DNA from: Cyanophora paradoxa CCMP329
Taxonomy: Eukaryota; Plantae; Glaucophyta
Assembly (NCBI GenBank): GCA_004431415.1
Contig: QPMI01000667.1
Span: 1-64,000, forward strand
Direction of reading: 5' to 3'
Length of the DNA: 64,000 nucleotides
The notes beneath the pieces were generated by a model that did not search any database, was not told the origin of the DNA, and saw nothing but the letters and a program-made list of their open reading frames with translations. Positions 1 to 64,000 of this stretch are shown here, one piece after another. A program made the position numbers and the translations under genes. Every line of letters starts with the position of its first letter. Position 1 is the stretch's first letter.

Positions 1-3000
1 AGCTCGCCCCGCTTCTCCCGGTAGAGCGCCACGTAGTGCCGGATGAGGTCGAGGAAGTGGCGCGGGGTGACGTAGTGCGAGCGGCCCGTGCGCCGCGCCA
101 GCGCCCCGCTCACCTCCGCCACCGACGTGTGGATGGCGACCATGCAGGAGACGAGCGCCTCCCGCTGCCCGGGGGCCCCCGCCCCGCCCAGGCTCGGGAG
201 CTCGACGCCCTCGGGGGGCGCGTACGCGGGGTCGTCCAGCTCCAGCGTCCGCGTGAACTCGAAGGCGACCTGCCGCCCCCGTCGGCCGCCGAGGGGCGCG
301 GCGGGCGGGGCGGGGCGGGGCGGGGCGGGGCGGGGGCACCTGGTGGAGGGCCGCCTCGGACCAGTCCCCGAACCAGTCGATGACGCAGCGGTTGAAGAGC
401 GCCGGGCTCGTCTGCCGCGGCGTTCGAAGGCGGCAGGGGCAGCGGGAGAGGGAGGGTGCGGGCGGGCGGGCGGGCCTGGTGGCGGGAGGTGAAGTCGGGG
501 TTGGCGGGGTTCATCGTGAAGATGACGTGCAGGTTGCGCTGGACCTGCGCGGCGGGCTCGGCGGGGGGCGGGCGGGGGGCGCGGGGCGCCGGGGACCTGC
601 TGGGTGAAGCGGCGGAAGAGCTCCTCGTCGGTGTCGAGCATGCCGCCCTCCTTGGCGAGGCCCTCCTTGATGGCGGAGAGGAGCGAGGCGCGCTCGTCCC
701 CCTCGAAGAGCCCCGGCACCTCCCCGCTCGCCAGCAGCGCGTTCATCCGCTCCAGGAACGCCGACGAGAGCACGTTCGACTCGTCGAAGATGAAGCAGAT
801 CTGCCACGCCGCCGTCAGCCAGGCCTCAACGGCGGCGAAAAGAGCTGCGGGGGCGGCGCGCCTTCTCGTTCTGGCAGCCGGCGCGCTTCATGACCTGCAG
901 GGGCGTCAGCGGGGGGCGCGCGGCTCGGGCCGGGGCGGGCGGGCCTTGCGGAGGTCCTCGTCGAAGTCGGCCGCCGTGTACCGCTTGCTGACCTGCGCGC
1001 CGCCGCGTTCAGCCGCCCGACCGGCGGGCGGGGATAAGGGGGGAGCGGGCGGGCCTTGATCTGGAACGTGGAGAGGCCGTTGATCCAGGCGACGAAGCGG
1101 GAGAGGACGGTCTTGCCGGCGCCCGAGGTGCCGATGAGGAGCAGGTGCCCGAGCGGCTGCCGCAGCACGCGGTCGATGCGCAGCACGTGGTCCAGCACCT
1201 GCCGTCACCGTGAGGGGGGGCCTGGCCGCCGCGCAGGCAAAGGGGGCGGGCCTCGTTGAAGACGACGAGGGGCACGTCGAGCTCCTCGTCGGCGAAGACC
1301 TTGAGCTTGGCCTTCATGTAGCTGCGCAGCTCGTCCCGCTCCACCGGCACGTAGTGCTTCGAGAGCCACGAGGAGTAGAGGATGGGCCGCTTCAGCGCCT
1401 GCGCCAGGTTCGCCGTGGGGAAGTACTTCTGGGCGACCTGGTCCAGGCACTGGTCCATCCAGGCACGCTCGTCGGGGCGGACGAGGCGGTCCTGGAAGAG
1501 GCGGAGGCCCTCGTGCACGAAGAGGCGCACGAGGCCCTCGATGGGCAGCGCGTCCAGCGGGCGCAGCGCCTCGTACATGGCCCGCACCCAGCGCGTCAGC
1601 TCCCGCGGGCTGTACACGTAGTGCGACTGCTGCTCCGCCGTGAAGTGCTCCTGCGGCGGGCGTCGGCGGCGGGGAGCGCGGGCGGGGGGCGACGGGGAAG
1701 GAGCGGGCCTGGGCGAGGGCGTAGGTCTCGACCATGGCGTCGGTGAGGGGCTGCGCGTTGGCCCGCAGGGAGGGCATGAGCTTGAGGGTCGCCCGGTTGA
1801 GCGTCGCGTAGATGTGCCCCAGCGCGTCCGGCGCCGGGTAGTCCACGAGGAGGAGCGGCGAGTGGCGCAGGAAGCGGGGGGAGAGGGGCACGCGGCCGGC
1901 GTCCGTCGGCGGGTTGCAGGCGGCGACGAACTGGACGCGCTCGAGGCGCACGAAGGCGACCGACGGGCTCGCCCGCCAGAAGCCGCCCTGCTCCGTGAGC
2001 TGCCGCAGGAACGAGATGACCCGCTGCGTCCCGTACCTGCCGCGGCCTCAGCGGCCGGAACGAAAGCGGGGAGCGCGGGGCGGGCGCACTTGTCGTTCTC
2101 GGGGAGGTTGACCTCGTCGCAGAAGAGGACGAGCCACTTGTTGGGCTGCGCCGGCCGGCACACGAAGCCGTCGGGCGTCTTGGCGATGTCGCAGTACTGC
2201 TCGAGCGCCTTGACGAGCAGCTCGGGGCGCGTCGTCGACGCGAAGTTGAGGGTCACCACCTCCGCCTCGGGGATCGCCCGCAGCGTCGCCTGCGGGGCGA
2301 GCGAGAGGGTCACGAGCAGAGGAGAGGGCGGGGGCCGAGGACGAAGAAGAGGAAGGGGCAGGCCTGGAGGGTCATGGACTTGCCGGAGCCCGGGGGCCCG
2401 CAGAGGACGAGGGGCCGGCGCTCGGCGAGCCAGGAGAGGAGGACCTCCTCGTGGCGGACCGTGTCCACCGTCGGGATCACGAGGTCCGACTGGGGCACGC
2501 GGTGCGCCTCGAGCTCCACAGCCGGCACGCGCCGCTTCCACGGGTGCCACTCCCCGTCCTCCACCCGCACCTCCACGTCCACCAGCGAGCCGGCCGCCCC
2601 CGTCGGCACCTCCACGCTCACCAGCGAGCTCTGCGCGCCCCGCCCCGCGAAGCGGACTCGGCCGGGGCGCGGCAGGCGCGGGGGCGGGCGGGAGGGGGGG
2701 CGGGCGGGCCTGGAGGAGGCGCGCGAAGGCGTCGCGGACGGCGTGGCGGGCGGAGCCGCAGAGGCCCCACATCATCGAGAAGACGAGCCGCTTCGTGATG
2801 TACCTGCGCGGAGCGCTCGGCGAGGGTCGGGGGAAGGGGAAGCAGGGCGGTGGCGGACCGGGCGAGGTGCTCGTTGGTCATGCCGAAGTCGACGTGGGAG
2901 GCGACGTACTCGAGGACGTTGCGGACGCCCTTGGAGAGGAGCGCGAAGGTCGAGGAGAGGGCGGCGAGGCGCGTCCACTCCATCACGTGCTCCTGCTGCT

Positions 3001-6000
3001 CCGCGAAGGCCAGCGCCTTCAGCACGACCCCGTCCCCCTCGAAGAAGGGCGCCAGCACGTCCGCGCAGCGCCGCTGCAGCGCCAGCGTCGGGCTCACCGC
3101 CGCCGCCGCCGGGCCGCCCCCGCCGCAGCCCCGGCCTCGCCGGCCGCCACGACGGCGGCGGCGGCGGCGGCGGCGGCCGCGGAGCGGTCCTCGGCCTCGA
3201 GCGGGGTGGAGCGGAGGGTGGCGAGGTAGTGGCGGAGGAGCATGTCGGGGGCGACGGTCTGCTCGCTGAACCAGACCATGCCGCAGCGGGAGACGGTCGC
3301 CAGCGTGGCGTACTTGAGGTCCTGCACCTCGAAGAGGACGCGCACGTTGGGCGGCAGGCCCAGGCGCTCCCCCGTCGGGAGCGTCAGGATCTTGTTGTCG
3401 TCGAGGACCGAGTTGAGGTTCTCGACCCACTCGGGGTCCACGTCGCCGTCGAAGACGATCCAGTGGCGGCGCGCCGACTGGCCCCGCGCGTTGTCCACGA
3501 TCTGCCGCAGCAGGTGCGTGAAGACGCCGTCCGTCCACTCCCGCGTGGTCACGTCCAGGTACCCTGCGCGGGCGTCGGCCCCCTCTGTATGGCGGGCGGG
3601 GCGGCGGGGGGCACCGTAGAGGGCCTCCTTGGAGAGGGCCTTGGGGTCGATGACGTACGCCTCGCCCTTGACGCCCTCCACGCGCGCCAGCGCCTCCAGC
3701 AGCACCCGCCACGCCGCCGTCTTCCCGCTCCCCGACGGGCCCACCATCATCACTGCGCGCGGCGCGTCGGCCCCGCCCCGTCCAAGACTGGTGCCCCCGG
3801 GGCGGGCGCAGGCGCACCGCCGTGGTGGAGGGCGGCGATCTGGGCGAGCTGGAGGAGCTTGTCGAGGAAGGCCTCGCCGGGGACGAGCCCGCGCTCCGCG
3901 CACACGGCGCCGGCCGCCTCGCGCAGCGCCGCCGTGTCCCGGGTGTGGACGGAGACGCCGGGGAAGACGTCGGCGAGGAGGGAGCGGAGGAGGGGGATGT
4001 CGTCCGCCACCAGCTTCGGCACGAGCGTCTCCAGCACGGAGCGGATGAGGACGCCCTGCTCCGCCTCCTCCCAGCCCTCCTGCGCCGCCTCCCCGGGGGC
4101 CTCGAGGGCGAGGGCGCGCTTGAGGGCGCCGGCCGAGTTGAGGACGGCCTTGAGGGCGCGCAGGCCGAAGTCGTAGTGGGGCTGGGACGAGAGCTGGTCG
4201 TGGCAGAGCTTGAAGAAGGGGATCGCCTTCGAGGCGAGCCGCTCCGCCGAGCGGAAGCCCTTCGAGAAGAGCATCACCTGCGGCGGGGGAGACATCAGGG
4301 GGCGTCCCGCCAGGTGGTTCGGGGCGGGGCGGAGGGCGGGCCTGGGCGATGAGCTCGCGGTCGGGCTCGATCATGGCAATGGAGCGGAAGAGCTGCTTGA
4401 GGTTGTCGGGGAGGTTCGAGCGCCCCGCGTACCCCGGGTTCATCGTCACGAACAGGCCCGTCTGCCGCCGGCGTCGGCAGGCGCGCGGGGGTCTTCGGGC
4501 GCGGGAGGCACCTGGGGGTGGACGCGGACGGACTTGCCGGCGAGGTCGATCTCCTTGGCGGCGTCGCGCAGGCCGAGCTGGCGGGGCGCCCGTCGGGGGC
4601 CGCGGGCGCGAGGGCGCGGGCGGGGCGGGGCACCTGGATGGCCTGGATCTGCTGGGAGACGGCGGAGAGGATGCGCTCCTCGAGGCGGTTGAACTCGTCG
4701 AAGCAGCCCCAGGCGCCCGTCATGCAGAGCCCGACGAGGATGCGGCCCATCGCGTGGAAGTCGAAGCGCTCGTCGCAGTTGAAGACGAGCGTGAAGCGGC
4801 CGAGGTTGGACCCCAGCTGCTTCACCGTCTCCGTCTTCCCCGTCCCCGCCGGCCCGAACGGGCTCCCTCCCATCCGGCTGTGCATCGCCTGCGACGCGGC
4901 TCAGGCAGGGGCGCGGGGTAGAGCAGCGCACGAGGCGGGGGGCGGGCCTGGGTGAGGGTGTAGAAGCATCGGTCGGTGAGGGGCGTCTGGACGAGGCGGT
5001 CCTGGACGCCCAGGTACTCGAAGCCGTAGACGAAGGAGGCGTTGGCGACGCGGATGGTGAGGCGCTTGAGGGGGTCGCCCTCGGCCGGCTCCCAGTAGGG
5101 GCGCATGTAGTAGAGCCAGGCGAAGTCGGCGGCGGAGGCGACGCGCTGGCGCTCGAGGCGGCGGGCCACGTCGCGCTGGTGCACCAGCTCCGTCACCAGC
5201 ATCTCCACCTTGCGCCGCCGCGCCGCCGGCAGCTCCGTCAGCACCGCGTCCGCCAGCGCCTGCGCGGCGCCGAAGGTGAGCGGCGAGCGGGGGGGGGAGG
5301 CGGGAGGAGCGGCAGGCGCGGACGCGGAGGTTGGCCTCGACGCGGGCGATGGCGGCGGGGAGGTCGGAGGCGGCGAGGGCGCGCTCGACGGCCTGCACCC
5401 AGGCGACCTGGGCGGCCAGCACGGTGACCTGGCACGGGTACTTGTCGAGCCAGGCGGCGAAGGCGGGGGAGGCGAAGTCGAGGGGGGCGAGGATCTCGCG
5501 GATGGCGTCGCCCGTGGCGGCGGCGAGGGTGCGCTGCAGCTCGGCCTCCATCTTGGTGAGCCAGGCGCTGATCGCCGGGTCCTCCTTGATCGAGACGGGC
5601 TTCCCGAAGAGCACCTCCTCCCCCTGCGGGGAGACGACCCCCCGGATCTGCCGCGGGGTCAGCGGGCCGCCCTCTGCGGGGCGGGGGGGCGGCGGGGCGC
5701 ACGTGGGCGGCCTCGGCGTCGAGCAGGAGGGCCCCGATGCCGGCGAACATCTTGCGCAGGTGCCGCTGCACCTTCGACCTGGCCGGGCGACGGGGGTCGG
5801 CGGTGGGCTCCTAGGGAGAGCGGGGGCGGGGCGGGCGCACGGGTCCTTGGCGTTGCCGATGATCTCGAGGAGGTCCTCGTCGCCCACGAAGTAGAAGCGG
5901 GGGAAGGCGGCGCGCCCCCGCTCCAGGTACTCCCCGAGCGCCTTCTGGATCTTGGAGAGGAGGTCCGCCAGGCGCCCGAGGGCCCGCGCCAGGTCCGGGA

Positions 6001-9000
6001 TGTTCATCACGTCCATCACCAGCGGCTGCTTCGCCACCTTGCGCATCACCGCCAGGAACTCGTTGTCGATCACCTGCGCGGGGGGCTCGCGTCGCGGGGC
6101 GAGGAGGCGCGGGGCAGAGGTGGGGGAGAGGAGGACCTTGAAGCGCTGGTGCTCGGCGGGGAGCTGGGCGGCGATCTCGGCCGACCCGAAGAAGATGCCC
6201 TCGAGGTAGACCCAGCGGCGCTGCACGTCCACCCACGTGTCCAGCAGCATCCGCAGCCGGTTCAGCTTCTCCTCCCACGCCGTCCCCTCCTCCTCGAACA
6301 CCTGCGCCCGCCCGCGTCGCCGCGCGAACGAAGCGGAGGACGGAGGGCGGCCGGACCTTGTAGTAGGGGGACATCTTCATGGAGGAGAGGCCGTTGATGT
6401 GCTCCCCGACCTGCGCGGGCGAGTGAGCCGGCGCGCGGCGGCGGATCCGCGCGGGGGTGCGGGGCGGGCGGGCCTTGCTCATGAGGTCGTCCCAGCCGCG
6501 GACGAGGCGCGTGCGGTCGCGGAAGGCGACCAGGTCCAGCTCGAAGGCCGCCCAGTGCTCCTTGATCTGCACGGACCGGCGTCAGCCGCCTCCGAAGCCG
6601 AACTGGCCGATGGCGGGGGCGGGGGCGGGGGCGGGCCATGCGGAGGTACTCCTCGAGGGCGAGCTCGCCCTGGGCGACGGCGAGGACCTCGCGCACGGCC
6701 TTCTCCCGCTGCGCCAGCTCCGCGTCCCACAGGTCCCCCAGCGTCGCCCTGCCCCCGACCGCCCGCTGAGCTGGGCGGGGCGGGGCGGGGCGGGGCGGGG
6801 CGAGCGCACGAGGCGGGGCCCCAGGAGACGCGGAGGCGGGCGGCGAGGGCCTTCCAGTGGCGGTCGCGGAGCGCCTCGGACTTGAGCTCCGAAATGAGCA
6901 CGTTGACCTTCAGGTGCTCCTTCAGCGCGTCGTGTATCTGCCGCCCCGCCTCGTCAGCCGGGCGCGCGCGGGGCCGGTGGGGGCCGCGCGGGGCCGACCG
7001 ACTCGTAGACGGCGTACTGGCGGATGCGGGCGGGGAGGGCCCGCAGCGCCTGCAGCGTCTCCTCCAGCGACGTCCGCACCTGCGGGGGCCGTCGGCGGGA
7101 GCCGGCGGGAGGGGCGCGGCGGGGCGCGGGCCTTGCGGGGCACGACGGCCGACCAGGGCGTCTCGCGGAGCGCCTGCATCTGCTCCCAGACCTGCGGCGC
7201 GGCCTCGGGTGCGGCGGGGGCGGGGGCGGCGGGGCGGGCGGGGCGGGACGGACCTTGGAGACCTCGGAGTAGGCGCCCTTGAAGTCGCGGATCTCGTCCT
7301 CGAGGGGCGCCAGGCGGTCCACGAGGGGCCCCTCCAGCCCCAGCGCCTCCTTCGCCCGCACAAGCCGCCCCTGCTCCTCCTGCGCCCCGCCCCGCGTCGC
7401 GAGATGGGCGGGCGGCGGGGGCGGCTGCACGGGCGCGGGCGCGGGCGGGCCTTGGTGCGGTTCAGGCGGGCCTCGAACTGAGCCAGGAGCTCCAGCGCCG
7501 CCGACGGGCGCACGTCGCCCTGCAGCAGCCTCAGAGGCCGAGGAAGGCGCAAAGAGGCGGGGGCGGGGGCGGGCGGGCCTGGAGGGGCTTGCGGGCCTCC
7601 CAGTCGTCGAGGAGCTCCCCGATGCGGGCGTCCAGGGCCCGGTCCTCCGCCGTCACCTGCCGCCAGCCTCGGGGCGGGCCGGGAAGGGAGAAGGGGCGTG
7701 GGGGGGACCTTGGCCTGGAGGGAGGGGACCTCGGCGCGGATGACGCCGTCCTTGCGGGCGAGGATCTCGTTGAGGGCCGTCCACTCCCCCTCCGCGTTCT
7801 CCACCTGCGTCCAGTCCGACGGGAACTGGAACCTGCCCCGCCGCCCCGCGTCAAGAGAAGGAAGGGGGAGGGGAAACATGGCGGGGGCGGACCGCTGGCG
7901 CTCGAGGAGGCGCTGGCCGGCGACGAAGGTCTCGAGGTCGTAGGTCCAGCCCTTCATCTTGCGCTTCATGTCCTGCACCTGCAGCAGGAACGTGACGGCC
8001 TCCGCCACATCGCTGCCCATGGCGCAGCCCTCGAGCTGCTGTCGCCCCTGGTTGAGCGCCGAGTGCAGGCCCCGGATCGAGTCCCCGAGGGTCCGCCCGA
8101 ATGTCCCCAGGATCTCCTTGTGCCAGGCGTCGTACTTGGTGGTGACCTTGGCCTGCACCTGCCCGATGTCCACCGTCACGGGGCCGAACGCCCGCTCCGT
8201 CTCCGACGTGTCGAACGCCGTCCGCGCCTGCCGGCGCGTTAGATACGGCGGCGGCCACCGGGGGAAGGCGGCGCCCGCCTTCTTGATCTGGACGAGAAGG
8301 GCCTGCCAGAGGCGGAGGTCGGAGCCGAGGCGGGCGTAGACGGCCGCCGGGTCGAGCTCCCAGAGCGCCTGGTACTGCAGCCACGTCCCCGCGTACGCCC
8401 GCACCTGCCGGCCCGTCAGCGCCGACGCGTGCAGCCCTCGGGAGGGGCGGGCGGGCCTGCTCGAGGAGGGCCTCCACGGCGCGGTACCCGTTGAAGAGGG
8501 TCCCCGGGGGGAGCTTCGCGAGGACCTCGACGTAGGTCGCCTGCGCGGGGCGCCGCGCCGTGAGAAGGAGACCGGAGGGGCGCCGGACGGGCGGCACCTT
8601 CTCCTTGGTGGCGGCGGGGTGGCCGATCTTGCCGCGGGGGGCGGCGCGGGCGGCGGCGAGGATGTCGAAGCGGGCGGCCTGGACGCGGGGCAGGTCGCAG
8701 ACGACGGCGACGGCGGAGTGGAGGGAGGCGATGTAGGAGAGGCGGGCGTGCTCGAGGGGCGGCTCCAGCGCCATCTGCCCGTTCCGCAGCGCGATCTCCA
8801 GCACGACCCGCTCCATGCGCCCGCCCCAGGCCCCCGCCCCCGCCCCCTCCTTGCCCTTCGCGTCCCGCGGGGCCGAGAAGTCGGCGACCCAGGCGGCGAG
8901 GATCTCCTGGAGGCGCCCGGCGAGGATCTCCTCGACCTGGGCGTCCAGGGCGCGGGCCCAGCCCTCGAGGCCCGAGAAGGAGCCGAGCTCGAGCTCGTCC

Positions 9001-9535
9001 ACCCACTTCTGCACCTTGCCCAGGTGCTCTGCCATCACCTTCTGGTCCAGCGCGCACGTCCGCAGCGCCGCCACGTGCTCCCCGACCTTATCGTGCGCCG
9101 CCAGCGCCTCCTGGACCTGCGGCCGGCCTCAGAGGCGCCGGCCCTGGCCCGGGCGCCCCGGAAGGCGCGCCTTGTTGGCGAAGGTCGAGACGGCGTCGGC
9201 GAGCTTCTTGGCGTACGGGCCGACGCGGTCCCCGCCCCAGCGCAGCTGCACGCCTGCCGCGGGGTCACGCCGCGCGCGGCCGGGGCGCGGGCCGGTGGCA
9301 CACCCTCGGTGAAGAGCGCGTGCAGGTCGCGGCGGTAGGAGGCGACGAGCGGCTTCACGCCATCGTGCAGCGACGAGACCGCCTGCGGCGGGTCAGGGCG
9401 GGGAGGCCTCGAAAGGCAAGGGCGGCGCGGGCCTGCTTGTACGTGCGCATCGTCTCGGAGAGAGACATCGCGAAGGGGTACAGCTCCCGCGCCTCGTTCG
9501 AGACGAGCAGGATCTGCCGCGCGTGTGCCTCGCGT

Positions 9536-9570
<35 letters not shown>

Positions 9571-12500
9571 GGTGCAGGGCCTGGTCCAGCGAACGGCGGA
9601 CTCGCACCTTGTAGGGGATGTGGAAGCCCATGGTGTGAAGGTTGCGGACCTCCTTAAAGAGCGTGATGACCTGCCGGCAGCGGCGGGCGGCGGCGGCGGG
9701 TCGGAGGGCGCGGGAGGGGTGCGGCGCGGGGGCCGGCAGCGGACCTGCGGGTCGAAGTTGACGGCGAGGGAGAGGGCCCCGGCCTTCTCGGAGAGGGAGA
9801 AGATGCGGCCCTCGAAGGAAAACGCCCGCGCCTCCATCTCCCCGACCCACGCGTCGAACATCTGCCGCCGCAACGGGTGAGGCCGGCGCGGCGGGCGGCG
9901 TCGGTTGGGAGGCGCGGCGCGGGAAGCGCACGGCTTGCGCGTTGAGCTTCTTGCCGAAGGCCTCGCCCTCCTCCTTCAGCTTCTGCCCGTCGCGGTGCGT
10001 GCTCCACTGCTCGCCCAGAACGTCCTGCAGCCGCTGCATGTACGTCCCAAGCTGCCGCTCGATCTGCCGCGCCCAGATGATGGCTCCTGCACGCGCGCAC
10101 GCGCGCGGTGAGGCGCGTGCAAGAGACTGATGCAGCTGCGGGGGCGGCACCGGAGACGGGCGGGATGTCGCGGACGTGGGACATGTAGGAGGCCTCGGAC
10201 ATGGAGTAGTCGGTCTTGAACTTGTCCTGCAGCGCCTTGATGTCGTCCTTGACGCGCTGGATGAGCTGCGCCTGGTACTCCTGGATCGCCGCCTGGATGC
10301 GGGGTCTCTTGAGGAGGGCGTTGAACTTGGAGAAGACGCGGAACATGTCGGCGGCGTTGCGGGCCGCCCCGAGGCGGTCGCGCAGCTTGGACGTGATGGC
10401 GCCCTCCACGCGGTCCACCCGCGCGTCGTACGCCTTCACCGCCGCGTCGAACGCGTCCGTCCCCTCTGCGCCCCCAGCGTCACACGGCCCCGCGGGAGGC
10501 GCGGCCTCGGGCTCGGGCGGCGGCGCGCGCCCTTGCTCGTGTCGAGGACGTCGACGGCGGCGACGGTGTCGTAGGCGGCGGCGATGTCGCGGAGCACGCC
10601 GGCCTCCGCCCCGCCCCCCAGCACCCGCCCGATCACGCTCCGCAGGTCCTCGTGCTGCCGCCGGAACGCCCGCAGCGTCCCGATCCGCCGGCTCAGCTGA
10701 AGGTCCGGCAGCTGCACGGCCCCGCTCAGCGAACGCTCCCGGCGATCGCGCGGTGAGGGAAGGGGCATGCGGGCGAACCCGCGCGGGCAGCTTCTCGTTT
10801 CGGCGCTTGGCGAGCTCGCGGGCCTGGGCGCGAGCTCAGGGGGAGCAGGGGCGCGGACGTGAGGGGGCGGGGCGCGCCTCGTCGCGAAACTTGATGAAGT
10901 GGGCCTCCCAGGACGTGAAGAGGCGCTCGCAGTTGGCCGCGATCTGCCCCGCCGGAGGTCGCGGGGCGGCGGCGGGGCGGCGGCGGGGCGGCGGCGGGGC
11001 GGCGCGCACGGCGTCGAACTCGTCGAAGGGGAGGGCCATGAGGCGGCGGGCCTGGAGCAGGCGGACGAGCTGGACCTGGGCGTCCCGCCAGACGGCGTCC
11101 ACGAGGGCCAGCGCCCGCGGCACGGGGTACTTCGACTTCTTGAGGGAGCGCATGTGGGCGAAGACGGCGGCAGCGCCGGCCAGCATCTTCTCCACGTCGC
11201 CGGCGGCCAGCAGCTCGTTCAGCGGCAGGTCCCGCACCACCAGGTTGTAGTCCGTTACTGCCCCCCGGGGTGAGACACAGGCCCCGCGCCCGCAGGGGGC
11301 GCGCCGCGCACCCTTGTCCACCGAAGCGCGCAGCTCGGTGTCCTTCTCGAACTGCGCCGTGACCTGATACCGCCGGGCTTGCTTCAGCACCGCCAGCGTG
11401 AGCTCTGCTGGCCGGAGTGAGAGACGCCCCTGGGCGCACCGAGAGAGAGCGCACCGATCTCCGGAGTGGCGACGAGCTCGGTGGCGGCCTGGAGGGCGCG
11501 CTCTAGAGCCGGCCAAAAATTGATCTCCTGGATAGCGGAGCCGATGGAGGCCTCGCGCTCCCTGCGCGGCGCGGCGCGCTCAGAGATCGGCGGCTGCGAC
11601 GCAGTGCGGGCCGTCCGAATGCGTCGCGCGCCGCACCGCTTCTCGATAAGGCGGGTAAGGCGCTGGATCTCGCGCGTCCAGCGCGTGACGCCCGCCTGCA
11701 GTCCGTTCAGGAACGCGGCGTCCTGCGCCTTCTCGCCGAGCAGATCCACGCGGGGCTTCTCGCCGGACTCCTTGCACTGCCGAGCGCGCTTGTTCATACA
11801 TTCTCGGCCGCTAGGGTGAGCTGCGGGGACGCGCACGGAGGCAACGATGCGCTTGATTTCCGCGTCGACGGCGAGTTGGACCTCGGGGATTTCGACGTTC
11901 TGCTGGCACGTGACGAGCGACAGGAGAAGCTCGGCCATGCGCTTCTTGACAGCGGGGATTCCTGAGCCGGGTCAGCGAGCGCCCTGGAGACCAGTGCGGA
12001 ATGCAAGCTACCGAGCTTCGGGTCCTTCTCGTCGGGCTTCGCCTTCTGCGCCTGACCGGCAAAAGAATCGAAGTACGGCGAGAATGAGTTCTGCAGGTAC
12101 AGGTGCAGCGTCTCCAGCGGGGACGTGTCCGCAAGGAACGGCATGATGAACAGCTGCGACGCCAGAGAGCGGCCCTTCGCGCTTTCGACCGTGGCAGCAC
12201 GCTTGAGGACGCACACGCTCTGCGTCTTGGCGCCGTGGTACGCGACCTCCAGATCCGCGACGAAGGAGTAGGCTTGCGCAGCAGGAACGTTGTCGTCGGG
12301 CTCGTTCTCATCCGCTGCATTGCAGCGCTGCGTCAGAGATGCGAGTGCGGCGCGCGACCGCTTTGGGGCGCTGGGACTCGCGCTGGGCCCGCCAGCGCAT
12401 TCAAAGATGCGCCGCACCCTCGACGGCGCCCGAGTCCCCGCGGAGCTTGTGAAGCGAAAGCGCTTGTACTTGCGCATCTCCAGCGAAACTACGAAGCTTG

Positions 12501-12652
12501 GCGCGCGTGGCTGGGTCGCGGAGGAAGCGCTCCAGCTCGCCCGCCTCGCACTCCAGGAGGGCCGGGCAGAGCTTCAAAAGATAGTCGCTGAGCGCAGCGA
12601 CATCGCCCTCGCTCGCCGCAGTGAGCGCTGGCCCGTCTTCGGCCGCAGCCAT
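1..12652 (-). CDS. DYNC1H1: Cytoplasmic dynein-1 heavy chain, 5' portion (tail, linker, AAA1-AAA4); about 53 introns in the window; continues beyond position 1
   Basis: Spliced fragments give AAA1 [17 protein letters not shown] and [17 protein letters not shown]2 GPSGSGKT and [27 protein letters not shown]3 [13 protein letters not shown] and [12 protein letters not shown]4 [19 protein letters not shown] and TSPALFNRC. These are dynein-1 (not axonemal or dynein-2) signatures. ATG at 12652 (MAAAEDGP). Confidence 0.96.
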
Positions 12653-12860
12653 CGCCAGCGCGGCTGTACCCCACGAGGAGGGGTAGTTCCACGCAATCCC
12701 CTTACAGCCAGCAAGTTCGGCGCAGCATCTTCAATTCGCGGCGTGCAGTCGGGAGGCTTCTCTGCACACACTTATCCAGCCAGCAAGCGAATCTTGCTGA
12801 ACGCGTGCTCAATCGGTTGCCCGGCCGTTCAGGCCTTGTGTCTTCAGAATCAGCCTTTCG

Positions 12861-14808
12861 ATGGCCCGAGTCGCTGTGGTTCAGATCAGGCCTGAGCTCG
12901 CTCTGGATCGTTCCACCGCGGACCATAATCGATTGAGGTGCGCCGCCTGCGTCTCCGTGCGGCGCGGGCGCCGCTCTATCCGCCCCGCTGTCCCTCTTGG
13001 TCATCCTTCTAGTTATGAAGAACCAGCCGCGGTCGGCGAGCGCGATCCGTCCAGCAGCATCAGGCTCATTGCTCTTCAAACTCCGCAGGGCGGAACTCCT
13101 GCTGGCATCAAAGCTAAAGAACGCCACGGTTGATGTAATCGTGCTCCCTGAGCTCGCCTTCCATGGTTCGCGCCGGTCACGCGCTGTCCGTTCCGCTCTG
13201 CACGTTCCGAACTTCCGCTGCAGGCTACAACTTCCGCGACCGGCAGGAGATCGAGGCTGTTGCGGAGCCACCGGATGGCACAACGTATAAGTGGTGCAGC
13301 CGCATGGTGCGTTCAGCGTGCCTGTTCTCAACTGAACTCCAGCTCACTGACATTCGACCACTCCTAGGCCCAGACGTACAATGCCTACGTTGCGGCGGGC
13401 TATCCCGAGGTTGACGGAGAGTGTATGTACAATAGCGTCTGTTTTGTGGGGCGGGACGGAAGGCTTTTGACCACCTACCGCAAGCACTTCCTGTACGAGG
13501 TGTGCAGGGCGCAGACTGGCGTGCAGGGATCGTGTCTCACTCGCGCACGTCCAGACGGACACGATCTGGGCAACGGAGGGCCCCGGGTTCCAGTTTATCG
13601 ACGTCCCCGACCTCGGCAGGGTGCGCCGGCTTCCCGAGTGCCGCTCAGCCCGCGTCCAATTCATGCGCCCCCAGGTTGGCTTCGGGATCTGTATGGACAT
13701 CAACCCGCGCGAGTTCCGGTCGCCTTTCACCGCGTTCGAGTTCGCGCGGTACCACCTCTTGGCCCGCACAAGTGCGCCCCCCGGCTCCCCTTCCTGGCGC
13801 ACGGGGCTTTCCCCGGATTGCTGACCGCCCCGGGCCGCACGCAGACTTGGTGCTCTTCAGCGCGGCGTGGCTGCACAGGAGCCAGCCGAAGGGTGTGCGG
13901 GTGGAGGCGCGGGAGGGGGACGTGCAGGTGATGGACCTCGACGAGACCTCGTCGGGCTCTAGCGACTGCGAGTCGCTACCCGGCGAGGACGATGCCGAAG
14001 AAGGCGCCGCGGAGAGCGAGAGCGCCAGCGAGGACCGCGAGGCCCTCCAGCGATTCGTTACGGCCGCCACCTCCGCGGGGGCCAGCCGCGGGGGACACCG
14101 GCCCGCGCCCCGCGCCACAGCGGCCGAAGCGACGACCCCTGCGGCCCCCTCGCCCAAGTCGCCGGATAGCCCGACGCAGGAGCCCTGCCCCCCGCCCCTC
14201 CCGCGGCGTCGCTCGGTCTCCTTGCCCGGCCAGGTCGTCCTCGACACGGGAGCCCGCCCCGCGTCGGCGCCGGCCCCCGCGGCGGCTGTCGAGCGGCCCC
14301 GCCCGAAGCCGACGCGAACCCAGCTCTACTGGCTGACCCGGCTCGCCCCGCTCCTGGGCCGCCCAGTGGCCTTCGTCGCCGCCAACCGCATCGGCACCGA
14401 GCGGAGTGCGCTCCCCGCATCCCCCACCATGCCTGCTAGCCCTGACGAGGCTGGCGATCTCCCGCAGATGTTCGCTTCGCGGGGGGCAGCTGCGTGATAG
14501 ACCTGCGGACAGCGGCCGTCGCGGCAAGCATGGGCTCGAACGACGAGGGCGTCCTCGTGGCCTCCTTCCCCGTGCCCCGCGCCATCGCGGCTCCCGGCTC
14601 GCTCCTGTACCCCGGACTTCACCTGCCCACCCTGCCCTCGCTCGCGGACTGCTTCGCGGGAGTCCTCCCCTCCATACCCTCGCTGCAGCTCCCCTCGGGG
14701 CCGAGTCCGTCCACAGCTCTCGGCCTTGCCGGCGCAGGCTACTTCCTTGCCTCCCGTTACTCCGCGGGCGTCAGCGTCCCATGTATTCTCCCTTCGCTCT
14801 TTTGCTAG
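12861..14808 (+). CDS. NTA1: Nitrilase-superfamily protein N-terminal Asn/Gln amidase (yeast Nta1-type); first exons and 3' end approximate
   Basis: VIVLPELAFHG|YNF (catalytic E), GYPE, YNSVCFV, YRKHFLYE|TD (catalytic K), GICMDINP..F..PF.AFEFA (catalytic C), SAAWL, YWLTRLAPL, ANRIGTE. This motif set matches Nta1. Confidence 0.85.
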
Positions 14809-15165
14809 CCCCGCGCGAGATCGAAGCAGTATTTCTCGCTCAAGCTTGTACAGGTATTATTGCTGCCTCACGCAGGTTGTACTTTTTGGTTTGGCTGCCC
14901 ATGCAGCTGCTGAGATCGTGTAGACGGACCCCGTCGCTAAATTTTGCTTCTCTTAGGTTTCGAAACCGTAAGGGACACAACAGTTTTCAGACAGTTGCAT
15001 AGGATAAGATCTGCGAGTGTTTAATTAGACAGCGTAGTCCGGAACTCAGTCATCTGCGTATACAGCTTTGATTTTGTTGTCCCGGTCGACGTCGAGCGCA
15101 AGAATACGGCAAAAATACGATTCCTTTTAATGTCACAGTGGTTCTCGTGTCACATACTTGTTCCC

Positions 15166-16291
15166 TCATACGGTCTTCTTCGCGGCCTGGGCCCTGGGGC
15201 CGGGGGCGGCAGGCCCCTTGCCGGCGGCGCCGAGCGGGTCGTACAGGAGGTTCTTGATGAAGGCGTGGCCCACGAAGAAGGCGATGAGGCCCGCCTCGAA
15301 GAGCCGCGCGTCCTTCACGAAGGGGTTCCCCTCCGGGAAGAGCGGCGACGGGAACGCTACGAGGAAGTACAGCAGGCCGCAAGACAGGGCCGACTTCGAA
15401 GACCTGCCGGCGCGCTTCGGGGACCGGCCTCGGCGGGGGCCAAGGAACGCCGCAGCTGTGCGCACCAGGTGGGGGACCGGATCTCGCCCGGAGTCGTCTT
15501 GTCGCCGCTCAAGTACCTGTCCATGTTGCCCCAGAGCGTGCCGCCGAAGCCTGCGGGGGCGTCAAGGCTCGCAGAAGCGCGGAAGGCAGGTGAGGAAGCA
15601 AACCCCAGAGGCTCCCCATGACAACTGTGGAAAACATGGCGCCGGGGTACTTGGCCGCCGTGCGGGTCACGCCCTAATGTAGAGGTGAATCCAGGAACGA
15701 CAGAGACACGTAACCGAAAACAGTGCAGACAGTGACGATTACGCGCGTCCGCGAAACCTGCCCCAGCGCAAATAGGACGGCCTTCGGGGCATTAGCGCTT
15801 TTCTGCGCGCTTGCGGCGAGTGCAGCGCACCCGCAGCGGAGCGATTCTGCGCAGAGCCTTGAATACAATATCTCCGGGGGAGAGCAGCACGGCGACCCTT
15901 CACAGCGGATGTTGAGCAGTTGCTGACCGCGCGCAGCATCGCGGGCTGCGGCGGGCGGCCCGCGCACCAGCACGCAGCGAAAATAGCGACGACCTTGTCG
16001 TTCGCCGCCCATTTCACGGGGTCGCCGATGAACAACGAGCCCATCGTCGAGCCGCCGAAGCAGGACATGAAGCTGAAAAGGAAGTGCCTGAGCGGAGATT
16101 GGGCTCAGCTGCGCGCAAGCGAAACGGAGCGTACACGCACACCAGACCCAATTCTTGCCGAGGGAGTCGTGCCGGACATAGCAGACGTTCACGGCCAGGC
16201 CGACCAGCGCAAGCTCCCATGGCACGGCGTGTATGAAGGCCGAAGCCGTAGCCACGCACTCATTCATCGCTAGCGCGCTGGCTAGGTCCAT
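15166..16291 (-). CDS. TRIC (TMEM38)-family trimeric intracellular cation channel
   Basis: Several hydrophobic segments, including FMSCFGGSTMGSLFIGDP, PKAVLFALGQVSRTRVIV, GFGGTLWGNMDRYLSG and EIRSPTW-SSKSALSCGLLYF, which resemble the two Gly-rich TRIC repeats and the E..PS..TK motif. C-terminal KKTV resembles a KKxx ER-retrieval signal. Confidence 0.7.
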
Positions 16292-16397
16292 CGCGGCGAC
16301 GCTGCGGACTCTCCAGTGCAGAAGAGGGGTAGGGGGGTCGAGGGAGGAAGAGGGGGGGTACGGCGGTGACGAAGTGCTGTTGTGCAGCGTTTCCAAG

Positions 16398-19300
16398 ATG
16401 AGCAGCTCGCTCAGCCTAGTGGATCATGGCGCGAGCCCCAGCAGCGCCCTGCAGCGGCTTTTGGCCCAGAAGAACCAGGCAAGCCGGGCATGGCGTTGCT
16501 CTAGATGCTCGGAACAGGGCGTGCAGCTGGCTAGCACAGAGCTTGTAATCGTGGAGAAAAACATATTCCGCTACATAGATTTTTCCGCCGCAGCGCTTAG
16601 CTAATTGCGATTCGAGCTGACGTCCGCCTTAGGAGCTGGAAGACAGGAACAAGCTGCTGCTCCAGGCCCGTGCAGCTATCGAGAAGATGCAGATCGAAAT
16701 CGAGGCAGTTCGAAGCGCCGAAGACCTGCAGCGCCGGCAGACCCGCCGCGCGTACGAGGACTCGCAGTCGAGCCTCACATCTCTCCAGGAGGCCCGCAGG
16801 CCGAGATATGGTGTGAAGCAGCTTTCTGACGTTGCCGGGTCCGCAGGCGCTTCGCCATCAGGAAGAGAAGGAGCGTGGCCACCTGAATGAGATCAGCTCC
16901 TTGCGGACCCAAGTGGCGGAGCTGCAGGCTCAGTTGGCCGTGCAGAACACAGTCCGTGAGGAAGTCAAAGACCTGCGTAACAGATCGCTGCTGGTACAGT
17001 ATAGCTGCGGGCTGCGCCGGGGCCCCCACCCTAAACCTGATGCAGACCCCACACGCAGCTAGAGGAGCAGCTCCGCGAGAAGGACGTTGAGCTGTCCGAG
17101 GCCCGACGCAAGATCACCGATCAGGCACTGGAACTTCAAGTGAATGCGGGCTGACTCGTCGGCTGATGCCGAATTCGCCCTGACTTGTGTTCCAGATCAA
17201 AAGCTCTGCTGCTGGGCAGCTGAATGTGAAGCTTGAGGAGCGGGATCGGGTGTTGCGCCAGCGCGAATCCGATCTACGTAGCGCTGTTCGCATTTGAATT
17301 CCTGCATCGGCTTTTTTCGGCTTGAATTACGTTATCGAACAGGAATCGCGGGAGCGCCAAATGGAGAGCGAGATGGCTATGATGCAGGAGGAAATTGCTC
17401 GTTTGAGGGACCAGATGAAGTTACGGGAGAGCGAGCTCATCTCACGGTCATTAATTGCATTGCTTTAATGGAATCTCGAAAGCTGAAATCTGGCGACAGA
17501 TTTGAGAGGGAGAAACGAGAGATTGAGGGACACATGCGTGCAGAGGGCGATGCAAGGACAAACATGATCCAGTCCCGTGCGTTGAACCCGTCTTCTCTCC
17601 GTCTCCACGACAGCGCGAAAGGTCCGTGCAGGGATACAAGAGCTTGCTGTCAAGGAAGCATCCCTTTCTGCACAGCTGTCCGAGCTCCACACGTCTTCCG
17701 ACACACGTGTTGCTGCCGAGCGTGCAAAGAGTGCTGAGCTAGAGCGGCGCCTTCAAACAGAAACGAGAAGGTTCAAGCAGCTTTTGCAGGCAAAGCAAGA
17801 AGAGCTGGAGAAGATGCAGCGCATTCATGATCAAGATGTCATCAAAGCACGGGAGCTGATGGCGTCAGAGCTACAGGCCCAGGTTTGCCGCAAAGAGATG
17901 CACGCTCGCTTGTCAATAACACAGTGTTTTTAGAGAGCTCAAATGCAGTCACTGATGTCAAAGAAGGATGCTGGCGAGGTGAGTCTTTGGATTGTTGGTC
18001 ATCTTTCAATTCTTCGTTTGCTTCCCAATGATCGAAATGTCCCAACAGAAACTTCAAAGTGATGCAAATGCACTCCTCTCCAGCATTTCGGCTCAGGTGA
18101 ACGAGCTGAAGAAAGAGCTATTTTCTGCCATGGACAATGACGTTGTTGAAGGGCATGTGAATGTCTGGTGAGCTCTGTATTTCAATTCTTTTCATTATCG
18201 CCGTTCAACCCTCTGCTTTAGGCACAGAATGATTCTCGAGCGGTTGAAGACGCTCATTGACTCAGTGGATCAAAAGATCCTCCGCTCAACATCAACTCCC
18301 TGGCAGCGTTTCGGGCTGCAGCAGGAGCCCTCCGTGGATCCTCTCAGCCATCGTGCCTTGTGGCCAACTTCAAAGTCGGTTGGGAGTGTCAAAGTTCCGG
18401 ATGATGTTCACGAGCTGAGGAAGATTGTCACGAGCTCCTGCCGTCAACTTGGTGTGGACGATGCCCAATCACTCCCTGCAGTCATCACAAGGTGCAGTGT
18501 AGCCCTATGATGTGCAAACGTTTCTGACTCGACACAAAGGACGGCCAAGCTTGTCACCTCCATTCCACCTCTTGAGAAATTCATCGATGATGTAATGTCG
18601 ATTGTGAAAAGGCATCGCTCCCTGGAGGGAAGCATCATCAAGGATGATGACCAGCCCCTCATTCGCCACCCAGAGGCTGGCACCCCTGAAGATGCTCTTA
18701 TCGAGATACAGTCCTGGTCAGAGTCCCTGCGCAAGTCTGGGGAGATCCGTCTTCTCAAGAAGCAGGTTGTCAAAGCGCTTAGGTGAGCATCCTCGCATGG
18801 TGCTCTCTGGACTGATCTGACATATCCCCTGTAGGAAGAGGTCTGTGGGAAGCGAAGACCTTTCGACCAGGCGGGCTACAAATGAGAGAATCATCAATTC
18901 GGTGGGCCCTTTGTTGCACCCCCGGGAAGGAGGCCTGCTGATCATCGTTGCTAGATTCGTGAGCTTGTACTTAATGAGAGAAGTTTCATAGCCATCCAGC
19001 ACCACTTCCATGATGCAGAGACCCTGATGAAGGCATGCTTTATCCCTAACTCAACCTGCAAAAGCTTCTCAATACAGTATCAAATCGCAGGTCAAACCTG
19101 ACGTCATCACTCACAAGATTGTGTCTGTCTTCCAGTCGCTATTCTCTGTGAAAGGTATCTTTCTATCTGCATGGCCTTCCTGATCGTGATCGGACGTCCT
19201 TATTTCCTCATCCAGGTCTCCACCACGTTCTCCCGCGCATGCATGATGGTGAGTTGTCGAAACTGCTATAAGTCTGCCCTGCCCCTCGCATTTCCTGAGA

Positions 19301-19455
19301 ATCTAAACCTCGCAGTCTACGTGGAGCACAACGACTACCAGCTAGCCTTCAAGCTCATCCGCTCCATGCTCAAGCTCAACTCGGATGCGTCTGTCTCAGA
19401 GGTCCTCAACGGCATCAGAAGGGTCGTCTGTGCTCAGATGGGCACAGCTGTATAA
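16398..19455 (+). CDS. Coiled-coil centrosomal/basal-body protein, CEP70 (CRC70)-like
   Basis: Long coiled-coil exons (EKERGHLNEISSLRTQVAELQAQL, ELERRLQTETRRFKQLLQ). C-terminus KIVSVFQSLFSVKGLHHVLPRMHDVYVEHNDYQLAFKLIRSMLKLNSDAS resembles the CEP70 C-terminal domain. ATG 16398, TAA 19453-19455. Confidence 0.65.
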
Positions 19456-19925
19456 CCCTCTGGAATTTTGCGTAGCATCACGCAAACTGTTGAAATGAGA
19501 AGTAACATGCAATGCGTTAGCGTAGACGTCGACACGATAGCTAGCTGCATCCTTGCGCCTGGGCTACACTCGCAATTGCCCATGGGCAGGTGCGGATCCG
19601 ATATCGATCGCTGTTAACGTTGCCGGCCCCCCGCCGGCGCGAGCGCCGCCGCCACGGCTGGCACGGACGACTAGCTCAGTGACGCGTACGGGTGCAGATC
19701 ACGTCGTGGTGGGCCGGGCCGGCCGCGCGGGAGCCCGGAATCCTGCGCCGCAATCGTACCCCCCTTCTGGTGAAGACTGAAGAAGCCGAAGACAGTGAAC
19801 TTCGCTGAGCCAGTACTAGTGCCGGTACTAGCGTATCGAAAGTCCGCATAGTTAGCTAGCAACGCTGTCGCCTGTAGCCTAGCCGCTGAGCAGCGCTCGC
19901 AGCTAGATTGACGCAAACAAAGTAA

Positions 19926-21179
19926 ATGGGCTCGCGGGGATCGCGGCACCGGCATCCGCCGCCGCAGCCGCATCGACCACCGCCGCCGCCGCCGCCGAAG
20001 CAGCTGCCCGGCCCGGCCGTCAAGCCGCCAGTCCCAGTACACCTGCCGCCGCCGCCGCCGACTCCAGGGCCCGTCGTAGCACCAGATTATCTATGTAGAG
20101 AGGGAGACTATCGGGGCAAGGCGATGCCCAAGGTCCGCTACAGTTCATCGCACCGCGGTGGGCGGAACTGTGAGCGTACGCACAGGCATACGCGATCCAG
20201 CTTGTGGCCAATCCGAAGATGTGCTGGCATTGGATCGATGGCACCGATGAGATAGAGGCGAGTCTGCGATTTCCAACGCCGAGCATTCGTGCAAATGTAA
20301 CTTGCTGTTTTTCGGGTGGGTGGCGCAGGTCTCCGACGAGTGCAACATCAAGTGCGTCCTCTCGGCTCCTCCGACGTTGCAATATGTATGGGGCTTGCTA
20401 TCGGACTCTTATGTTTATTCCCGCTGCCGCAGCGACCCTGCATATCAATTCAAGTTTGACACTAGTATGAGAATCCAGTCAGTGAAGCACAACAAGTGCG
20501 TCTCTTTTGTGGCCGTCATCCCTCGCATCCCCCTTAAACCCCGTGGACCCTCTCTTAAACCCCGTGGACCCTCTTACAGTAAATGCCTGGATCTGTCTTC
20601 TTCAAAATACAAGGTGCAAGAGTTTCAAATGATGGATATTCTATTCTCATGCTTGGTGTGCAGACGGGCGACACTGTCAAGGGTGGGACCTGCGGAGACA
20701 GGCCGACGGAGAAGTTTTTGGGGAACATGGTGAGAGGAAAATGTTTTGCTTATGGAGACAGCTGTAGTTGAAGGCCCAGACGCAGAACAAGTACCTGAAG
20801 ATCTTCAAGGGCTGTGAGCAAGGAACAAACAAGCACATCAAGGGCTACGCTTCTGGGTGAATTCTCGTCAGACTTCGGTTCTGTTTATTGCCCTGGACCC
20901 CTTATCTCTTTTCGTCAAGGTATGGCCGCTTCCATGTGCTCAACGAGCTCACAAAGTGTGTGGGCATCGAGGGGAGCTCTGGGGAATTCACTGGCAAGCA
21001 TCCCTTGGCACTGGACGAATGCAGTGTGGGTGCGTGCCAGAGGCTCACATGTTATGCCTCCAGACCGCCTGGCATATTCTGACCATGCACTCTCTTCAGA
21101 TCTAAAAGACCAGGTTGACGCCTCTTCCCCTCTTTCCCCCCCGGCCCTGGAGACAGTCCAGTCCCCACCCAGTCTCTAA
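19926..21179 (+). CDS. Proline-rich protein with Cys-containing ricin-B (beta-trefoil)-like region; possible N-myristoylation
   Basis: MGSRGS start and poly-Pro tract, followed by exons LVANPKMCWHW, YQFKFDTSMRIQSVKHN-KCLDL, KGGTCGD and GRFHVLNELTKCVGIEG..LALDECS, similar to the ricin-B 'I.s....CLD' repeats. Confidence 0.5.
20533..20574. repeat. 21-bp perfect tandem duplication inside an intron
   Basis: cttaaaccccgtggaccctct x2 immediately before the acceptor tacag. Confidence 0.9.
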
Positions 21180-21448
21180 CTTAAAGGCCCGGTACGATCA
21201 CGTAGGACTGGCAAATCGTCCCCGTCAAGCAGTAAGTCTTGATTCCCTCCCAAGTGTTTTCGAACCATTTGGTTGATTAGTATCTACATTTCAGGCTGGA
21301 ACCATACCGAGCAATTGTTGATGAAGAAAATCTCATCTCATCCCAAGACTCGCCAGTTGAGGTGCTGAGTGCCTTTCTGTCAGGCTTTGCTCCTTTCTCA
21401 AGATTCCACGTGTAAAACGCAGTCGGGAGATGTGGATGTCGGTTTTGG

Positions 21449-21502
21449 GGACGATCATGAAAGCGGGCACCTTGCGGACGATCATGAAAGTGGGCACATT
21501 GC
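21449..21502. repeat. 27-bp tandem repeat (2 copies) in convergent intergenic region
   Basis: ggacgatcatgaaagcgggcaccttgc / ggacgatcatgaaagtgggcacattgc. Confidence 0.85.
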
Positions 21503-21826
21503 CCCTGCCCATCTCGCATAAAATGAAACCTTGGATAGCAATTTGTGACGAAATACTTCCGAAATACAGACATAGTCTTGACAATAAACAGCTATATGTC
21601 GAGCGATGGCGGGGTGAAGGAGAAGAGAGGGGGTTGGATTGCAGGGGCGGTGTAGTTTCGTGATGGTTTGCGGGTGTGCTGGGGACGGTCCTCGGGCACT
21701 ACACGGCCATCTGTCATAGATGTGATGGAGTTGGACCGTGCCTGTCGTTGCGCAACCGATACTGCTGGTGATGACCTCCCAGAGTTGGAGGAGTCACTAG
21801 TCAGGGCCAGCACCTATTTGAGCACG

Positions 21827-23072
21827 TCAACCTATGTCTGGCAATGTTGATGGGTTCTGATTCGGGCTGCCATTCACCTTTCCAATCGAACCTCCGGGAC
21901 TCGAGCTTGGATAGCTTGCATCACGAACCATGTCAAAGCTTCGCCGCTGAGGGGGTATGACCGTTGGTCGCAAGGTGGAGTCATCCTTCGATGGAGTGTC
22001 AGGATCTCGCTTCACGTCTGCTAGTGCACTCAGGGCTGGCGTCTTCTCCACTTCTTTGGGTGGGTTCTGTAAGGAGGCAGGCTTCCAATCTGCGGAACTG
22101 GATTAAATCAACCGAAACACATCAGTTTTGCACGTGGCACACCGTATTTCTTCTGCAGAAACGAAGGGCACAGCGTGAAGTCTGTCAATGCACAGAGGAC
22201 AGGCTTTGCACCGCACTTCCGCACCTTCATGGCCTTTACGTGTTCGATGCACTTCTTCCATGCGGTATCCCTGGGCATGCCCCGCAGCTTACTCCAGGCC
22301 TCCCACTTCAACCGCCGCACGAGATCCAGGAACGCGGGTTTGTCGTATCTGTTGTCACCCTTCCAGCCCTGGTGGAAGAGCGCGTACAGCTGAAGCTGCA
22401 GGGCCGTGGGCTTAGGATCGCTCAAGCACGCAGCACGGAGCATTAACCTTCTCTTCGTTGCTCATCTGCCCCGCGAGATCCCGTCCCTCCTGTGCTTCCA
22501 CCAAGAACTCGGCCTGAATCGACTTATCCATGATGTCCCGCACCTGTGTATCCAAATTAGCGTGCGCCTGGCCGTATTTTATGGCACGAGGAATCGAAAC
22601 AGGCAGACGGCGGCATTGAAATCAGCCGGGCCGGAGAGGCTGGAGCCCTGACGCAGGTGCGGACAGCGCGCCCGGATGAGAGAAAGCCTAGCCAGAAGCT
22701 CCAGCACGAACGCCTCTCTAGCTGAAGCTGCGCAACGCAACTGGCTCGAAAACAATGCTTGCAGGCCTCGTGTGCCGGGGCTCCCTGCGCACCGCTTGGA
22801 TTCGATATAACTTGGCGCATGAGCGTGTAGAGCTTGATCTTCTCTCGCAAGTCGGCCGAGTCCATGCAGCCCTTCACTGCTGCAACGGCCTCCTCGAAAC
22901 GCTGGCCGAGGGGGCTTCGTGAGATGCACGAAGCAATCTAGCTTAACTAGCATCGAGCAATCGTGCTAGGCGAGGCCCCAGGAATTGCGGCGCACTTCCT
23001 GCTGCGCCCTGGACCCTCCGATCGAACGCGTAGAAGGACGCCCGCTACTCCAACTAGAGGGGAAGCAGCCAT
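21827..23072 (-). CDS. Acyl-CoA-binding (ACBP)-domain protein, with a probable second degenerate ACBP repeat; start uncertain
   Basis: SNEEK|LQLYALFHQGWKGDNRYDKPAFLDLVRRLKWEAWSKLRGMPRDTAWKKCIEHV is a typical ACBP domain. Upstream RFEEAVAAVKG..REKIKLYTLMRQ looks like a partial repeat. Includes a 10-nt exon at 22143-22152. Confidence 0.75.
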
Positions 23073-23670
23073 CGAAATACTTGGAGTCGCCTAGAAAGCT
23101 GTTTTGCAGGTTAGTTGGCGGAACCACGAACCAGGAACCAGTTAGCCATAGGCAGTATTAGACAGCTGTTAGCGGAGCCAGTGGTAGCAGGCGGGGCGGG
23201 CGCACGAAAAGCAACTGAACATCTTCGCAGCTGAGGAGGCTTACTGCGCCCGGCGGCTGTGGAGCCGCCGAGGCCGGGAAGCGCGGGGCGACAGGCTACA
23301 CGAAGGTGTAAGGTGTATTTTCAGCGATCTGAAGCTCAGAGTCGGGAAAGCTAACGTTGCGGGAGATGCCGCAGAGCGCCCGGCGGCCGCGCGGCTGCTA
23401 ACTGTCGGTTGGGTGGGGTACAGTGCCTGGTCGATACGCAAAGGGGGGTCGAAGCGAAAAGAGCCTCGATATTAAATATTAATCGTACTTGGTATAGCTA
23501 GCGCTATAGCTTTTGCGAGTCCCCTGCTGCCTCAGCATCGGGCTGCCCGCATGGGCCGCATGATGTGGCCCGCATCCCCATATGCATATGCATGGTCGGC
23601 ATCGGGCTGCCCAAATCCCCATGGTGATGACTACAGCTGGCCGCACGGCGGATGCGTGCTTTGCCCCGCC

Positions 23671-23724
23671 GTGCTGGGGTCGTCTTGGGGCAGCGGGGTC
23701 ATCTCGGAGCAGCGGGGTCATCTC
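23671..23724. repeat. 19-bp-period minisatellite (2 good copies and 1 degenerate) within a cluster of short direct repeats (23535-23787)
   Basis: gcagcggggtcatctc at 23690 and 23709; gcatcgggctgccc x2; gtcgatgctgca x2. Confidence 0.7.
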
Positions 23725-23867
23725 CAAGCGTGGTAGAAAAGCACCTTGTCGATGCTGCACGGGATATGAGTGCAGGTCGATGCTGCAATAGGAGATGAGG
23801 GGGAGGGAGCTGGCACCCCTCACACTCTTGGATCGGACCAGATCAGCATGTGCATATCATAGCGGCA

Positions 23868-25350
23868 TTATTCGCAAAAGTATTCAATGGCCTGAGCTGT
23901 TTGAGCACGAAATAGCAATAAACAAAATGAAGACATGATGCGCACTTGAGCGTATACATCCGCATGAGCTGCAACTGTGGCATTGATGGGACGTGAGTAT
24001 CCTCCACCAAGTAGGATAACAAGAGCTGAACGATGCTCAATGCATAAATCTGCGTGACTCGATGATTGCAAGTGTGAGTGCCCGCTTCAGATCACAAAAC
24101 AAAAAAACAGGCAGGGTCGTTTCGTCTAAGCAGTCTTTGAGGGCGACTCGGCGAGCCAAAAGCCCAAAACGTCCACGCACTGTAAACAACCTCGTTTCTA
24201 TAATGTAGACCCGAGCGAGTTAATTCAAGCCGCCCAAGAGCATCCTCGTTCAAAGCATCGACACCTGAACACACGCCAGCCCTCGATCTCAGGCTCATGC
24301 TGGAGAGAAGATGAGAAGATAATCATAAAGATACCTGCCTGGAAAAAAACCAATTCGGGCTTGAACTGACTAAAAATGTTGGGCAGATTGGCACAAAGAG
24401 CAGTAAGGTAGTCGCCGTCATCGCACCCGTCTGGAGCCAACCGCACCATCAACAGTGAAGTCCCTTGAACTATTGCTGCAGCGCACCATGGAGACCGACA
24501 TCGAGATCCGAGACCGCCTTCTCAAAGGGATAGTTGTTCTGTGCATGCATTGAGAACGTAAAGACACGTTCGTCCCTCGCGAAAATGGCAGCAGTTCCAT
24601 CGCCCTGGCATATGCATGCTGTGAAATCAGGAAGAAAGAGCATGGTAGGGGGCTTGTGGCACCTGGTGGACATCTAGATCGACGCTGAGAATACGCGACA
24701 CGCCCAGCTCATGCAGGGCGACGTGTGCGGAGATGGCGATGTCGTTGAACGCGCAGAAGCCGCTCCCACCGTCGCGGTGCGCGTGATGGGTCCCTCCTGC
24801 CAGCACGCCAGCCACCCCGCGTTCCACGGCAGCCCTCGTTGCAGCGATAGCCCCGCCAACTGCTCAAGCAATCGTCGATAAGTTTGCAGACGTGAAGAAG
24901 GAGCCTGGAAGTGCGGGCCAGTTGCAAGCTCGCGAGCAACCAGCTGAGGTCCGTACGGCAGTTGCAAGCTCCTCACTTCGGCGTCGCCGAGCTTACCCGA
25001 CACGAAGCGCTCCACGTAATCTGCATTGTGCGCCAGTTTGCAAAATCGGAGCTCCGCGGCGCTTGCGGGGACGAAGATGGCTCGGCCGGCAATGCGTTCG
25101 GCATGCTCCGTATGCCTGTCCTGGAGCGCTTCCCGTACCATGCGGTACTTGTGCATTGGAAAGCGGTGCCCTTGTGGCATTTGTACCTCGACATGATCGC
25201 TGCGCGTAAGTGAGCTCTGAAGAAAAGAAGTGAAAAACATCGCAACCTGTAGAAGAGCTTCACGGGCGCGCGCTGGTCTGTGCCCACACGGATACCGCCG
25301 ACAGATCGAGCCCGCGAGAGAGAACGAAGCCCGCGCGCGAATCGCTTCAT
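23868..25350 (-). CDS. Zn-dependent deacetylase/deacylase, class IV (HDAC11/bacterial-like), with Arg-rich N-terminal presequence
   Basis: HRFPMHKY, LAGGTHHAHRDGGSGFCAFND, VDLDVHQ|GDG, FTFSMH, FFQAG|VD, DALGRL, LGGGYS. N-terminus MKRFARGLRSLSRARSVGG. Confidence 0.9.
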
Positions 25351-25471
25351 GCACACGTCGGTGATGCGCACAGCAGTCTAGCTGCGGTATACGTAGCCCA
25401 AAGCCGCAGTCTGAGCCCGTCTGAGCATAGAGGGGGTACGCCGTACCGTTCCGTTCCCCTGTGTTGCGGCG

Positions 25472-26539
25472 ATGAAGCTCATCCTCGGCTCGACGAGCCG
25501 CTTCCGGAAGGCGGTACTGAAGGACGCTGGCTATGAATTCACCACCGTCTCTCCGGACATCGACGAGAAGCAGGAGGCGCTGCGCGACCCGAATCCAGGT
25601 CTGGCCTTGGAACACGCGGCGCGCATCGGAACGGCGCCGACTTAGCTTGGCCTCAGAGATCATGACCCGCACGATCGCCCGTGCGAAGGCGCTCGCCTGC
25701 CTGGCGCGTCAGCCCGCCTCCGGCCTCTCCGCGCGCGCCTCGCTCACTGGTTTAGCAGGACGAGATTCGGTTCAATCTCGTGAGCTTGGTTTTAGCTTGC
25801 ACGTGCGGCGCCTTCTACGGTGACATCCGCCGCAGTCGGATGAGATTGCGTCGGAGAGCCCGCAGGAGGACTACATTCTGATATGCTCTGACCAGGTGGT
25901 CCGGTGCAATGGCGAGGTGCGGCGCAATCCCGCTCCCCAGCCCTGCAGGCCTTGCAGCCCGCCGACCGTTCTGCACCAGGTCCGCGAGAAGCCGACCAGC
26001 GCAGACGAGGCGCGGAGGTACCTCACGAGCTACACCGAAGGGCACCCCGCGGAGACGGTCACTGCCGTCGTCGTCGTGAACGTGCGCAGTGGTGCGTGCG
26101 GCTGCAGCGCGCGCGCGGCTTCTGCTGCAACAATTGCAAGCGCGACCTCTCACGAGCCCTTGCGGTCTCAGCCAAATTCGTCGAAGGCGTGGACATAGCG
26201 AAGCAGTTCTTCAAGCCGATTCCGGGGGACGTCGTTGAGGCTCTCATCGCGAAGGTTCGAGGTCACAGCGCGAGCCGCCGTCGAGCTTTCCCGCCTGACA
26301 CAACCGGCGTCCGGGGCGCAGGGCGACATCATGCACTGCGCCGGCTCTTTCATGGTAGAGGTACGGCGCTGCACCCCGCGCCAGCGCCCCGCACACGCGC
26401 GGGCAGGCCGAACCCCCCGCAGGACCCGACGCTTGCTCCGTACCTCGGCGAGCGCATCGGCGACGTCGACTCGATTATGGGCCTGCCCTTGGCCCTCTTG
26501 AAGCGCCTCATGTCCGAGGTCTCCAGTGAAAAGGCATAG
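25472..26539 (+). CDS. Maf-family nucleoside triphosphate pyrophosphatase
   Basis: MKLILGSTSRFRK, SPDIDEK, IARAKA, ICSDQVV, REKP, CAGSF, SIMGLP. Confidence 0.92.
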
Positions 26540-26766
26540 CGCGTGCGAGCTGCGCATGCCCGAACGCAGCGCGCGCCAGCTCGAGTTGGTGCTTTCTCGG
26601 CCCTCAGCGAGGTCAGCATGCATGGGGCCAGGCCAGCGCTACGTATACGTATGCGTCTACAAATCTGATCCGGCGGTTATAGAGGGCTACCCCGGCTCTA
26701 GGCTGTCCGCCGCCGTCGCAGCTGATCGAGTCGCGGCTGCGTACGTACGCGGCGGGAGACGGTGGC

Positions 26767-29700
26767 ATGGGCTGCTGCGACAGTCGGCCGCGCACCGATG
26801 GCAGTGGCGTCCCGCCTGCAGCCCGGTTGCGTTCGGCCGTCAAGACCGTCCAGCTCACCGTCGACTTCGAGCCAGGCGTGCAGCAGCCAGGCCCGGCGAA
26901 GCAACAGCTTGGCCAGCGACAGTGTGGCCCGCAGCTGCACGCACATTCGCACTCGAGGAAGCTGAGGCGACGAAAGACCGCCGGGAGACGGAACGAGCGC
27001 CTAATGGCTCGCGCGGCGAGGCGTGCGCGGGCGGAGATTAAGGCCGATGAGGAGTCGGATGAAGGTGCTTCGGAACGCGCGGCGTGCGTCTGACCGGCGC
27101 AAGCTCATCTTGGTCGACGTCCAGATCATCTTGAGCGGGCGCCCTCGAACTCCAGCGCGGGCGCTCGAGCGATCAGCGTCTTCGTATCGTCGACGTTTAG
27201 AGACGGGCACGCCGAGCGCGATGCCATCAACCACAGCGCCGTCCCGCGACTGCGACAGGTGCGGTGCCCGCGCGCGGCGCGGCCGCGGGACGCCCGCACG
27301 CCTGCGCCGCTTCACGGCAGCCGCAGGCGCTCGCTGGTCGAGGTCTCTTTCTGAATGTTGTCGACTTGCGATGGGTGAGCGGCTGCCCGGCGCCTTCTTC
27401 CCTGAGCCCTGGCCCCTGGCCTTACGCACACCACACGCCTCCCTCCCTTCCTCCCCTGCCCCCTTCAGGGAATCACGGAGAAGTCCGCCCAAGGGGGGGA
27501 CGTTGTGAGGCTCTGCTTAAAAGAAGTCTCCCGCTGCTCTTACTTCATCGCGTGCGTGTTCCCTTGAGCTCCCCCCTCTCGCCCCCGTCTCCCGAGCTTA
27601 GCACACGTCCCCCGCAGCTTCCTGAAATGGCGGTACGGGTGGGCCCAGCCGGAGGGCGGCCAGGAGGACTCTCTCCTGGCCGCGTCCCTGCGGGCGGCGG
27701 AGCGCGAGTTCCCGTACGTGAGGGCGTACCCCCACAGTTCCGTGACCGAGCTCGAGGTGCTGCTCGGCGCGTTCCTGGACCCCTTGGTCCGTCTTGCCCC
27801 CCTCCCCCCTCATCTCTTGTACCGTACCCCCGCCGACTCGCCGGGAGGGACGGGAGCGGCTGCGGAGGGAGACGACGCGCTTCTACTTCGCGGCGGCGGC
27901 GGGGCCGGGGGAGGGCGGGGCGGAGGACGCCGGCGAGGGCCCCTGGGCGGCGGCCCGGCTCGAGGCCCTCAAGCGCCGCGTCGCGGGGGCCGGCCTCGCC
28001 GTGCCCCTCCCCGCCTTCGGCTCCCCCGCCGAGCTCGCCGCCGCCGTCCACGACGACCTCCTCGCGGCGCGCGCCCCTCCCGCCCCCCCTTCCTCCTCGG
28101 CACCCCCGAGCGAGCCCCGGGCCCCGCAGATGGTGCTGCGGGACCACCCGCGGGCGGCCCCGCGGACGTGGCTGGAGGAGGCGCGCCTCTCCCACGAGGC
28201 CTTCGCCGCCGCCCGCCGCCGCGTCTACGTGCAGGCCCGCCCCAGCATCTTCGCCCACCTTTGCGGCCCCCTTTCGAGCGTTTCTGGGCGCAGGCGGCGG
28301 GGGCCCTCGGGCCGCTGGACGAGCACGCTGCGGGGCGCACCCCCGAGGCCCTCCTCATCGCCGCCCCCTCCGGCTCCGGTCCCGCCCCCGCCCCGCCCCC
28401 CCGTCCAATCCCCGTCCTCACGCCCCGGTCCCGCAGGCAAGAGCGGTGCGCCGCGCTCCCTTGGTGGCGGTCCGGGCCGCTCCGCGCCAGAGTTGCAGCT
28501 GAGGGGCGGGGGCGGGGTCGGGGTGCCGGCGCAGCGCTGCTGGCGAACTGGGCGGAGAGCTGGGGCCGGCGGAACCCGCGGGACGCCCTCATCCTCCACT
28601 TCGTCGGCGGCTCCGCCCGCGCCGCCCGCCCCGCCAACCTCGTTCAGCGCGCCCGCCCCCTTCCTCCCCTCCCCCGTTCCCTTCCCCCCGCTGAGAGGCG
28701 CTGGGGCAGGCGGGTGGTGGAGGAGGTGCGGGGCCGCTTCCCGCGGGTGCCGCGCTTCGACGCGGCGGCGCCCGAGCACGAGCTCCTCCCGCGCTTCGCC
28801 GCCTGGCTCCCCCGCGCCTCCTCCTCCTTCCGCGCCCGGTCCGCCGCCCCGCGCCCCTCTGCTCCGTGTCGCCCGCAGCGAGCGCGGCGCGGGGCGCGCC
28901 GGGCAGGCTGGTGCTGTGCGTGGACGCCGTGGACCAGTTCCTGGAGCAGGCGGGGGCGGACCCCCTCGCCTGGCTCCCGCGGGGCACCCCCGCCCTCCGC
29001 CTGCTCCTCTCCTGCGCCCCCGGCGAGGCCGCCGCCGCCGCCCGCCTCCGCCGCTGCCGCGAGGTCTCCGTGCGCTCCTCGAAGCCGCCCCCCCCCCCCC
29101 CCCCCCCCCCCCTTGCCCTTAGAGGGGGCAGGTGGCCCCGCTGGGGCGGGCGGAGCGGGAGGAGCTGGTGCGGCGGGACCTGGAGGGGGTGGGGAAGGCG
29201 CTGGCGGGGCCGCGGCTGGCGCGGCTGCTGGAGGCGCCGCAGTGCGCCGTACCCCTATTCGCCGTCGTCCTCCTCGAGCAGCTCAAGGTCCCCCCGCCTC
29301 CGGATCCACGTCGTGTCTATCCCCGCCCCGACCCCGGCCCGCCTCCGCGCAGGCGCACGCGGTGCACGAGACGCTGGACCGGGTGCTGGACGGGCTCCTC
29401 GCCTGCCGCTCGGCGACGGAGCTCTACGCGGGGGCCCTCGCCCGCTGGTCCGCCGCCTTCAGCGAGCCCCTCGTCCGCACCAGCCTCTGCTGCATCCACT
29501 GCTCCCGCGAGGGCCTCGCCGAGGACGAGCTCAAGCTCCTCCTCGGGGTCCGCCCGCCCCCGCCCCGGCCCCGGCCCGGGCCGCCCCGCGGCCTCTGAGC
29601 CTCCCCAGGTGGGCCGCGAGGTCCCCGCCATCGTGTGGGCCGAGTTCCTCGCCTCCGCCGCCTCCCTCCTCATCGACCGCGGCGCGCCCCGCCCCGAAGA

Positions 29701-32625
29701 AGCAGGCCGCCCCCTTCCCCGCGGCTGACCCTCGCGGCGCAGACGGGCTCCTGGGCTTCTTCCACAGGGCGGCGGCGGAGGCGGTGGAGGGGGCCTTCGG
29801 GCTGGGCGACGCGGAGGCGCGGCGGGGCTACCACGCCCTGCTGGGGGCCTTCTTCGCGGGGCAGCCGCCCTCGGAGCGGCAGGCGGAGGAGGGCCCCTTC
29901 CAGCTCGCGGCCGCGGGGGAGGGCGAGCGGGCGGCCGGCATGCTCTCCGACGTCGCCGTCATGCGCCGGCTGCGGCGGCGCAGGACCGACGTCGTGCGCC
30001 TCTGGGTGCAGATCGGGCGCGAGGCCGAGGCGGCGCCCCGCCTCCAGGCCGCCCTCCACGCCGCCCGCCGCGGCGCCGCGGCCGGGGACGGCGCGAGCCG
30101 GGAGCAGGCGGCGGAGGACGAGCGGGAGGCCGGGCGCACCCTGCACGAGATGGGTGCCCCTCGCCCCGTCTCCCGTGCTCCCCCCCGCCCCGTTCCCTCA
30201 GCGTGCGGGGCAGGGCGGCTGCGGGAGGCGGCGCCCTTCCTGGAGCGGGCGCTGGAGCTGCTGCGCGGCGGCTCGGGGCGGGCCCCGGGGCGCCTCGGCG
30301 CCGTCGCCAACGACCTCGCGAACCTGTACGAGGTAGGGAGGGCCGGGGCCTCTAGGCCCCCCGGGCTCCCGCGGGGGCGCGCTGACGGGGCGGAGGACCT
30401 GGGGGAGTACGAGGCGGCGGGGCGGCTCTACGGGGAGGCCCTGCGCGCCCGCGAGGCCGCCCACGGGGCCGCCTCCCACCAGGTCCCCCCACGCCCCGCC
30501 CCGCGCGGCCCCGCCCCGCCCGGCAGGCGCCTGACGGGAGCTGCGGGCAGGTGGCGGAGACGCTGCACGACACGGCGCGGCTCCACCTCAAGCGCGCCGC
30601 CTTCGCCGACGCCGAGCCCCTCCTCCGGGCCCGCCCTCGCCCCCCGCCTCGCATGCACCCCCGTCTGACCCCTTCCCCCCAGCGCGCCCTGGGGCTTCGT
30701 GAGAGCTCCCTCGGCCCCGCGCACTCCGACGGTGCGCCACGCTGCTCCCCCCCCGCCCCTCCCCTCCCCTCCCGCCCTTCACCGCGCGCCAGTGGCGGAG
30801 TCGCTGCTGGTGCTGGCGGAACTGCTCGAGGCGCAGAACCGCTTCGCCGAGGCCGAGCCCCTCTTCACGGTGCCGTACCCCCTGCTTCTGCCCCCCCCCC
30901 CGTCCAAGCCTTCGCTTGACGTACCCCCCTGCGCAGAGGGCGCTGGAGATCCGGGAGGGGGTTCTGGGCGGGGAGCACCCCGAGAGTGCGCTGCCGCTGC
31001 CGCCGGCGGCCGCCCCGCCTCGCGCCCACGCCCACGCCCGGCAGCGGCGGAGGCGATGCGGGGCCTGGCGGAGCTGTGCCGCGAGCAGGGCCGCTTCGCG
31101 CAGGCCGAGGAGCTCTACAGGGCGCGCGCTTTGGGCCCCTCCCCCCCGCCCCCCTGAGGGCCGCCGCAGCGGGCGCTGGGGCTGCAGGAGGGTGCGCTGG
31201 GGGAGGGCCACCCCGACGTGGCGGAGACGGCCACGCACCTCGCCCTCGTCCTCGGCCAGATGGGCCGCTACCCCGAGGCCCACGCCCTCGCCCAGGCGCC
31301 CCCGCCCCCGCCCCGCCCTTCCCCTCCCGCTCCCTCTCAGCCCTCTCGCGGCGCAGCGGGCGCTGGAGCTGCGGGAGGGGCTGCTGGGGCGGGGCCACGC
31401 GGACTGGGCGGAGAGCGCGTGCGTGCTCGCGGAGCTCCTCGAGGCGCGCGGCCTCTTCGCCCGCGCCGAGCCCCTCTTCGCCGTGCGCCCCGCCCCCTCA
31501 CCCCTGCCGCCCATCTCTGAGCGGGGCGCAGGCGGCGCTGGAGGCGCGGGAGCGGGCGCTGGGCCCCGAGCACCCCGACGTCGCCCAGGCACGCTTTACG
31601 GCACCCCCAGGGCCCGGCTCGTTCGCCTGAGCCTCCCCGGCCCTCCCCCCAGACGCTGACGAGCTACGGGGAGCTGTGCCGCGAGCGCGGCGAGCTCGAC
31701 CGCGCCGAGGCCCTCTACAGGGTGCCCGCGGCCATGCCCCCGCATCCTCCTCCTCCTCCTCCGCCCTCCGACCTCGCGCGCGGCAGCGGGCGCTGGGGGT
31801 GCGGGAGCGGGTGCTGGGGGAGGGGGACCCCGACGTGGCGGAGACGGCGAACGACCTCGCGGCCGTGCTCGGGCAGGCCGGCCGCTACGCCGAGGCCGAG
31901 GCCCTCTGCCGCGTCCGCCCTCCCGCCCGCCCCTGCCTCTCAGTCCCGCCCTCTGCTTATCGAGCGCAGCGTGCGCTGGGGATCCGGGTGAGGGTGTTCG
32001 GGGAGGGCCACCCCGAGGTGGCGGACTCGTGGGCCCTCCTCGCCGCCCTCTGCCAGCGCCAGGGCCGCCTCGACGACGCCGAGGCCCTCTACACCGTACC
32101 CCGCCCTCCCTCTCCCCGGCCCTTTAAGGCTTCCCCCTCGCTGACGGGGCGCAGCGGGCGCTGGAGGGGCGGGAGCGTGCGCTGGGGGCGGGCCACCCCG
32201 AGGCGGCGCAGACGTGCGCGGCGCTCGCCGAGCTCTGCCGCCTCCGCGGCGACGCCCCCCGCGCCGAGGCCCTCTACCAGGCGCCCCGCCCCGCGCCCCC
32301 GGCCCCCTCCTAGCCCTGCCTGCGGCCCTGACGCCTCCCCGGCGGCAGCGGCGATCACGGCGCTCGAGAGCGCGCTGGGGGCGCCCACCCGGACCTCGCC
32401 GACGCCCTCCTGGGGTACGGCTCCTTCCTCCTCTGGGCGGGGCGCCCCGCCGAGGCCCCCGCCGCCCTGGAGCGGGCGCTGGGGGCCCTGGAGGAGATCC
32501 TCGGGGCGGGGCACGCGGAGACGCGCGCCGCGGCGGGGCGGCTGGCGGAGGCGTGGGAGGCCCTCGGCAGGGGCCCCGAGGCCGCCGCCCTCCGCGCCCG
32601 CTACCCCGCGCCCCCGCCCGCTTAG
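26767..32625 (+). CDS. DUF4062 + NACHT-type STAND NTPase + TPR-repeat protein (NPHP3/TEP1-like, NLR-like architecture) with N-terminal MGCC
   Basis: VFVSSTFRD..AERD, VDLRW|GI, RYGW and SVTELE (DUF4062); Walker A APSGS|GKS|ALLANW; ILHFVG; Walker B LVLCVDAVDQ; WLP; GLAEDEL; FFH; about 10 42-aa TPRs (RAL.IRE..LG.EHPDVA). Two apparent 1-nt deletions near 32350-32385. Confidence 0.88.
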
Positions 32626-32714
32626 CCGCGCCCCGCCGCTCTCGTCGGTGCCGCAGCCCGGCTGCAGATGCCGGCGCTGTACGAGTTTTCATAGCGCCAA
32701 TACACTGTGACAGG

Positions 32715-32838
32715 TTTTATTAGCCTAGTGACGCCAATATTAGTACGGATTTCAAGTTGAGTACCGTAGTCCTTAGTACCTATTAGTACGGACTTTTTTA
32801 TTAGCGCCGGTATTATTCACGAGTATGGATTTCAAGTT
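32715..32838. repeat. Degenerate direct repeats in the AT-rich spacer between convergent genes
   Basis: ttttattagc x2, tattagtacgga x2 (32738, 32781), agtaYggatttcaagtt x2 (32742, 32822). Confidence 0.6.
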
Positions 32839-32900
32839 TCTAGTCTAGTCAGAGTCGCTGTATCATAGTATTCGGATGCAAGGCTCCTAGGCCTAGCTAG

Positions 32901-35689
32901 TCAGCTATTCGATTGTATGAGAAAGTGCGGGGCGGAATGGGCGCGCTCCGCCGCGTCCGGGTCGCGGAGAAAGGCGCGGCTGGCGCCGGGGCGGGCGGCC
33001 TCGAGGAAGACGAGGAGGGGGCCCCAGGCGTCGGCCGCAGCGTACTCGACCTGCCCCGCGCTCAGCTCTCCCGCCCCCCACGCGCTGCCCCCCAGCGTCA
33101 GCGAGGGAGGGGGGGCCGAGTTCGAGGCGGGCGGCGAGGGGGCACACCTGCGGGCGTGCTCCTTGCGGAGGGGGCGGGGGAGGGCGGGGGCGAGGAGGCG
33201 GGGGAGGGCGAGGGAGGGCCCCGAGTGGCGCAGGGCGAGGGCGCGCGCCGCGAGGGGCCCCGGCTGCGTCAGCTCGCACGCCACCCCGAGCCCCTCCCGC
33301 ACCCGCCGCCCCTCCTCCCCGCTCAACACCCCGCCCTCGGCCGCCCCCGCCTCCTCCAGCACCGCCCCCAGCGCCCCGGGGGCGCCCCCCAGCGCGCACG
33401 TGCGGAACAGCGCGCAGACGTTGGGCGAGGCGACCTGCGCGGGGCGGGGCCGGCCGCCCGTGAGGGGCCGGCGGGACGCGTTGCGTGCGCGTGTGCACCT
33501 GCACGAGGGCGGTGGGGGCCGGCGGCTGGTCGCGGCCCGCCGACGGCGGCCACTCTGCGCGCTCTAAGCACAAGCGACGGGGGAGGCGGGTGGAGAGGGG
33601 GCGGAGCGGGCCACGCGGACCGAGGTCGAGGGCCAGGGCGCGGGGCAGGCCGGCCGCCGCCGCCGCCTCGAGGTCCTCCCTCAGCATGCGAACGGCCTCC
33701 TCGGGGCCGCCCGCCCGGGGCCGGCGGCGCCGTCGACGAGGAGGACGGCGCAGGCGAGGCGCAGCTCGGCATCGCCTCCACCTCCGCCTCCGTCGGCAGC
33801 TCCCGCAGGCCCGGCAGCAGCGCGAGGGACTCGTCGGGGGCGGGCGGGGGCAGGGCCGGCCCCGGGGCGAGGGCGGCGAGGCGGGCGAGCTGGCGCTGGG
33901 AGAAGAGGCGCGCGGCGGGCAGGGCCGCCAGCAGGGGCGCCAGGGCCGCCTCGCGCCAGCCCTCGCCCCCGCCCCGGGGTCCGCCCCGCCACGCGCCCCG
34001 CGAAGGTCTCCAGCAGCGAGTAGAGCCGCTGCGCCGCCGCGGGGCCCGCCGCCGCCGCCGCCGGCAGCGCCGCCCGCAGCGCCGCCGCGGCGCGCTCGGC
34101 GGCCTCGGGGCGGAGGGAAGCGGTGGCGGCGGAGCGCAGGAGGGGCCCCGCCTCCGCCTCGGCGGCCTCGAGCTCGGGGCAGGCCGGCGGGCCCGCGGCC
34201 GGGAGCTCGCCGCGGGGCCCGAGGGCGGCCAGGAGCCGCTCGAGGTGGGCGCGCTGGCGCGAGGAGAGGCCGCCGGCGCCGAGCGCGAGGCGCGCCGCCT
34301 CGAGCGCCGCCGCTCGGAGGCGCCCGTCCGCCTCGCCGCCGGCCGCGAAGGGGTCCCCGAGGGCCGCCGCGAGGGCGTACAAGGGCTCCGCGCCGGCCCC
34401 CGCGCCGGCCGCCCGGGCCGCCTCCAGCGCGCGCCCGCCGCCTCCGCGCGCGCCCCGGCGCCCTTCGCCGCCCGCAGCGCCCGCAGCGCCGCGCGGAGCG
34501 CCTCTCCCGGCCCGCCGCCGCCGGCGGCGACCGCTTTCGGACGGGCCGCCGCCGCCGCCGCGGCGCGGGCCCGGCGGAAGCTCGCGCCCATGGACATGAG
34601 CTGCGGGGGCGCGGTTGGAGGGCGCCAAGCGGGGCAGGCGCGGCGGCGGCGCGCGGCGCGCCTGCATGGCCCACTCGGAGGCGACGGTGCGCTGGAGCTG
34701 CCCGAGCGCCGGCGCCGCCCGACGGAGCAGCGCGAGGAAGGTCGCGGCGACGGCGAGCTTGCCTCCTCCCCCGCGGGGCCCGCCGCCGCCTCCCCGCCCC
34801 GCTCCGCCGCCAGCGCGAAGGCACGGGCGGCGAGGGCGAAGAGCAGCGCGCGGCAGGCCCCGCAGCAGCACGCCGGCGCCGCCAGCACGGCCGTCGCCGT
34901 CCCCTCGAGCTCCCGCAGCGGCAGCGCCCCGCACGCCGCCGGCGTGGCCCCCGCCAGCGCCGGCGAGGCGGCGGGGCAGCCGGGGACGGGCTCGGGGGGC
35001 GGGCCGGGGCGCCAGCGCCCCTCGTCGACCTCGCGGGGCAGCTGCCCGCGCTGCGGGTGATGCTTGGCGCAGTGCACGCGGCTGCAGCTGCGGTAGACGC
35101 AGCGCGTCGTCCGGAAGCAGGCCGGGTGGTAGAAGAGCTCGTTCGGGTTGCGCGCGAACGGGCACGCCGCGCCGTGCACGCACCGCATCCCCTCCCAGTT
35201 CTGCCGGCGCGCCGGGCTTGTGAGCAAAGAACCGCTGCGCGGCGCAGGCGAGGCGGAGCGGACGTAGTCGAGGCAGAAGAACGGCTCGTACTGCTGCCAG
35301 GGCCGCCTCAGCTCGTACTGCGGTGAGGGGCAGCGTCTCAGGCGCGCGAGCGTTCACGGTAAATTAGCGCGCACATCCGCGTGAGCTCCAAAGCAAACGA
35401 TCGCGGAAGGGCAACTCTTGCCCCTGCACATCGACGTCTTGAAGTTCTCGATGTACTCGTCATCGGTCGTGGTCAGCCAGGGAGGCTCGCGACCCTCCAG
35501 AAAGCGTAGCGCCCGCTCCGCGAGCGCTCGATCAGCCCTCTGAGGCTCGTCCTCCCTCTCGTCTTCATCGTCTGCCAGGTCGACCACCGCTGCAGCTGGA
35601 CCCAGCGGCGCACGGGCTTGCTCGGCACCGGCTGACGTCGGCGCCGCCAGCGCATCCGCTCGTTTCGACCCGCCGCCTTTCCACTTCAT
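32901..35689 (-). CDS. Unkempt-type CCCH zinc-finger protein fused to a C-terminal DEDDy 3'-5' exonuclease (WRN/EXD/Mut-7-like); start approximate; apparent indels in G-runs
   Basis: YIENFKTSMCRGKSC...CFGAH, ELRRP...YEPFFCLDY, CVHGAACPFARNPNELFYHPACFRTTRC...C.RVHCAKHH (Unkempt-like fingers); ALDL|EWPP, TALVQ|VAS, LRK, SAWG..LSAGQVEYAAADAW (ExoI and ExoIII). Confidence 0.78.
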
Positions 35690-35896
35690 CGTGTACAGCG
35701 CTCGCGTACAGCGCTCGCATCGCCTTCTTTCGAACTCTGTAGCCCACTCGGAGTTCTTCCCCCCTCTACTTTCTCGCGCTCCATTCTCGACAATCGGCTG
35801 CTGCAGAGCGTCCAGCACGCGCCGTGAGCGCTGCGCGCTGCGTCGGCCAGCCCGCTACCAGTCCAGCGTCGTGAGCTTCGCCTTCGTCGTAGCAAG

Positions 35897-38607
35897 ATGT
35901 TCAAGAAGAGCTTCACCGTCACCTCGCAGTCGCTCATTAGCGGCAAGGACGCCAAGAAGGTTCGCGTCCCGGCCGTCCCGCGCGATACCGCGCGTCCATC
36001 TGAGCGCGGCGCGTGCAGCTGAAGGCGTCGCTGCGGGAGAAGCTGCCTGGCGTGACCGAAGATGCCGTTAACGAGATTTTGCCCGGCAAGGGTGCGCTGC
36101 AAGTGCCGCCGCCGAAGTTGTCGGTGGGCAGCGGACTGACGCCGGGCCTCGCGAGCAGCGGACATCAATGCGGAGAAGCTGAGCAACAAGGCGATCGTAT
36201 ACGCGCACGCTGGCCAGGCGCCCGTCTGCATCGACGCGGACGGGCGCGGGGACCTCTACCCGACGGTGTACGCGCTGTGGCAGCGGCCCGACATGCTCCC
36301 GCCCATCTTCATCTGGTACCCCGTCAGCGAGTACATTCTGAACGGCGCCGGCACGCGATCCCGCCCCCCGACCGCTCTCCGCGGGAGGCCGGCCCGCGAA
36401 CGCGCGCGCTCGCAGACCTCATGCTGCCGGGCGTGGTCCAGGACGGGCACCTGCTGGCGGAGCCCTTCAAGAAGGGCCAGAAGCGCGCCGTCTTCGTCCG
36501 CGGCAACAGGCCCGCCCCCGCCCCCGCCCCCGCCCCCGCCCCCGCCGGCGCGCGCGCCGGGCTGACGTGCGGGGCAGGCACCCGATCGCGGTGGGGGAGA
36601 TGCTGGTGGACAGCGCCGGCGTGGAGAAGAACGGGTACCGGGGCAAGGGCATGCGCGTCGTCCACTTCTACCGCGACGGCGTCTGGTGCGCGCCCGCCCT
36701 CGACGGCCCCGGGGGGGGGCCGGGGAGGTGGCGTGAGGCGGGGGCGGCGGGCAGGGCGATGGGCCCGCGGACGGTGCCGAACGAGGGCTTCCTGGAGGCG
36801 CGCGTGGTGCCCGAGGCGGGCCCCTCGGAGGAGGACGACGCCGCGCACGCCGCCGCGATGGGCGCCGGCGGCGAGCACGGCGAGGAGGGCAGCGGCGGCA
36901 GCGGGGGCGAGGAGGAGGGGGCCGAGGGCGGCGACGGCGAGGCGGCCGGCAAGGGCGAGGCAGGGCCAAGGAGGAAGAGGCGGGCGCCCAGGAGGCCCCC
37001 GCCCCGCCGCTGCCTCGTCGTCGTCGGCGGCGCCGGCCGCGCCAGCCGCGGCGGCGGTGTCGGTGCGGGGGGGGGGGCGGTGGCGGGAGGCGGGGCGGGC
37101 TGAGGCGGGGGGCCCCGGCCCCGGGGCGGCGCAGGCGGAGGAGATGGACGCGCTGATGGAGACGAGCCTCCTCTTCGCCCTCAAGTTCCGCATCTCCGAG
37201 GACGGTCCGCCCGCCCCGCCCCGCCCCGCCCCCGCCCCGCTCGGGCGCTCGAGCGCTCAGCGGGGAGGCGCGGGCCAGAGCTGCCGATGAACGAGTCGAC
37301 GCTCTACTCGAAGCACGTGCTGGCGTGCCGCCCCGCGGGGACGACCATCGACGTGAAGAAGTCCTCCTACAAGAAGCTCGGCAAGTTCCTGGACGCGATG
37401 GAGAAGCGCAAGCTGCTCAAGACGAAGGACCAGCGGGGCACGACGAACGTCGTCTCGGTGAACAAGCAGCACCCGGACGTGGCGGCCTACGTCCCCAGGC
37501 ATAAGCCGGCCGACGAGGCCGAGGCGCACGCCCACGCGCACGCCGGCGGCGGCGGGGGCGGCTCGGGGGAGGGCTCGGGGGCGGGGGCCGGGGCGAGCCG
37601 GGGGGCCCCCGTGATCACGGAGATGTACGGGCAGACGACGCTGACGAAGGCGGTCTTCGCGGCGACCCCGACCGGCTCCGCCCAGCAGCACTTCACCGCC
37701 AAGGAGGCCCGGCAGGTCGCCCCCGGCCCCGCGCCCGGCCCCCGCGGTCGCCGTCCCCGGGGCGAGGCGGCGGGGCCAGGTGATGATGGAGTACCTGGAG
37801 AAGGAGAACCTGCGGAAGGCGGAGGACCGCGGCCGCGTCGTGCTCGACGGGCCCCTCTGCGACGGTGCGCCACGGCCCCCGCGCCCCTCTCCGCTCTGCG
37901 CCCATCGCTCGCTCGCGCCCGGCAGCGCTCTTCAAGGGCGACAAGATCGCCGTCGCCGACATCCCCACGCACATGCGCATGGAGGACCTCATGGAGCGGT
38001 GCCCGCCCCCTCCCCGCGCCCCCCGCGCCCCCCGCGCCTCACCCGCCGCGCCCCGCGCAGCTTCCTCCACCGCCTGCAGCCGATGTACGCCATCGCCTTC
38101 GAGGGCAGCGGCGAGCGCCCGACGCTCAAGTGCGCGCCGCCCCGCGCCCCGCCGCCCTGCCCGCGGGCTTGGAGGCGAGGGACGGGCGCAGGAAGGGGAC
38201 GGTGAAGCCGGTGCAGATCGTGACGGAGCAGCGGGGCGGGCGCAAGTACGTGACGCACGTCTCCGGCCTCGAGACCTTCGGGCTCGACCCCGAGGAGCTC
38301 TCCAAGGCGCGCCGGGCCCCCCGGGACCCCCCCGCCTGGGGCGCCGAGCGGGCGGGGCGGGGGCGGGGCGGCAGGAGTTCCAGCACCACTTCGCGTGCAG
38401 CTCGTCGACGGCGGAGCTGCCGGGCAAGTTCAACGCCAACCGCGAGGTCCTCGTCCAGGGTACCCCCTGCCCTCTGCCGGCTCCTGGCGGTACCCCCGCG
38501 CACTGGGCCGGGCAGGGCACGTGCTGAAGGAGGTGGGGGAGTATCTGCACGCCAAGTACCGCATCCCCCGCAAGTTCATCGAGGTGCAGGACAAGACCAA
38601 GAAGTGA
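35897..38607 (+). CDS. EIF2D: Eukaryotic translation initiation factor 2D (ligatin): pre-PUA/PUA, SWIB, SUI1
   Basis: MFKKSF, LYPTVYALW, LNGA|DLMLPGV, IDVKKSSYKKLGKFL, VQIVTEQRGGRKYVTHVSGLETFGLDP, EVLVQG, YRIPRKFIE. Confidence 0.93.
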
Positions 38608-38826
38608 GGCGCCCGGCCCCAGCTGGGCCCTCTAGGTCCCGTGTCAGCGGGAGTTGTTCGAATTCCTTCAATTTTGCACTCGTTCCCAGCGGAAGGACAG
38701 AGATGCGACTTCCGTGCTCTAAGCCGGCTTTCGGATCCCGAGTGCGTCGCTCAAGCCAGTGGCCAGTGGCGAGGGCATCGGCTCGAACTCCTTTGCGCGG
38801 TGGCCGGCACAGAGGAAGAGGGGGGG

Positions 38827-40101
38827 TCAGAGGGCGCGGTCGGCGCGGGAGGGGTGGCGGCGGGAGGGGTCGAGCTGCTCGTCCCAGGTGTGGACGCGGC
38901 GCCAGGAGCCGAGGGCCCCGACGTAGAGGTCGACGCGGGTGGAGGAGAGCTTGGGGCGCACCCAGGCGAGCTTGAGCCACGCCAGGTCGTACACCTCCAC
39001 GTCCACCGAGATCCGCGCCAGCGGCGCCGCGATCGCCCCTGCCCCCGCCCCGGCCCCTCAGCGGGGCAGGCGCCGGCGGGGGCGCGGGGCGCGGGGCGGG
39101 ACCGGCGATGCGGGCGGCGAAGTCGGCGCCGGCCTGGATGGGGACGGCGCGGGCGGCGCTCTCGGCGGCGCGGCGCGCCTCCTCGCGCACGTAGAAGTCG
39201 TGGAAGGTGCCGGAGGCCGGCCGCGAGAAGACCGCCCACAGGCCCGCCACCGCGCACAGGAAGCCGGCCACCTGCCCCGGCACGCTCCCCCCATCAGAGG
39301 GGGCGGGGCGGGGCGCGGGGCCGGCTCGCCTCGCGGCCGAAGAAGTCGACGAGGAGGTTGAAAGCGACGGTGAGGATGGCGCTGCCGGCGGCGAGGCCCG
39401 CCACGGGGCTCCACTGCTTCGCCGACTCCTCCACGTCCACCGCCGGCGAGCCCGAGCCCGGCGACTCCGCAGCAGCGGCCGCCGCAGCCGCCTTCGTGTG
39501 CTCCGTCGGGATGAACCCCGCGCCCCTGAGGCTCGACTGCCGCCCCGCCCCCGCGCGCGTCTGAGCCGGCGCAGGCGCGGCATCCAGCGGCAGAGCTCTC
39601 AGCGTCGCACGAAAAAGTCTGCGTGGGCGGGGTCCTGCAGAAGGGCGAGCGCCGCCGCCACCACGCCGCCTGGGCCGCCGTCAGCTTCAACGCTAGGAGG
39701 ATCACAAGCAGCGCTGCGATGCAGGCCCGCCGCCGCCGGCGGCGGCGGGTGGGCGCACCGGCGATGATGTATGCCGCACGGTACGCGGAGGAAGTCTGCG
39801 CATGCGCCGACGTCGAACTCGAGGAGCCTTCTGAACCCGACGACTCCCCATTCCTCCATCCGCCGGCCGCGGCCGCGGCCGTGGCCGCAGCGCCGCTGAA
39901 CGAGCGCCGGACGGGCGTGTGCGCCGCTTGATGCACCTGGGCTAGACATGATTTTCTCCGGCAAGTTACGTATGCAAACGGGCTCGCCGCCGCCGCACCG
40001 GCCGCCAGCATCGCAGGAGGCTGCAAGAGAGCTTGGCGTGCGGCCAGCGCCGGGGCGGCGGCGCGCAGCAGCCGTGCTGCCGTGTGCGAGCCGAGCGACA
40101 T
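38827..40101 (-). CDS. Uncharacterised membrane protein with mitochondrial-type presequence
   Basis: MSLGSHTAARLLRAAAPALAARQ..RRSFS presequence; hydrophobic segments (AGLAAGSAILTVAFNLLV; VAGFLCAVAGLWAVF); C-terminal SRPASGTFHDFY...DLAWLKLAWV...LYVGALGSW. Confidence 0.55.
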
Positions 40102-40123
40102 CGCTGTTGTAGAGAGCTGACCG

Positions 40124-40174
40124 TCACTGTTGATCTCAGTTGATCGCTGTTGATCACAGTTGATCACTGTTGAT
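40124..40174. promoter_or_regulatory. Five tandem 10-bp units TCNCWGTTGA in a divergent promoter/5' leader
   Basis: tcactgttga tctcagttga tcgctgttga tcacagttga tcactgttga between ATG 40101 (-) and ATG 40285 (+). The repeat is certain; the regulatory role is inferred. Confidence 0.55.
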
Positions 40175-40284
40175 GCTCGAACGGGGTACGCGAACAACGA
40201 AGCAGCAGTGCAAGCGCTCCTGCACTCAGGGGGACGTCTAGGGGCCGCTTCGACCATTTCCAAGCCGGTGCAGCCGCGCCGCGC

Positions 40285-42195
40285 ATGGCGCCGCCGAGCT
40301 GCAGCGCATGCGGGGGGCGGGCGGCGCTCCGGCGGCCAAAGACAGGCGACAGTCTGTGTCGAGACTGCTTCTTCGATGTGTTCGAGCGAGAGATCCACGA
40401 GACGATCGTCGAGAACCGCCTCTTCAGGCCCGGCGACCGCGTCGCCATCGCCGCGTCGGGCGGAAAGGGTGCGGGCCGCGCAAGAATACTTAGCTACGCG
40501 CTGCGCCGGCGCTCGCACCGAGCGGGTCGTTCCGGCCGCGCAGACTCGACGGTGCTGGCGCACGTCCTGACGACGCTGAACGAGCGGCACGGCTACGGCC
40601 TCGACCTCTTCCTCCTCTCCATCGACGAAGGTATCACAGGCTACCGCGACGACTCGATCGAGGCGCGCCCGCGCCCCGCGCGCGCCGCCGGCAGTCGGTC
40701 CCCGCCGACTGGTGGCCCGCACCGCAGACGGTGAAGCGCAACTCGGAGCAGTACCGCGTGCCGCTAAAGATCGTCTCGTACAAGGACCTCTACGGCTGGT
40801 CCATGGACGACATCGTCAAGGCCATCGGCCTCAAGAACAACTGTGCGCGCCCCGCGGCCGGCCCGACGGCCCGCGCCCTCGTCTCGCCTCCGAGAGCGCC
40901 GCGCGGCTCGCGCACGCAGGCACGTTCTGCGGCGTGTTCCGGAGGCAGGCGCTGGACCGCGGGGCAACGCTCATGAAGGCGGACAAGATGGCGACGGGCC
41001 ACAACGCCGACGACGTCGCCGAGACCGTCCTCATGAACAGTGTGCCGCGCACGCGTACCCCTCCCGCGCACGCCCGACGCCGGACAGTCCTGCGGGGCGA
41101 CATCGCGCGGCTGCGGCGGTGCACGAGCATCGTGACGGGCTCCGAGGGCCACCTCCCCCGCTGCAAGCCCTTCAAGTTCACCTACGAGAAGGAGATCGTC
41201 ATGTACGCTTGTTTCCTCCGCTCTTGCTTTTCTGTACCCCTGTTGGACCCTGATCCCAGGGGGGTACAGGTACGCCTATTTCAAGCGGCTCGACTACTTC
41301 AGCACGGAGGTTCTATCCTTGCAGCCCCCCCCCGTAAAGCGTACCCCCCTCCTGACGCCGGCCGCAGTGCGTGTACTCCCCGAACGCGTACCGCGGCTAC
41401 GCGCGCGAGTTCCTCAAGGACCTGGAGGCGATCCGCCCCGCCGCCATCATCGGTCCGCCTCGTACCCCGCCGGTGGCCTGTTCCGCGTGAACGCGGTACC
41501 CCCAGACGTGATCCGGTCGGGAGAGAGCTTCCAGGCGGACGAGGCGGCGCGCTCCGCCGTGCAGGGTGCGCCCCGCCCGGCCCCCTGTACCCCCGGGCCC
41601 CGGCGCCGGCTGACGGGGGTACAGGGCGGTGTGAGCGGTGCGGGTACATCGCGAGCCAGGCGCGGTGCAAGGCGTGCGTGCTGCTCGAGGGGCTCAACTC
41701 CGGCCTGCCCCGCACCGCCATCGGCACCTCCCGCAAGTACCGGTGCCCTGCTTCCGCCCACCCCCGCTCCCCCTGCCCTCAGAGCCGCGCCCCCCGAGCC
41801 GGCCTCGCGCAGCGGCGCGGCGCCAGCTACTCCGGGCGGGTGCGGGGGCGCGGGGGAGGGCGGGTGCGGCGGGGACGGGGCGTGCGGGCGGGAGGGGCGG
41901 GGGCGGGGCGTTGCCGCGGCGGCTGCAGTGGCAGGCGCGGCGGCGCGGGCGGAAGGAGGCGCGCAAGGCCGCCGCCGCCGCCGGCTGCGGCGCGGCGCCG
42001 GCGGCGGCGGAGGAGGGGGAGGCGGAGGTGGAGGAGGGGGAGGGAGCCGAAGGCGGGCTGCTGGGCCTTCTGGCGGGGGGGGAGGGGCCGGAGCCGCCCG
42101 CCCCGGCACCGGGCCCCGCCCCGGCCCCCGCCCTGGGGCCCGAGCGGAGCAGACCGGTGCCCCCGCGGGGGGCGACCTCCATACACGACTGGTAG
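40285..42195 (+). CDS. CTU1: Cytoplasmic tRNA 2-thiolation protein 1 (Ncs6/Ctu1); 3' end approximate
   Basis: CSAC..RPKTG..LCRDCF, AASGGK|[17 protein letters not shown]|[35 protein letters not shown]|[28 protein letters not shown]. Confidence 0.95.
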
Positions 42196-42363
42196 CCGCT
42201 GAGCCGCGCGGCCCTAGGCCTCCTTCCCCCTTCCCGACCTCGAAACTCGCCCCTCGCCTCCCCCCTGCCTCGGGCATCTCTATTCGCCTCCGTGCTCGAT
42301 CGCATTCGACTTCAGGATTCCGGATCCTGCCTTAGAGCTGCAATCGCCACTCAGTGTGTGGCT

Positions 42364-43091
42364 AGTCTGATATCCGCCAATTGCCAAGTTGCGCACATGC
42401 ATGCATATCATAGTATGCTCAGTCGCCCCGTGACATTAAATACACTGACATTCAGAACAATTCAAGGTCGAGGATATCGATCGGGCCGTATGGATATCAG
42501 AATATAAATTCCCTCCGAATCATCGAATCTCTAAATCTTCGATTCAAGCCTTGCAAGTTGAAGGCTTCTATCGACATCTACTACCGGCTTGAGGGCCCAG
42601 ATTGCAGCTGCAGAGCCTACAAGGCTTCGAATTCAAAGCTTAATTAAGCTTTGCCAAGTTTTGGAGCCTTCAAAGGCTTTGAAGAAAAAAATCATGAATA
42701 GAACTACAATGTTGAATGCGCGCCGTGGCGGTGCATAGACACAAGTGAACTTCGTAACACGGTAAATGTACACGTGATTTCGATACATATCTATACGTAC
42801 ACTGTGGGACGTACTACGGTAAAGAGTTGCTGAGCATGATGAGGTGTTCAAAAATACGGTAGTATCGTACTACATGATGAAACGCCACTGTGCCACCATC
42901 GGCCAGGGTGCTGTGACTGTAAATGAAAAAGGAATTAATGAACGGGATCGAAAAAGGTGGCTTGCCAGTCACTGAGTTGCCAAGTTGAGCTTATTCTACG
43001 GTAAATAGAAGCCAACATCTACTACTAGGCTAGGCTATCTAAGACCGGCCGAGGGGGAGAGAGACAACTTGGCAATTGGAATCTCAGACTC
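42364..43091. mobile_element. Putative non-autonomous DNA transposon/MITE (about 730 bp) with imperfect TIRs
   Basis: 15-bp perfect inverted core ccaattgccaagttg (42377-42391) / caacttggcaattgg (43065-43079), extended by agtctga/tcagact. Internal ttgccaagtt copies (42651, 42977) and acggta motifs. AT-rich, non-coding, no clear TSD. Confidence 0.5.
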
Positions 43092-43400
43092 TGAGAGCGC
43101 GGATTTATGAAGGAAGCATCGCGGCACACAATTGCAAGGAATTTAGTAACTCACTGAAGCATTGCCACGCGGCGGCACATTTCCAGTCATAAAACGCCTG
43201 TAGCTGGTATGGCAAGCAAGGAAGCGCTAGCCTGATCGATAGCGCAGTACGTGTACTACTAGGCTAAAGCTAGCGCTAGTGACTAAAGCAGGAAATTAGA
43301 TGAAACAGCCGAAACGAAACGCCGACGGTCGGACGCTCGCGCTGAAACGAAGCTCTAGATCTGTACAACAAAAAGGCCACGACCGGTGGCCCCGCCCAAG

Positions 43401-45945
43401 TCACGGGGCGGGACTGGCCCCGGGGCTGGGGCCGGGGCTGGGGCCGGCGGGGCGGGGGCGGGGGCTTGGGCGGGGCACGGGGATGGGGGCGGTGGGGGCG
43501 CGGGCGGCGAGGTGGGCGAGGAAGGGGCAGGCGGGGCGGTGCGCGAGGGGCGAGAGGGCGCGGGAGAGCAGGATGCGGGTCGGGCAGGGCTTGAGGAGCG
43601 CGTCGCTGAAGCCGCCGGCCATGCACCGCGCCCGCGTCGACGCGCAGAGGCCGCGCTGCCGCCCCGCGCAACGCGTCAGCGGCCCGGCGGCGCACGGGCT
43701 CGAGCCGGGCGCTGGCCACTGACCTCCACGCCACGATGTTCTTCGGAGGCGGCGCGCCCGGCCCGGCGGCGGAGGCGGCCTCGTCGGCGCGCATCTCCCG
43801 TATCGCCTCCTGCCGGCCGGCGGCCTCAGAGGGGGTGGCGTTGGGAAGGAGGGGGGGGGGGGAAGAGGGGGGGGAGGGGGCCGAGGCCCGGGGCGCACGT
43901 GGCCGGTGAGGCGGGGCATGTCGAGATCGAGGACGACGGCGTCGTAGGCGCGCGCCCGCGTCGCCTCGAGGGCCGCCCGCCCGTCGGGGGCCAGGTCCAG
44001 GCGCCCCCCGGGGCCACAGACGACCGGGCCGAAGATGCGCTTGGCGATGAGCCGGTTCAGCGGCTGCGAGGCGGAGCGCGGCTCAGAGCGGGAGGAGAGA
44101 GAGCTGGTGCATGGCGCGGGGTGCGCGCCTCGTCGTCCGCGATCAGCACGCGGAAGCCGCAGGTGCAGGGCCCCAGGGCCGCCCCGCCCCCCGCCCGCCC
44201 GGCCGCGGCGGCGGCGGCGGCGAGGGGCTCGCCCCATCGAGGGCGCGGTGCTCGCCAGGACGGCGGGGCCGGGAGGGGCCGGGAGAAGGGGAGGCCCCGG
44301 GGTGGGCGGCGACAGGGCCTCGAGGGCCGGCGACGGGACCGGGGCCGGCGTGAAGACGGACGGCAGCTCGTAGCCGTCGAGCTGCGGCTGCGGCTCCGGG
44401 GCCGTGATCGTGATGGCGGCGTCCACCGCGTCCACCTCCTCCTCCTCCGGGCGCCCTCGTCGGAGAGCTCGCGGAGGCCGCCGCTCGCCTCCAGCGCCTC
44501 CCGCAGGCGCGCCCGCGACTGCCCGCCCTCCCCAGGTCCACCGTCGCCCGCCGCCCCCGCACCCGCCTCCCGGCGGCGCCCCCCGCGATGGCGGCGCCCC
44601 GGGGCACGGGCTGCGCGCCCGGCGCCTCGGCGGCGGCGGCAGCGAGGAGGAGCGACGCGCTGAAGGCGGGGGCCGACTCCGAGAGACGCAACGGCACCCG
44701 CGGCGGGGTAGCCGTCTCGGGGGCGAGCGGGGGAGGCGGGGGCGGGGCGGCCCCCCCGGGGGGGCTCGTGGGCGGCGACTCGGGGCGCGGGGCCGGAGCG
44801 GGAGGCGGGGGCGGGGAGGGCGCGAGGCCAGCCTGGCGGAGCTGGGCGGAGAGGGCGGAGAGTGGAGAGGGGGCCTTCCGCGGCGGCGCCCCCGCCTGCC
44901 TCCCCAGCGGCTCCCCCACCCGCTCCAGACACGCTGCTCGCTCCCGTGAGGGGCCGTTTCTGGGGCGGGCGATGCGGGCGGCGGGGCGAGCTCGAGCTCG
45001 GAGCGCACCACTGGAGAGCGGGCAGGGCTCGGGTGCGTGGCCCTCGGGGCTCGGCGGGGGCGCGGGGGCCCCGCGCGCTCCCGCAAAGGCGAAGCCCGGG
45101 AGCGGGCCAAGGGAGAGCGCTGCCCCGCCCAGCAGCCCGTCCGCCTCGGAGGAGGAGGCTTTCGCAACCGGGGCAGCGGCGGGGGCGGGAGCGGGGGTGG
45201 GGGCGGGGGCGCAGGGGAGCGGGCGGAGGGCGCGCGGCCGAAGCGCCGGGGCGCCCAGCGCCGGCTCCGAGGAGCAAGGGCGACCGTCATAAGAAGGCGG
45301 GCGAGGGCTGGCGCTCGAGGTACGGGGGACGGGCTCGGGGGGTACCACCGCGAGGCGGCGGGGGGTACCCCCGTCGGCGTCGATGTCGGAGGGGGTGGGG
45401 GAGGCGCAGGAGCTGGGTGCGGCGGAGCGGGAGAGCTTGAGCATGTCAGGCAGCGCAGGCTCCGAGAGGTTGCGGCGGAAGCCTGCGGGGCGTCGGATCA
45501 GGCCGGACGAGGTCGGGGGGGGCAGAGGGGCGGGGGGGGGACCGGGGGCGGGGGCGCGGGGGCGCGGGGAGCAGGCGGCGACGAGGCGGGACACTGTCTC
45601 CGCGAGGTCCTCGTCGCTGAAGGCCACCTCGGGGCCCGCCAGGTACAGCGCCCGCGGCCCGAAGGACCCCCGAAGGCCCCGCGGCGACCCCGAGGCCCGC
45701 GCCGCCCCCGGGGCCCTCCCCAGGCCTGGCGCCGGCCCCGGGCGGGCGGCGGCCAGGCTCGGGGGCATCTGGAAGGTCGGCTGGCCGCCACGGGCACCGG
45801 CAACGATGTCTCGCCCCATCGGCCCCAGAGCGTGTGCTGCCGCTGTGATCATGATTAGGAGGAGCAAGGATCGCGCAAAACGGGGCCGTGGCCATGGGGG
45901 CGCTAGGTCTTCATAGTATTTCGACGCACCGGTTGCCATTTGCAT
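43401..45945 (-). CDS. Stand-alone response-regulator receiver (REC) domain with long low-complexity N-terminus; boundaries approximate
   Basis: FRVLIADDE|PLNRLIAKRIF, DGRAALEA...YDAVVLDLDMPRLTGH|EAAGRIR, IVAWSA, RCMAGGFSDALLKP. The acidic pocket, phospho-Asp and Lys are all present. Confidence 0.8.
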
Positions 45946-46546
45946 CGATCTCGGCTCTGGAAGCGAATCACACACTTGGCAGCGTCGATGCGTAAAGTCG
46001 CGCACGTCGCGCAGGTTTTAGAGCCTGACACTGCGCGAGTCGATCGCTGTCACTTCGGCACTTCGGTCATGATGATCAGCGGAGCTGCAGGCAAGGCAAC
46101 ACAGCCCTTCCACCGAACTGTGTAATGATCACGGTATCGATCACCGTTGTATACGATCTGGCAAGCGCTCTCACTCGAGGCCTCGGGGATTGCGCATGCT
46201 TGCCATATGCATTGCTATGCGATGAACATGAGCTGCGCATGCAGCTGTCGTGGATGGCGCCGCCGACGCCGCTGCAATCGCTTTCTTGGAGTCCGCGCAA
46301 GCGCTAGCAAGTGACAGTGATGTGCGATCGCCGCGGTCCGGCCCGGCCCGGCGCGGCGCGGCGCCACGCGCGCGCGCAGCTCCGGCAGTTAGCGCTTGGG
46401 TACCCCACCGGCTTCCCGAATCCCGAAGTTCCCGCGGCGCGCCTCTTCGCGTGTAGCGTCGCGTAGAGCTCCGTGTGTTCGGCACTGTTCGCATGCGTGT
46501 GTTCACGCCAACTTCACGCGATCGCGAAATGTCGTCCGGCTAGAAA

Positions 46547-46642
46547 GGCACTAAAACTTCTAAAAGTCGAGAACCTCTAGATCTGCTGATGATTTTTTAG
46601 TGCCATGATCTGCCGAGAAGTCGGCGAGAACCTCTAGATCTG
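46547..46642. repeat. Interleaved direct and inverted repeats downstream of the RWP-RK gene
   Basis: cgagaacctctagatctg x2 (about 46569 and 46625); ggcactaaaa (46547) / ttttagtgcc (46596) inverted. Confidence 0.7.
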
Positions 46643-46662
46643 TAGAGGAGGGTAGCGGGCCT

Positions 46663-48460
46663 TCATCGACATATGTAGGAGAAGGACATCGCACCCCCCA
46701 CGCCATACCCGTTCTCCGCCGCCGGGGCCCGCGGCGGGGTACCCGCACCGATCTCCCGCGGCGGGGTACCCGCGCCGGGCTCCGGGGCCCTGCCGCCGCC
46801 GGCGCGCCCCGGCGGGGTCTCGCCCCGCGGCTGCGGCGCGGGCCCGGGCGGGGCGCGCTCGGCGCCGGAGTCGCCGGCCTCGCCGCCCTCGCCGCCCTCG
46901 CCAGCGTCGTCGCCGTCGCCGAAGAGCGCGGCCGCCACGTCCGAGCCGCCGAGCAGCGCCGCCGAGCGGTGGATCAGCTGCCGCGCGTTGAGGATCAGGT
47001 GCTCCGACCCGTGTCCTCCTCTGCGCGCGCCGCCCCGCCGGCCCGCCGTCAGCGCCGCGAGCCGCGCGCGGGGAGGGGCGGGCGCACTGGCCGCTCGGCT
47101 CGGCTCGAGGAGGATCGCCTCCACGGCCTCCCGCAGCTCCTCCCGCACCTTGCCCAGCTCCTCAGCCTGCCCGCCCCGCACCCGCACCCGCCCGCGCTCA
47201 GCCGGCCCGCAGCGTCCGGGGGCGGGCCGGGGCGGCGGGGGCGCACGAGGCGCATGAGGCCGAGGGCGAGGGTGCCGCCCTCGTTGTGCGAGGAGACGGC
47301 GGCGCGAGTCTTCTCGAGGGTGCCGAGCGCCGCCGCCTCCCAGCGCCGCAGGCCGGCGATGCGGCGCTGCGGCCAGCGCGGGAAGCCGGCGAGCCGGCAC
47401 GCGCTCTTCAGCGTGGAGACAGACACCGAGAGGGCCGCCGCCGCCTCCACGATCGGCATCGAGAGGACCTGCGCCGCGCCTCGGCGGCGGTGGGCGGAGG
47501 GGCGGGGCGGGGGCGGCGCACGTCGGCGCGGGTGAGGCGGCGGGGCCCCCAGAACTCGCTGGGCTTTCCCTCGCCGCCGGGCGAGGAGAGGAACGCCGTC
47601 AACCGCGCCGAGTTGCAGTCCCGCGCCGGCGGCCCCCTCCCTGCCCCGCGCCCGCCCCGCACCCCGGCCCGGGGCACCCCCTGTCCGCCCCGCCATAGCG
47701 TCGGCCGGAGGAGGCGCGGGCGAAGGGCGGAACGGACCTCGGGCGCGGCCGCGGACGCCTCGCTCTTGCGGCGCTTCGGCGCCGAGGGCAGCACCGCGTC
47801 GCCCTCGGGGTCCCCGACTCCCCAGCGCGCCCCGCCCGCCCCCGCATCCCGCGGGTAAGGGCTGTGGAGCAGCGGAAGGGGATGATGGGCTGCGCCGTCC
47901 GAGGATGCGGCGGGCGGGGGGCCGGCGAGGGGGGAGGCGGCGCCCCAGTGCGGCGCGAAGGACGGCAGGGACGCGCCCGGCACGCCGGGGGCGGAGCTCC
48001 AGCCGGGAGGAACCCCGAACGCCGGCACCGGCGCCGAGTACGCGGCGCCCGATCCCCCTGGACCGCTGGGGTACGTGAACATGAAAGCCGGGTAGGACAT
48101 CCCGGGCTGCGGCTGGGGAAGAACGTATGGCGCGGAAAAGCCGTTGAGTGCTCCGTGGGAGCCGTGCGCGGGTATGGGGTTGGATGGGTCGTTCGCGGGG
48201 AGGGGGTTGGTGGAGGGGAAGTTGATCAAGGGTGGGGCGGAACCGCCGACGTGGAAGAGACGCTGCTCGGGAGAGACGACGGTGGGGATATTGCTTGACA
48301 AGAGAGTATTCGCGGCCAGGGCGCCCGTGGGCATTGCGTAGCCCGACGGGCCGGCCGCGACGTGCGGGATAGAGCCGGGATCCGGCGGACGGAGCTCTAT
48401 ATTCGAGTAAGGTGAAACGCCGTGCTGCTCGTCGTCGTTGCCCGAGGTGTGCCTTGACAT
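46663..48460 (-). CDS. RWP-RK domain transcription factor
   Basis: LTRAD|VLSMPIVEAAAALSVSVSTLKSACRLAGFPRWPQRRIAGL followed by a coiled-coil; Pro-rich N-terminus and NLS-like PKRRK. Confidence 0.88.
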
Positions 48461-49146
48461 CGCTGATTATGAGCGTATGAGAGCCCCGCAAAAAGCTGGC
48501 GCTCCAGCTGCCAGGCCGAGGCCGTGCGCTCTCCAACACCAACACGGAGCAGCGCAACACGCTGCTGCTTCTGCGACGAAAGAGAAGAAGAGCTGTCGCC
48601 GAATTCGACAGGGCGCTCAGGAGCGCGCGGTCTTTTGGAGCGGCCTTTTCGAGTTGCTTCCTAAACGAGGACGATGGACGCGCCCGAACTCGAACCGCGC
48701 GATGCGACACGCCGATGGAAGCGGATGCTGATGCTTCCTTGCCGCCGGGGTACGTGTACCCCGCTGTATGACACGGCGGACAGTCACGCGCCAGCGCAGC
48801 GCAAGCGCCGCCGCAGCGCCGGCACAACGTCACCGCCGCATACGCAATTGCCGCTCTCTTGTGATCTTGCGCCGAATCTGGAGGCTCCGGCTCCCCTCGG
48901 CGGCCCCGCCTAGGCCTAGCCGCTGAGCGCTGCGCGCTAAGTATAGCGCTGCGCGCGCATCATGGCATGCAGTGCAGCCTAGCTGCTCCGGCAAGCTCCC
49001 CCCCGGTTGGTTAACGTTTAACCACCAACTTGGCAACCTTTCCGAAGTTCCGCTCACTTATATAATTACACAGTCTTTTGCGGCGCCAGTTAGCGCGCGC
49101 CGCAGCGGACCGGATAGAGGGCCGGGGCAACGTTCGCCAGCTGCAG

Positions 49147-49178
<32 letters not shown>

Positions 49179-49302
49179 ACCCACCCTTCGTTCACAGCGT
49201 CGTTGCGTGCACCGCAGAGTGTAGTGTACCCGCAGACGCGTGTCACAAGCCAAGACGCGTGTTCAGTGCAAGATTGACGGGCAGATTGCGACTCGGGGCA
49301 GG

Positions 49303-50791
49303 CTACGAGGAGGATGGGGGCCGGCGGATGCCCTTGGCCTTGAAGCCGTTCCAGAAGGAGCGGGCGTCGGTGACCTTCTTGGAGGGGAGCTGCAGCTCCA
49401 GCACCTCGAGCACGCTCCCGTCGTCGCAGCGCAGCTGCAGCGCGTCGCCCCCCGGCGCCAGCGCCACCTCCAGCGGCCCCGCCCCCGCGAAGGCCGCCCC
49501 CGCCCCCGCCGGGCACCGCGTCGTCACGATCTTCACGTTCACCCTCTGCCGCCCGGGGGCCTCAGGCGCCGCCCGGGGGCCGGCGGGGCCCGCCGCAGCG
49601 CACCTCGCCCGCGATCTCGAGGTCCGTCTTGGTGCCCGGCCAGCCGGCGAACGCCTTCACCTGGGCGCGCGCGTCGCGTCGGGCCCGAGGCGCGCGGGCG
49701 GGGCCCCGGGGCACAGGCGGACCTTGTTGTGGAGGGCGCGCGCGGGGCCCGCGAAGCTCAGCGTCGCCTCCGCCGACGAGAGCTTCGCCGCGTGGCTCAC
49801 CTGCGCGTCCTCCTGCGTACCCCCCGCTCGCTTGCGGTACTCCGGAGGAAGAGGGGGAGGGGGGTGCGCGCCTGCTCGCGGAAGGAGGCGGAGCCGTCGA
49901 AGACAGAGGGGAGGGAGCGGACGAGGAGGCGGGAGCCCATGTCGAAGAGCAGCTCGAGCAGCTCTGCGGGGCGCCTCCGCGCGCGTGGGCCCAGGGGTGC
50001 GCGGAAGCGGGAGGCGGGGAGGCGGACCGGGGGCCTTCATGTCCTCGGGCATGGGGATGCGCTCCTGGGCGAGGATGGGCCCGGCGTCCATCTTCTTGAC
50101 CGTGAGGAGCACCGTCACGCCCGTCTCCGCGTCGCCCTTCTCCACGCACCGCTGCCGCCGCGAGGTGAGCCGGCGCGCAGCCGCGCCCCGGCGGAGGGCG
50201 CACGGGAACGGGGGCGGCGCCGCGGTAGAGGGGAAGGAGGGAGGGGTGGATGTTGAGGGTGCCGTGGGGGGGTATGGAGAGGAAGGCATCGGGGAGGACG
50301 CAGCCGTAGGCGGCGGTGACGCAGAGGTCGGGGCGCCAGGAGCGGAGCTCCTCGAGGAAGGCCTCGTCGCGCGCCGAGGGCGGCGTCAGCACCGGCAGGC
50401 CCCGCTCCAGCGCCAGCGCGTGCACGGCCGAGTTGACGAGCTTCTGCCCGCGCCCCGACGCCGCCGGCGGCTGGCTCACCACCCCCACGACGTCCGCCGC
50501 GACGCTCTGCGACTCCAGCTCGCTCATGATCACCTCAAGCGACCGCGCCGCGACCGGCGGCGTGCCCAGGAAGACGACCCGCTTGCGCTCGCCCGACGCC
50601 AGCACCGAGAAGCGCGCCTCCCCCGACGACGGCCAAGACCCCCTGCCCTTCATCGTCGAGGCCGCTGACAGCCGCAGCCGCGAGCCGAAGAAGCTCGGGC
50701 TTCGCACGGCCACGAGCGAAGCTCGCTGCTGCGCCAGCGCCGCGGCAGAGAACGCGACGGCAGCCCTCGACGAGCTGACTATCACCGCCAT
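49303..50791 (-). CDS. fmt: Methionyl-tRNA formyltransferase, plastid-targeted
   Basis: RVVFLGTP, VVSQP, PDLCVTAAYG, LNIHPSLLPLYRGAAPV, GVTV...MDAGPILAQ, KVKAFAGWPG. The N-terminal Ser/Ala/Arg-rich transit peptide contains AF and SFFGSRL. Confidence 0.93.
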
Positions 50792-51124
50792 CTTAAACGC
50801 GCAATGTGCTGTCTCCGCTCGCCGTCCGCCGCGCGCGCCAAAGCCCGAATCTAAACCGATGAGCGCCCCGGAGATGGGCACGGCAAAGAAAGCGCGCACC
50901 AGCCTCAGTACCGGTTATCATAAGCGAGGAGCCGGCAGCGTCGGAAGCTTGCCGCCGGAATGCCGCCGTTTCTGGGTATAGCGGCTCGGAAAGAAAAAAA
51001 GGGCGTCCGCGGCCCCAGCTGCAGGGCCCGAGCACAGTACGCAGCATCCCGCGGAGGAGTTCCGCGCATCTAGCCCGCCAGTTCGGCACGCAGATTGAGG
51101 CGCGCGCACACTTTTGTCATTACT

Positions 51125-53399
51125 ATGGTTTGCGGCTGCTGCAAGAAGACGGTGAAAGAGGCATGGAATCCTCCGAAGACGGGCCCTCCGCCTCGAAGGC
51201 CAGGTGCCCTCTTCACGCTCATTGCCTGTCTCTTTGGCCCTGATGCGACGCTCAGACTCCGACCCGCGTGGCATGAGGGCTGAGATGCAGCCGCCACAGC
51301 CCGCGATGATAAACGTGCGCTGATCAGCGAATTATTCCCGCGCGCTGTCCGCCGTCGTCGACGCCGCCCACAGAAGCATCCGGCGGACACGAGACCAGTC
51401 CAGTTGGGGCACCCAAGCATGCCGTCAGCCAAGCCCATACCTTCCGTACGAGTCTCTACCGAATCGGCCCTCACCGTCAGCTTCGAGCGCCAGCGACTAG
51501 GTCCGTTCGGAGGTTTCTGGGTCACGCGCGTGCTCGCTGAGCGAGCCCGACGGCGTACCTCAGACAAGTGCGATGTGCCGCCGGTAACGCCTAGGGTGCG
51601 CGGCCGTGCCCGGCGCGGGCGGCGGGGGCCGGCCTGACGCCCCGCAGATGATGGTGGAGGACGTGGAGCTGAAGGGCTGCTACGAGGCGGACGAGCTGGA
51701 CGCGCCCGTCGTATTCTGCGTCGGTGGGATGACCCCGCGGCGCTCGATGGCCCCGCGCCCCATCGATGCCGACCCGATGCCGCCACCTCCGCCCCGCTTC
51801 GACGCCGACGCGACCCCGCGCCGCTACGAGGACGACGTCCGCCTGCCCCGTCCCGCCCCAGCGCCGGCGCCCGCCGCTGACGCGCGCTCCGGGCCGCAGG
51901 ACGACTCCTCGGCTGGCTTCTCGCCCGTCTCCCCGGCGGGGCTCCCCGAGGCCCACTCCGCGACCCCCGTCAAGCGTGCGCAGCCGCGCCCGGCCTACGC
52001 CCCGCCCCGCCCCGCCCGCGCCGAGCGCGCCGCCCGCAGAGGACTTTGGGGCGATTGCGGAGGGGCGGAGGGCGAGCGCGGGCGCGCTGCACGCGGCAGC
52101 TGCGGCCGACCCGCAGGCGGTCGAGGAGGCGGCTGCGCGGCGGGGCAGCCTGCGGGGCGGGCCCATCCCGCCCACCGTGATGCCGTACAACCTGCCTATC
52201 TGCACGGGCCACAACGAGAACGAGGACCGGACCGTGCAGGCGATGTTCTCCTTCGCCAACGAGGACGGTGCGCGCCGCCCGGCCGCGCCCCTCCCCCATC
52301 GCCCTCGCGCCCCGGCGATCCTCTCGGGCCTCCCCCAGGCTGGACCTTTGCGAAGGAGCAGGGCGGGATGCGGGCGTACAAGCGCTGGTCGGACATCCAC
52401 GCGCACGGGAACCACGGGCCCCTCATCCTCGTCAAGAGTCCGCCCCGCCCCGCCCCGTCCACACCCCCGCCCCCTCCTCCCCGCCAGTCGCCCAGCTCAC
52501 CCCCCCCCGCAGCCGTGACAGTCATCAACGCCAACCGGAAGCAGCTCTGGCGCTTCTTCTCCGTGCGCCCCGCCTCGCCCCCGCCCTCTGAACCCCTCGC
52601 CCCGCCTGCTGACGGGGGCGGGGGCCGGCAGGAGTACCCCTCGTGCATCTCGGAGTGCTACGAGACGTTCAGGAAGGGCCACATTGTCGAGCGCATTCGC
52701 AGCGCCCCCTGGGACCTGCACGAGGCACGCCCGCCTCTCGCCCCGCGCCGCCCCCGCATCCGAGCCCGCGCGCCCCGCGCCGAGCAGGTCCGCTACATGG
52801 AGATCAAGTACCCCTTCCCCCTCTCGAACCGCGACTCGATCATCTCCTCCATCGTCCGCGTCGTCGTGCGCGCCCCGCGCCCGGGCGGGGGCCGGTGCGC
52901 CCGGGCGCCGCCTGATCGCGCGCTGCGCCGGCAGGACGACCACTTTGTGATGGCGAACCTGGAGGCGCTGCGGCCGGACCTGCCCCCCAAGCGCGGCCTC
53001 GTCCGCGCCTCCGTCCAGCGTCCGCCCCCGCCGCCCCGCTCCGCTCCGCGCAGCAGGCGCTCGCTGACCTCGGCCTCGCCCGGCAGTCTCCGGGTACGTC
53101 GGGATGCCGCTGCCCGAGGACAGCTCCAAGACCATCCTCATCTCCGTCCTCCACACCGACTCCAAGGCGCGCCGGCCCGCCCCGCCCCGAGCCCCCCGCC
53201 CTCGCACTCACCCCCGTGCAGTTCGACATCCCCATCCCCGCCGAGAAGCTCATGAGCGAGCAGGTGCCCTCCCCGGGGCCGCCCGCCTCGACCCCGCTGA
53301 GGCAGGGCGGGCGCGCAGGTCAAGCACTCGTTCGACCTCGCCCGCGTGAAGGCCGCCATCGAGAAGCGCGTCGCCGCCGGCCAGCTCCCCGCCGACTGA
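51125..53399 (+). CDS. START-domain lipid-binding protein with N-terminal Cys cluster; first exons approximate
   Basis: GWTFAKEQGGMRAYKR, VRYMEIKYPFPLSNRDSII, LPPKRGLVRA, TILISVLHTD. N-terminus MVCGCCKK. Confidence 0.8.
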
Positions 53400-53871
53400 C
53401 CCCGCCCGCCCCGCTCGATCATCTCTCCGCTTGTCCGCCCCGCCCCAGTCGGCGGAGTTGCCTAGGCCACCATCATCTCCCGCTCAGCTTAGCCAGGTAT
53501 ACGTAGGGCCAACCCACATAAGAGCGCGCAGATTATGCGCGATATCTCCGTCCGTTTATTGTTGTCTCTTGTTTCAAACGTAGTATTCACAACAGGCCAT
53601 ACCTATCGATATCGAATTGAATTTCTGGCAGCGCCCTCCTGCTGCGAAGCCAACGACACTGCCGGCGCGAAGTCGTACCGTAGTACTCCAGACATGTTTT
53701 GCAAGCACTGCGGCATGTCACAGTGCTCCGCTGGATGCGTCGCTTTCGACCAGCGCTAGCCGGACCGTAGTCGAGCGATGAGCGACCGCCGGGCGCGCGC
53801 AGCCGCCGCGCGGCCGCGCACGCATCCCTTCCATGGATGTCAATGAGCCGAGTACTCCTTGGCGGCACGCT

Positions 53872-54320
53872 TCATTCCGTCTTCTTCGCCGCCCGAGCGC
53901 CCGCAGCATCGCCTCCCGCTGCCGCACTCGTGCCCGCAGCTGCGTCCGCCGCGGCAGGCGCTGCAGGCGCTGGCTGAACCTTGGCCAGCTCGAGCATGAA
54001 CCTTTCCGGCGCGCGCTGTGTGAGCGATGGGGCATTCGCTACAGCGGCGGCGCTTGCGCGGGCGGCACGAACCAGTTGACAGAGAGCGCGAGGCCCACGA
54101 CGAGGAAGAGCACGACGTACACGTGATACGAGAACGTGCCGGACCACCACATGCACGCGAGGCACAGCAGAATGCCGACGAAGACCTGCGGCGCGACGCG
54201 TCGGCGGCGCGCGGAGCGGCCGGGAGCGCTTCGACGCACCTTGTTCAGAAACGGGAGGATGCCGGGCCCGATGCCGGGTTGCAGGAGCGTGTTCGCGAGG
54301 CGCTCGCCGAAGTCGGCCAT
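53872..54320 (-). CDS. PKR1: Pkr1-like ER membrane V-ATPase assembly factor
   Basis: LANTLLQPGIGPGILPFLNK|VFVGILLCL...YHVYVVLFLVVGLALSVNW|FMLEL, two TM helices, C-terminal KKTE. Confidence 0.7.
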
Positions 54321-54556
54321 GTTGCGAGTGTCACAGCTGCTCGCGGATGTCTCCGGTGGATCAGAGCACAACTAGAGCGGAGCGTGAAAAGACCCGCGTT
54401 GGGTTCGGGGTTCAAGGGTGTCCGTCAGGGGTACCGTGAGATTCGGTGGTCAGAAGCGCATCCGAGTCTTTGGTTCGTTTGAGCTGTCCGCCGCGGGTTG
54501 AAATCGTCGCAGCTAACCAGCATCGCCCACCCGGCACCGCCGATCTATCGCGTCCC

Positions 54557-56414
54557 ATGGAGTCCGTCGCGGCCTTTGCATGCGCCGTGCCGTTCACGGC
54601 CCGGCCGGTCTCGCAGCCGGTCGCCGCTGTTTGCTCTTCGTCCAATTCGGTGAAACGTTCTGTTCGCAAGGGCCGGCTGATCCCGGGCGCTGCCTTCTTC
54701 GCCAGCGACGTCCCCTCGGTCTCGTTCAGCGCGGGGCAGTTCTTCGGCGCGACTTCTGCGCTCGCAGCGCGGTGTAGCGATGATAGCTCCAGCGCCAAGC
54801 AGCTCGTGCCGATCGTCACCGCGTCAGCCAGCGGTTCGGCGGCCAGCAAGGACGCCGTCATCGATCAGTTCACGTCCAACGTGATGACGACGTATGCGCG
54901 CTACCCGCTGGTGATGGTGAAGGGCCAGGACAGCCGCCTGTGGGACATCGAGGGCAAGGAGTACCTCGACTTCGTGGCCGGCATCGCGACTTGCTCCCTC
55001 GGGCACGCGCACCCCAACCTTGTCAAGGCCGTCGCGGAGCAGATCGCGACCGTCAACCACGTCTCAAACCTCTACTACACGCCGTCCCAGGTCCGTCGGG
55101 CCCGCGGGCCGCGCCCTGCCGTGCGAGACCCCCGACCCGGCGCCTTCCCAGAGCAACCTGGCGAAGCGGATAGTGGACTGCTCGATCGCGGACCGCGTCT
55201 TCTTCTGCAACTCGGGCGCGGAGGCGAACGAGGCGGCGATCAAGCTGGCGCGCAAGTACGCGCACACCAAGCTCGGCATCGCGGAGCCGGTGATCATCAC
55301 TGCGCACGCCTCCTTCCACGGGCGCACGCTGGCGACGATTACGGCGACGGGGCAGCCGAAGTACCAGCAGGACTTCGAGCCGCTCATGCCGGGCTTCGAG
55401 TACGTCGAGTACAACAACGTGGACGACCTGGAGAAGGCTGTGAAGCGCATCAACGCGAACGGGCCGCGGCTCGCCGGCATCCTCATGGAGGCGCTGCAGG
55501 GCGAGGGCGGCGTGCGCCCCGGGGACCGCGCCTTCTTCGCGCGCGTGCGGGAGATCTGCAACGAGACGGGCGCCCTCATGATGATGGACGAGGTCCAGGT
55601 CGGCGTCGGCCGCACCGGCAAGGCCCGCAGCCCCCCCCTCTCTCCTTTCCTTTCCTTTCCTTCTGTTTCCTGAAAACTCCTTTTCCGGCTGCAGATGTGG
55701 GGGTACGAGAACCTGGGCATCGCGGGCGGCCCCGACGTCTTCTCGACCGCTAAGGGCCTCGGCGGCGGCGTCCCGATCGGCGCCATGGGCTGCAAGGTGC
55801 CCCCGCACACCCGCCCATCCCTCCCCTCGGATGCCGCGGCTGATCTGCCCCACCTCCTCAGGCCTTCTGCGACGTGCTGACGCCGGGGACGCACGCGAGC
55901 ACGTTCGGAGGCAACCCGCTGGCGTGCTCGGCGGCCCTCGCGGTCTTCGACACTATCGAGAAGGAGGGCCTGCTCGCCAACGTCGCCGCCCGCGGCGAGC
56001 AGCTCAAGCGCGCCTGCCAGGCCCTCCAGGCCAAGTCCGCCCCTCCCGCGCCCCTGCCTCCCCCCCCCTCCCCGCCTCGTGAGCCGAGCCTCGCTCGCGC
56101 GCGCGCAGGTACCCCAAGCTGGTGACGGACTACCGGGGCTGGGGCCTGATCGCCGGCCTGCAGCTTTCCGAGGCCGTCGCCATCCAGGCCTCGGACGTCA
56201 TCTCCCTCGCCACCCAGCAGGTGCCCTGCCCCGCCCGCGCTGTCCCGCCCCTGGGCCCCGCGAGCCGGGGCCGGCGCAGGGCCTGCTGCTGGTGCCGGCC
56301 GGCCCGAAGGTGGTCCGCGCGGTGCCACCCCTGGTGGTCACGGAGGCGCAGATGGACGCCGCAATGGCCAAGCTCGACACAGTGTTCGGCGAGCTCTCCA
56401 AGCAGTACGCGTGA
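54557..56414 (+). CDS. argD: Acetylornithine aminotransferase, plastid-targeted, cyanobacterial type (5 introns)
   Basis: [93 protein letters not shown]. Transit peptide [12 protein letters not shown]...QFFG. Confidence 0.96.
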
Positions 56415-57306
56415 GGCCAGAACGCCGAGCTGCGCGCCCGTCCCCACGCAGCTGGCATTGGCGCCCCTGTACTTTCAAGCTTCCCCCCTCTGTAGAGTCC
56501 CTGTAATTTTTCTCGTAGCTCTGTATTCATGCATGCGCATGTTTGAATCGTGAATCTCGAAAACTGCCGACTTGCCGAATGCTTCTGCTGCGCATGCGTT
56601 GAGCTCAAACGTTGACGCCGCCAAGGCCCAAGGCGCACGGTGGTCCGGGTACAGTGTCAAGTCCGTGATCGCCGAAGTTGAGTTCGTGCTCTAGACATGG
56701 CTCTCGGCGCTAAGCTGAACAGCGCTCGCTCTGTCAGCCGTTGCCCCAGCTAGCTGCGTGCGCTGCTTTGAAGCTTCCAGTCGGCTGTACTCGCCGAGCC
56801 GCGGGCACCAAAAGAGGCTGTGACCCTGCAGGTGCGCTGTGCTGGTATTCTATCTCGTTCCCTTTTCCTGACAGTCGGTTCCCTGATCGCGCAGGCGCAC
56901 ATCGAAGGACGACGCGCGATCGCGACCTCGCTCTTCAGCCCGCGCATTCGCTTGGCCCGCGTTGCTCATACATCCGCAGTGAAGATACTCTTCGTTTGAG
57001 CAATCTTTATCGCATCAACGAGTTCGACTTTGCGCGTCGTCCGACTCTTCAGCTCCCGATCCCGAGCGTCCCGAGTCCGATCTCGCATCCCGCATGGATG
57101 GGGTGAGCGCCCGCCCCACCCACGCGACGCGCGGCACCATTAAATGATGAATGCATAACATGGAATTACCGTCCTAGCCTCACGAAGGCCTGAGGATAAC
57201 TTGCGGCTTTTTACTGATTCTGTGGCCAGCGCCTGCATAATTAGCCCATGCCCTTCGGCTCTCCAGCCGCCTCCTGACCGCCCTCCTGCCGCAGATGATC
57301 GATCTC

Positions 57307-57388
57307 CGGCATCCGCAGACTTCCGATCCCTCCGGCCGGCCTTGATCGGCATCCGCAGACTTCCGATCCCTCCGGCCGGCCTTGATCG
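57307..57388. repeat. 40-bp perfect tandem duplication
   Basis: cggcatccgcagacttccgatccctccggccggccttgat x2. Confidence 0.95.
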
Positions 57389-57688
57389 ATGCGAGCCCCT
57401 TGTTTAAGACAGTCGCAGTGCTTCTTGAATACACGCATCTTTGAATGCAAAGCGTCCACACACGCTGCTCCTCGCTTTGGCCCTACCACGAACTGTACTA
57501 GTACCACTAGTAGTACCACGACGTGATCCATTTTCGTGGTCCATTCCACCCACGCAACGTTCCTCGTCCTTCAATAATACGAAGAGCGTGAATGATTTTC
57601 CAATGAGCTTTTTGATTGAATGATTGTTCGACGAGCTTCTTGATTTCGAATGCATTAACAATCGAAGAGCCACCGTAGACATAAATAA

Positions 57689-60600
57689 TCAAGGGCGCAG
57701 CGGGGCGCCCCACCAGAACTTATTGCATGGGACGCACTGGAATTTGGTCCCCGGCTGGTTACCCCTCTGGCGGGCGGTTGTTAACGAAGGTGCACGCGTG
57801 CGGGCTGGGAGGGGGGCGCGCCTTGTCGTTCAGGCCCTCCTCGTAGTGCGTCGCCGGCTCGTGGCACTGCTTGCACTGCGCCCACGGCTGCGCGAGCACC
57901 CGCGGGTCCAGCGCTGCATGCTGCTGCACAGCCCGTCAGGCCCCGCGAGACGGGGGTAAGCAGGCCGAGACGCACCCCGTGCCGGCCTCCCTGCGGCTGC
58001 CGCCCGCCGCGGCCCTCGAAATTCCGAGGACCGTCGCGCTCCCGCGGGGGCGGCTCCCACTCCCGGGGGCCCCCACCGCGCTCCCGGAACCCGCCGCGCT
58101 CCTGAAGCCCGTCGCGGTCCCGTGGGCCGTCCCTCGCGGGGCGGGGCCCGGGCAGGTCCCTCGGGTGCGGGGCGAGGGGGTCCATCGGGTGGGGCCGCGC
58201 CGGCCCCTCCCGCGGGGCGTCCCGGAAGCCCGACACCTCCTCGTCCGACCCCTTGCCCTTCGCCCACGACCGCTTCCGCTCCCGCTCCCCGGCGCCCGCC
58301 GCCGCCGCCGGCCCGCCGCCGCCGGCCGCCCCGGGGCCGCTGGCGCCGCCGCGGGGCGGCGATGTCGTGCCGGGGACCGAGACGACGCTCCGGGGCTGCG
58401 GGCGCGCAGCGGGGGCCGGCGCTGACGCCAAGGCCGCCGTGGACGGGGCGGCTGGCTGGGGTGGGGCGGGCGGGGCGGCGGCGGAGCCGAAGCCGAGCCT
58501 CCTCACCGCCTCCTCGGCCTCGAGGCGCGCCGCCCGCACCCGCGGGTCGTCCGGCAGCAGCCGCGGCGGCGGCGAGGGCGAGCGCCGCCCCGCGCCCCCG
58601 CCGGCGAGGTGCCGCCCTTCGCCGGCGGCGACCGCGGCGGGCTCGCGCGGCGCGGGCTCCGTTTGCCGCGGGGAGGCGAGAAGGGCCGGCCGCCACGCGG
58701 GGCGAGGGGGGTCGAGCCCCGCGGGGGGCGAGGGGCGACCACCGCGCGGGGGCGAGCCAGGGCGGCCGCCGCGCGGTGGGGAGGGGCGGCCGCCGCGCGG
58801 TGGGGAGGGGCGGCCGCCGCGCGGAGGAGAAGCCAAGCGATTGCCGCGAGGCGGAGAGCCCGGGCGGCTGGCACGCGGGGGCGAGCCAGGCCGGACGCCG
58901 CGAGGTGGGGAGCCGGGGCGGCCGCCACGAGGCGGCGAGCCGGGCGGACCCCGCGAGGCGGCGAACCTGGGCGGCCGCCGCGCGGGGAGAAGCGAGCCGG
59001 GCGCCGCGCGGAGGCGAATTGAACCGGCCGCCGCGGGGAGGTGAGGTGGGCCGGCCGCCGCGCGGCGGGCTGCGATTACGCGGCGGGGAGAGGGCAGGCG
59101 GCCGGGGCCAAAGCGAGGGGGGCTCCGGCCTCGTGCGGGGCTCCGGCGCGGGCTGCGGCCGACAGGACCAGCGCGGGGCGGGCTCCGGCCGACAGGGCGG
59201 GGCGGGCCGCTGCTGAATCCGCCGGAGGCGCCCGGGAAGGGCAGCGCAATGCGCTTGCGGGCCGGGGAGGGGGAACGGTCGCCCCGGACGGGAGGCGAGG
59301 GCGAGCGGGGCGGCGGCGGGTGGGGAGCGGCTGCGGGGCTTGTCCGCGGGCGAGACGCGTGGCGCTCCGCGGGCGCGGGCGCCAGGCGAGCGCGAGGCGG
59401 GCCGGGCGCCGGGGCGGGCGCCTGGCGAGCGGGAGCTCCGACGGGGCGGCGAGGCGGGCCGGCGAGGCGGCGAGCGGGAGGTCCGGCGGGGGGCGGGGAG
59501 CGGCGGGGCGGAGAGCGCGGCCGCGGGGCACTGTCGCTAACGGGGGAGAGGGGGCGCTTGCGCGGGGGCGAGGGGCGCCCGGGCCGGCGGTCCCGCCTCA
59601 CGGGCGCCCTGCTCTCCTCCAGGGAGCGACCCAGCTCCTCAAGTTCCTGCGGCGACGCTTAAGTCGGCGGCAGGCGGCGGGCGGGCGGGCGAGGATCAGG
59701 CCGCGCACAGCGTCGGACAGGGCGGCGAGCTTCGCGGGGGCCGTCGTGCCGCGGGCGACGGACCACGGGAGCTCCTTGAAGCGGGGGTCCCGCAGGGCGC
59801 CCTGCAGGGCCACCAGCCGCTCCGCGTACCGCGCCCGGTCCCCGCCGGCCACGCGCCACGCCTCCGCCTCGATCGCTGTCGCGGCCTCCTCCACCTGCTT
59901 CGTCATCCCTGCCGGCCAGCGCACGGCCCCGTCAGGGCTCCTCTAGCACGCGGCGCGAGGGCGGGCGGGGGTACCGGGAACGCGGTCGTCCAGGGCATTC
60001 GCGAGGGCCTTCCGATGGGCGGCCCGCGCGGCCGCCTCGTCGCCCTCTGAGCGGCGCAGTCGGCGGCGGCGGAGCGGCGGGCCCGGCTGGCATCCGCGGC
60101 GCACCGGGCAGGGGCGAGGCTGCGGCGGCGGCGCCCGGCTTGCCGGCGGCGGCGGTTGGGGCGGCCGGGGCGGGGGCGCGGCGACGCGGGGAGGGCTCGG
60201 GGAGGGGCGAGCGGGGCCGCGTGGCGCGCCCGAGGACGGGGCCGTCGACATACTTGCGGACGACGGCTCGACAGAGGTTGTCGAGCTCCCTGTCCGGGTG
60301 CTTCAGCATCGGATCCAGCATCTCCACCAGGTTCGTGCCCTGCCGCCACCCGCCCCGCGCGTCGGCCCTCCGAGCGCCGGCGCCCCCGCGCCGCGCGGCG
60401 GGCACCTTGACGACGTCCTTCGGGACGCTCGTGTCGCGCAGCTGGGCGAGGATCGGCACGACGGCCTCCTTCAGGGCCTGCGCCGCCGTCGGCCGCCGGG
60501 CACGGCCCCGCCCCGGGGCCGGCGGGGCACAGCGCACGGGGCCCTCCAGCTTCAGCGCTGCCTCCAGCTCGTCCTTCAGGGCGAAGAAATCCGCGTGGGA

Positions 60601-61320
60601 CGCCTGCATCGCCGGCTCGGCGCTCGGCGCGGAACCGCCGGTGGGCGGGGCCGCGCGGGGCCGCGTGGGGGCGGGCCTACCGCGTCCAGGGGCACGGCGG
60701 CCGCCGCGGGGGCTTGCGGGCCAGCAGAGGCGGCGGCGATGGACTGCGACGGGGCGTCAAGGAGGGCCCGCTGCCGGGAGCGCTCCGGGGGGCGCCGGGG
60801 CTCACCCGCCGGGCCGGCTTCTGGGAGGCGCGGGGCTCCTCCTCCTCGCGGCCGGCCTGAGGAGGGGGCTCGCGGGGGCGCGGGCGCCGCGAGGGGGGGC
60901 GGGCAGCTGACCGCGAAGAGGTCCTCCTCGCCCTCGCCCTCGTAGAGGACCTCCTCGGCGTCGGCCATGCTGAGCCACTCGTCGCCCTCGGCGAGCCGCT
61001 CCGGCGGCCGCTCCTCGCTCTCCTCCAGCACGTCCTCGCCCACAGGCTCGCCCGACGACTCGAAGAAGCGCGAGACCGACTCGGACGACTCGAAGGCGCC
61101 CACGTCCGGCATCGACGCCGACGCCACCGGCGGCGGCAGCGGCACGCTCGAAGGCTCCTCGAACGCCGCGAGGTCGCCCGCGGACGACGGCAGCGCGTCC
61201 TGCGCTGCCCGCGCCTGGTGCTGCTGCTGGCTTCGGCGGAGCGAGTTGACCGAGGCCGGGGTGACGGCGACCGTTGCGGGGCGTGCGGTAGACGGGGAGA
61301 TGCTCGCTCCGGGATCATCC
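57689..61320 (-). CDS. TFIIS-like protein: TFIIS-N, TFIIS central domain, SPPR-repeat insert and a C-terminal C4 zinc ribbon lacking the catalytic DE; may continue upstream into the SAM exons
   Basis: ILAQLRDTSVPKDVVK|GTNLVEMLDPMLKHPDRELDNLCRAVVRKY (domain I-like); RKALANAL..AATAIEAEAW...RYAERLVALQGALRDPRFKEL..V.RG...PAKLAALSDA|EL (domain II-like); last two exons give QCKQC-x24-CVPCNKFW. Stop at 57689-57691. Confidence 0.8.
58620..59100 (-). repeat. Coding minisatellite of 24/27-nt units encoding GGRP(G)SPPR
   Basis: Repeated cggccgccgcgcggtggggaggg / gcgagccagg-type units; about a dozen SPPR motifs, some in shifted frames. Confidence 0.8.
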
Positions 61321-61487
61321 TGTGCAACGGAGCGAACAAGGGAACGCGACGAGGCGCCGGGGTGAGACAACAAGAGGAAGAATGCCGAGTTTAGTGATCT
61401 CTTCTTCGTTAGACGATGCGGCAGGCGACAGCCAAGGGTGATGATGGTGGAAACGAGACTGATAACGAAAAAGGATGCACGTCTCCC

Positions 61488-62146
61488 CTAGTACCACGGT
61501 CGGCGAGCGCTGGGTGGACGCCGCATGGACCGATGAACGTCGGTGCCCGGTCGAGGCGGATAAGAGTAACGCGGAAGCGTAAACGGGAGTACGACAGAGG
61601 ACGATGAGCTACGGATGGGACGGATGGGAGCAGCGCGACGTCCCCGGAGACCCGCTCTGCCACATGTGACCCCAGGCTGCAACGAACTTGCCTTTGTTGG
61701 GTTGCGAAGGACGTCTGCACACCAAGAGAAGTTAGTTTGCGATCCTGCGCAGCCGGGCCAGGAACCCCGCACCGAGGCCAGCTGTCGAGGGTGCGCCTTC
61801 CGGCTCTGACATACGGGGTGACTCGATCAGGCGGCTTCCCGCTGTCGGAATGTTCTCGTGACGAAAACGCACTCTGCTTTGCGGACTTCGCCAGCTGCCG
61901 CTCGCTGACAGTCGCAGCGGCCTTCTGGATCTTGATCTGGTGGCCGATGACCTTGATCCCCATTTCACTCATCTGATAACGCGTTAGCTAACAAAGAGGG
62001 CGCCATTCGTACGCGCGGACCATGTCTCGCGTGAGCATGGGCAGGTCATCCACCATCACTTCCTGTTCGACGAAGATCTGCGCGTACTTGTGTGCGACCG
62101 ACGCATCGAGCCCCGCCTCCTCCAGGGCCCGCCTGAGCGCGTCCAT
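61488..62146 (-). CDS. SAM-domain coding exons (separate small gene or N-terminus of the TFIIS-like gene)
   Basis: MDALRRALEEAGLDASVAHKYAQIFVEQEVMVDDLPMLTRDM|MSEMGIKVIGHQIKIQKA is a canonical SAM domain. Splicing downstream of it is unresolved. Confidence 0.75.
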
Positions 62147-62404
62147 CTTGTCGCTTGTATGTACCCCCAACCCCCAAGTTTCGCGGCAAGTACAGCAAGT
62201 AGCAAGTACTAGCGACAACTTTCGGCGCAATTAGCGGTCCCCGGTCCACGGTCCACCCGGCCGGCCGCGAACAACCCCGCCGGCCTAGGAGCCGCGCCGG
62301 CCGCGGGCTCCGATCCGCCCGTCCGGCACGCGGCTCGCGCGCTCGAGGAACAGGCTGGCGGTTCAGCGAGGACCGCGCGGCGGTTCGGCAGGCGCCTGCG
62401 GCTC

Positions 62405-63578
62405 ATGGAGATGCAGATAGGGTGCGCATGCGGCGGCAGCTAGGGTTTCGAAGGGGGCGCAACCGGCCGACGCGCACCCGCAGGGACATATGCGCATTGC
62501 CGGGGTGCAGGCAACTCGGTGCGCACCGCGCATCGTCGGCCGGGCTGCGCGCTGCGCCGGGCTCCTCCGACCCCAGCTACCTCCGCTGCCCGAGCCCCCT
62601 CCGACACCCCAGCATCCGCCGCTAATCACGAGCTGGCGCGCAGATTTCCTCCCTTTCAAATGCCCGCACTGCACGAAGAGGTACTGCTTGATCCACCGAG
62701 ACGTTTTTGCACACGACTGTCCCGAGGCGCCCGAGGAGGTCCGGATCCCCGCCGCCCCTCTCTCAATCACGGCCGCCGCGCTGACGCCCGCGCAGGCGTA
62801 CGTCGTGCCGGTCTGTCCCCTTTGCAACAAGGCGAGCCGCCCTGCCAGTGGCCCCGCTCGCCGCGCCCCCCCCCCCCCCCCCCCCCCCCCCCGCAGCCGC
62901 GCTGACCCACCGCTGCAGCCCGTCTCCTGCAGTAAAGGGGAGGTGACTTGGCCCTCCCACTCTCTCTCTCTCTCTCTTTCTAATTACGCTCCGCTGCGCT
63001 CAGGACCCCAATTCGAAAGTAGATGACCGTGCGCACTGCGCCCGCACCGCCCGTCTCGACGTTCGCCCGTAACCGGTACCCGCCCTCTACAGATATCGCG
63101 AACGGCTGTACTGTGAATGAGCCATCTCCCTACGTGAAATGCTCCCTCTCAAGCTGTAGTACTCGAGAGGTGAACCCCCGGCCGCCCTCTGCCCTCCCAG
63201 GTGCCCCTCCCTCTCCCCTGAGACGTGTGCCTGCAGCCCGTTCCGATGGTCTGCCGCCGCTGCCAGCTCCCTTTCTGTATACGGTGCGACCATCCAGGCC
63301 CTCGCAAACCCGACCCCCCGCGCCCCGCCCGAGCGAGCGGCGCGCCGCCGTGCACACGCAGGCATAGGCTCGACATGGACCACGCCTGCGTGGCGCTCCC
63401 CGTCAAGCCAGAGTCCGGGCCAGCCTCGCCGCGGCGGCTCCCCAGGACTGCCGCCTCGCCGGGGGACGAGCCGTATGAGCGCAAGGAGCGCCCATCGCCC
63501 TTCTCGGCCGCCTGCTGCCGCTGGTGCGCCTGCGGCTCCGACGGCAAGGTCGAGGCCGCCGCCTGCGCCATCATGTGA
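62405..63578 (+). CDS. AN1-type zinc-finger protein (ZFAND2/AIRAP-like) with C-terminal CaaX
   Basis: IG|DICALPGCRQL|DFLPFKCPHC..YCLIHR...HDC, VPVCPLCNK|PV, DPNSKVDD|HIANGC, second AN1 CRRCQLPFCIR|HRL..DHAC; ends in CAIM. Confidence 0.9.
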
Positions 63579-64000
63579 CCCCTGGCGCCGCCCTGGCCAT
63601 GCCGTCGCCCTCAAGCCTTCAGGGCCTCGGTGGCCGGGCTTCGTGATTTGTGGCTTCGGCCTTGCCAGTTGTAGTTTATGCTCAAGATCTAGAGAGATTT
63701 CTCCAGGCATTTGAGGTGTATTTCCATATGACTCAGTAGTAGTATTTTTCTTTAATAAATTTGAATTGCATGTGTGGTGAACTTCGAAAATTCTTTGCAT
63801 GAGTTGTGAATTCGAAGTGAATTTAGCTTAAAACTTAGTTATAGTATACGTACGCGTATGCGTTAATATGCGAGGCTTCGAGCTACTAGCTGTAGCTGCG
63901 TAGGCCACTGGGCCAGCGCTAGCACTCGAGTTCACGAGGCGTGCCGCGGCGCGGCCGGCGCCCCGGCCGCCGGGCCGCGGCCGCGGCGCCGGCGGCGGGG

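Follow-up and report, generated by a model that had tools for sequence, protein, structure and literature searches.

Close to half of the introns in a dynein heavy chain gene of Cyanophora paradoxa begin with GC, and their 5′ splice sites conform to the G+C-rich consensus AG/GYSCGC. This donor pattern looks like the work of ordinary machinery coping with splice sites that have drifted toward G+C, as opposed to that of a rewired spliceosome. Several GC-rich algae are already known for an abundance of GC-AG introns, and C. paradoxa appears to join them; a literature search found no published description of such an abundance in Cyanophora.

GC-AG junctions in the dynein gene

The gene lies at one end of a 64-kb window, which is the whole stretch of DNA that was analysed.

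1-12652, minus strand: dynein heavy chain gene (tblastn and spliced RNA contigs); its 3′ part leaves the window at position 1

Full-length dynein homologues (P0006, P0007 and P0015) cover positions 3-12354 of the window by tblastn, and spliced RNA contigs cover positions 1-6000. The G+C content of the window is 55-80% per 4-kb bin, and that of the dynein region is 73-75%, which lies within the range of GC-AG-rich, high-GC algae (about 65% or more of genomic sequence). Introns in this gene exceed exons in G+C content (84.9% versus 70.7%), matching a report that Cyanophora is the sole surveyed species with such a relationship (PMC6142364).

Sequencing runs X1, X5 and X8 carry spliced contigs and therefore represent RNA, whereas the contig from run X12 is unspliced over 719-2658 with zero differences and therefore represents DNA. 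At six GC donors this independent DNA contig is identical to the window, with C present at position +2. Thirteen real RNA joints were listed, and 7 further junctions are backed by contig pieces; GC-AG introns account for 8 of the former and 2 of the latter, and the same GC joints recur in RNA runs from up to three studies. At all 8 listed GC joints, the GC start belongs to the sole placement that ends in AG, such that no GT-AG placement is possible. Junction data that might have exposed GT boundaries instead confirm GC, including at 993-1054, the intron originally put forward as an example of the class.

Candidate junctions were also ranked as spliced peptides against homologues, using all frame-compatible GT, GC, GA, GG and AT candidates with no donor dinucleotide preferred. 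This ranking placed first 15 of the 16 RNA-supported single-intron junctions, and contributed 15 additional introns at a margin of at least 3 bits. The 35 well-supported dynein introns comprise 15 GC-AG and 20 GT-AG representatives, given here with the last three exonic nucleotides and the donor hexamer.

GC-AG introns
412-475, minus strand: cag/GCCCGC; RNA joint in X1 and X5, sole AG-ending placement
801-861, minus strand: aag/GCGCGC; RNA joint, unspliced in the X12 DNA contig
895-944, minus strand: aag/GCCCGC; RNA joint
993-1054, minus strand: aag/GCCCGC; RNA joint
1199-1251, minus strand: gag/GCCCGC; RNA joint, homology rank 1
1651-1708, minus strand: cag/GCCCGC; RNA joint in X1, X5 and X8
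2290-2363, minus strand: cag/GCCTGC; RNA joint
2631-2709, minus strand: cag/GCCCGC; RNA joint
4278-4341, minus strand: cag/GCCCGC; X8 contig pieces 4177-4276 and 4341-4461, homology rank 1
4889-4947, minus strand: cag/GCCCGC; RNA piece boundary at 4946, homology rank 1
6411-6473, minus strand: aag/GCCCGC; homology margin 6.1 bits
6567-6636, minus strand: atg/GCCCGC; homology margin 6.3
7080-7131, minus strand: aag/GCCCGC; homology margin 4.7
8405-8456, minus strand: cag/GCCCGC; homology margin 3.8
9117-9170, minus strand: aag/GCGCGC; homology margin 4.7

GT-AG introns
270-339, minus strand: cag/GTGCCC, with a (CCCCG)n tract inside; RNA piece 1-271, homology rank 1
545-596, minus strand: cag/GTCCCC; RNA joint in X1, X5 and X8
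2037-2089, minus strand: caa/GTGCGC; RNA joint
2804-2858, minus strand: ccg/GTCCGC; RNA joint
3564-3614, minus strand: acg/GTGCCC; RNA joint
3753-3817, minus strand: gcg/GTGCGC; RNA joint
4462-4511, minus strand: cag/GTGCCT; X8 contig pieces, homology rank 1
4578-4633, minus strand: cag/GTGCCC; X8 contig pieces, homology rank 1
5260-5323, minus strand: cgc/GTCCGC; RNA pieces 4946-5258 and 5323-5647, homology rank 1
5648-5702, minus strand: cac/GTGCGC, with CTGAC 11 nt from the 3′ end; RNA piece end at 5647, sequence read
5779-5840, minus strand: ccc/GTGCGC; homology frames and parse
6074-6136, minus strand: aag/GTCCTC; homology margin 5.3
6302-6356, minus strand: aag/GTCCGG; homology margin 5.8
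7657-7708, minus strand: aag/GTCCCC; homology margin 6.3
7833-7892, minus strand: gcg/GTCCGC; homology margin 5.0
9671-9744, minus strand: cag/GTCCGC; homology margin 7.8
9862-9931, minus strand: gcc/GTGCGC; homology margin 4.2
10087-10150, minus strand: ccg/GTGCCG; homology margin 6.1
10944-11009, minus strand: gcc/GTGCGC; homology margin 3.7
11258-11311, minus strand: agg/GTGCGC; homology margin 4.9

The 15 supported GC donors consist of 12 GCCCGC, 2 GCGCGC and 1 GCCTGC hexamers. Introns called by a dynamic-programming parse alone were kept apart as a weaker tier, and adding these 11 calls gives 46 introns, 21 of which begin with GC. The original prediction had been 53 introns and 21 GC donors, and its hexamers agree almost exactly with those of the larger set, which has 15 GCCCGC, 4 GCGCGC, 1 GCCTGC and, where the prediction had GCGGGC, 1 GCCCTG. 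These counts leave out approximately 6-8 introns, located in the 5′ end of the gene above 11455 and within 3050-3200, 8457-8660, 9433-9670 and 10531-10943. The intron within 3050-3200, where a (GCC)n repeat encodes mostly Ala and is interrupted by an in-frame TGA, is not placeable.

GC-AG introns thus constitute between 43% (15/35) and 50% (10/20 RNA-supported) of those in the dynein gene, and 1 of 5 in argD, a class-III aminotransferase gene and the only other source of the donor statistics. The argD intron had likewise been predicted to be of the GC-AG type, in agreement with Pfam PF00202 profile positions that run on contiguously (241/242) across it.

55623-55694, plus strand: GC-AG intron of argD, aag/GCCCGC ... 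CTGCAG; flanking exons correspond to PF00202 positions 176-241 and 242-270
55797-55861, plus strand: GT-AG intron of argD, aag/GTGCCC, with exonic AG and lacking +5G; sequence and an ab initio parse without a donor matrix

Several other calls were rejected. In a naive ab initio parse, run with GT/GC donors, codon log-odds and an intron minimum of 35, many introns came out too short and the RNA joints were contradicted. A constrained parse overran the true start and produced false introns above 12000, which were dropped. The top homology candidate at 11558-11644 (margin 3.0), which has a GA donor, was judged to be implausible. Finally, long joints from 470 to 4354 and from 3300 to 4144 occur in the DNA run as well and have only 21-28 nt on one side; they are attributed to repeat or assembly artefacts and not to splicing.

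Donor consensus and dependencies among its positions

The sequence logo of the 35 supported dynein donors yields the consensus AG/GYSCGC, which upholds an earlier proposal that the optimum is AG/GUSCGC. As had also been anticipated, no dynein donor starts with GTAAG or GTGAG; position +3 is never A, and is always C or G. The local intron background is 0.66 for C and 0.20 for G, and three donor positions exceed it: +4, with C in 34/35 (p = 9e-6); +5, with G in 27/35 (p = 1e-12); and +6, with C in 32/35 (p = 5e-4). The CGC bias is therefore stronger than intron composition would produce. Pyrimidines occupy +4 in 35/35 donors and +6 in 33/35, and G is never found at +4 (0/35).

GC donors are the more constrained of the two classes. 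In accord with the original prediction, all 15 have −1G, +5G and +6C, and 14 follow an exonic AG, as compared with 8/20 GT donors for exonic AG (p = 0.0015) and 11/20 for the combination of +5G and +6C (p = 0.004). Among GT donors, exonic AG trades off with +5G (p = 0.019, or 0.010 including weaker calls), demonstrating that the compensation pattern previously suspected is statistically real. Enrichment of G at +3 is confined to GT donors (12/20 versus a background of 0.20, p = 1e-4; class difference p = 0.007). The share of C at +2 is 0.43, which is well below the 0.86 that the pyrimidine composition of the introns would give (p = 3e-9), indicating that GT is still selected and is favored about twofold.

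The consensus 5′ end of U1 is ACUUACCUG, and the consensus U6 box is ACAGAGA. All 15 GC donors lack A at both +3 and +4 and lack T at +6, and the near-perfect match to U1 represented by AG/GCAAGT is absent; their mean agreement with canonical U1 is 4.5 of 9 positions. In animals or plants, a donor that makes about 4-5 pairs out of 9 would count as very weak.

Intron bodies, 3′ splice sites and intron class

Dynein introns are 50-79 nt long and end in an invariant 3′ splice site, GCAG/G(U). A branch-like C(Y)GA(C/G) or CTCAC sequence is present in 32 of 35 introns, with its A located 11-18 nt from the 3′ end, where a YNRAY-like branch site would be expected. The pentamers CCGAC, GCTGA and GACGC occur 7-10 times each in the 3′ zone, whereas the 5′ zone contains none of them.

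Three special intron classes were considered and rejected. Cyanophora paradoxa contains 77 U12-type introns (PMC10639083), which also represent a non-standard class, but the RTATCCTT donor and TCCTTAAC branch consensus are absent from the dynein introns, whose logo has C or G at +3 and, with one exception, C at +4. Membership in an introner-like family is contradicted by all-against-all blastn of the 46 introns, in which matches were at most 33 nt and all fell in (CCCCG)n-like tracts. Hairpin (structure-bridged) or zipped-ends introns are likewise not indicated, as the mean folding z was +0.19 with no intron below −2 (100 dinucleotide shuffles each).

Comparison with other GC-AG introns

Heavy use of GC donors in other algae, noted in the original prediction, is documented for Aureococcus anophagefferens (39.6% GC-AG) and Micromonas pusilla CCMP1545 (22.2%), both of which have a consensus U1 5′ end; the cause of this abundance was called an enigma in 2011 (PMC3033335). 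These species resemble the C. paradoxa gene in combining very high G+C content, tens of percent GC-AG introns and a normal AG acceptor. They differ in that C. paradoxa is a glaucophyte whose introns are richer in G+C than its exons, with a GYSCGC donor and an invariant GCAG acceptor, and in that the canonical U1 demonstrated for them is inferred for C. paradoxa. In the haptophyte Emiliania huxleyi, about 56-65% of donors are GC, a pattern confirmed at the RNA level and ascribed to the GC content of the genome; these donors mislead gene predictors, and about 4% of donors are GA (PMC4028052). GC donors rival or outnumber GT donors and the acceptor stays AG in both E. huxleyi and the dynein gene, but the latter required no non-GY donor. 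Glaucophytes appear to be a fourth independent deep-branching lineage of this kind after pelagophytes, prasinophytes and haptophytes, which adds weight to the association of extreme GC content with GC-AG introns.

The frequency in the dynein gene is 40-50 times that in animals and plants, where GC-AG introns make up about 1% (PMC3167603, PMC6310983). The dynein GC-AG introns are probably U2-type like those of animals and plants, and both groups carry C at +2 and depend on flanking consensus nucleotides (exonic AG, +5G). However, animal and plant introns compensate through a near-perfect AG/GCAAGT match to U1 that the dynein GC donors lack: with +3 and +4 never A and C at +6, a duplex with canonical U1 would comprise at most about five pairs.

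A proposed origin of the donor pattern and its alternatives

We consider it probable that these are ordinary U2-type introns in an extremely GC-rich, intron-dense genome, recognized by canonical snRNAs, and that strong GC-biased pressure has moved the 5′ splice site. GC-biased substitution would preserve positions that pair with U1 via G or A or that are catalytic (−2A, −1G, +1G and +5G), and G at +3 would be kept in GU donors as a G-pseudouridine wobble, while C would take over where other eukaryotes have U or A. The CGC at +4 to +6 may then correspond to a yeast-like UGU in which both U residues have undergone transition to C. The yeast 5′ splice site GUAUGU reportedly pairs with the U6 sequence ACAGAG, and dynein donors resemble such a site in presenting pyrimidine-G-pyrimidine at +4 to +6, which could face the U6 A-C-A. 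Because the dynein pyrimidines are C and not the U of yeast, the flanking U6 pairs would be A-C mismatches or wobbles. Pyrimidines would be retained opposite A, both that of the U6 ACAGAGA box and that of the U1 5′ end, with the A-C wobble perhaps the least damaging GC-rich replacement at these positions. The U-to-C change at +2 would be half tolerated, giving a weaker GC donor that survives only when AG, +5G and +6C occur together. The remaining recognition may come from the shortness and C-richness of the introns together with their branch and GCAG signals (intron definition), with removal predicted to proceed via the U1/U2/U4/U5/U6 major spliceosome. Pairing with canonical U1 alone would favor a G-pseudouridine wobble over C at +4, and thus +4C calls for either a protein contact or the U6 A-C argument. 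Evidence for an origin in GC pressure is correlative; counting against it, Micromonas RCC299 has 64% GC but only 2.7% GC-AG introns (PMC3033335).

Alternatively, the snRNAs might be canonical and a protein or RNA-modification component might have adapted to C at +2, +4 and +6, creating an actively recognized code. Candidates would include U1C, Luc7, U1-70K or Prp8 contacts, or extra 2′-O-methylation or pseudouridylation of U1 or U6. We regard such adaptation, for which the original prediction had already named U1C/Luc7-type factors, as possible but doubtful. U1 pairing does not explain why C at +4 and +6 exceeds local composition or why G is avoided at +4, and an adapted component was proposed for Aureococcus and M. 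pusilla by Iwata and Gotoh (PMC3033335). However, the window contains no splicing-factor gene or snRNA, with Rfam searches for U1, U6 and other snRNAs yielding none, whether gathering thresholds or E values up to 1 were applied, and the C excess is also explained by a pyrimidine kept opposite A. It is in our judgment unlikely that some major-spliceosome component specifically reads C at +2/+4/+6, be it a variant U1 copy, extra modification of the U6 ACAGAGA region, or altered U1C, Luc7 or Prp8 contacts; if one does, GYSCGC would be a lineage-specific splice code and not tolerated drift.

The original prediction had further suggested that the U1 5′ end and/or the U6 ACAGAGA box co-evolved to pair with GYSCGC, which now seems very improbable. 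A consensus that is real, exceeds background and fits canonical U1 poorly speaks for such co-evolution, but every dependency observed involves positions at which canonical U1 pairs (−2, −1, +2, +3 and +5), and the +3G enrichment in GT donors fits its canonical pseudouridine. The need for compensation is also greater in GC donors than in GT donors, and GT and GC would be read equally by a U1 bearing G opposite +2, so the twofold preference for GT, with C at half its expected share, is not what a U1 re-tuned to C would predict. To our knowledge, U6 ACAGAGA is almost invariant across eukaryotes, which also weighs against this possibility. The GC-AG-rich algae Aureococcus and M. pusilla retain the canonical U1 5′ end (PMC3033335).

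That the GC donors are artefacts of misplaced boundaries, assembly errors at +2 or pre-mRNA C-to-U editing before splicing is scarcely credible, and no observation in its favor was found: alternative GC dinucleotides do abound in high-GC sequence, and pre-mRNA is not visible in contigs, but the listed GC joints have no equivalent GT-AG placement (8/8) and reappear across up to three studies, the independent DNA contig agrees at every GC donor it spans, homology ranking that was free to take GT, GA, GG or AT chose the same sites, and Pfam positions are contiguous over the argD intron.

Implications for gene models

Gene prediction in C. paradoxa will fail unless GC donors and the GYSCGC and GCAG signals are modeled, and the published annotation has been described as needing manual curation (PMC6704402). 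Because dependencies among −2/−1, +2, +3 and +5 are visible within a single gene, these introns offer a natural experiment on minimal U1 pairing. Taken alone, the donor hexamer also turns up at 42 exonic and 51 intronic decoy sites, whereas the 8-mer AGGYSCGC coincides with 18 true donors and only 3 exonic decoys, indicating that the exonic context and the remainder of the intron matter.

GC donors in the dynein gene

Over the initial 12.6 kb, a region of 73-75% G+C, the minus strand of the window carries a dynein heavy chain gene, which extends past the window edge at position 1. Full-length dyneins were retrieved with a 134-residue exon (window 1250-1653; identity up to 65%), and tblastn with three full-length dyneins tiled window 3-12354 with about 30-34 segments showing reading-frame switches.

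Window 1-6000 was compared with contigs of four sequencing runs (X1, X5, X8 and X12). The contigs of X1, X5 and X8, which represent three studies, skip segments of 50-79 nt, identifying these runs as RNA, and X12 yielded an unspliced contig across 719-2658 with zero differences from the window, identifying it as DNA. This DNA contig establishes that the C at +2 (the second intron nucleotide) of six GC donors is genomic. Among the joints listed for window 1-6000, 13 are real introns. When every placement yielding an identical spliced product was enumerated for each listed joint, GC-AG was the sole AG-ending placement at 8 of the 13, the other five being GT-AG. Seven additional junctions, two GC and five GT, are backed by RNA contig pieces.

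Dynein introns supported by RNA, apart from the five GT-AG joints (RNA joint: GC-AG is the sole AG-ending placement)
412-475, minus, GC-AG, RNA joint
801-861, minus, GC-AG, RNA joint
895-944, minus, GC-AG, RNA joint
993-1054, minus, GC-AG, RNA joint
1199-1251, minus, GC-AG, RNA joint
1651-1708, minus, GC-AG, RNA joint
2290-2363, minus, GC-AG, RNA joint
2631-2709, minus, GC-AG, RNA joint
4278-4341, minus, GC, RNA contig pieces
4889-4947, minus, GC, RNA contig pieces
270-339, minus, GT, RNA contig pieces
4462-4511, minus, GT, RNA contig pieces
4578-4633, minus, GT, RNA contig pieces
5260-5323, minus, GT, RNA contig pieces
5648-5702, minus, GT, RNA contig pieces

Two long joints, 470->4354 and 3300->4144, were rejected as splicing: they are present in the DNA run too, with one side of 21-28 nt, and are artefacts that probably stem from short repeats in the dynein gene or from chimeric assembly there.

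Candidate introns for the gaps between homology-covered segments were enumerated without a dinucleotide prior, taking in every one that kept the frame, had no stop and showed either a GT, GC, GA or GG donor with an AG acceptor or AT-AC termini. Local spliced peptides were scored by blastp against 50 full-length dyneins, and the mean score set the ranking. This procedure placed the RNA-supported intron first at 15 of 16 single-intron junctions and second at the sixteenth, and wherever a candidate leading by 3 bits or more could be checked, it was correct. It contributes 15 more introns (window 5779-11311), giving a supported set of 35, of which 15 are GC-AG and 20 GT-AG, with lengths of 50-79 nt (median 60). 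Adding 11 weaker calls gives 46 introns, a total that leaves out about 6-8 in this gene, and 21 GC donors (15 GCCCGC, 4 GCGCGC, 1 GCCTGC, 1 GCCCTG). The original prediction had counted 53 introns, 21 of them GC, and its hexamer counts agree with ours except at one site. Both the RNA joints and the homology ranking thus confirm that the GC donors are real.

Splicing signals

The introns analysed come from one gene, dynein, plus argD. Across the 35 supported dynein introns, the donor has A at -2 in 24 and G at -1 in 29, followed by an invariant G at +1, T (20) or C (15) at +2, C (21) or G (14) but never A at +3, C at +4 in 34, G at +5 in 27 and C at +6 in 32; G at +4 is absent. These counts bear out the predicted G[T/C]SCGC consensus, and, in line with the original prediction, no supported intron begins GTAAG or GTGAG. 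A comparison fixed beforehand as a possible refutation set the CGC signal against local intron composition at +7 to +20 (C 0.66, G 0.20, T 0.11, A 0.03). The excess is significant at +4C (p 9e-6), +5G (p 1e-12) and +6C (p 5e-4), and the signal therefore does not reflect composition alone. Copies of the bare hexamer GYSCGC number 32 at donors, 42 in exons where no splicing occurs and 51 inside introns, so the hexamer alone does not suffice to mark a donor. Preceded by an exonic AG, it coincides with 18 donors against just 3 decoys.

These introns (270-11311, minus strand) end in an invariant GCAG, with C at -3 in 35/35 and G at -4 in 33/35, and have no U-rich tract near the 3' splice site. In 32 of 35 there is a C(Y)GA(C/G) or CTCAC resembling a branch motif, whose A precedes the 3' end by 11-18 nt. 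The following exon starts with G in 24 cases and has T second in 24, beginning GT in about two thirds, so that most exon-exon junctions read AG/GT and resemble a proto-splice site.

Donor dependencies and the canonical U1 snRNA

The compensation pattern described in the original prediction is real. An exonic AG precedes 14 of 15 GC donors compared with 8 of 20 GT donors (p 0.0015), and +5G/+6C accompany 15/15 and 11/20, respectively (p 0.004). Among GT donors, +5G is found in 2 of 8 after AG versus 10 of 12 without it (p 0.019; 0.010 with the weaker tier). Enrichment of +3G is restricted to GT donors (12/20 versus 0.20 expected, p 1e-4; 2/15 in GC donors, p 0.007). The C share at +2 is 43%, whereas equivalence of C and T would predict about 86% given the C-rich surroundings (p 3e-9).

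In the U1-5' splice site duplex, -2A pairs with U, -1G with C, +2U with A and +5G with C, and +3G forms a wobble with a pseudouridine of U1. Every dependency found involves a position paired with the 5' end of canonical U1, and GC behaves as the weaker allele, reliant on full support from the remaining positions. A U1 re-tuned to C at +2 fails to predict this asymmetry, which counts against an altered U1. What canonical U1 leaves unexplained is +4C and +6C, with +4G absent. At these positions the pyrimidines of a GUAUGU site like that of yeast may have been retained, where they would lie opposite A residues of the U6 ACAGAGA and the U1 5' end; under extreme GC pressure, U-to-C would be the least damaging change there, because an A-C wobble might form. 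The same A-C wobble logic is the usual explanation of GC donors.

Abundant GC donors have precedents. GC-AG introns amount to 39.6% in Aureococcus (69.5% GC) and 22.2% in Micromonas pusilla, both with a consensus U1 5' end (PMC3033335), GC donors to about 56-65% in Emiliania huxleyi (PMC4028052) and to 14-17% in pelagophyte re-annotations (bioRxiv 10.1101/2024.10.30.620910). Our literature search found no published description of abundant GC-AG introns for Cyanophora, and the dynein introns represent a new lineage with a known but unexplained phenomenon. An adaptation of the spliceosome through proteins or modifications, as proposed for Aureococcus and Micromonas pusilla by authors who termed GC-AG abundance an enigma (PMC3033335), is possible, if rather improbable. 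Co-evolved U1/U6, the reading of the original prediction, finds no support here and is, on indirect evidence, very unlikely: the dependencies fit canonical U1, GC needs more support than GT, and the precedent of GC-AG-rich algae with a consensus U1 weighs against altered snRNAs. No snRNA gene was detected within the 64-kb window (Rfam, gathering thresholds and E up to 1).

U12-type introns are excluded by the donor logo, and an introner family by intron-intron similarity limited to short (CCCCG)n-like tracts (matches of 33 nt or less). 'Zipped ends' are not supported for the dynein gene, whose introns fold no better than dinucleotide shuffles (mean z-score +0.19, none below -2). Microsatellite-like (CCCCG)n tracts lie just past the donor of several introns (290-341, which was repeat-masked in the read comparison; within 6749-6809; 10944-11009).

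Base composition

Within window 1-11311, dynein introns reach 84.9% G+C versus 70.7% in exons, and their coding strand is strongly C-rich (C 55%, G 28%). The C. paradoxa genome has 67.6% GC and 9.2 introns per gene of mean length 86 bp (PMC6704402), and among species surveyed it alone has intron G+C above exon G+C (PMC6142364), the same inversion as in this gene. Window 3050-3200 (minus strand) holds an Ala-rich (GCC)n coding stretch of the dynein motor region with an in-frame TGA; one intron must fall within it, without placement, and 3094-3188 was repeat-masked in the read comparison. At 17000-25000, about 8-9 kb have 51-58% G+C and few long ORFs, the rest of the window being at 70-80%. This stretch contains two small tandem repeats only, Pfam gave no match for two ORFs inside it or one just upstream (15677-16396), and the stretch could be intergenic or derive from a decayed mobile element.

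argD and its surroundings

The predicted GC donor in argD, a class-III aminotransferase gene, was upheld.

55623-55694, plus strand: argD intron, GC-AG, aag/GCCCGC ... CTGCAG

Its flanking exons match contiguous positions of the Pfam PF00202 profile (176-241 and 242-270). Of the five credible introns obtained by parsing argD without a donor matrix, one is GC and four are GT, and the GT donors (GTCCGT, GTGCCC, GTCCGC, GTGCCC) follow the style of the dynein gene; a 48-nt 'intron' at 54623-54670 from the parse is doubtful. The product starts MESVAAF, with roughly 80 residues before the aminotransferase domain (54557-54800, plus strand), and this extension, which has an early Phe, probably serves as a presequence for organelle targeting. 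At 57140-57219 (plus strand), just upstream of a TFIIS-like gene, lies a weak full-length match to the box C/D snoRNA family Afu_300 (27.7 bits, E 0.34, below gathering), which could be an intronic snoRNA.

Follow-up and report, generated by a model that had tools for sequence, protein, structure and literature searches.

Gene structure and splicing

Within the window, meaning the whole 64,000-nt stretch of DNA that was analyzed, a coding region of 15 exons and 1,099 codons (∼1,100 aa) lies at 57689..62146 on the minus strand. There are no internal stops in the window sequence, and the joined translation is open from an ATG at 62146 to a stop at 57691-57689. From the N terminus, the domain order is a SAM domain, an acidic region, a TND/LW-like bundle, a TFIIS central domain (domII), ∼550 aa of SR/RGG-like repeats and a C4 zinc ribbon. 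The exons (numbered from high to low coordinates), the two terminal introns and the 3′ UTR are listed below.

62146-62021, 61972-61873, 61805-61773, 61714-61692 and 61319-60912, minus strand: exons 1 to 5 (splice joints in RNA-derived contigs)
60856-60806, 60743-60681, 60603-60538, 60477-60406 and 60339-60105, minus strand: exons 6 to 10 (RNA-contig joints)
60046-59975, 59908-59709, 59646-57976, 57923-57822 and 57766-57689, minus strand: exons 11 to 15 (RNA-contig joints)
57924..57975, minus strand: GT-AG intron of 52 nt, phase 0 (joint 57923/57976 present in runs X1, X3 and X4, absent in X13)
57767..57821, minus strand: GC-AG intron of 55 nt, phase 0, cutting the ribbon within its hairpin (joint 57766/57822 present in X1, X3 and X4, absent in X13)
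57400..57688 (at least), minus strand: 3′ UTR, GC 0.45 (composition; RNA contigs unbroken to 57400, the limit of the stretch examined)

Intron boundaries across the gene comprised 12 GT-AG and 2 GC-AG pairs. RNA evidence was taken from contigs of ∼1 kb from X1, X3 and X4 (three samples or runs, from two studies), which omitted exactly 57767-57821 and 57924-57975. The joint 57766/57822 was covered at depths of 14-22 with 102 nt on its shorter side, and GC..AG boundaries were the sole fit to the intron at 57821-57767. Because the DNA-like run X13 was unspliced and read straight through both terminal introns, the terminal joins are the product of RNA splicing. An earlier reading of this DNA, made from sequence only, had proposed that exons 57923-57822 and 57766-57689 are joined by a GC-AG intron and had called for confirmation by cDNA; the RNA contigs from both studies carry the two terminal joints, and the C terminus of the public gene model P0001 is the same joined peptide. 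The gene is thus transcribed and spliced as first proposed. A scan of the window against Rfam returned no match. All search and fold queries described below were exon sequences or P0001, with the joined 1,099-aa model used solely for the frame check.

Upstream domains, relatives and the low-complexity tether

Four features precede the terminal ribbon:

61877..62122, minus strand: SAM domain (aa 9-74) with one intron inside (Pfam on P0001)
60244..60603, minus strand: TND/LW-like five-helix bundle spread over three exons (AF2 model and VIA)
59614..60046, minus strand: TFIIS central domain (domII/TLD) and the next helix (Pfam, AF2 and VIA)
57976..59613, minus strand: low-complexity region of ∼545 aa (composition; no Pfam family)

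On P0001, the SAM domain matched both SAM_4 (PF18017; 32-37.5 bits, cutoff 23.6) and SAM_1 (PF00536; 31.7-36.3 bits, cutoff 23), and exon 2 by itself gave weak SAM matches. Pfam found no Med26/TFIIS_N match in P0001, and the TND/LW identity of the five-helix bundle is given by predicted fold alone: in the AF2 model of P0001 residues 270-510, residues 10-88 had a pLDDT of about 80, and VIA placed them closest to the LEDGF TND (Z = 10.1) and the TFIIS LW domains of T. brucei, human, Arabidopsis and yeast (Z = 8.3-8.9), the same TND/LW entries being returned by Foldseek. For domII, the Pfam family TFIIS_M (PF07500) matched P0001 residues 270-510 exactly at its cutoff (E = 1.3 × 10−6, 29.2 bits) and whole P0001 at 26 bits (profile positions 4-95 of 114), while giant-virus TFIIS proteins with canonical ribbons score just 22-24 bits on this family. 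The domII model (pLDDT about 90) superposed in VIA on human TFIIS domII (3ndq; Z = 12.9, rmsd 2.3 Å, 91 of 97 residues), on PHF3 domII (Z = 12.8) and on the Bye1 TLD (Z = 8.6-8.8), values to be read with the caveat that helical bundles often reach Z values of up to about 13 by arrangement alone; its fold matches include TFIIS chains in Pol II complexes. The suggestion that domain I- and II-like regions lie upstream in the same transcript has therefore held up (Z = 8.3-10.1 for the TND/LW bundle; Z = 12.9 plus 26-29.2 Pfam bits for domII), and by its modeled folds the gene is a member of the TFIIS superfamily. A TLD-like domain is thus present, and the whole-protein Pfam scan (E ≤ 10) found neither a PHD finger nor a SPOC domain.

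Relatives were sought widely. No orthologue was found in 1.84 × 10⁹ representative sequences, in an index of 5.8 × 10⁹ proteins or in metagenome contigs. A phmmer search of the domII exon against the 1.84 × 10⁹ representatives recovered P0001 and one repeat protein that was judged spurious; homologue searches with the ribbon region and with P0001 residues 1-510 recovered P0001 itself only, and the 164 aa that precede the ribbon gave no match in such a search. Neither the domII exon nor the ribbon yielded relatives when scanned against metagenomes, and no contigs encoding P0001 are on record. As judged from these sequence searches, the gene is a single, lineage-specific member of the TFIIS superfamily.

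The region between domII and the ribbon (about 545-560 residues of low complexity) is 24% Pro and 18% Arg, is rich in Ala, Gly and Ser, and contains SR-like stretches, a tandem array of the nonapeptide SPPRGGRPG and an RGG/RE/RD-rich end that abuts the ribbon. TFIIS joins domII to domain III by a short, structured linker (∼20 aa) that is needed to thread the ribbon into the polymerase pore. RNA contigs differed from the window by seven one-base insertions within 58594-59487, every one of them in a G or C homopolymer. Six of the seven together restored the frame and turned an odd sequence into the regular SPPRGGRPG array, and these six look like assembly errors in the window, not decay. With all seven applied, the exon length becomes 1 mod 3 and a stop falls near 59076. 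The remaining +1 at 59487 was present in RNA contigs with no compensating change seen, so that a single frame from domII through the ribbon is likely but not fully proven; both frames are open between 59487 and about 59300, and no RNA contig spans 59299-59322.

The C-terminal C4 ribbon and TFIIS domain III

The ribbon is encoded by the last two exons:

57822..57923, minus strand: ribbon exon 1, QHAALDPRVLAQPWAQCKQCHEPATHYEEGLNDK, carrying the first CxxC and Tyr at position 7 (translation and RNA joints; GC3 0.94)
57689..57766, minus strand: ribbon exon 2, RGNQPGTKFQCVPCNKFWWGAPLRP, followed by the stop (translation and RNA joints; GC3 0.80)

The translation of exon 57923-57822 ends in QCKQCHEPATHYEEGLNDK, and the next exon contributes the hairpin codons AAC CAG CCG (N-Q-P) at 57760-57752. 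Together they give the spacing C-x2-C-x24-C-x2-C-x3-W, with Tyr at position 7 after the second Cys, P-x-T-x-F ahead of the third Cys and Trp four residues past the fourth; the spacing and Tyr noted in the sequence-only reading are correct in the RNA-joined C terminus. Since four of the five Cys residues in the ∼1,100-aa protein fall in this motif, and since GC3 is 0.94 and 0.80 in the ribbon exons against an overall GC of 0.45 in the 3′ UTR directly after the stop, the C4 pattern is not a product of chance. At the hairpin tip, N-D-K-R-G-N-Q-P aligns to Q-T-R-S-A-D-E-P of TFIIS, placing NQ where the catalytic Asp-Glu pair would be expected. NQP had been described as replacing DEP one residue out of register; this is true of an ungapped comparison, and in HMMER and hhalign profile alignments N-Q-P pairs with D-E-P, a single insertion preceding it and a single deletion following it. 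The hairpin is without the conserved Q-x-Q-T-R, and its register is off by one residue on each strand. Lys-Arg is present at the tip and Asp-Glu is absent from the aligned positions, the nearest Asp lying three residues earlier.

How far this ribbon can be equated with TFIIS domain III was examined with several profile methods. Three cuts of the ribbon had no match to PF01096 (Zn_ribbon_TFIIS) at E ≤ 10, against 54-72 bits for bona fide TFIIS ribbons used as controls. A local HMM of TFIIS ribbons scored the real ribbon at 6.9 bits (shuffle mean 2.1), a value reached by 51 of 1,000 Cys-preserving shuffles; hhalign gave 21.8-22.6 (shuffle mean 12.9, SD 2.9; 6 of 300 such shuffles reached the real score), with a probability of 51-59% against TFIIS ribbons. 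Outside the Cys scaffold, resemblance to TFIIS ribbons is therefore modest (P of about 0.02-0.05 against Cys-preserving shuffles). The sole PDB sequence match of the ribbon was the archaeal TFS/RPB9 ribbon 1qyp, with GNQP on GDEP. When exons were searched separately against PDB with phmmer, exon 15 returned this TFS ribbon as its single match (E = 2) and exon 14 returned chance matches only; neither exon matched Pfam separately, as expected for half domains. Among 1,382 fragments from a six-frame scan of the window, the ribbon exons ranked 2nd and 7th and were colinear on the profile. The best Pfam match of the ribbon was PF23549 (Zn_ribbon_GRF_2; E = 0.009-0.03 at 14.7-16.2 bits, profile positions 3-40 of 45, with scores down to 13.7 bits; cutoff 27), and PF06839 was absent from its reported Pfam matches. 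A GRF-like identity was not adopted because this score (14.7-16.2 bits) is far under the cutoff and within the noise of control ribbons: genuine TFIIS ribbons reach up to 24.8 bits against unrelated zinc-ribbon families. Modeled by itself in AF2, the ribbon reached a pLDDT of 53 and was left out of the fold search, and the best scores of an ESM Atlas feature search (0.80-0.81) were at chance level. Comparison with the TFIIS C-terminal domain was thus mixed, with identical Cys spacing and a weak profile similarity on one side and the absent PF01096 match and low model confidence on the other. Most likely, the ribbon derives from domain III and has since degenerated. The proposed label of TFIIS paralogue is borne out by the TND/LW-like bundle and domII as far as superfamily membership goes, but the protein is no simple paralogue: the ribbon is not demonstrably domain III, a SAM domain has been added and the linker is ∼550 aa. 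Similarly, in the description of a catalytically dead ribbon, the loss of the Asp-Glu pair at the aligned tip is correct, and the assignment to TFIIS domain III is what the missing PF01096 match leaves undemonstrated.

Candidate functions at Pol II

The best explanation, in which our confidence is middling, is that the gene encodes a lineage-specific TFIIS-superfamily adaptor of ∼1,100 aa that would dock on Pol II, be incompetent for cleavage and function like PHF3 and Bye1, with a tail of the RNA-processing type and a domain III that has degenerated. Judging by fold alone, domII would dock at the Rpb1 jaw/funnel site used by TFIIS, and the TND may recruit elongation-factor motifs; through these two contacts the protein could fill the TFIIS site and, by analogy with Bye1 and PHF3, would not stimulate transcript cleavage. 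Stimulation of the TFIIS type is not expected because the aligned ribbon tip is without the Asp-Glu pair, and the protein probably binds polymerase without rescuing it. The long SR/RGG tail and the ribbon might engage nascent RNA or RNA-processing factors. At most, the ribbon would enter the pore now and then, and this would not be the main mode of action, because a flexible tether of ∼550 aa replaces the short structured linker.

It is possible, although unlikely, that pore entry is instead the principal activity, the ribbon occupying the Pol II pore as domain III does and, lacking Asp-Glu, blocking both TFIIS-stimulated and intrinsic cleavage to stabilize paused or backtracked complexes, as a counterpart of TFIIS D290A/E291A and TFS4. 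The aligned tip is consistent with this: the Asp-to-Asn and Glu-to-Gln replacements are each a one-base codon change (AAC and CAG), Arg is aligned with Lys, and domII lies upstream in the same gene. The Lys-Arg on the tip recalls TFS4, whose inhibition needs basic tip residues (PMC5715097), and TFIIS mutated to remove the acidic pair acts as an inhibitor of intrinsic cleavage and, in yeast, as a dominant negative (PMC2994637). Against it stand the low-complexity linker, the hairpin that is one residue out of register per strand and has lost Q-x-Q-T-R, the silence of PF01096 and the toxicity to be expected if such a protein were expressed constitutively. A more elaborate version appears less likely still: the NQ ribbon would insert in the pore and hold backtracked or paused complexes uncleaved while the SR/RGG tail ties them to the spliceosome, enforcing pauses coupled to splicing in a genome whose densely packed introns are short, have weak donors and are often GC-AG.

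About as unlikely as simple pore blocking is the alternative that the terminal module has an origin outside domain III, as a small C4 ribbon of GRF-like or another type, and binds nascent RNA or single-stranded DNA together with the RGG/SR region, in an SR-like, Pol II-associated RNA-processing factor with TFIIS-like spacing by coincidence. A best Pfam match to PF23549 where PF01096 gives none, the RGG/RE-rich sequence directly upstream, SPPRGGRPG and SR-like tracts typical of RNA-binding or RNA-processing proteins, and a TFIIS-specific signal of only P about 0.02-0.05 against Cys-preserving shuffles would all fit; yet the GRF_2 score lies in the noise of genuine TFIIS ribbons, the extreme C-terminal place after TND and domII is the TFIIS order, the ribbon has the exact x24 spacing, P-x-T-x-F and Trp, and the sole PDB match is a TFS-type ribbon. 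Improbable is a decaying gene or separate polypeptide, in which real frameshifts in the repeats end the domII frame early and leave the terminal exons as untranslated remnants. The stop near 59076 with all seven insertions applied and the stretch at 59299-59322 spanned by no RNA contig would allow it, but all seven differences fall in G or C homopolymers, both frames are open between 59487 and about 59300, GC drops to 0.45 exactly past the stop of GC3-rich ribbon exons, the Cys pattern is intact and splicing of the last two introns is exact, each in phase 0. The pseudogene reading was not adopted because the homopolymer insertions restore the repeat array.

Set beside TFIIS itself (Dst1/TCEA1-3), the favored adaptor shares the order of TND/LW, domII and C-terminal C4 ribbon, the superposition of domII on its human equivalent (Z = 12.9, rmsd 2.3 Å) and the ribbon spacing with position-7 Tyr and P-x-T-x-F ahead of the third Cys. 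It differs from TFIIS in having NQ for the catalytic DE, no Q-x-Q-T-R-S-A and no PF01096 match, a ∼550-aa SR/RGG-like tether in place of about 20 aa, and a SAM domain and acidic region added at the N terminus; its length is about 1,100 aa, where TFIIS has about 300. The C-terminal ribbon of Rpb9 is a eukaryotic TFIIS-type ribbon that is without the catalytic DE and stays out of the pore. Unlike the present protein, Rpb9 is a core polymerase subunit, and its ribbon is recognized by PF01096, whereas the ribbon described here is not.

Competitors for the TFIIS site are known in two forms, eukaryotic proteins without domain III (Bye1 and PHF3) and an archaeal protein with a remodeled ribbon tip (TFS4). 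Members of the Bye1/PHF3/DIDO/SPOCD1 group are likewise large, with a TFIIS domII-like TLD and no catalytic domain III, and for the present protein an association with Pol II is predicted from fold. The PHF3 TLD competes with TFIIS, and PHF3 links transcription to RNA metabolism, while Bye1, without domain III, leaves cleavage unstimulated (PMC8526623); according to a review (PMC12139180), the TLD in the Bye1/PHF3 group is followed by a small TFIIS-C-like zinc finger. Here, PHD and SPOC went undetected and TND and SAM domains take their place, and the ribbon, at the very C terminus, keeps the TFIIS Cys spacing in full. If domain III is the ancestor of the ribbon, the protein would represent, in a eukaryote, a ribbon that was kept while its catalytic carboxylates were swapped for amides. 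With its predicted Pol II-docking domains joined to a SAM domain and an SR/RGG-type tail, it would then offer a natural reagent for asking whether eukaryotes make physiological use of pore occupancy without cleavage and whether such use is coupled to RNA processing; at present, the value of the protein is that of a testable lead from a single lineage-specific gene.

TFS4 of Sulfolobus is a natural cleavage-factor paralogue whose ribbon, without the two acidic residues and with a basic tip, inhibits RNA polymerase via the secondary channel (PMC5715097). In the present ribbon the aligned tip has Lys-Arg and no Asp-Glu, with an Asp three residues earlier, and a TFS4-like action would be possible. 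TFS4, however, is small, archaeal and two-ribbon, with a shortened KKK hairpin; the multi-domain protein at this locus comes from a eukaryote, its hairpin (DKRGNQ) is full-length and its ribbon hangs on a very long tether. The engineered TFIIS D290A/E291A (TFIISmut) blocks intrinsic cleavage and is dominant-negative (PMC2994637). It too has lost the acidic pair on an otherwise TFIIS-like scaffold, but it keeps the remaining hairpin and the native linker, both of which are remodeled here.

Splicing of the terminal exons and the gene model

The TFIIS-like gene lies on the minus strand (62146-57689), and its last two exons encode a C-terminal C4 zinc ribbon:

57923-57822, minus strand: ribbon exon 1, translation QHAALDPRVLAQPWAQCKQCHEPATHYEEGLNDK
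57766-57689, minus strand: ribbon exon 2, translation RGNQPGTKFQCVPCNKFWWGAPLRP, then stop

For the 55-nt interval between these exons, GC..AG were the sole boundaries that fit; without splicing, exon 57923-57822 reads into a stop and no second CxxC is reached. Contigs from four public runs were aligned over 57400-62300. In each of the RNA-like runs X1, X3 and X4 (three samples from two studies), a ~1-kb contig spans 58469-57400 and omits exactly 57924-57975 and 57767-57821, whereas the DNA-like run X13 is unbroken across both intervals and shows no intron-sized skips. RNA splicing rather than a genomic variant therefore explains the joins, and the two exons and GC-AG intron proposed in the sequence-only reading are confirmed at the transcript level. 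The same RNA contigs define twelve further introns upstream, and the 15 joined exons give a 1,099-codon open reading frame (ATG at 62146, stop at 57691-57689). GC-AG boundaries occur in 2 of the 14 RNA-supported introns, and all lengths fall between 48 and 77 nt with the single exception of one of 372 nt. Donors of these 14 introns (57689-62146) are mostly GTGCGC, GTGCGT or GCGCGC.

Homology searches used exon sequences or the public gene model P0001 as queries. P0001 (1,043 aa; source eukprot; tig00021590_g22776.t1) was itself returned by phmmer with the 66-aa exon of the TFIIS central domain (domII) against 1.84 billion representatives, and it ends in exactly the same joined ribbon as the 15-exon model. 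Neither this exon in that search, nor the ribbon region, the first 510 residues or the pre-ribbon segment as queries, nor the metagenome contigs scanned, yielded an orthologue or paralogue. P0001 differs from the 15-exon model by an extra 11-aa micro-exon and by skipping a stretch of the repeat region. The micro-exon (ATLADRGTRGD, ~61480-61512) lies within the 372-nt GC-AG intron 61320-61691, which RNA contigs skip directly without it; the missing stretch, ~67 aa of SR-like tract (about 59325-59530), is kept in one RNA contig (59322-59645). Two explanations fit these differences: alternative isoforms, or an annotation that works around a frame problem in the repeats.

Reading frame through the repeat region

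Relative to the window, the RNA contigs carry seven one-base insertions (58594, 58698, 58722, 58941, 58983, 59084 and 59487; minus-strand exon 13), every one within a G or C homopolymer. With the six at 58594-59084 included, the frame is maintained and what was irregular sequence resolves into about twenty regularly arrayed SPPRGGRPG units, which suggests that these RNA-genome differences are homopolymer under-calls in the assembly and argues against a pseudogene with real frameshifts, the refutation that the sequence-only reading had envisaged. Such under-calls would also distort GC-rich repeats elsewhere in the Cyanophora paradoxa genome when these are read from ORFs. The insertion at 59487 moves reading into a frame resembling a typical SR tract; a compensating change is expected near 59300-59330 but the contigs break there, which makes a continuous frame linking domII with the ribbon likely rather than certain. 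Downstream, in or after the 3' UTR and immediately outside the interval covered by the aligned contigs, a 40-nt unit (gatcaaggccggccggagggatcggaagtctgcggatgcc, minus strand) is tandemly duplicated at 57308-57387.

Domain architecture and affinity of the ribbon

Pfam gave a significant SAM domain (aa 9-74 of P0001) and a TFIIS_M match of 26 bits over the whole protein and 29.2 bits, equal to the cutoff, on the cut-out part (profile 4-95 of 114); as a yardstick, giant-virus TFIIS with perfect ribbons scored only 22-24 bits. In a single-sequence AF2 model of P0001:270-510, two helical domains are predicted with confidence, the first at pLDDT about 80 and the second at about 90. The second resembles human TFIIS domII (3ndq; Z 12.9, rmsd 2.3 Å, 91/97 residues) and also matches PHF3 domII, TFIIS chains in Pol II complexes and the Bye1 TLD, while the first matches the N-terminal TND/LW domains of LEDGF, TFIIS and IWS1. 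The domain I- and II-like regions read upstream of the ribbon thus reappear as folds in the model. The ribbon is separated from domII by some 550 residues, with Pro, Arg, Ala, Gly and Ser abundant among them.

As described, the ribbon has the C-x2-C-x24-C-x2-C-x3-W spacing and a Tyr at position 7. The proposed hairpin replacement stands: all aligners place N-D-K-R-G-N-Q-P on Q-T-R-S-A-D-E-P, with one insertion ahead of this stretch and one deletion behind it. A single base separates the AAC and CAG codons from codons for Asp and Glu, respectively. Pfam gave no Zn_ribbon_TFIIS (PF01096) match at E ≤ 10 with any of three cuts of the ribbon; the best match was Zn_ribbon_GRF_2, whose 14-16 bits fall short of the 27-bit cutoff. 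Control ribbons (110 from giant-virus TFIIS, retrieved by a DNA pattern for Q-x-Q-T-R-S-A-D-E-P) scored 54-72 bits on PF01096 and also gave many 12-25-bit matches to unrelated zinc-ribbon families; the GRF-type match thus lies within the noise, and that identity was not adopted. Against a local HMM from the controls the ribbon scored 6.9 bits (Cys-preserving shuffles: mean 2.1, sd 2.9; 51/1,000 reached the real score), and hhalign against 25 aligned controls gave 21.8-22.6 (probability 51-59%; Cys-preserving shuffles: mean 12.9, sd 2.9; 6/300). The sole PDB sequence match was the archaeal TFS/RPB9 ribbon 1qyp (E 0.28). When the window was scanned in all six frames, the ribbon exons ranked 2nd and 7th among 1,382 fragments, colinear on the profile; modelled alone, the ribbon folded poorly (pLDDT 53). 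By sequence profile, the ribbon does not fall within Zn_ribbon_TFIIS. Taken with the order of the domains and the ribbon's location at the C-terminus, the weak sequence signal makes descent from TFIIS domain III, on balance, probable. The earlier interpretation holds in part only; its sequence and splicing observations stand.

Possible action at RNA polymerase II

The gene is transcribed and spliced, its modelled product has TND and domII folds, and the acidic pair is missing; it is a variant member of the TFIIS superfamily. From its fold, the protein may bind Pol II. Bye1 and PHF3 sit at the TFIIS site via the TLD without a catalytic domain III, and PHF3 competes with TFIIS (PMC8526623). In archaeal TFS4, a ribbon tip that lost acidic and gained basic residues accompanies inhibition of RNAP (PMC5715097), and TFIIS engineered to lack the acidic pair acts as a dominant negative and blocks intrinsic cleavage (PMC2994637). 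A dedicated pore blocker of this kind, close to the inhibitor first proposed, is nevertheless unlikely here: the tether to the ribbon is ~550 residues long and the tail resembles an SR/RGG RNA-processing module. For these reasons we favor, at about even odds, a Pol II-docking adaptor that would be incapable of stimulating cleavage. A recent review makes the case for a single superfamily whose members join domII to modules that act in RNA processing (PMC12139180).

Equally doubtful as the pore blocker is an unrelated nucleic-acid-binding ribbon, a reading to which the absent PF01096 match lends itself and against which the Cys spacing, the C-terminal position in the TFIIS domain order and the 1qyp match count. 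An untranslated or decaying gene end is very improbable: translation of the ribbon is supported by the GC3 of its exons (0.94 and 0.80), a drop in GC to 0.45 directly past the stop codon, phase-0 terminal introns and the use of 4 of the protein's 5 cysteines in the C4 motif.

Elsewhere in the window, a lower-GC island (16000-26000; 0.53-0.58 GC, flanks 0.70-0.80) has no Pfam match among its four longest ORFs. On the plus strand at 62490-63600, ORFs of the divergent neighbor contain two Cys/His motifs that by eye are AN1-type zinc finger-like (e.g., CPHCTKRYCLIHRDVFAHDC).
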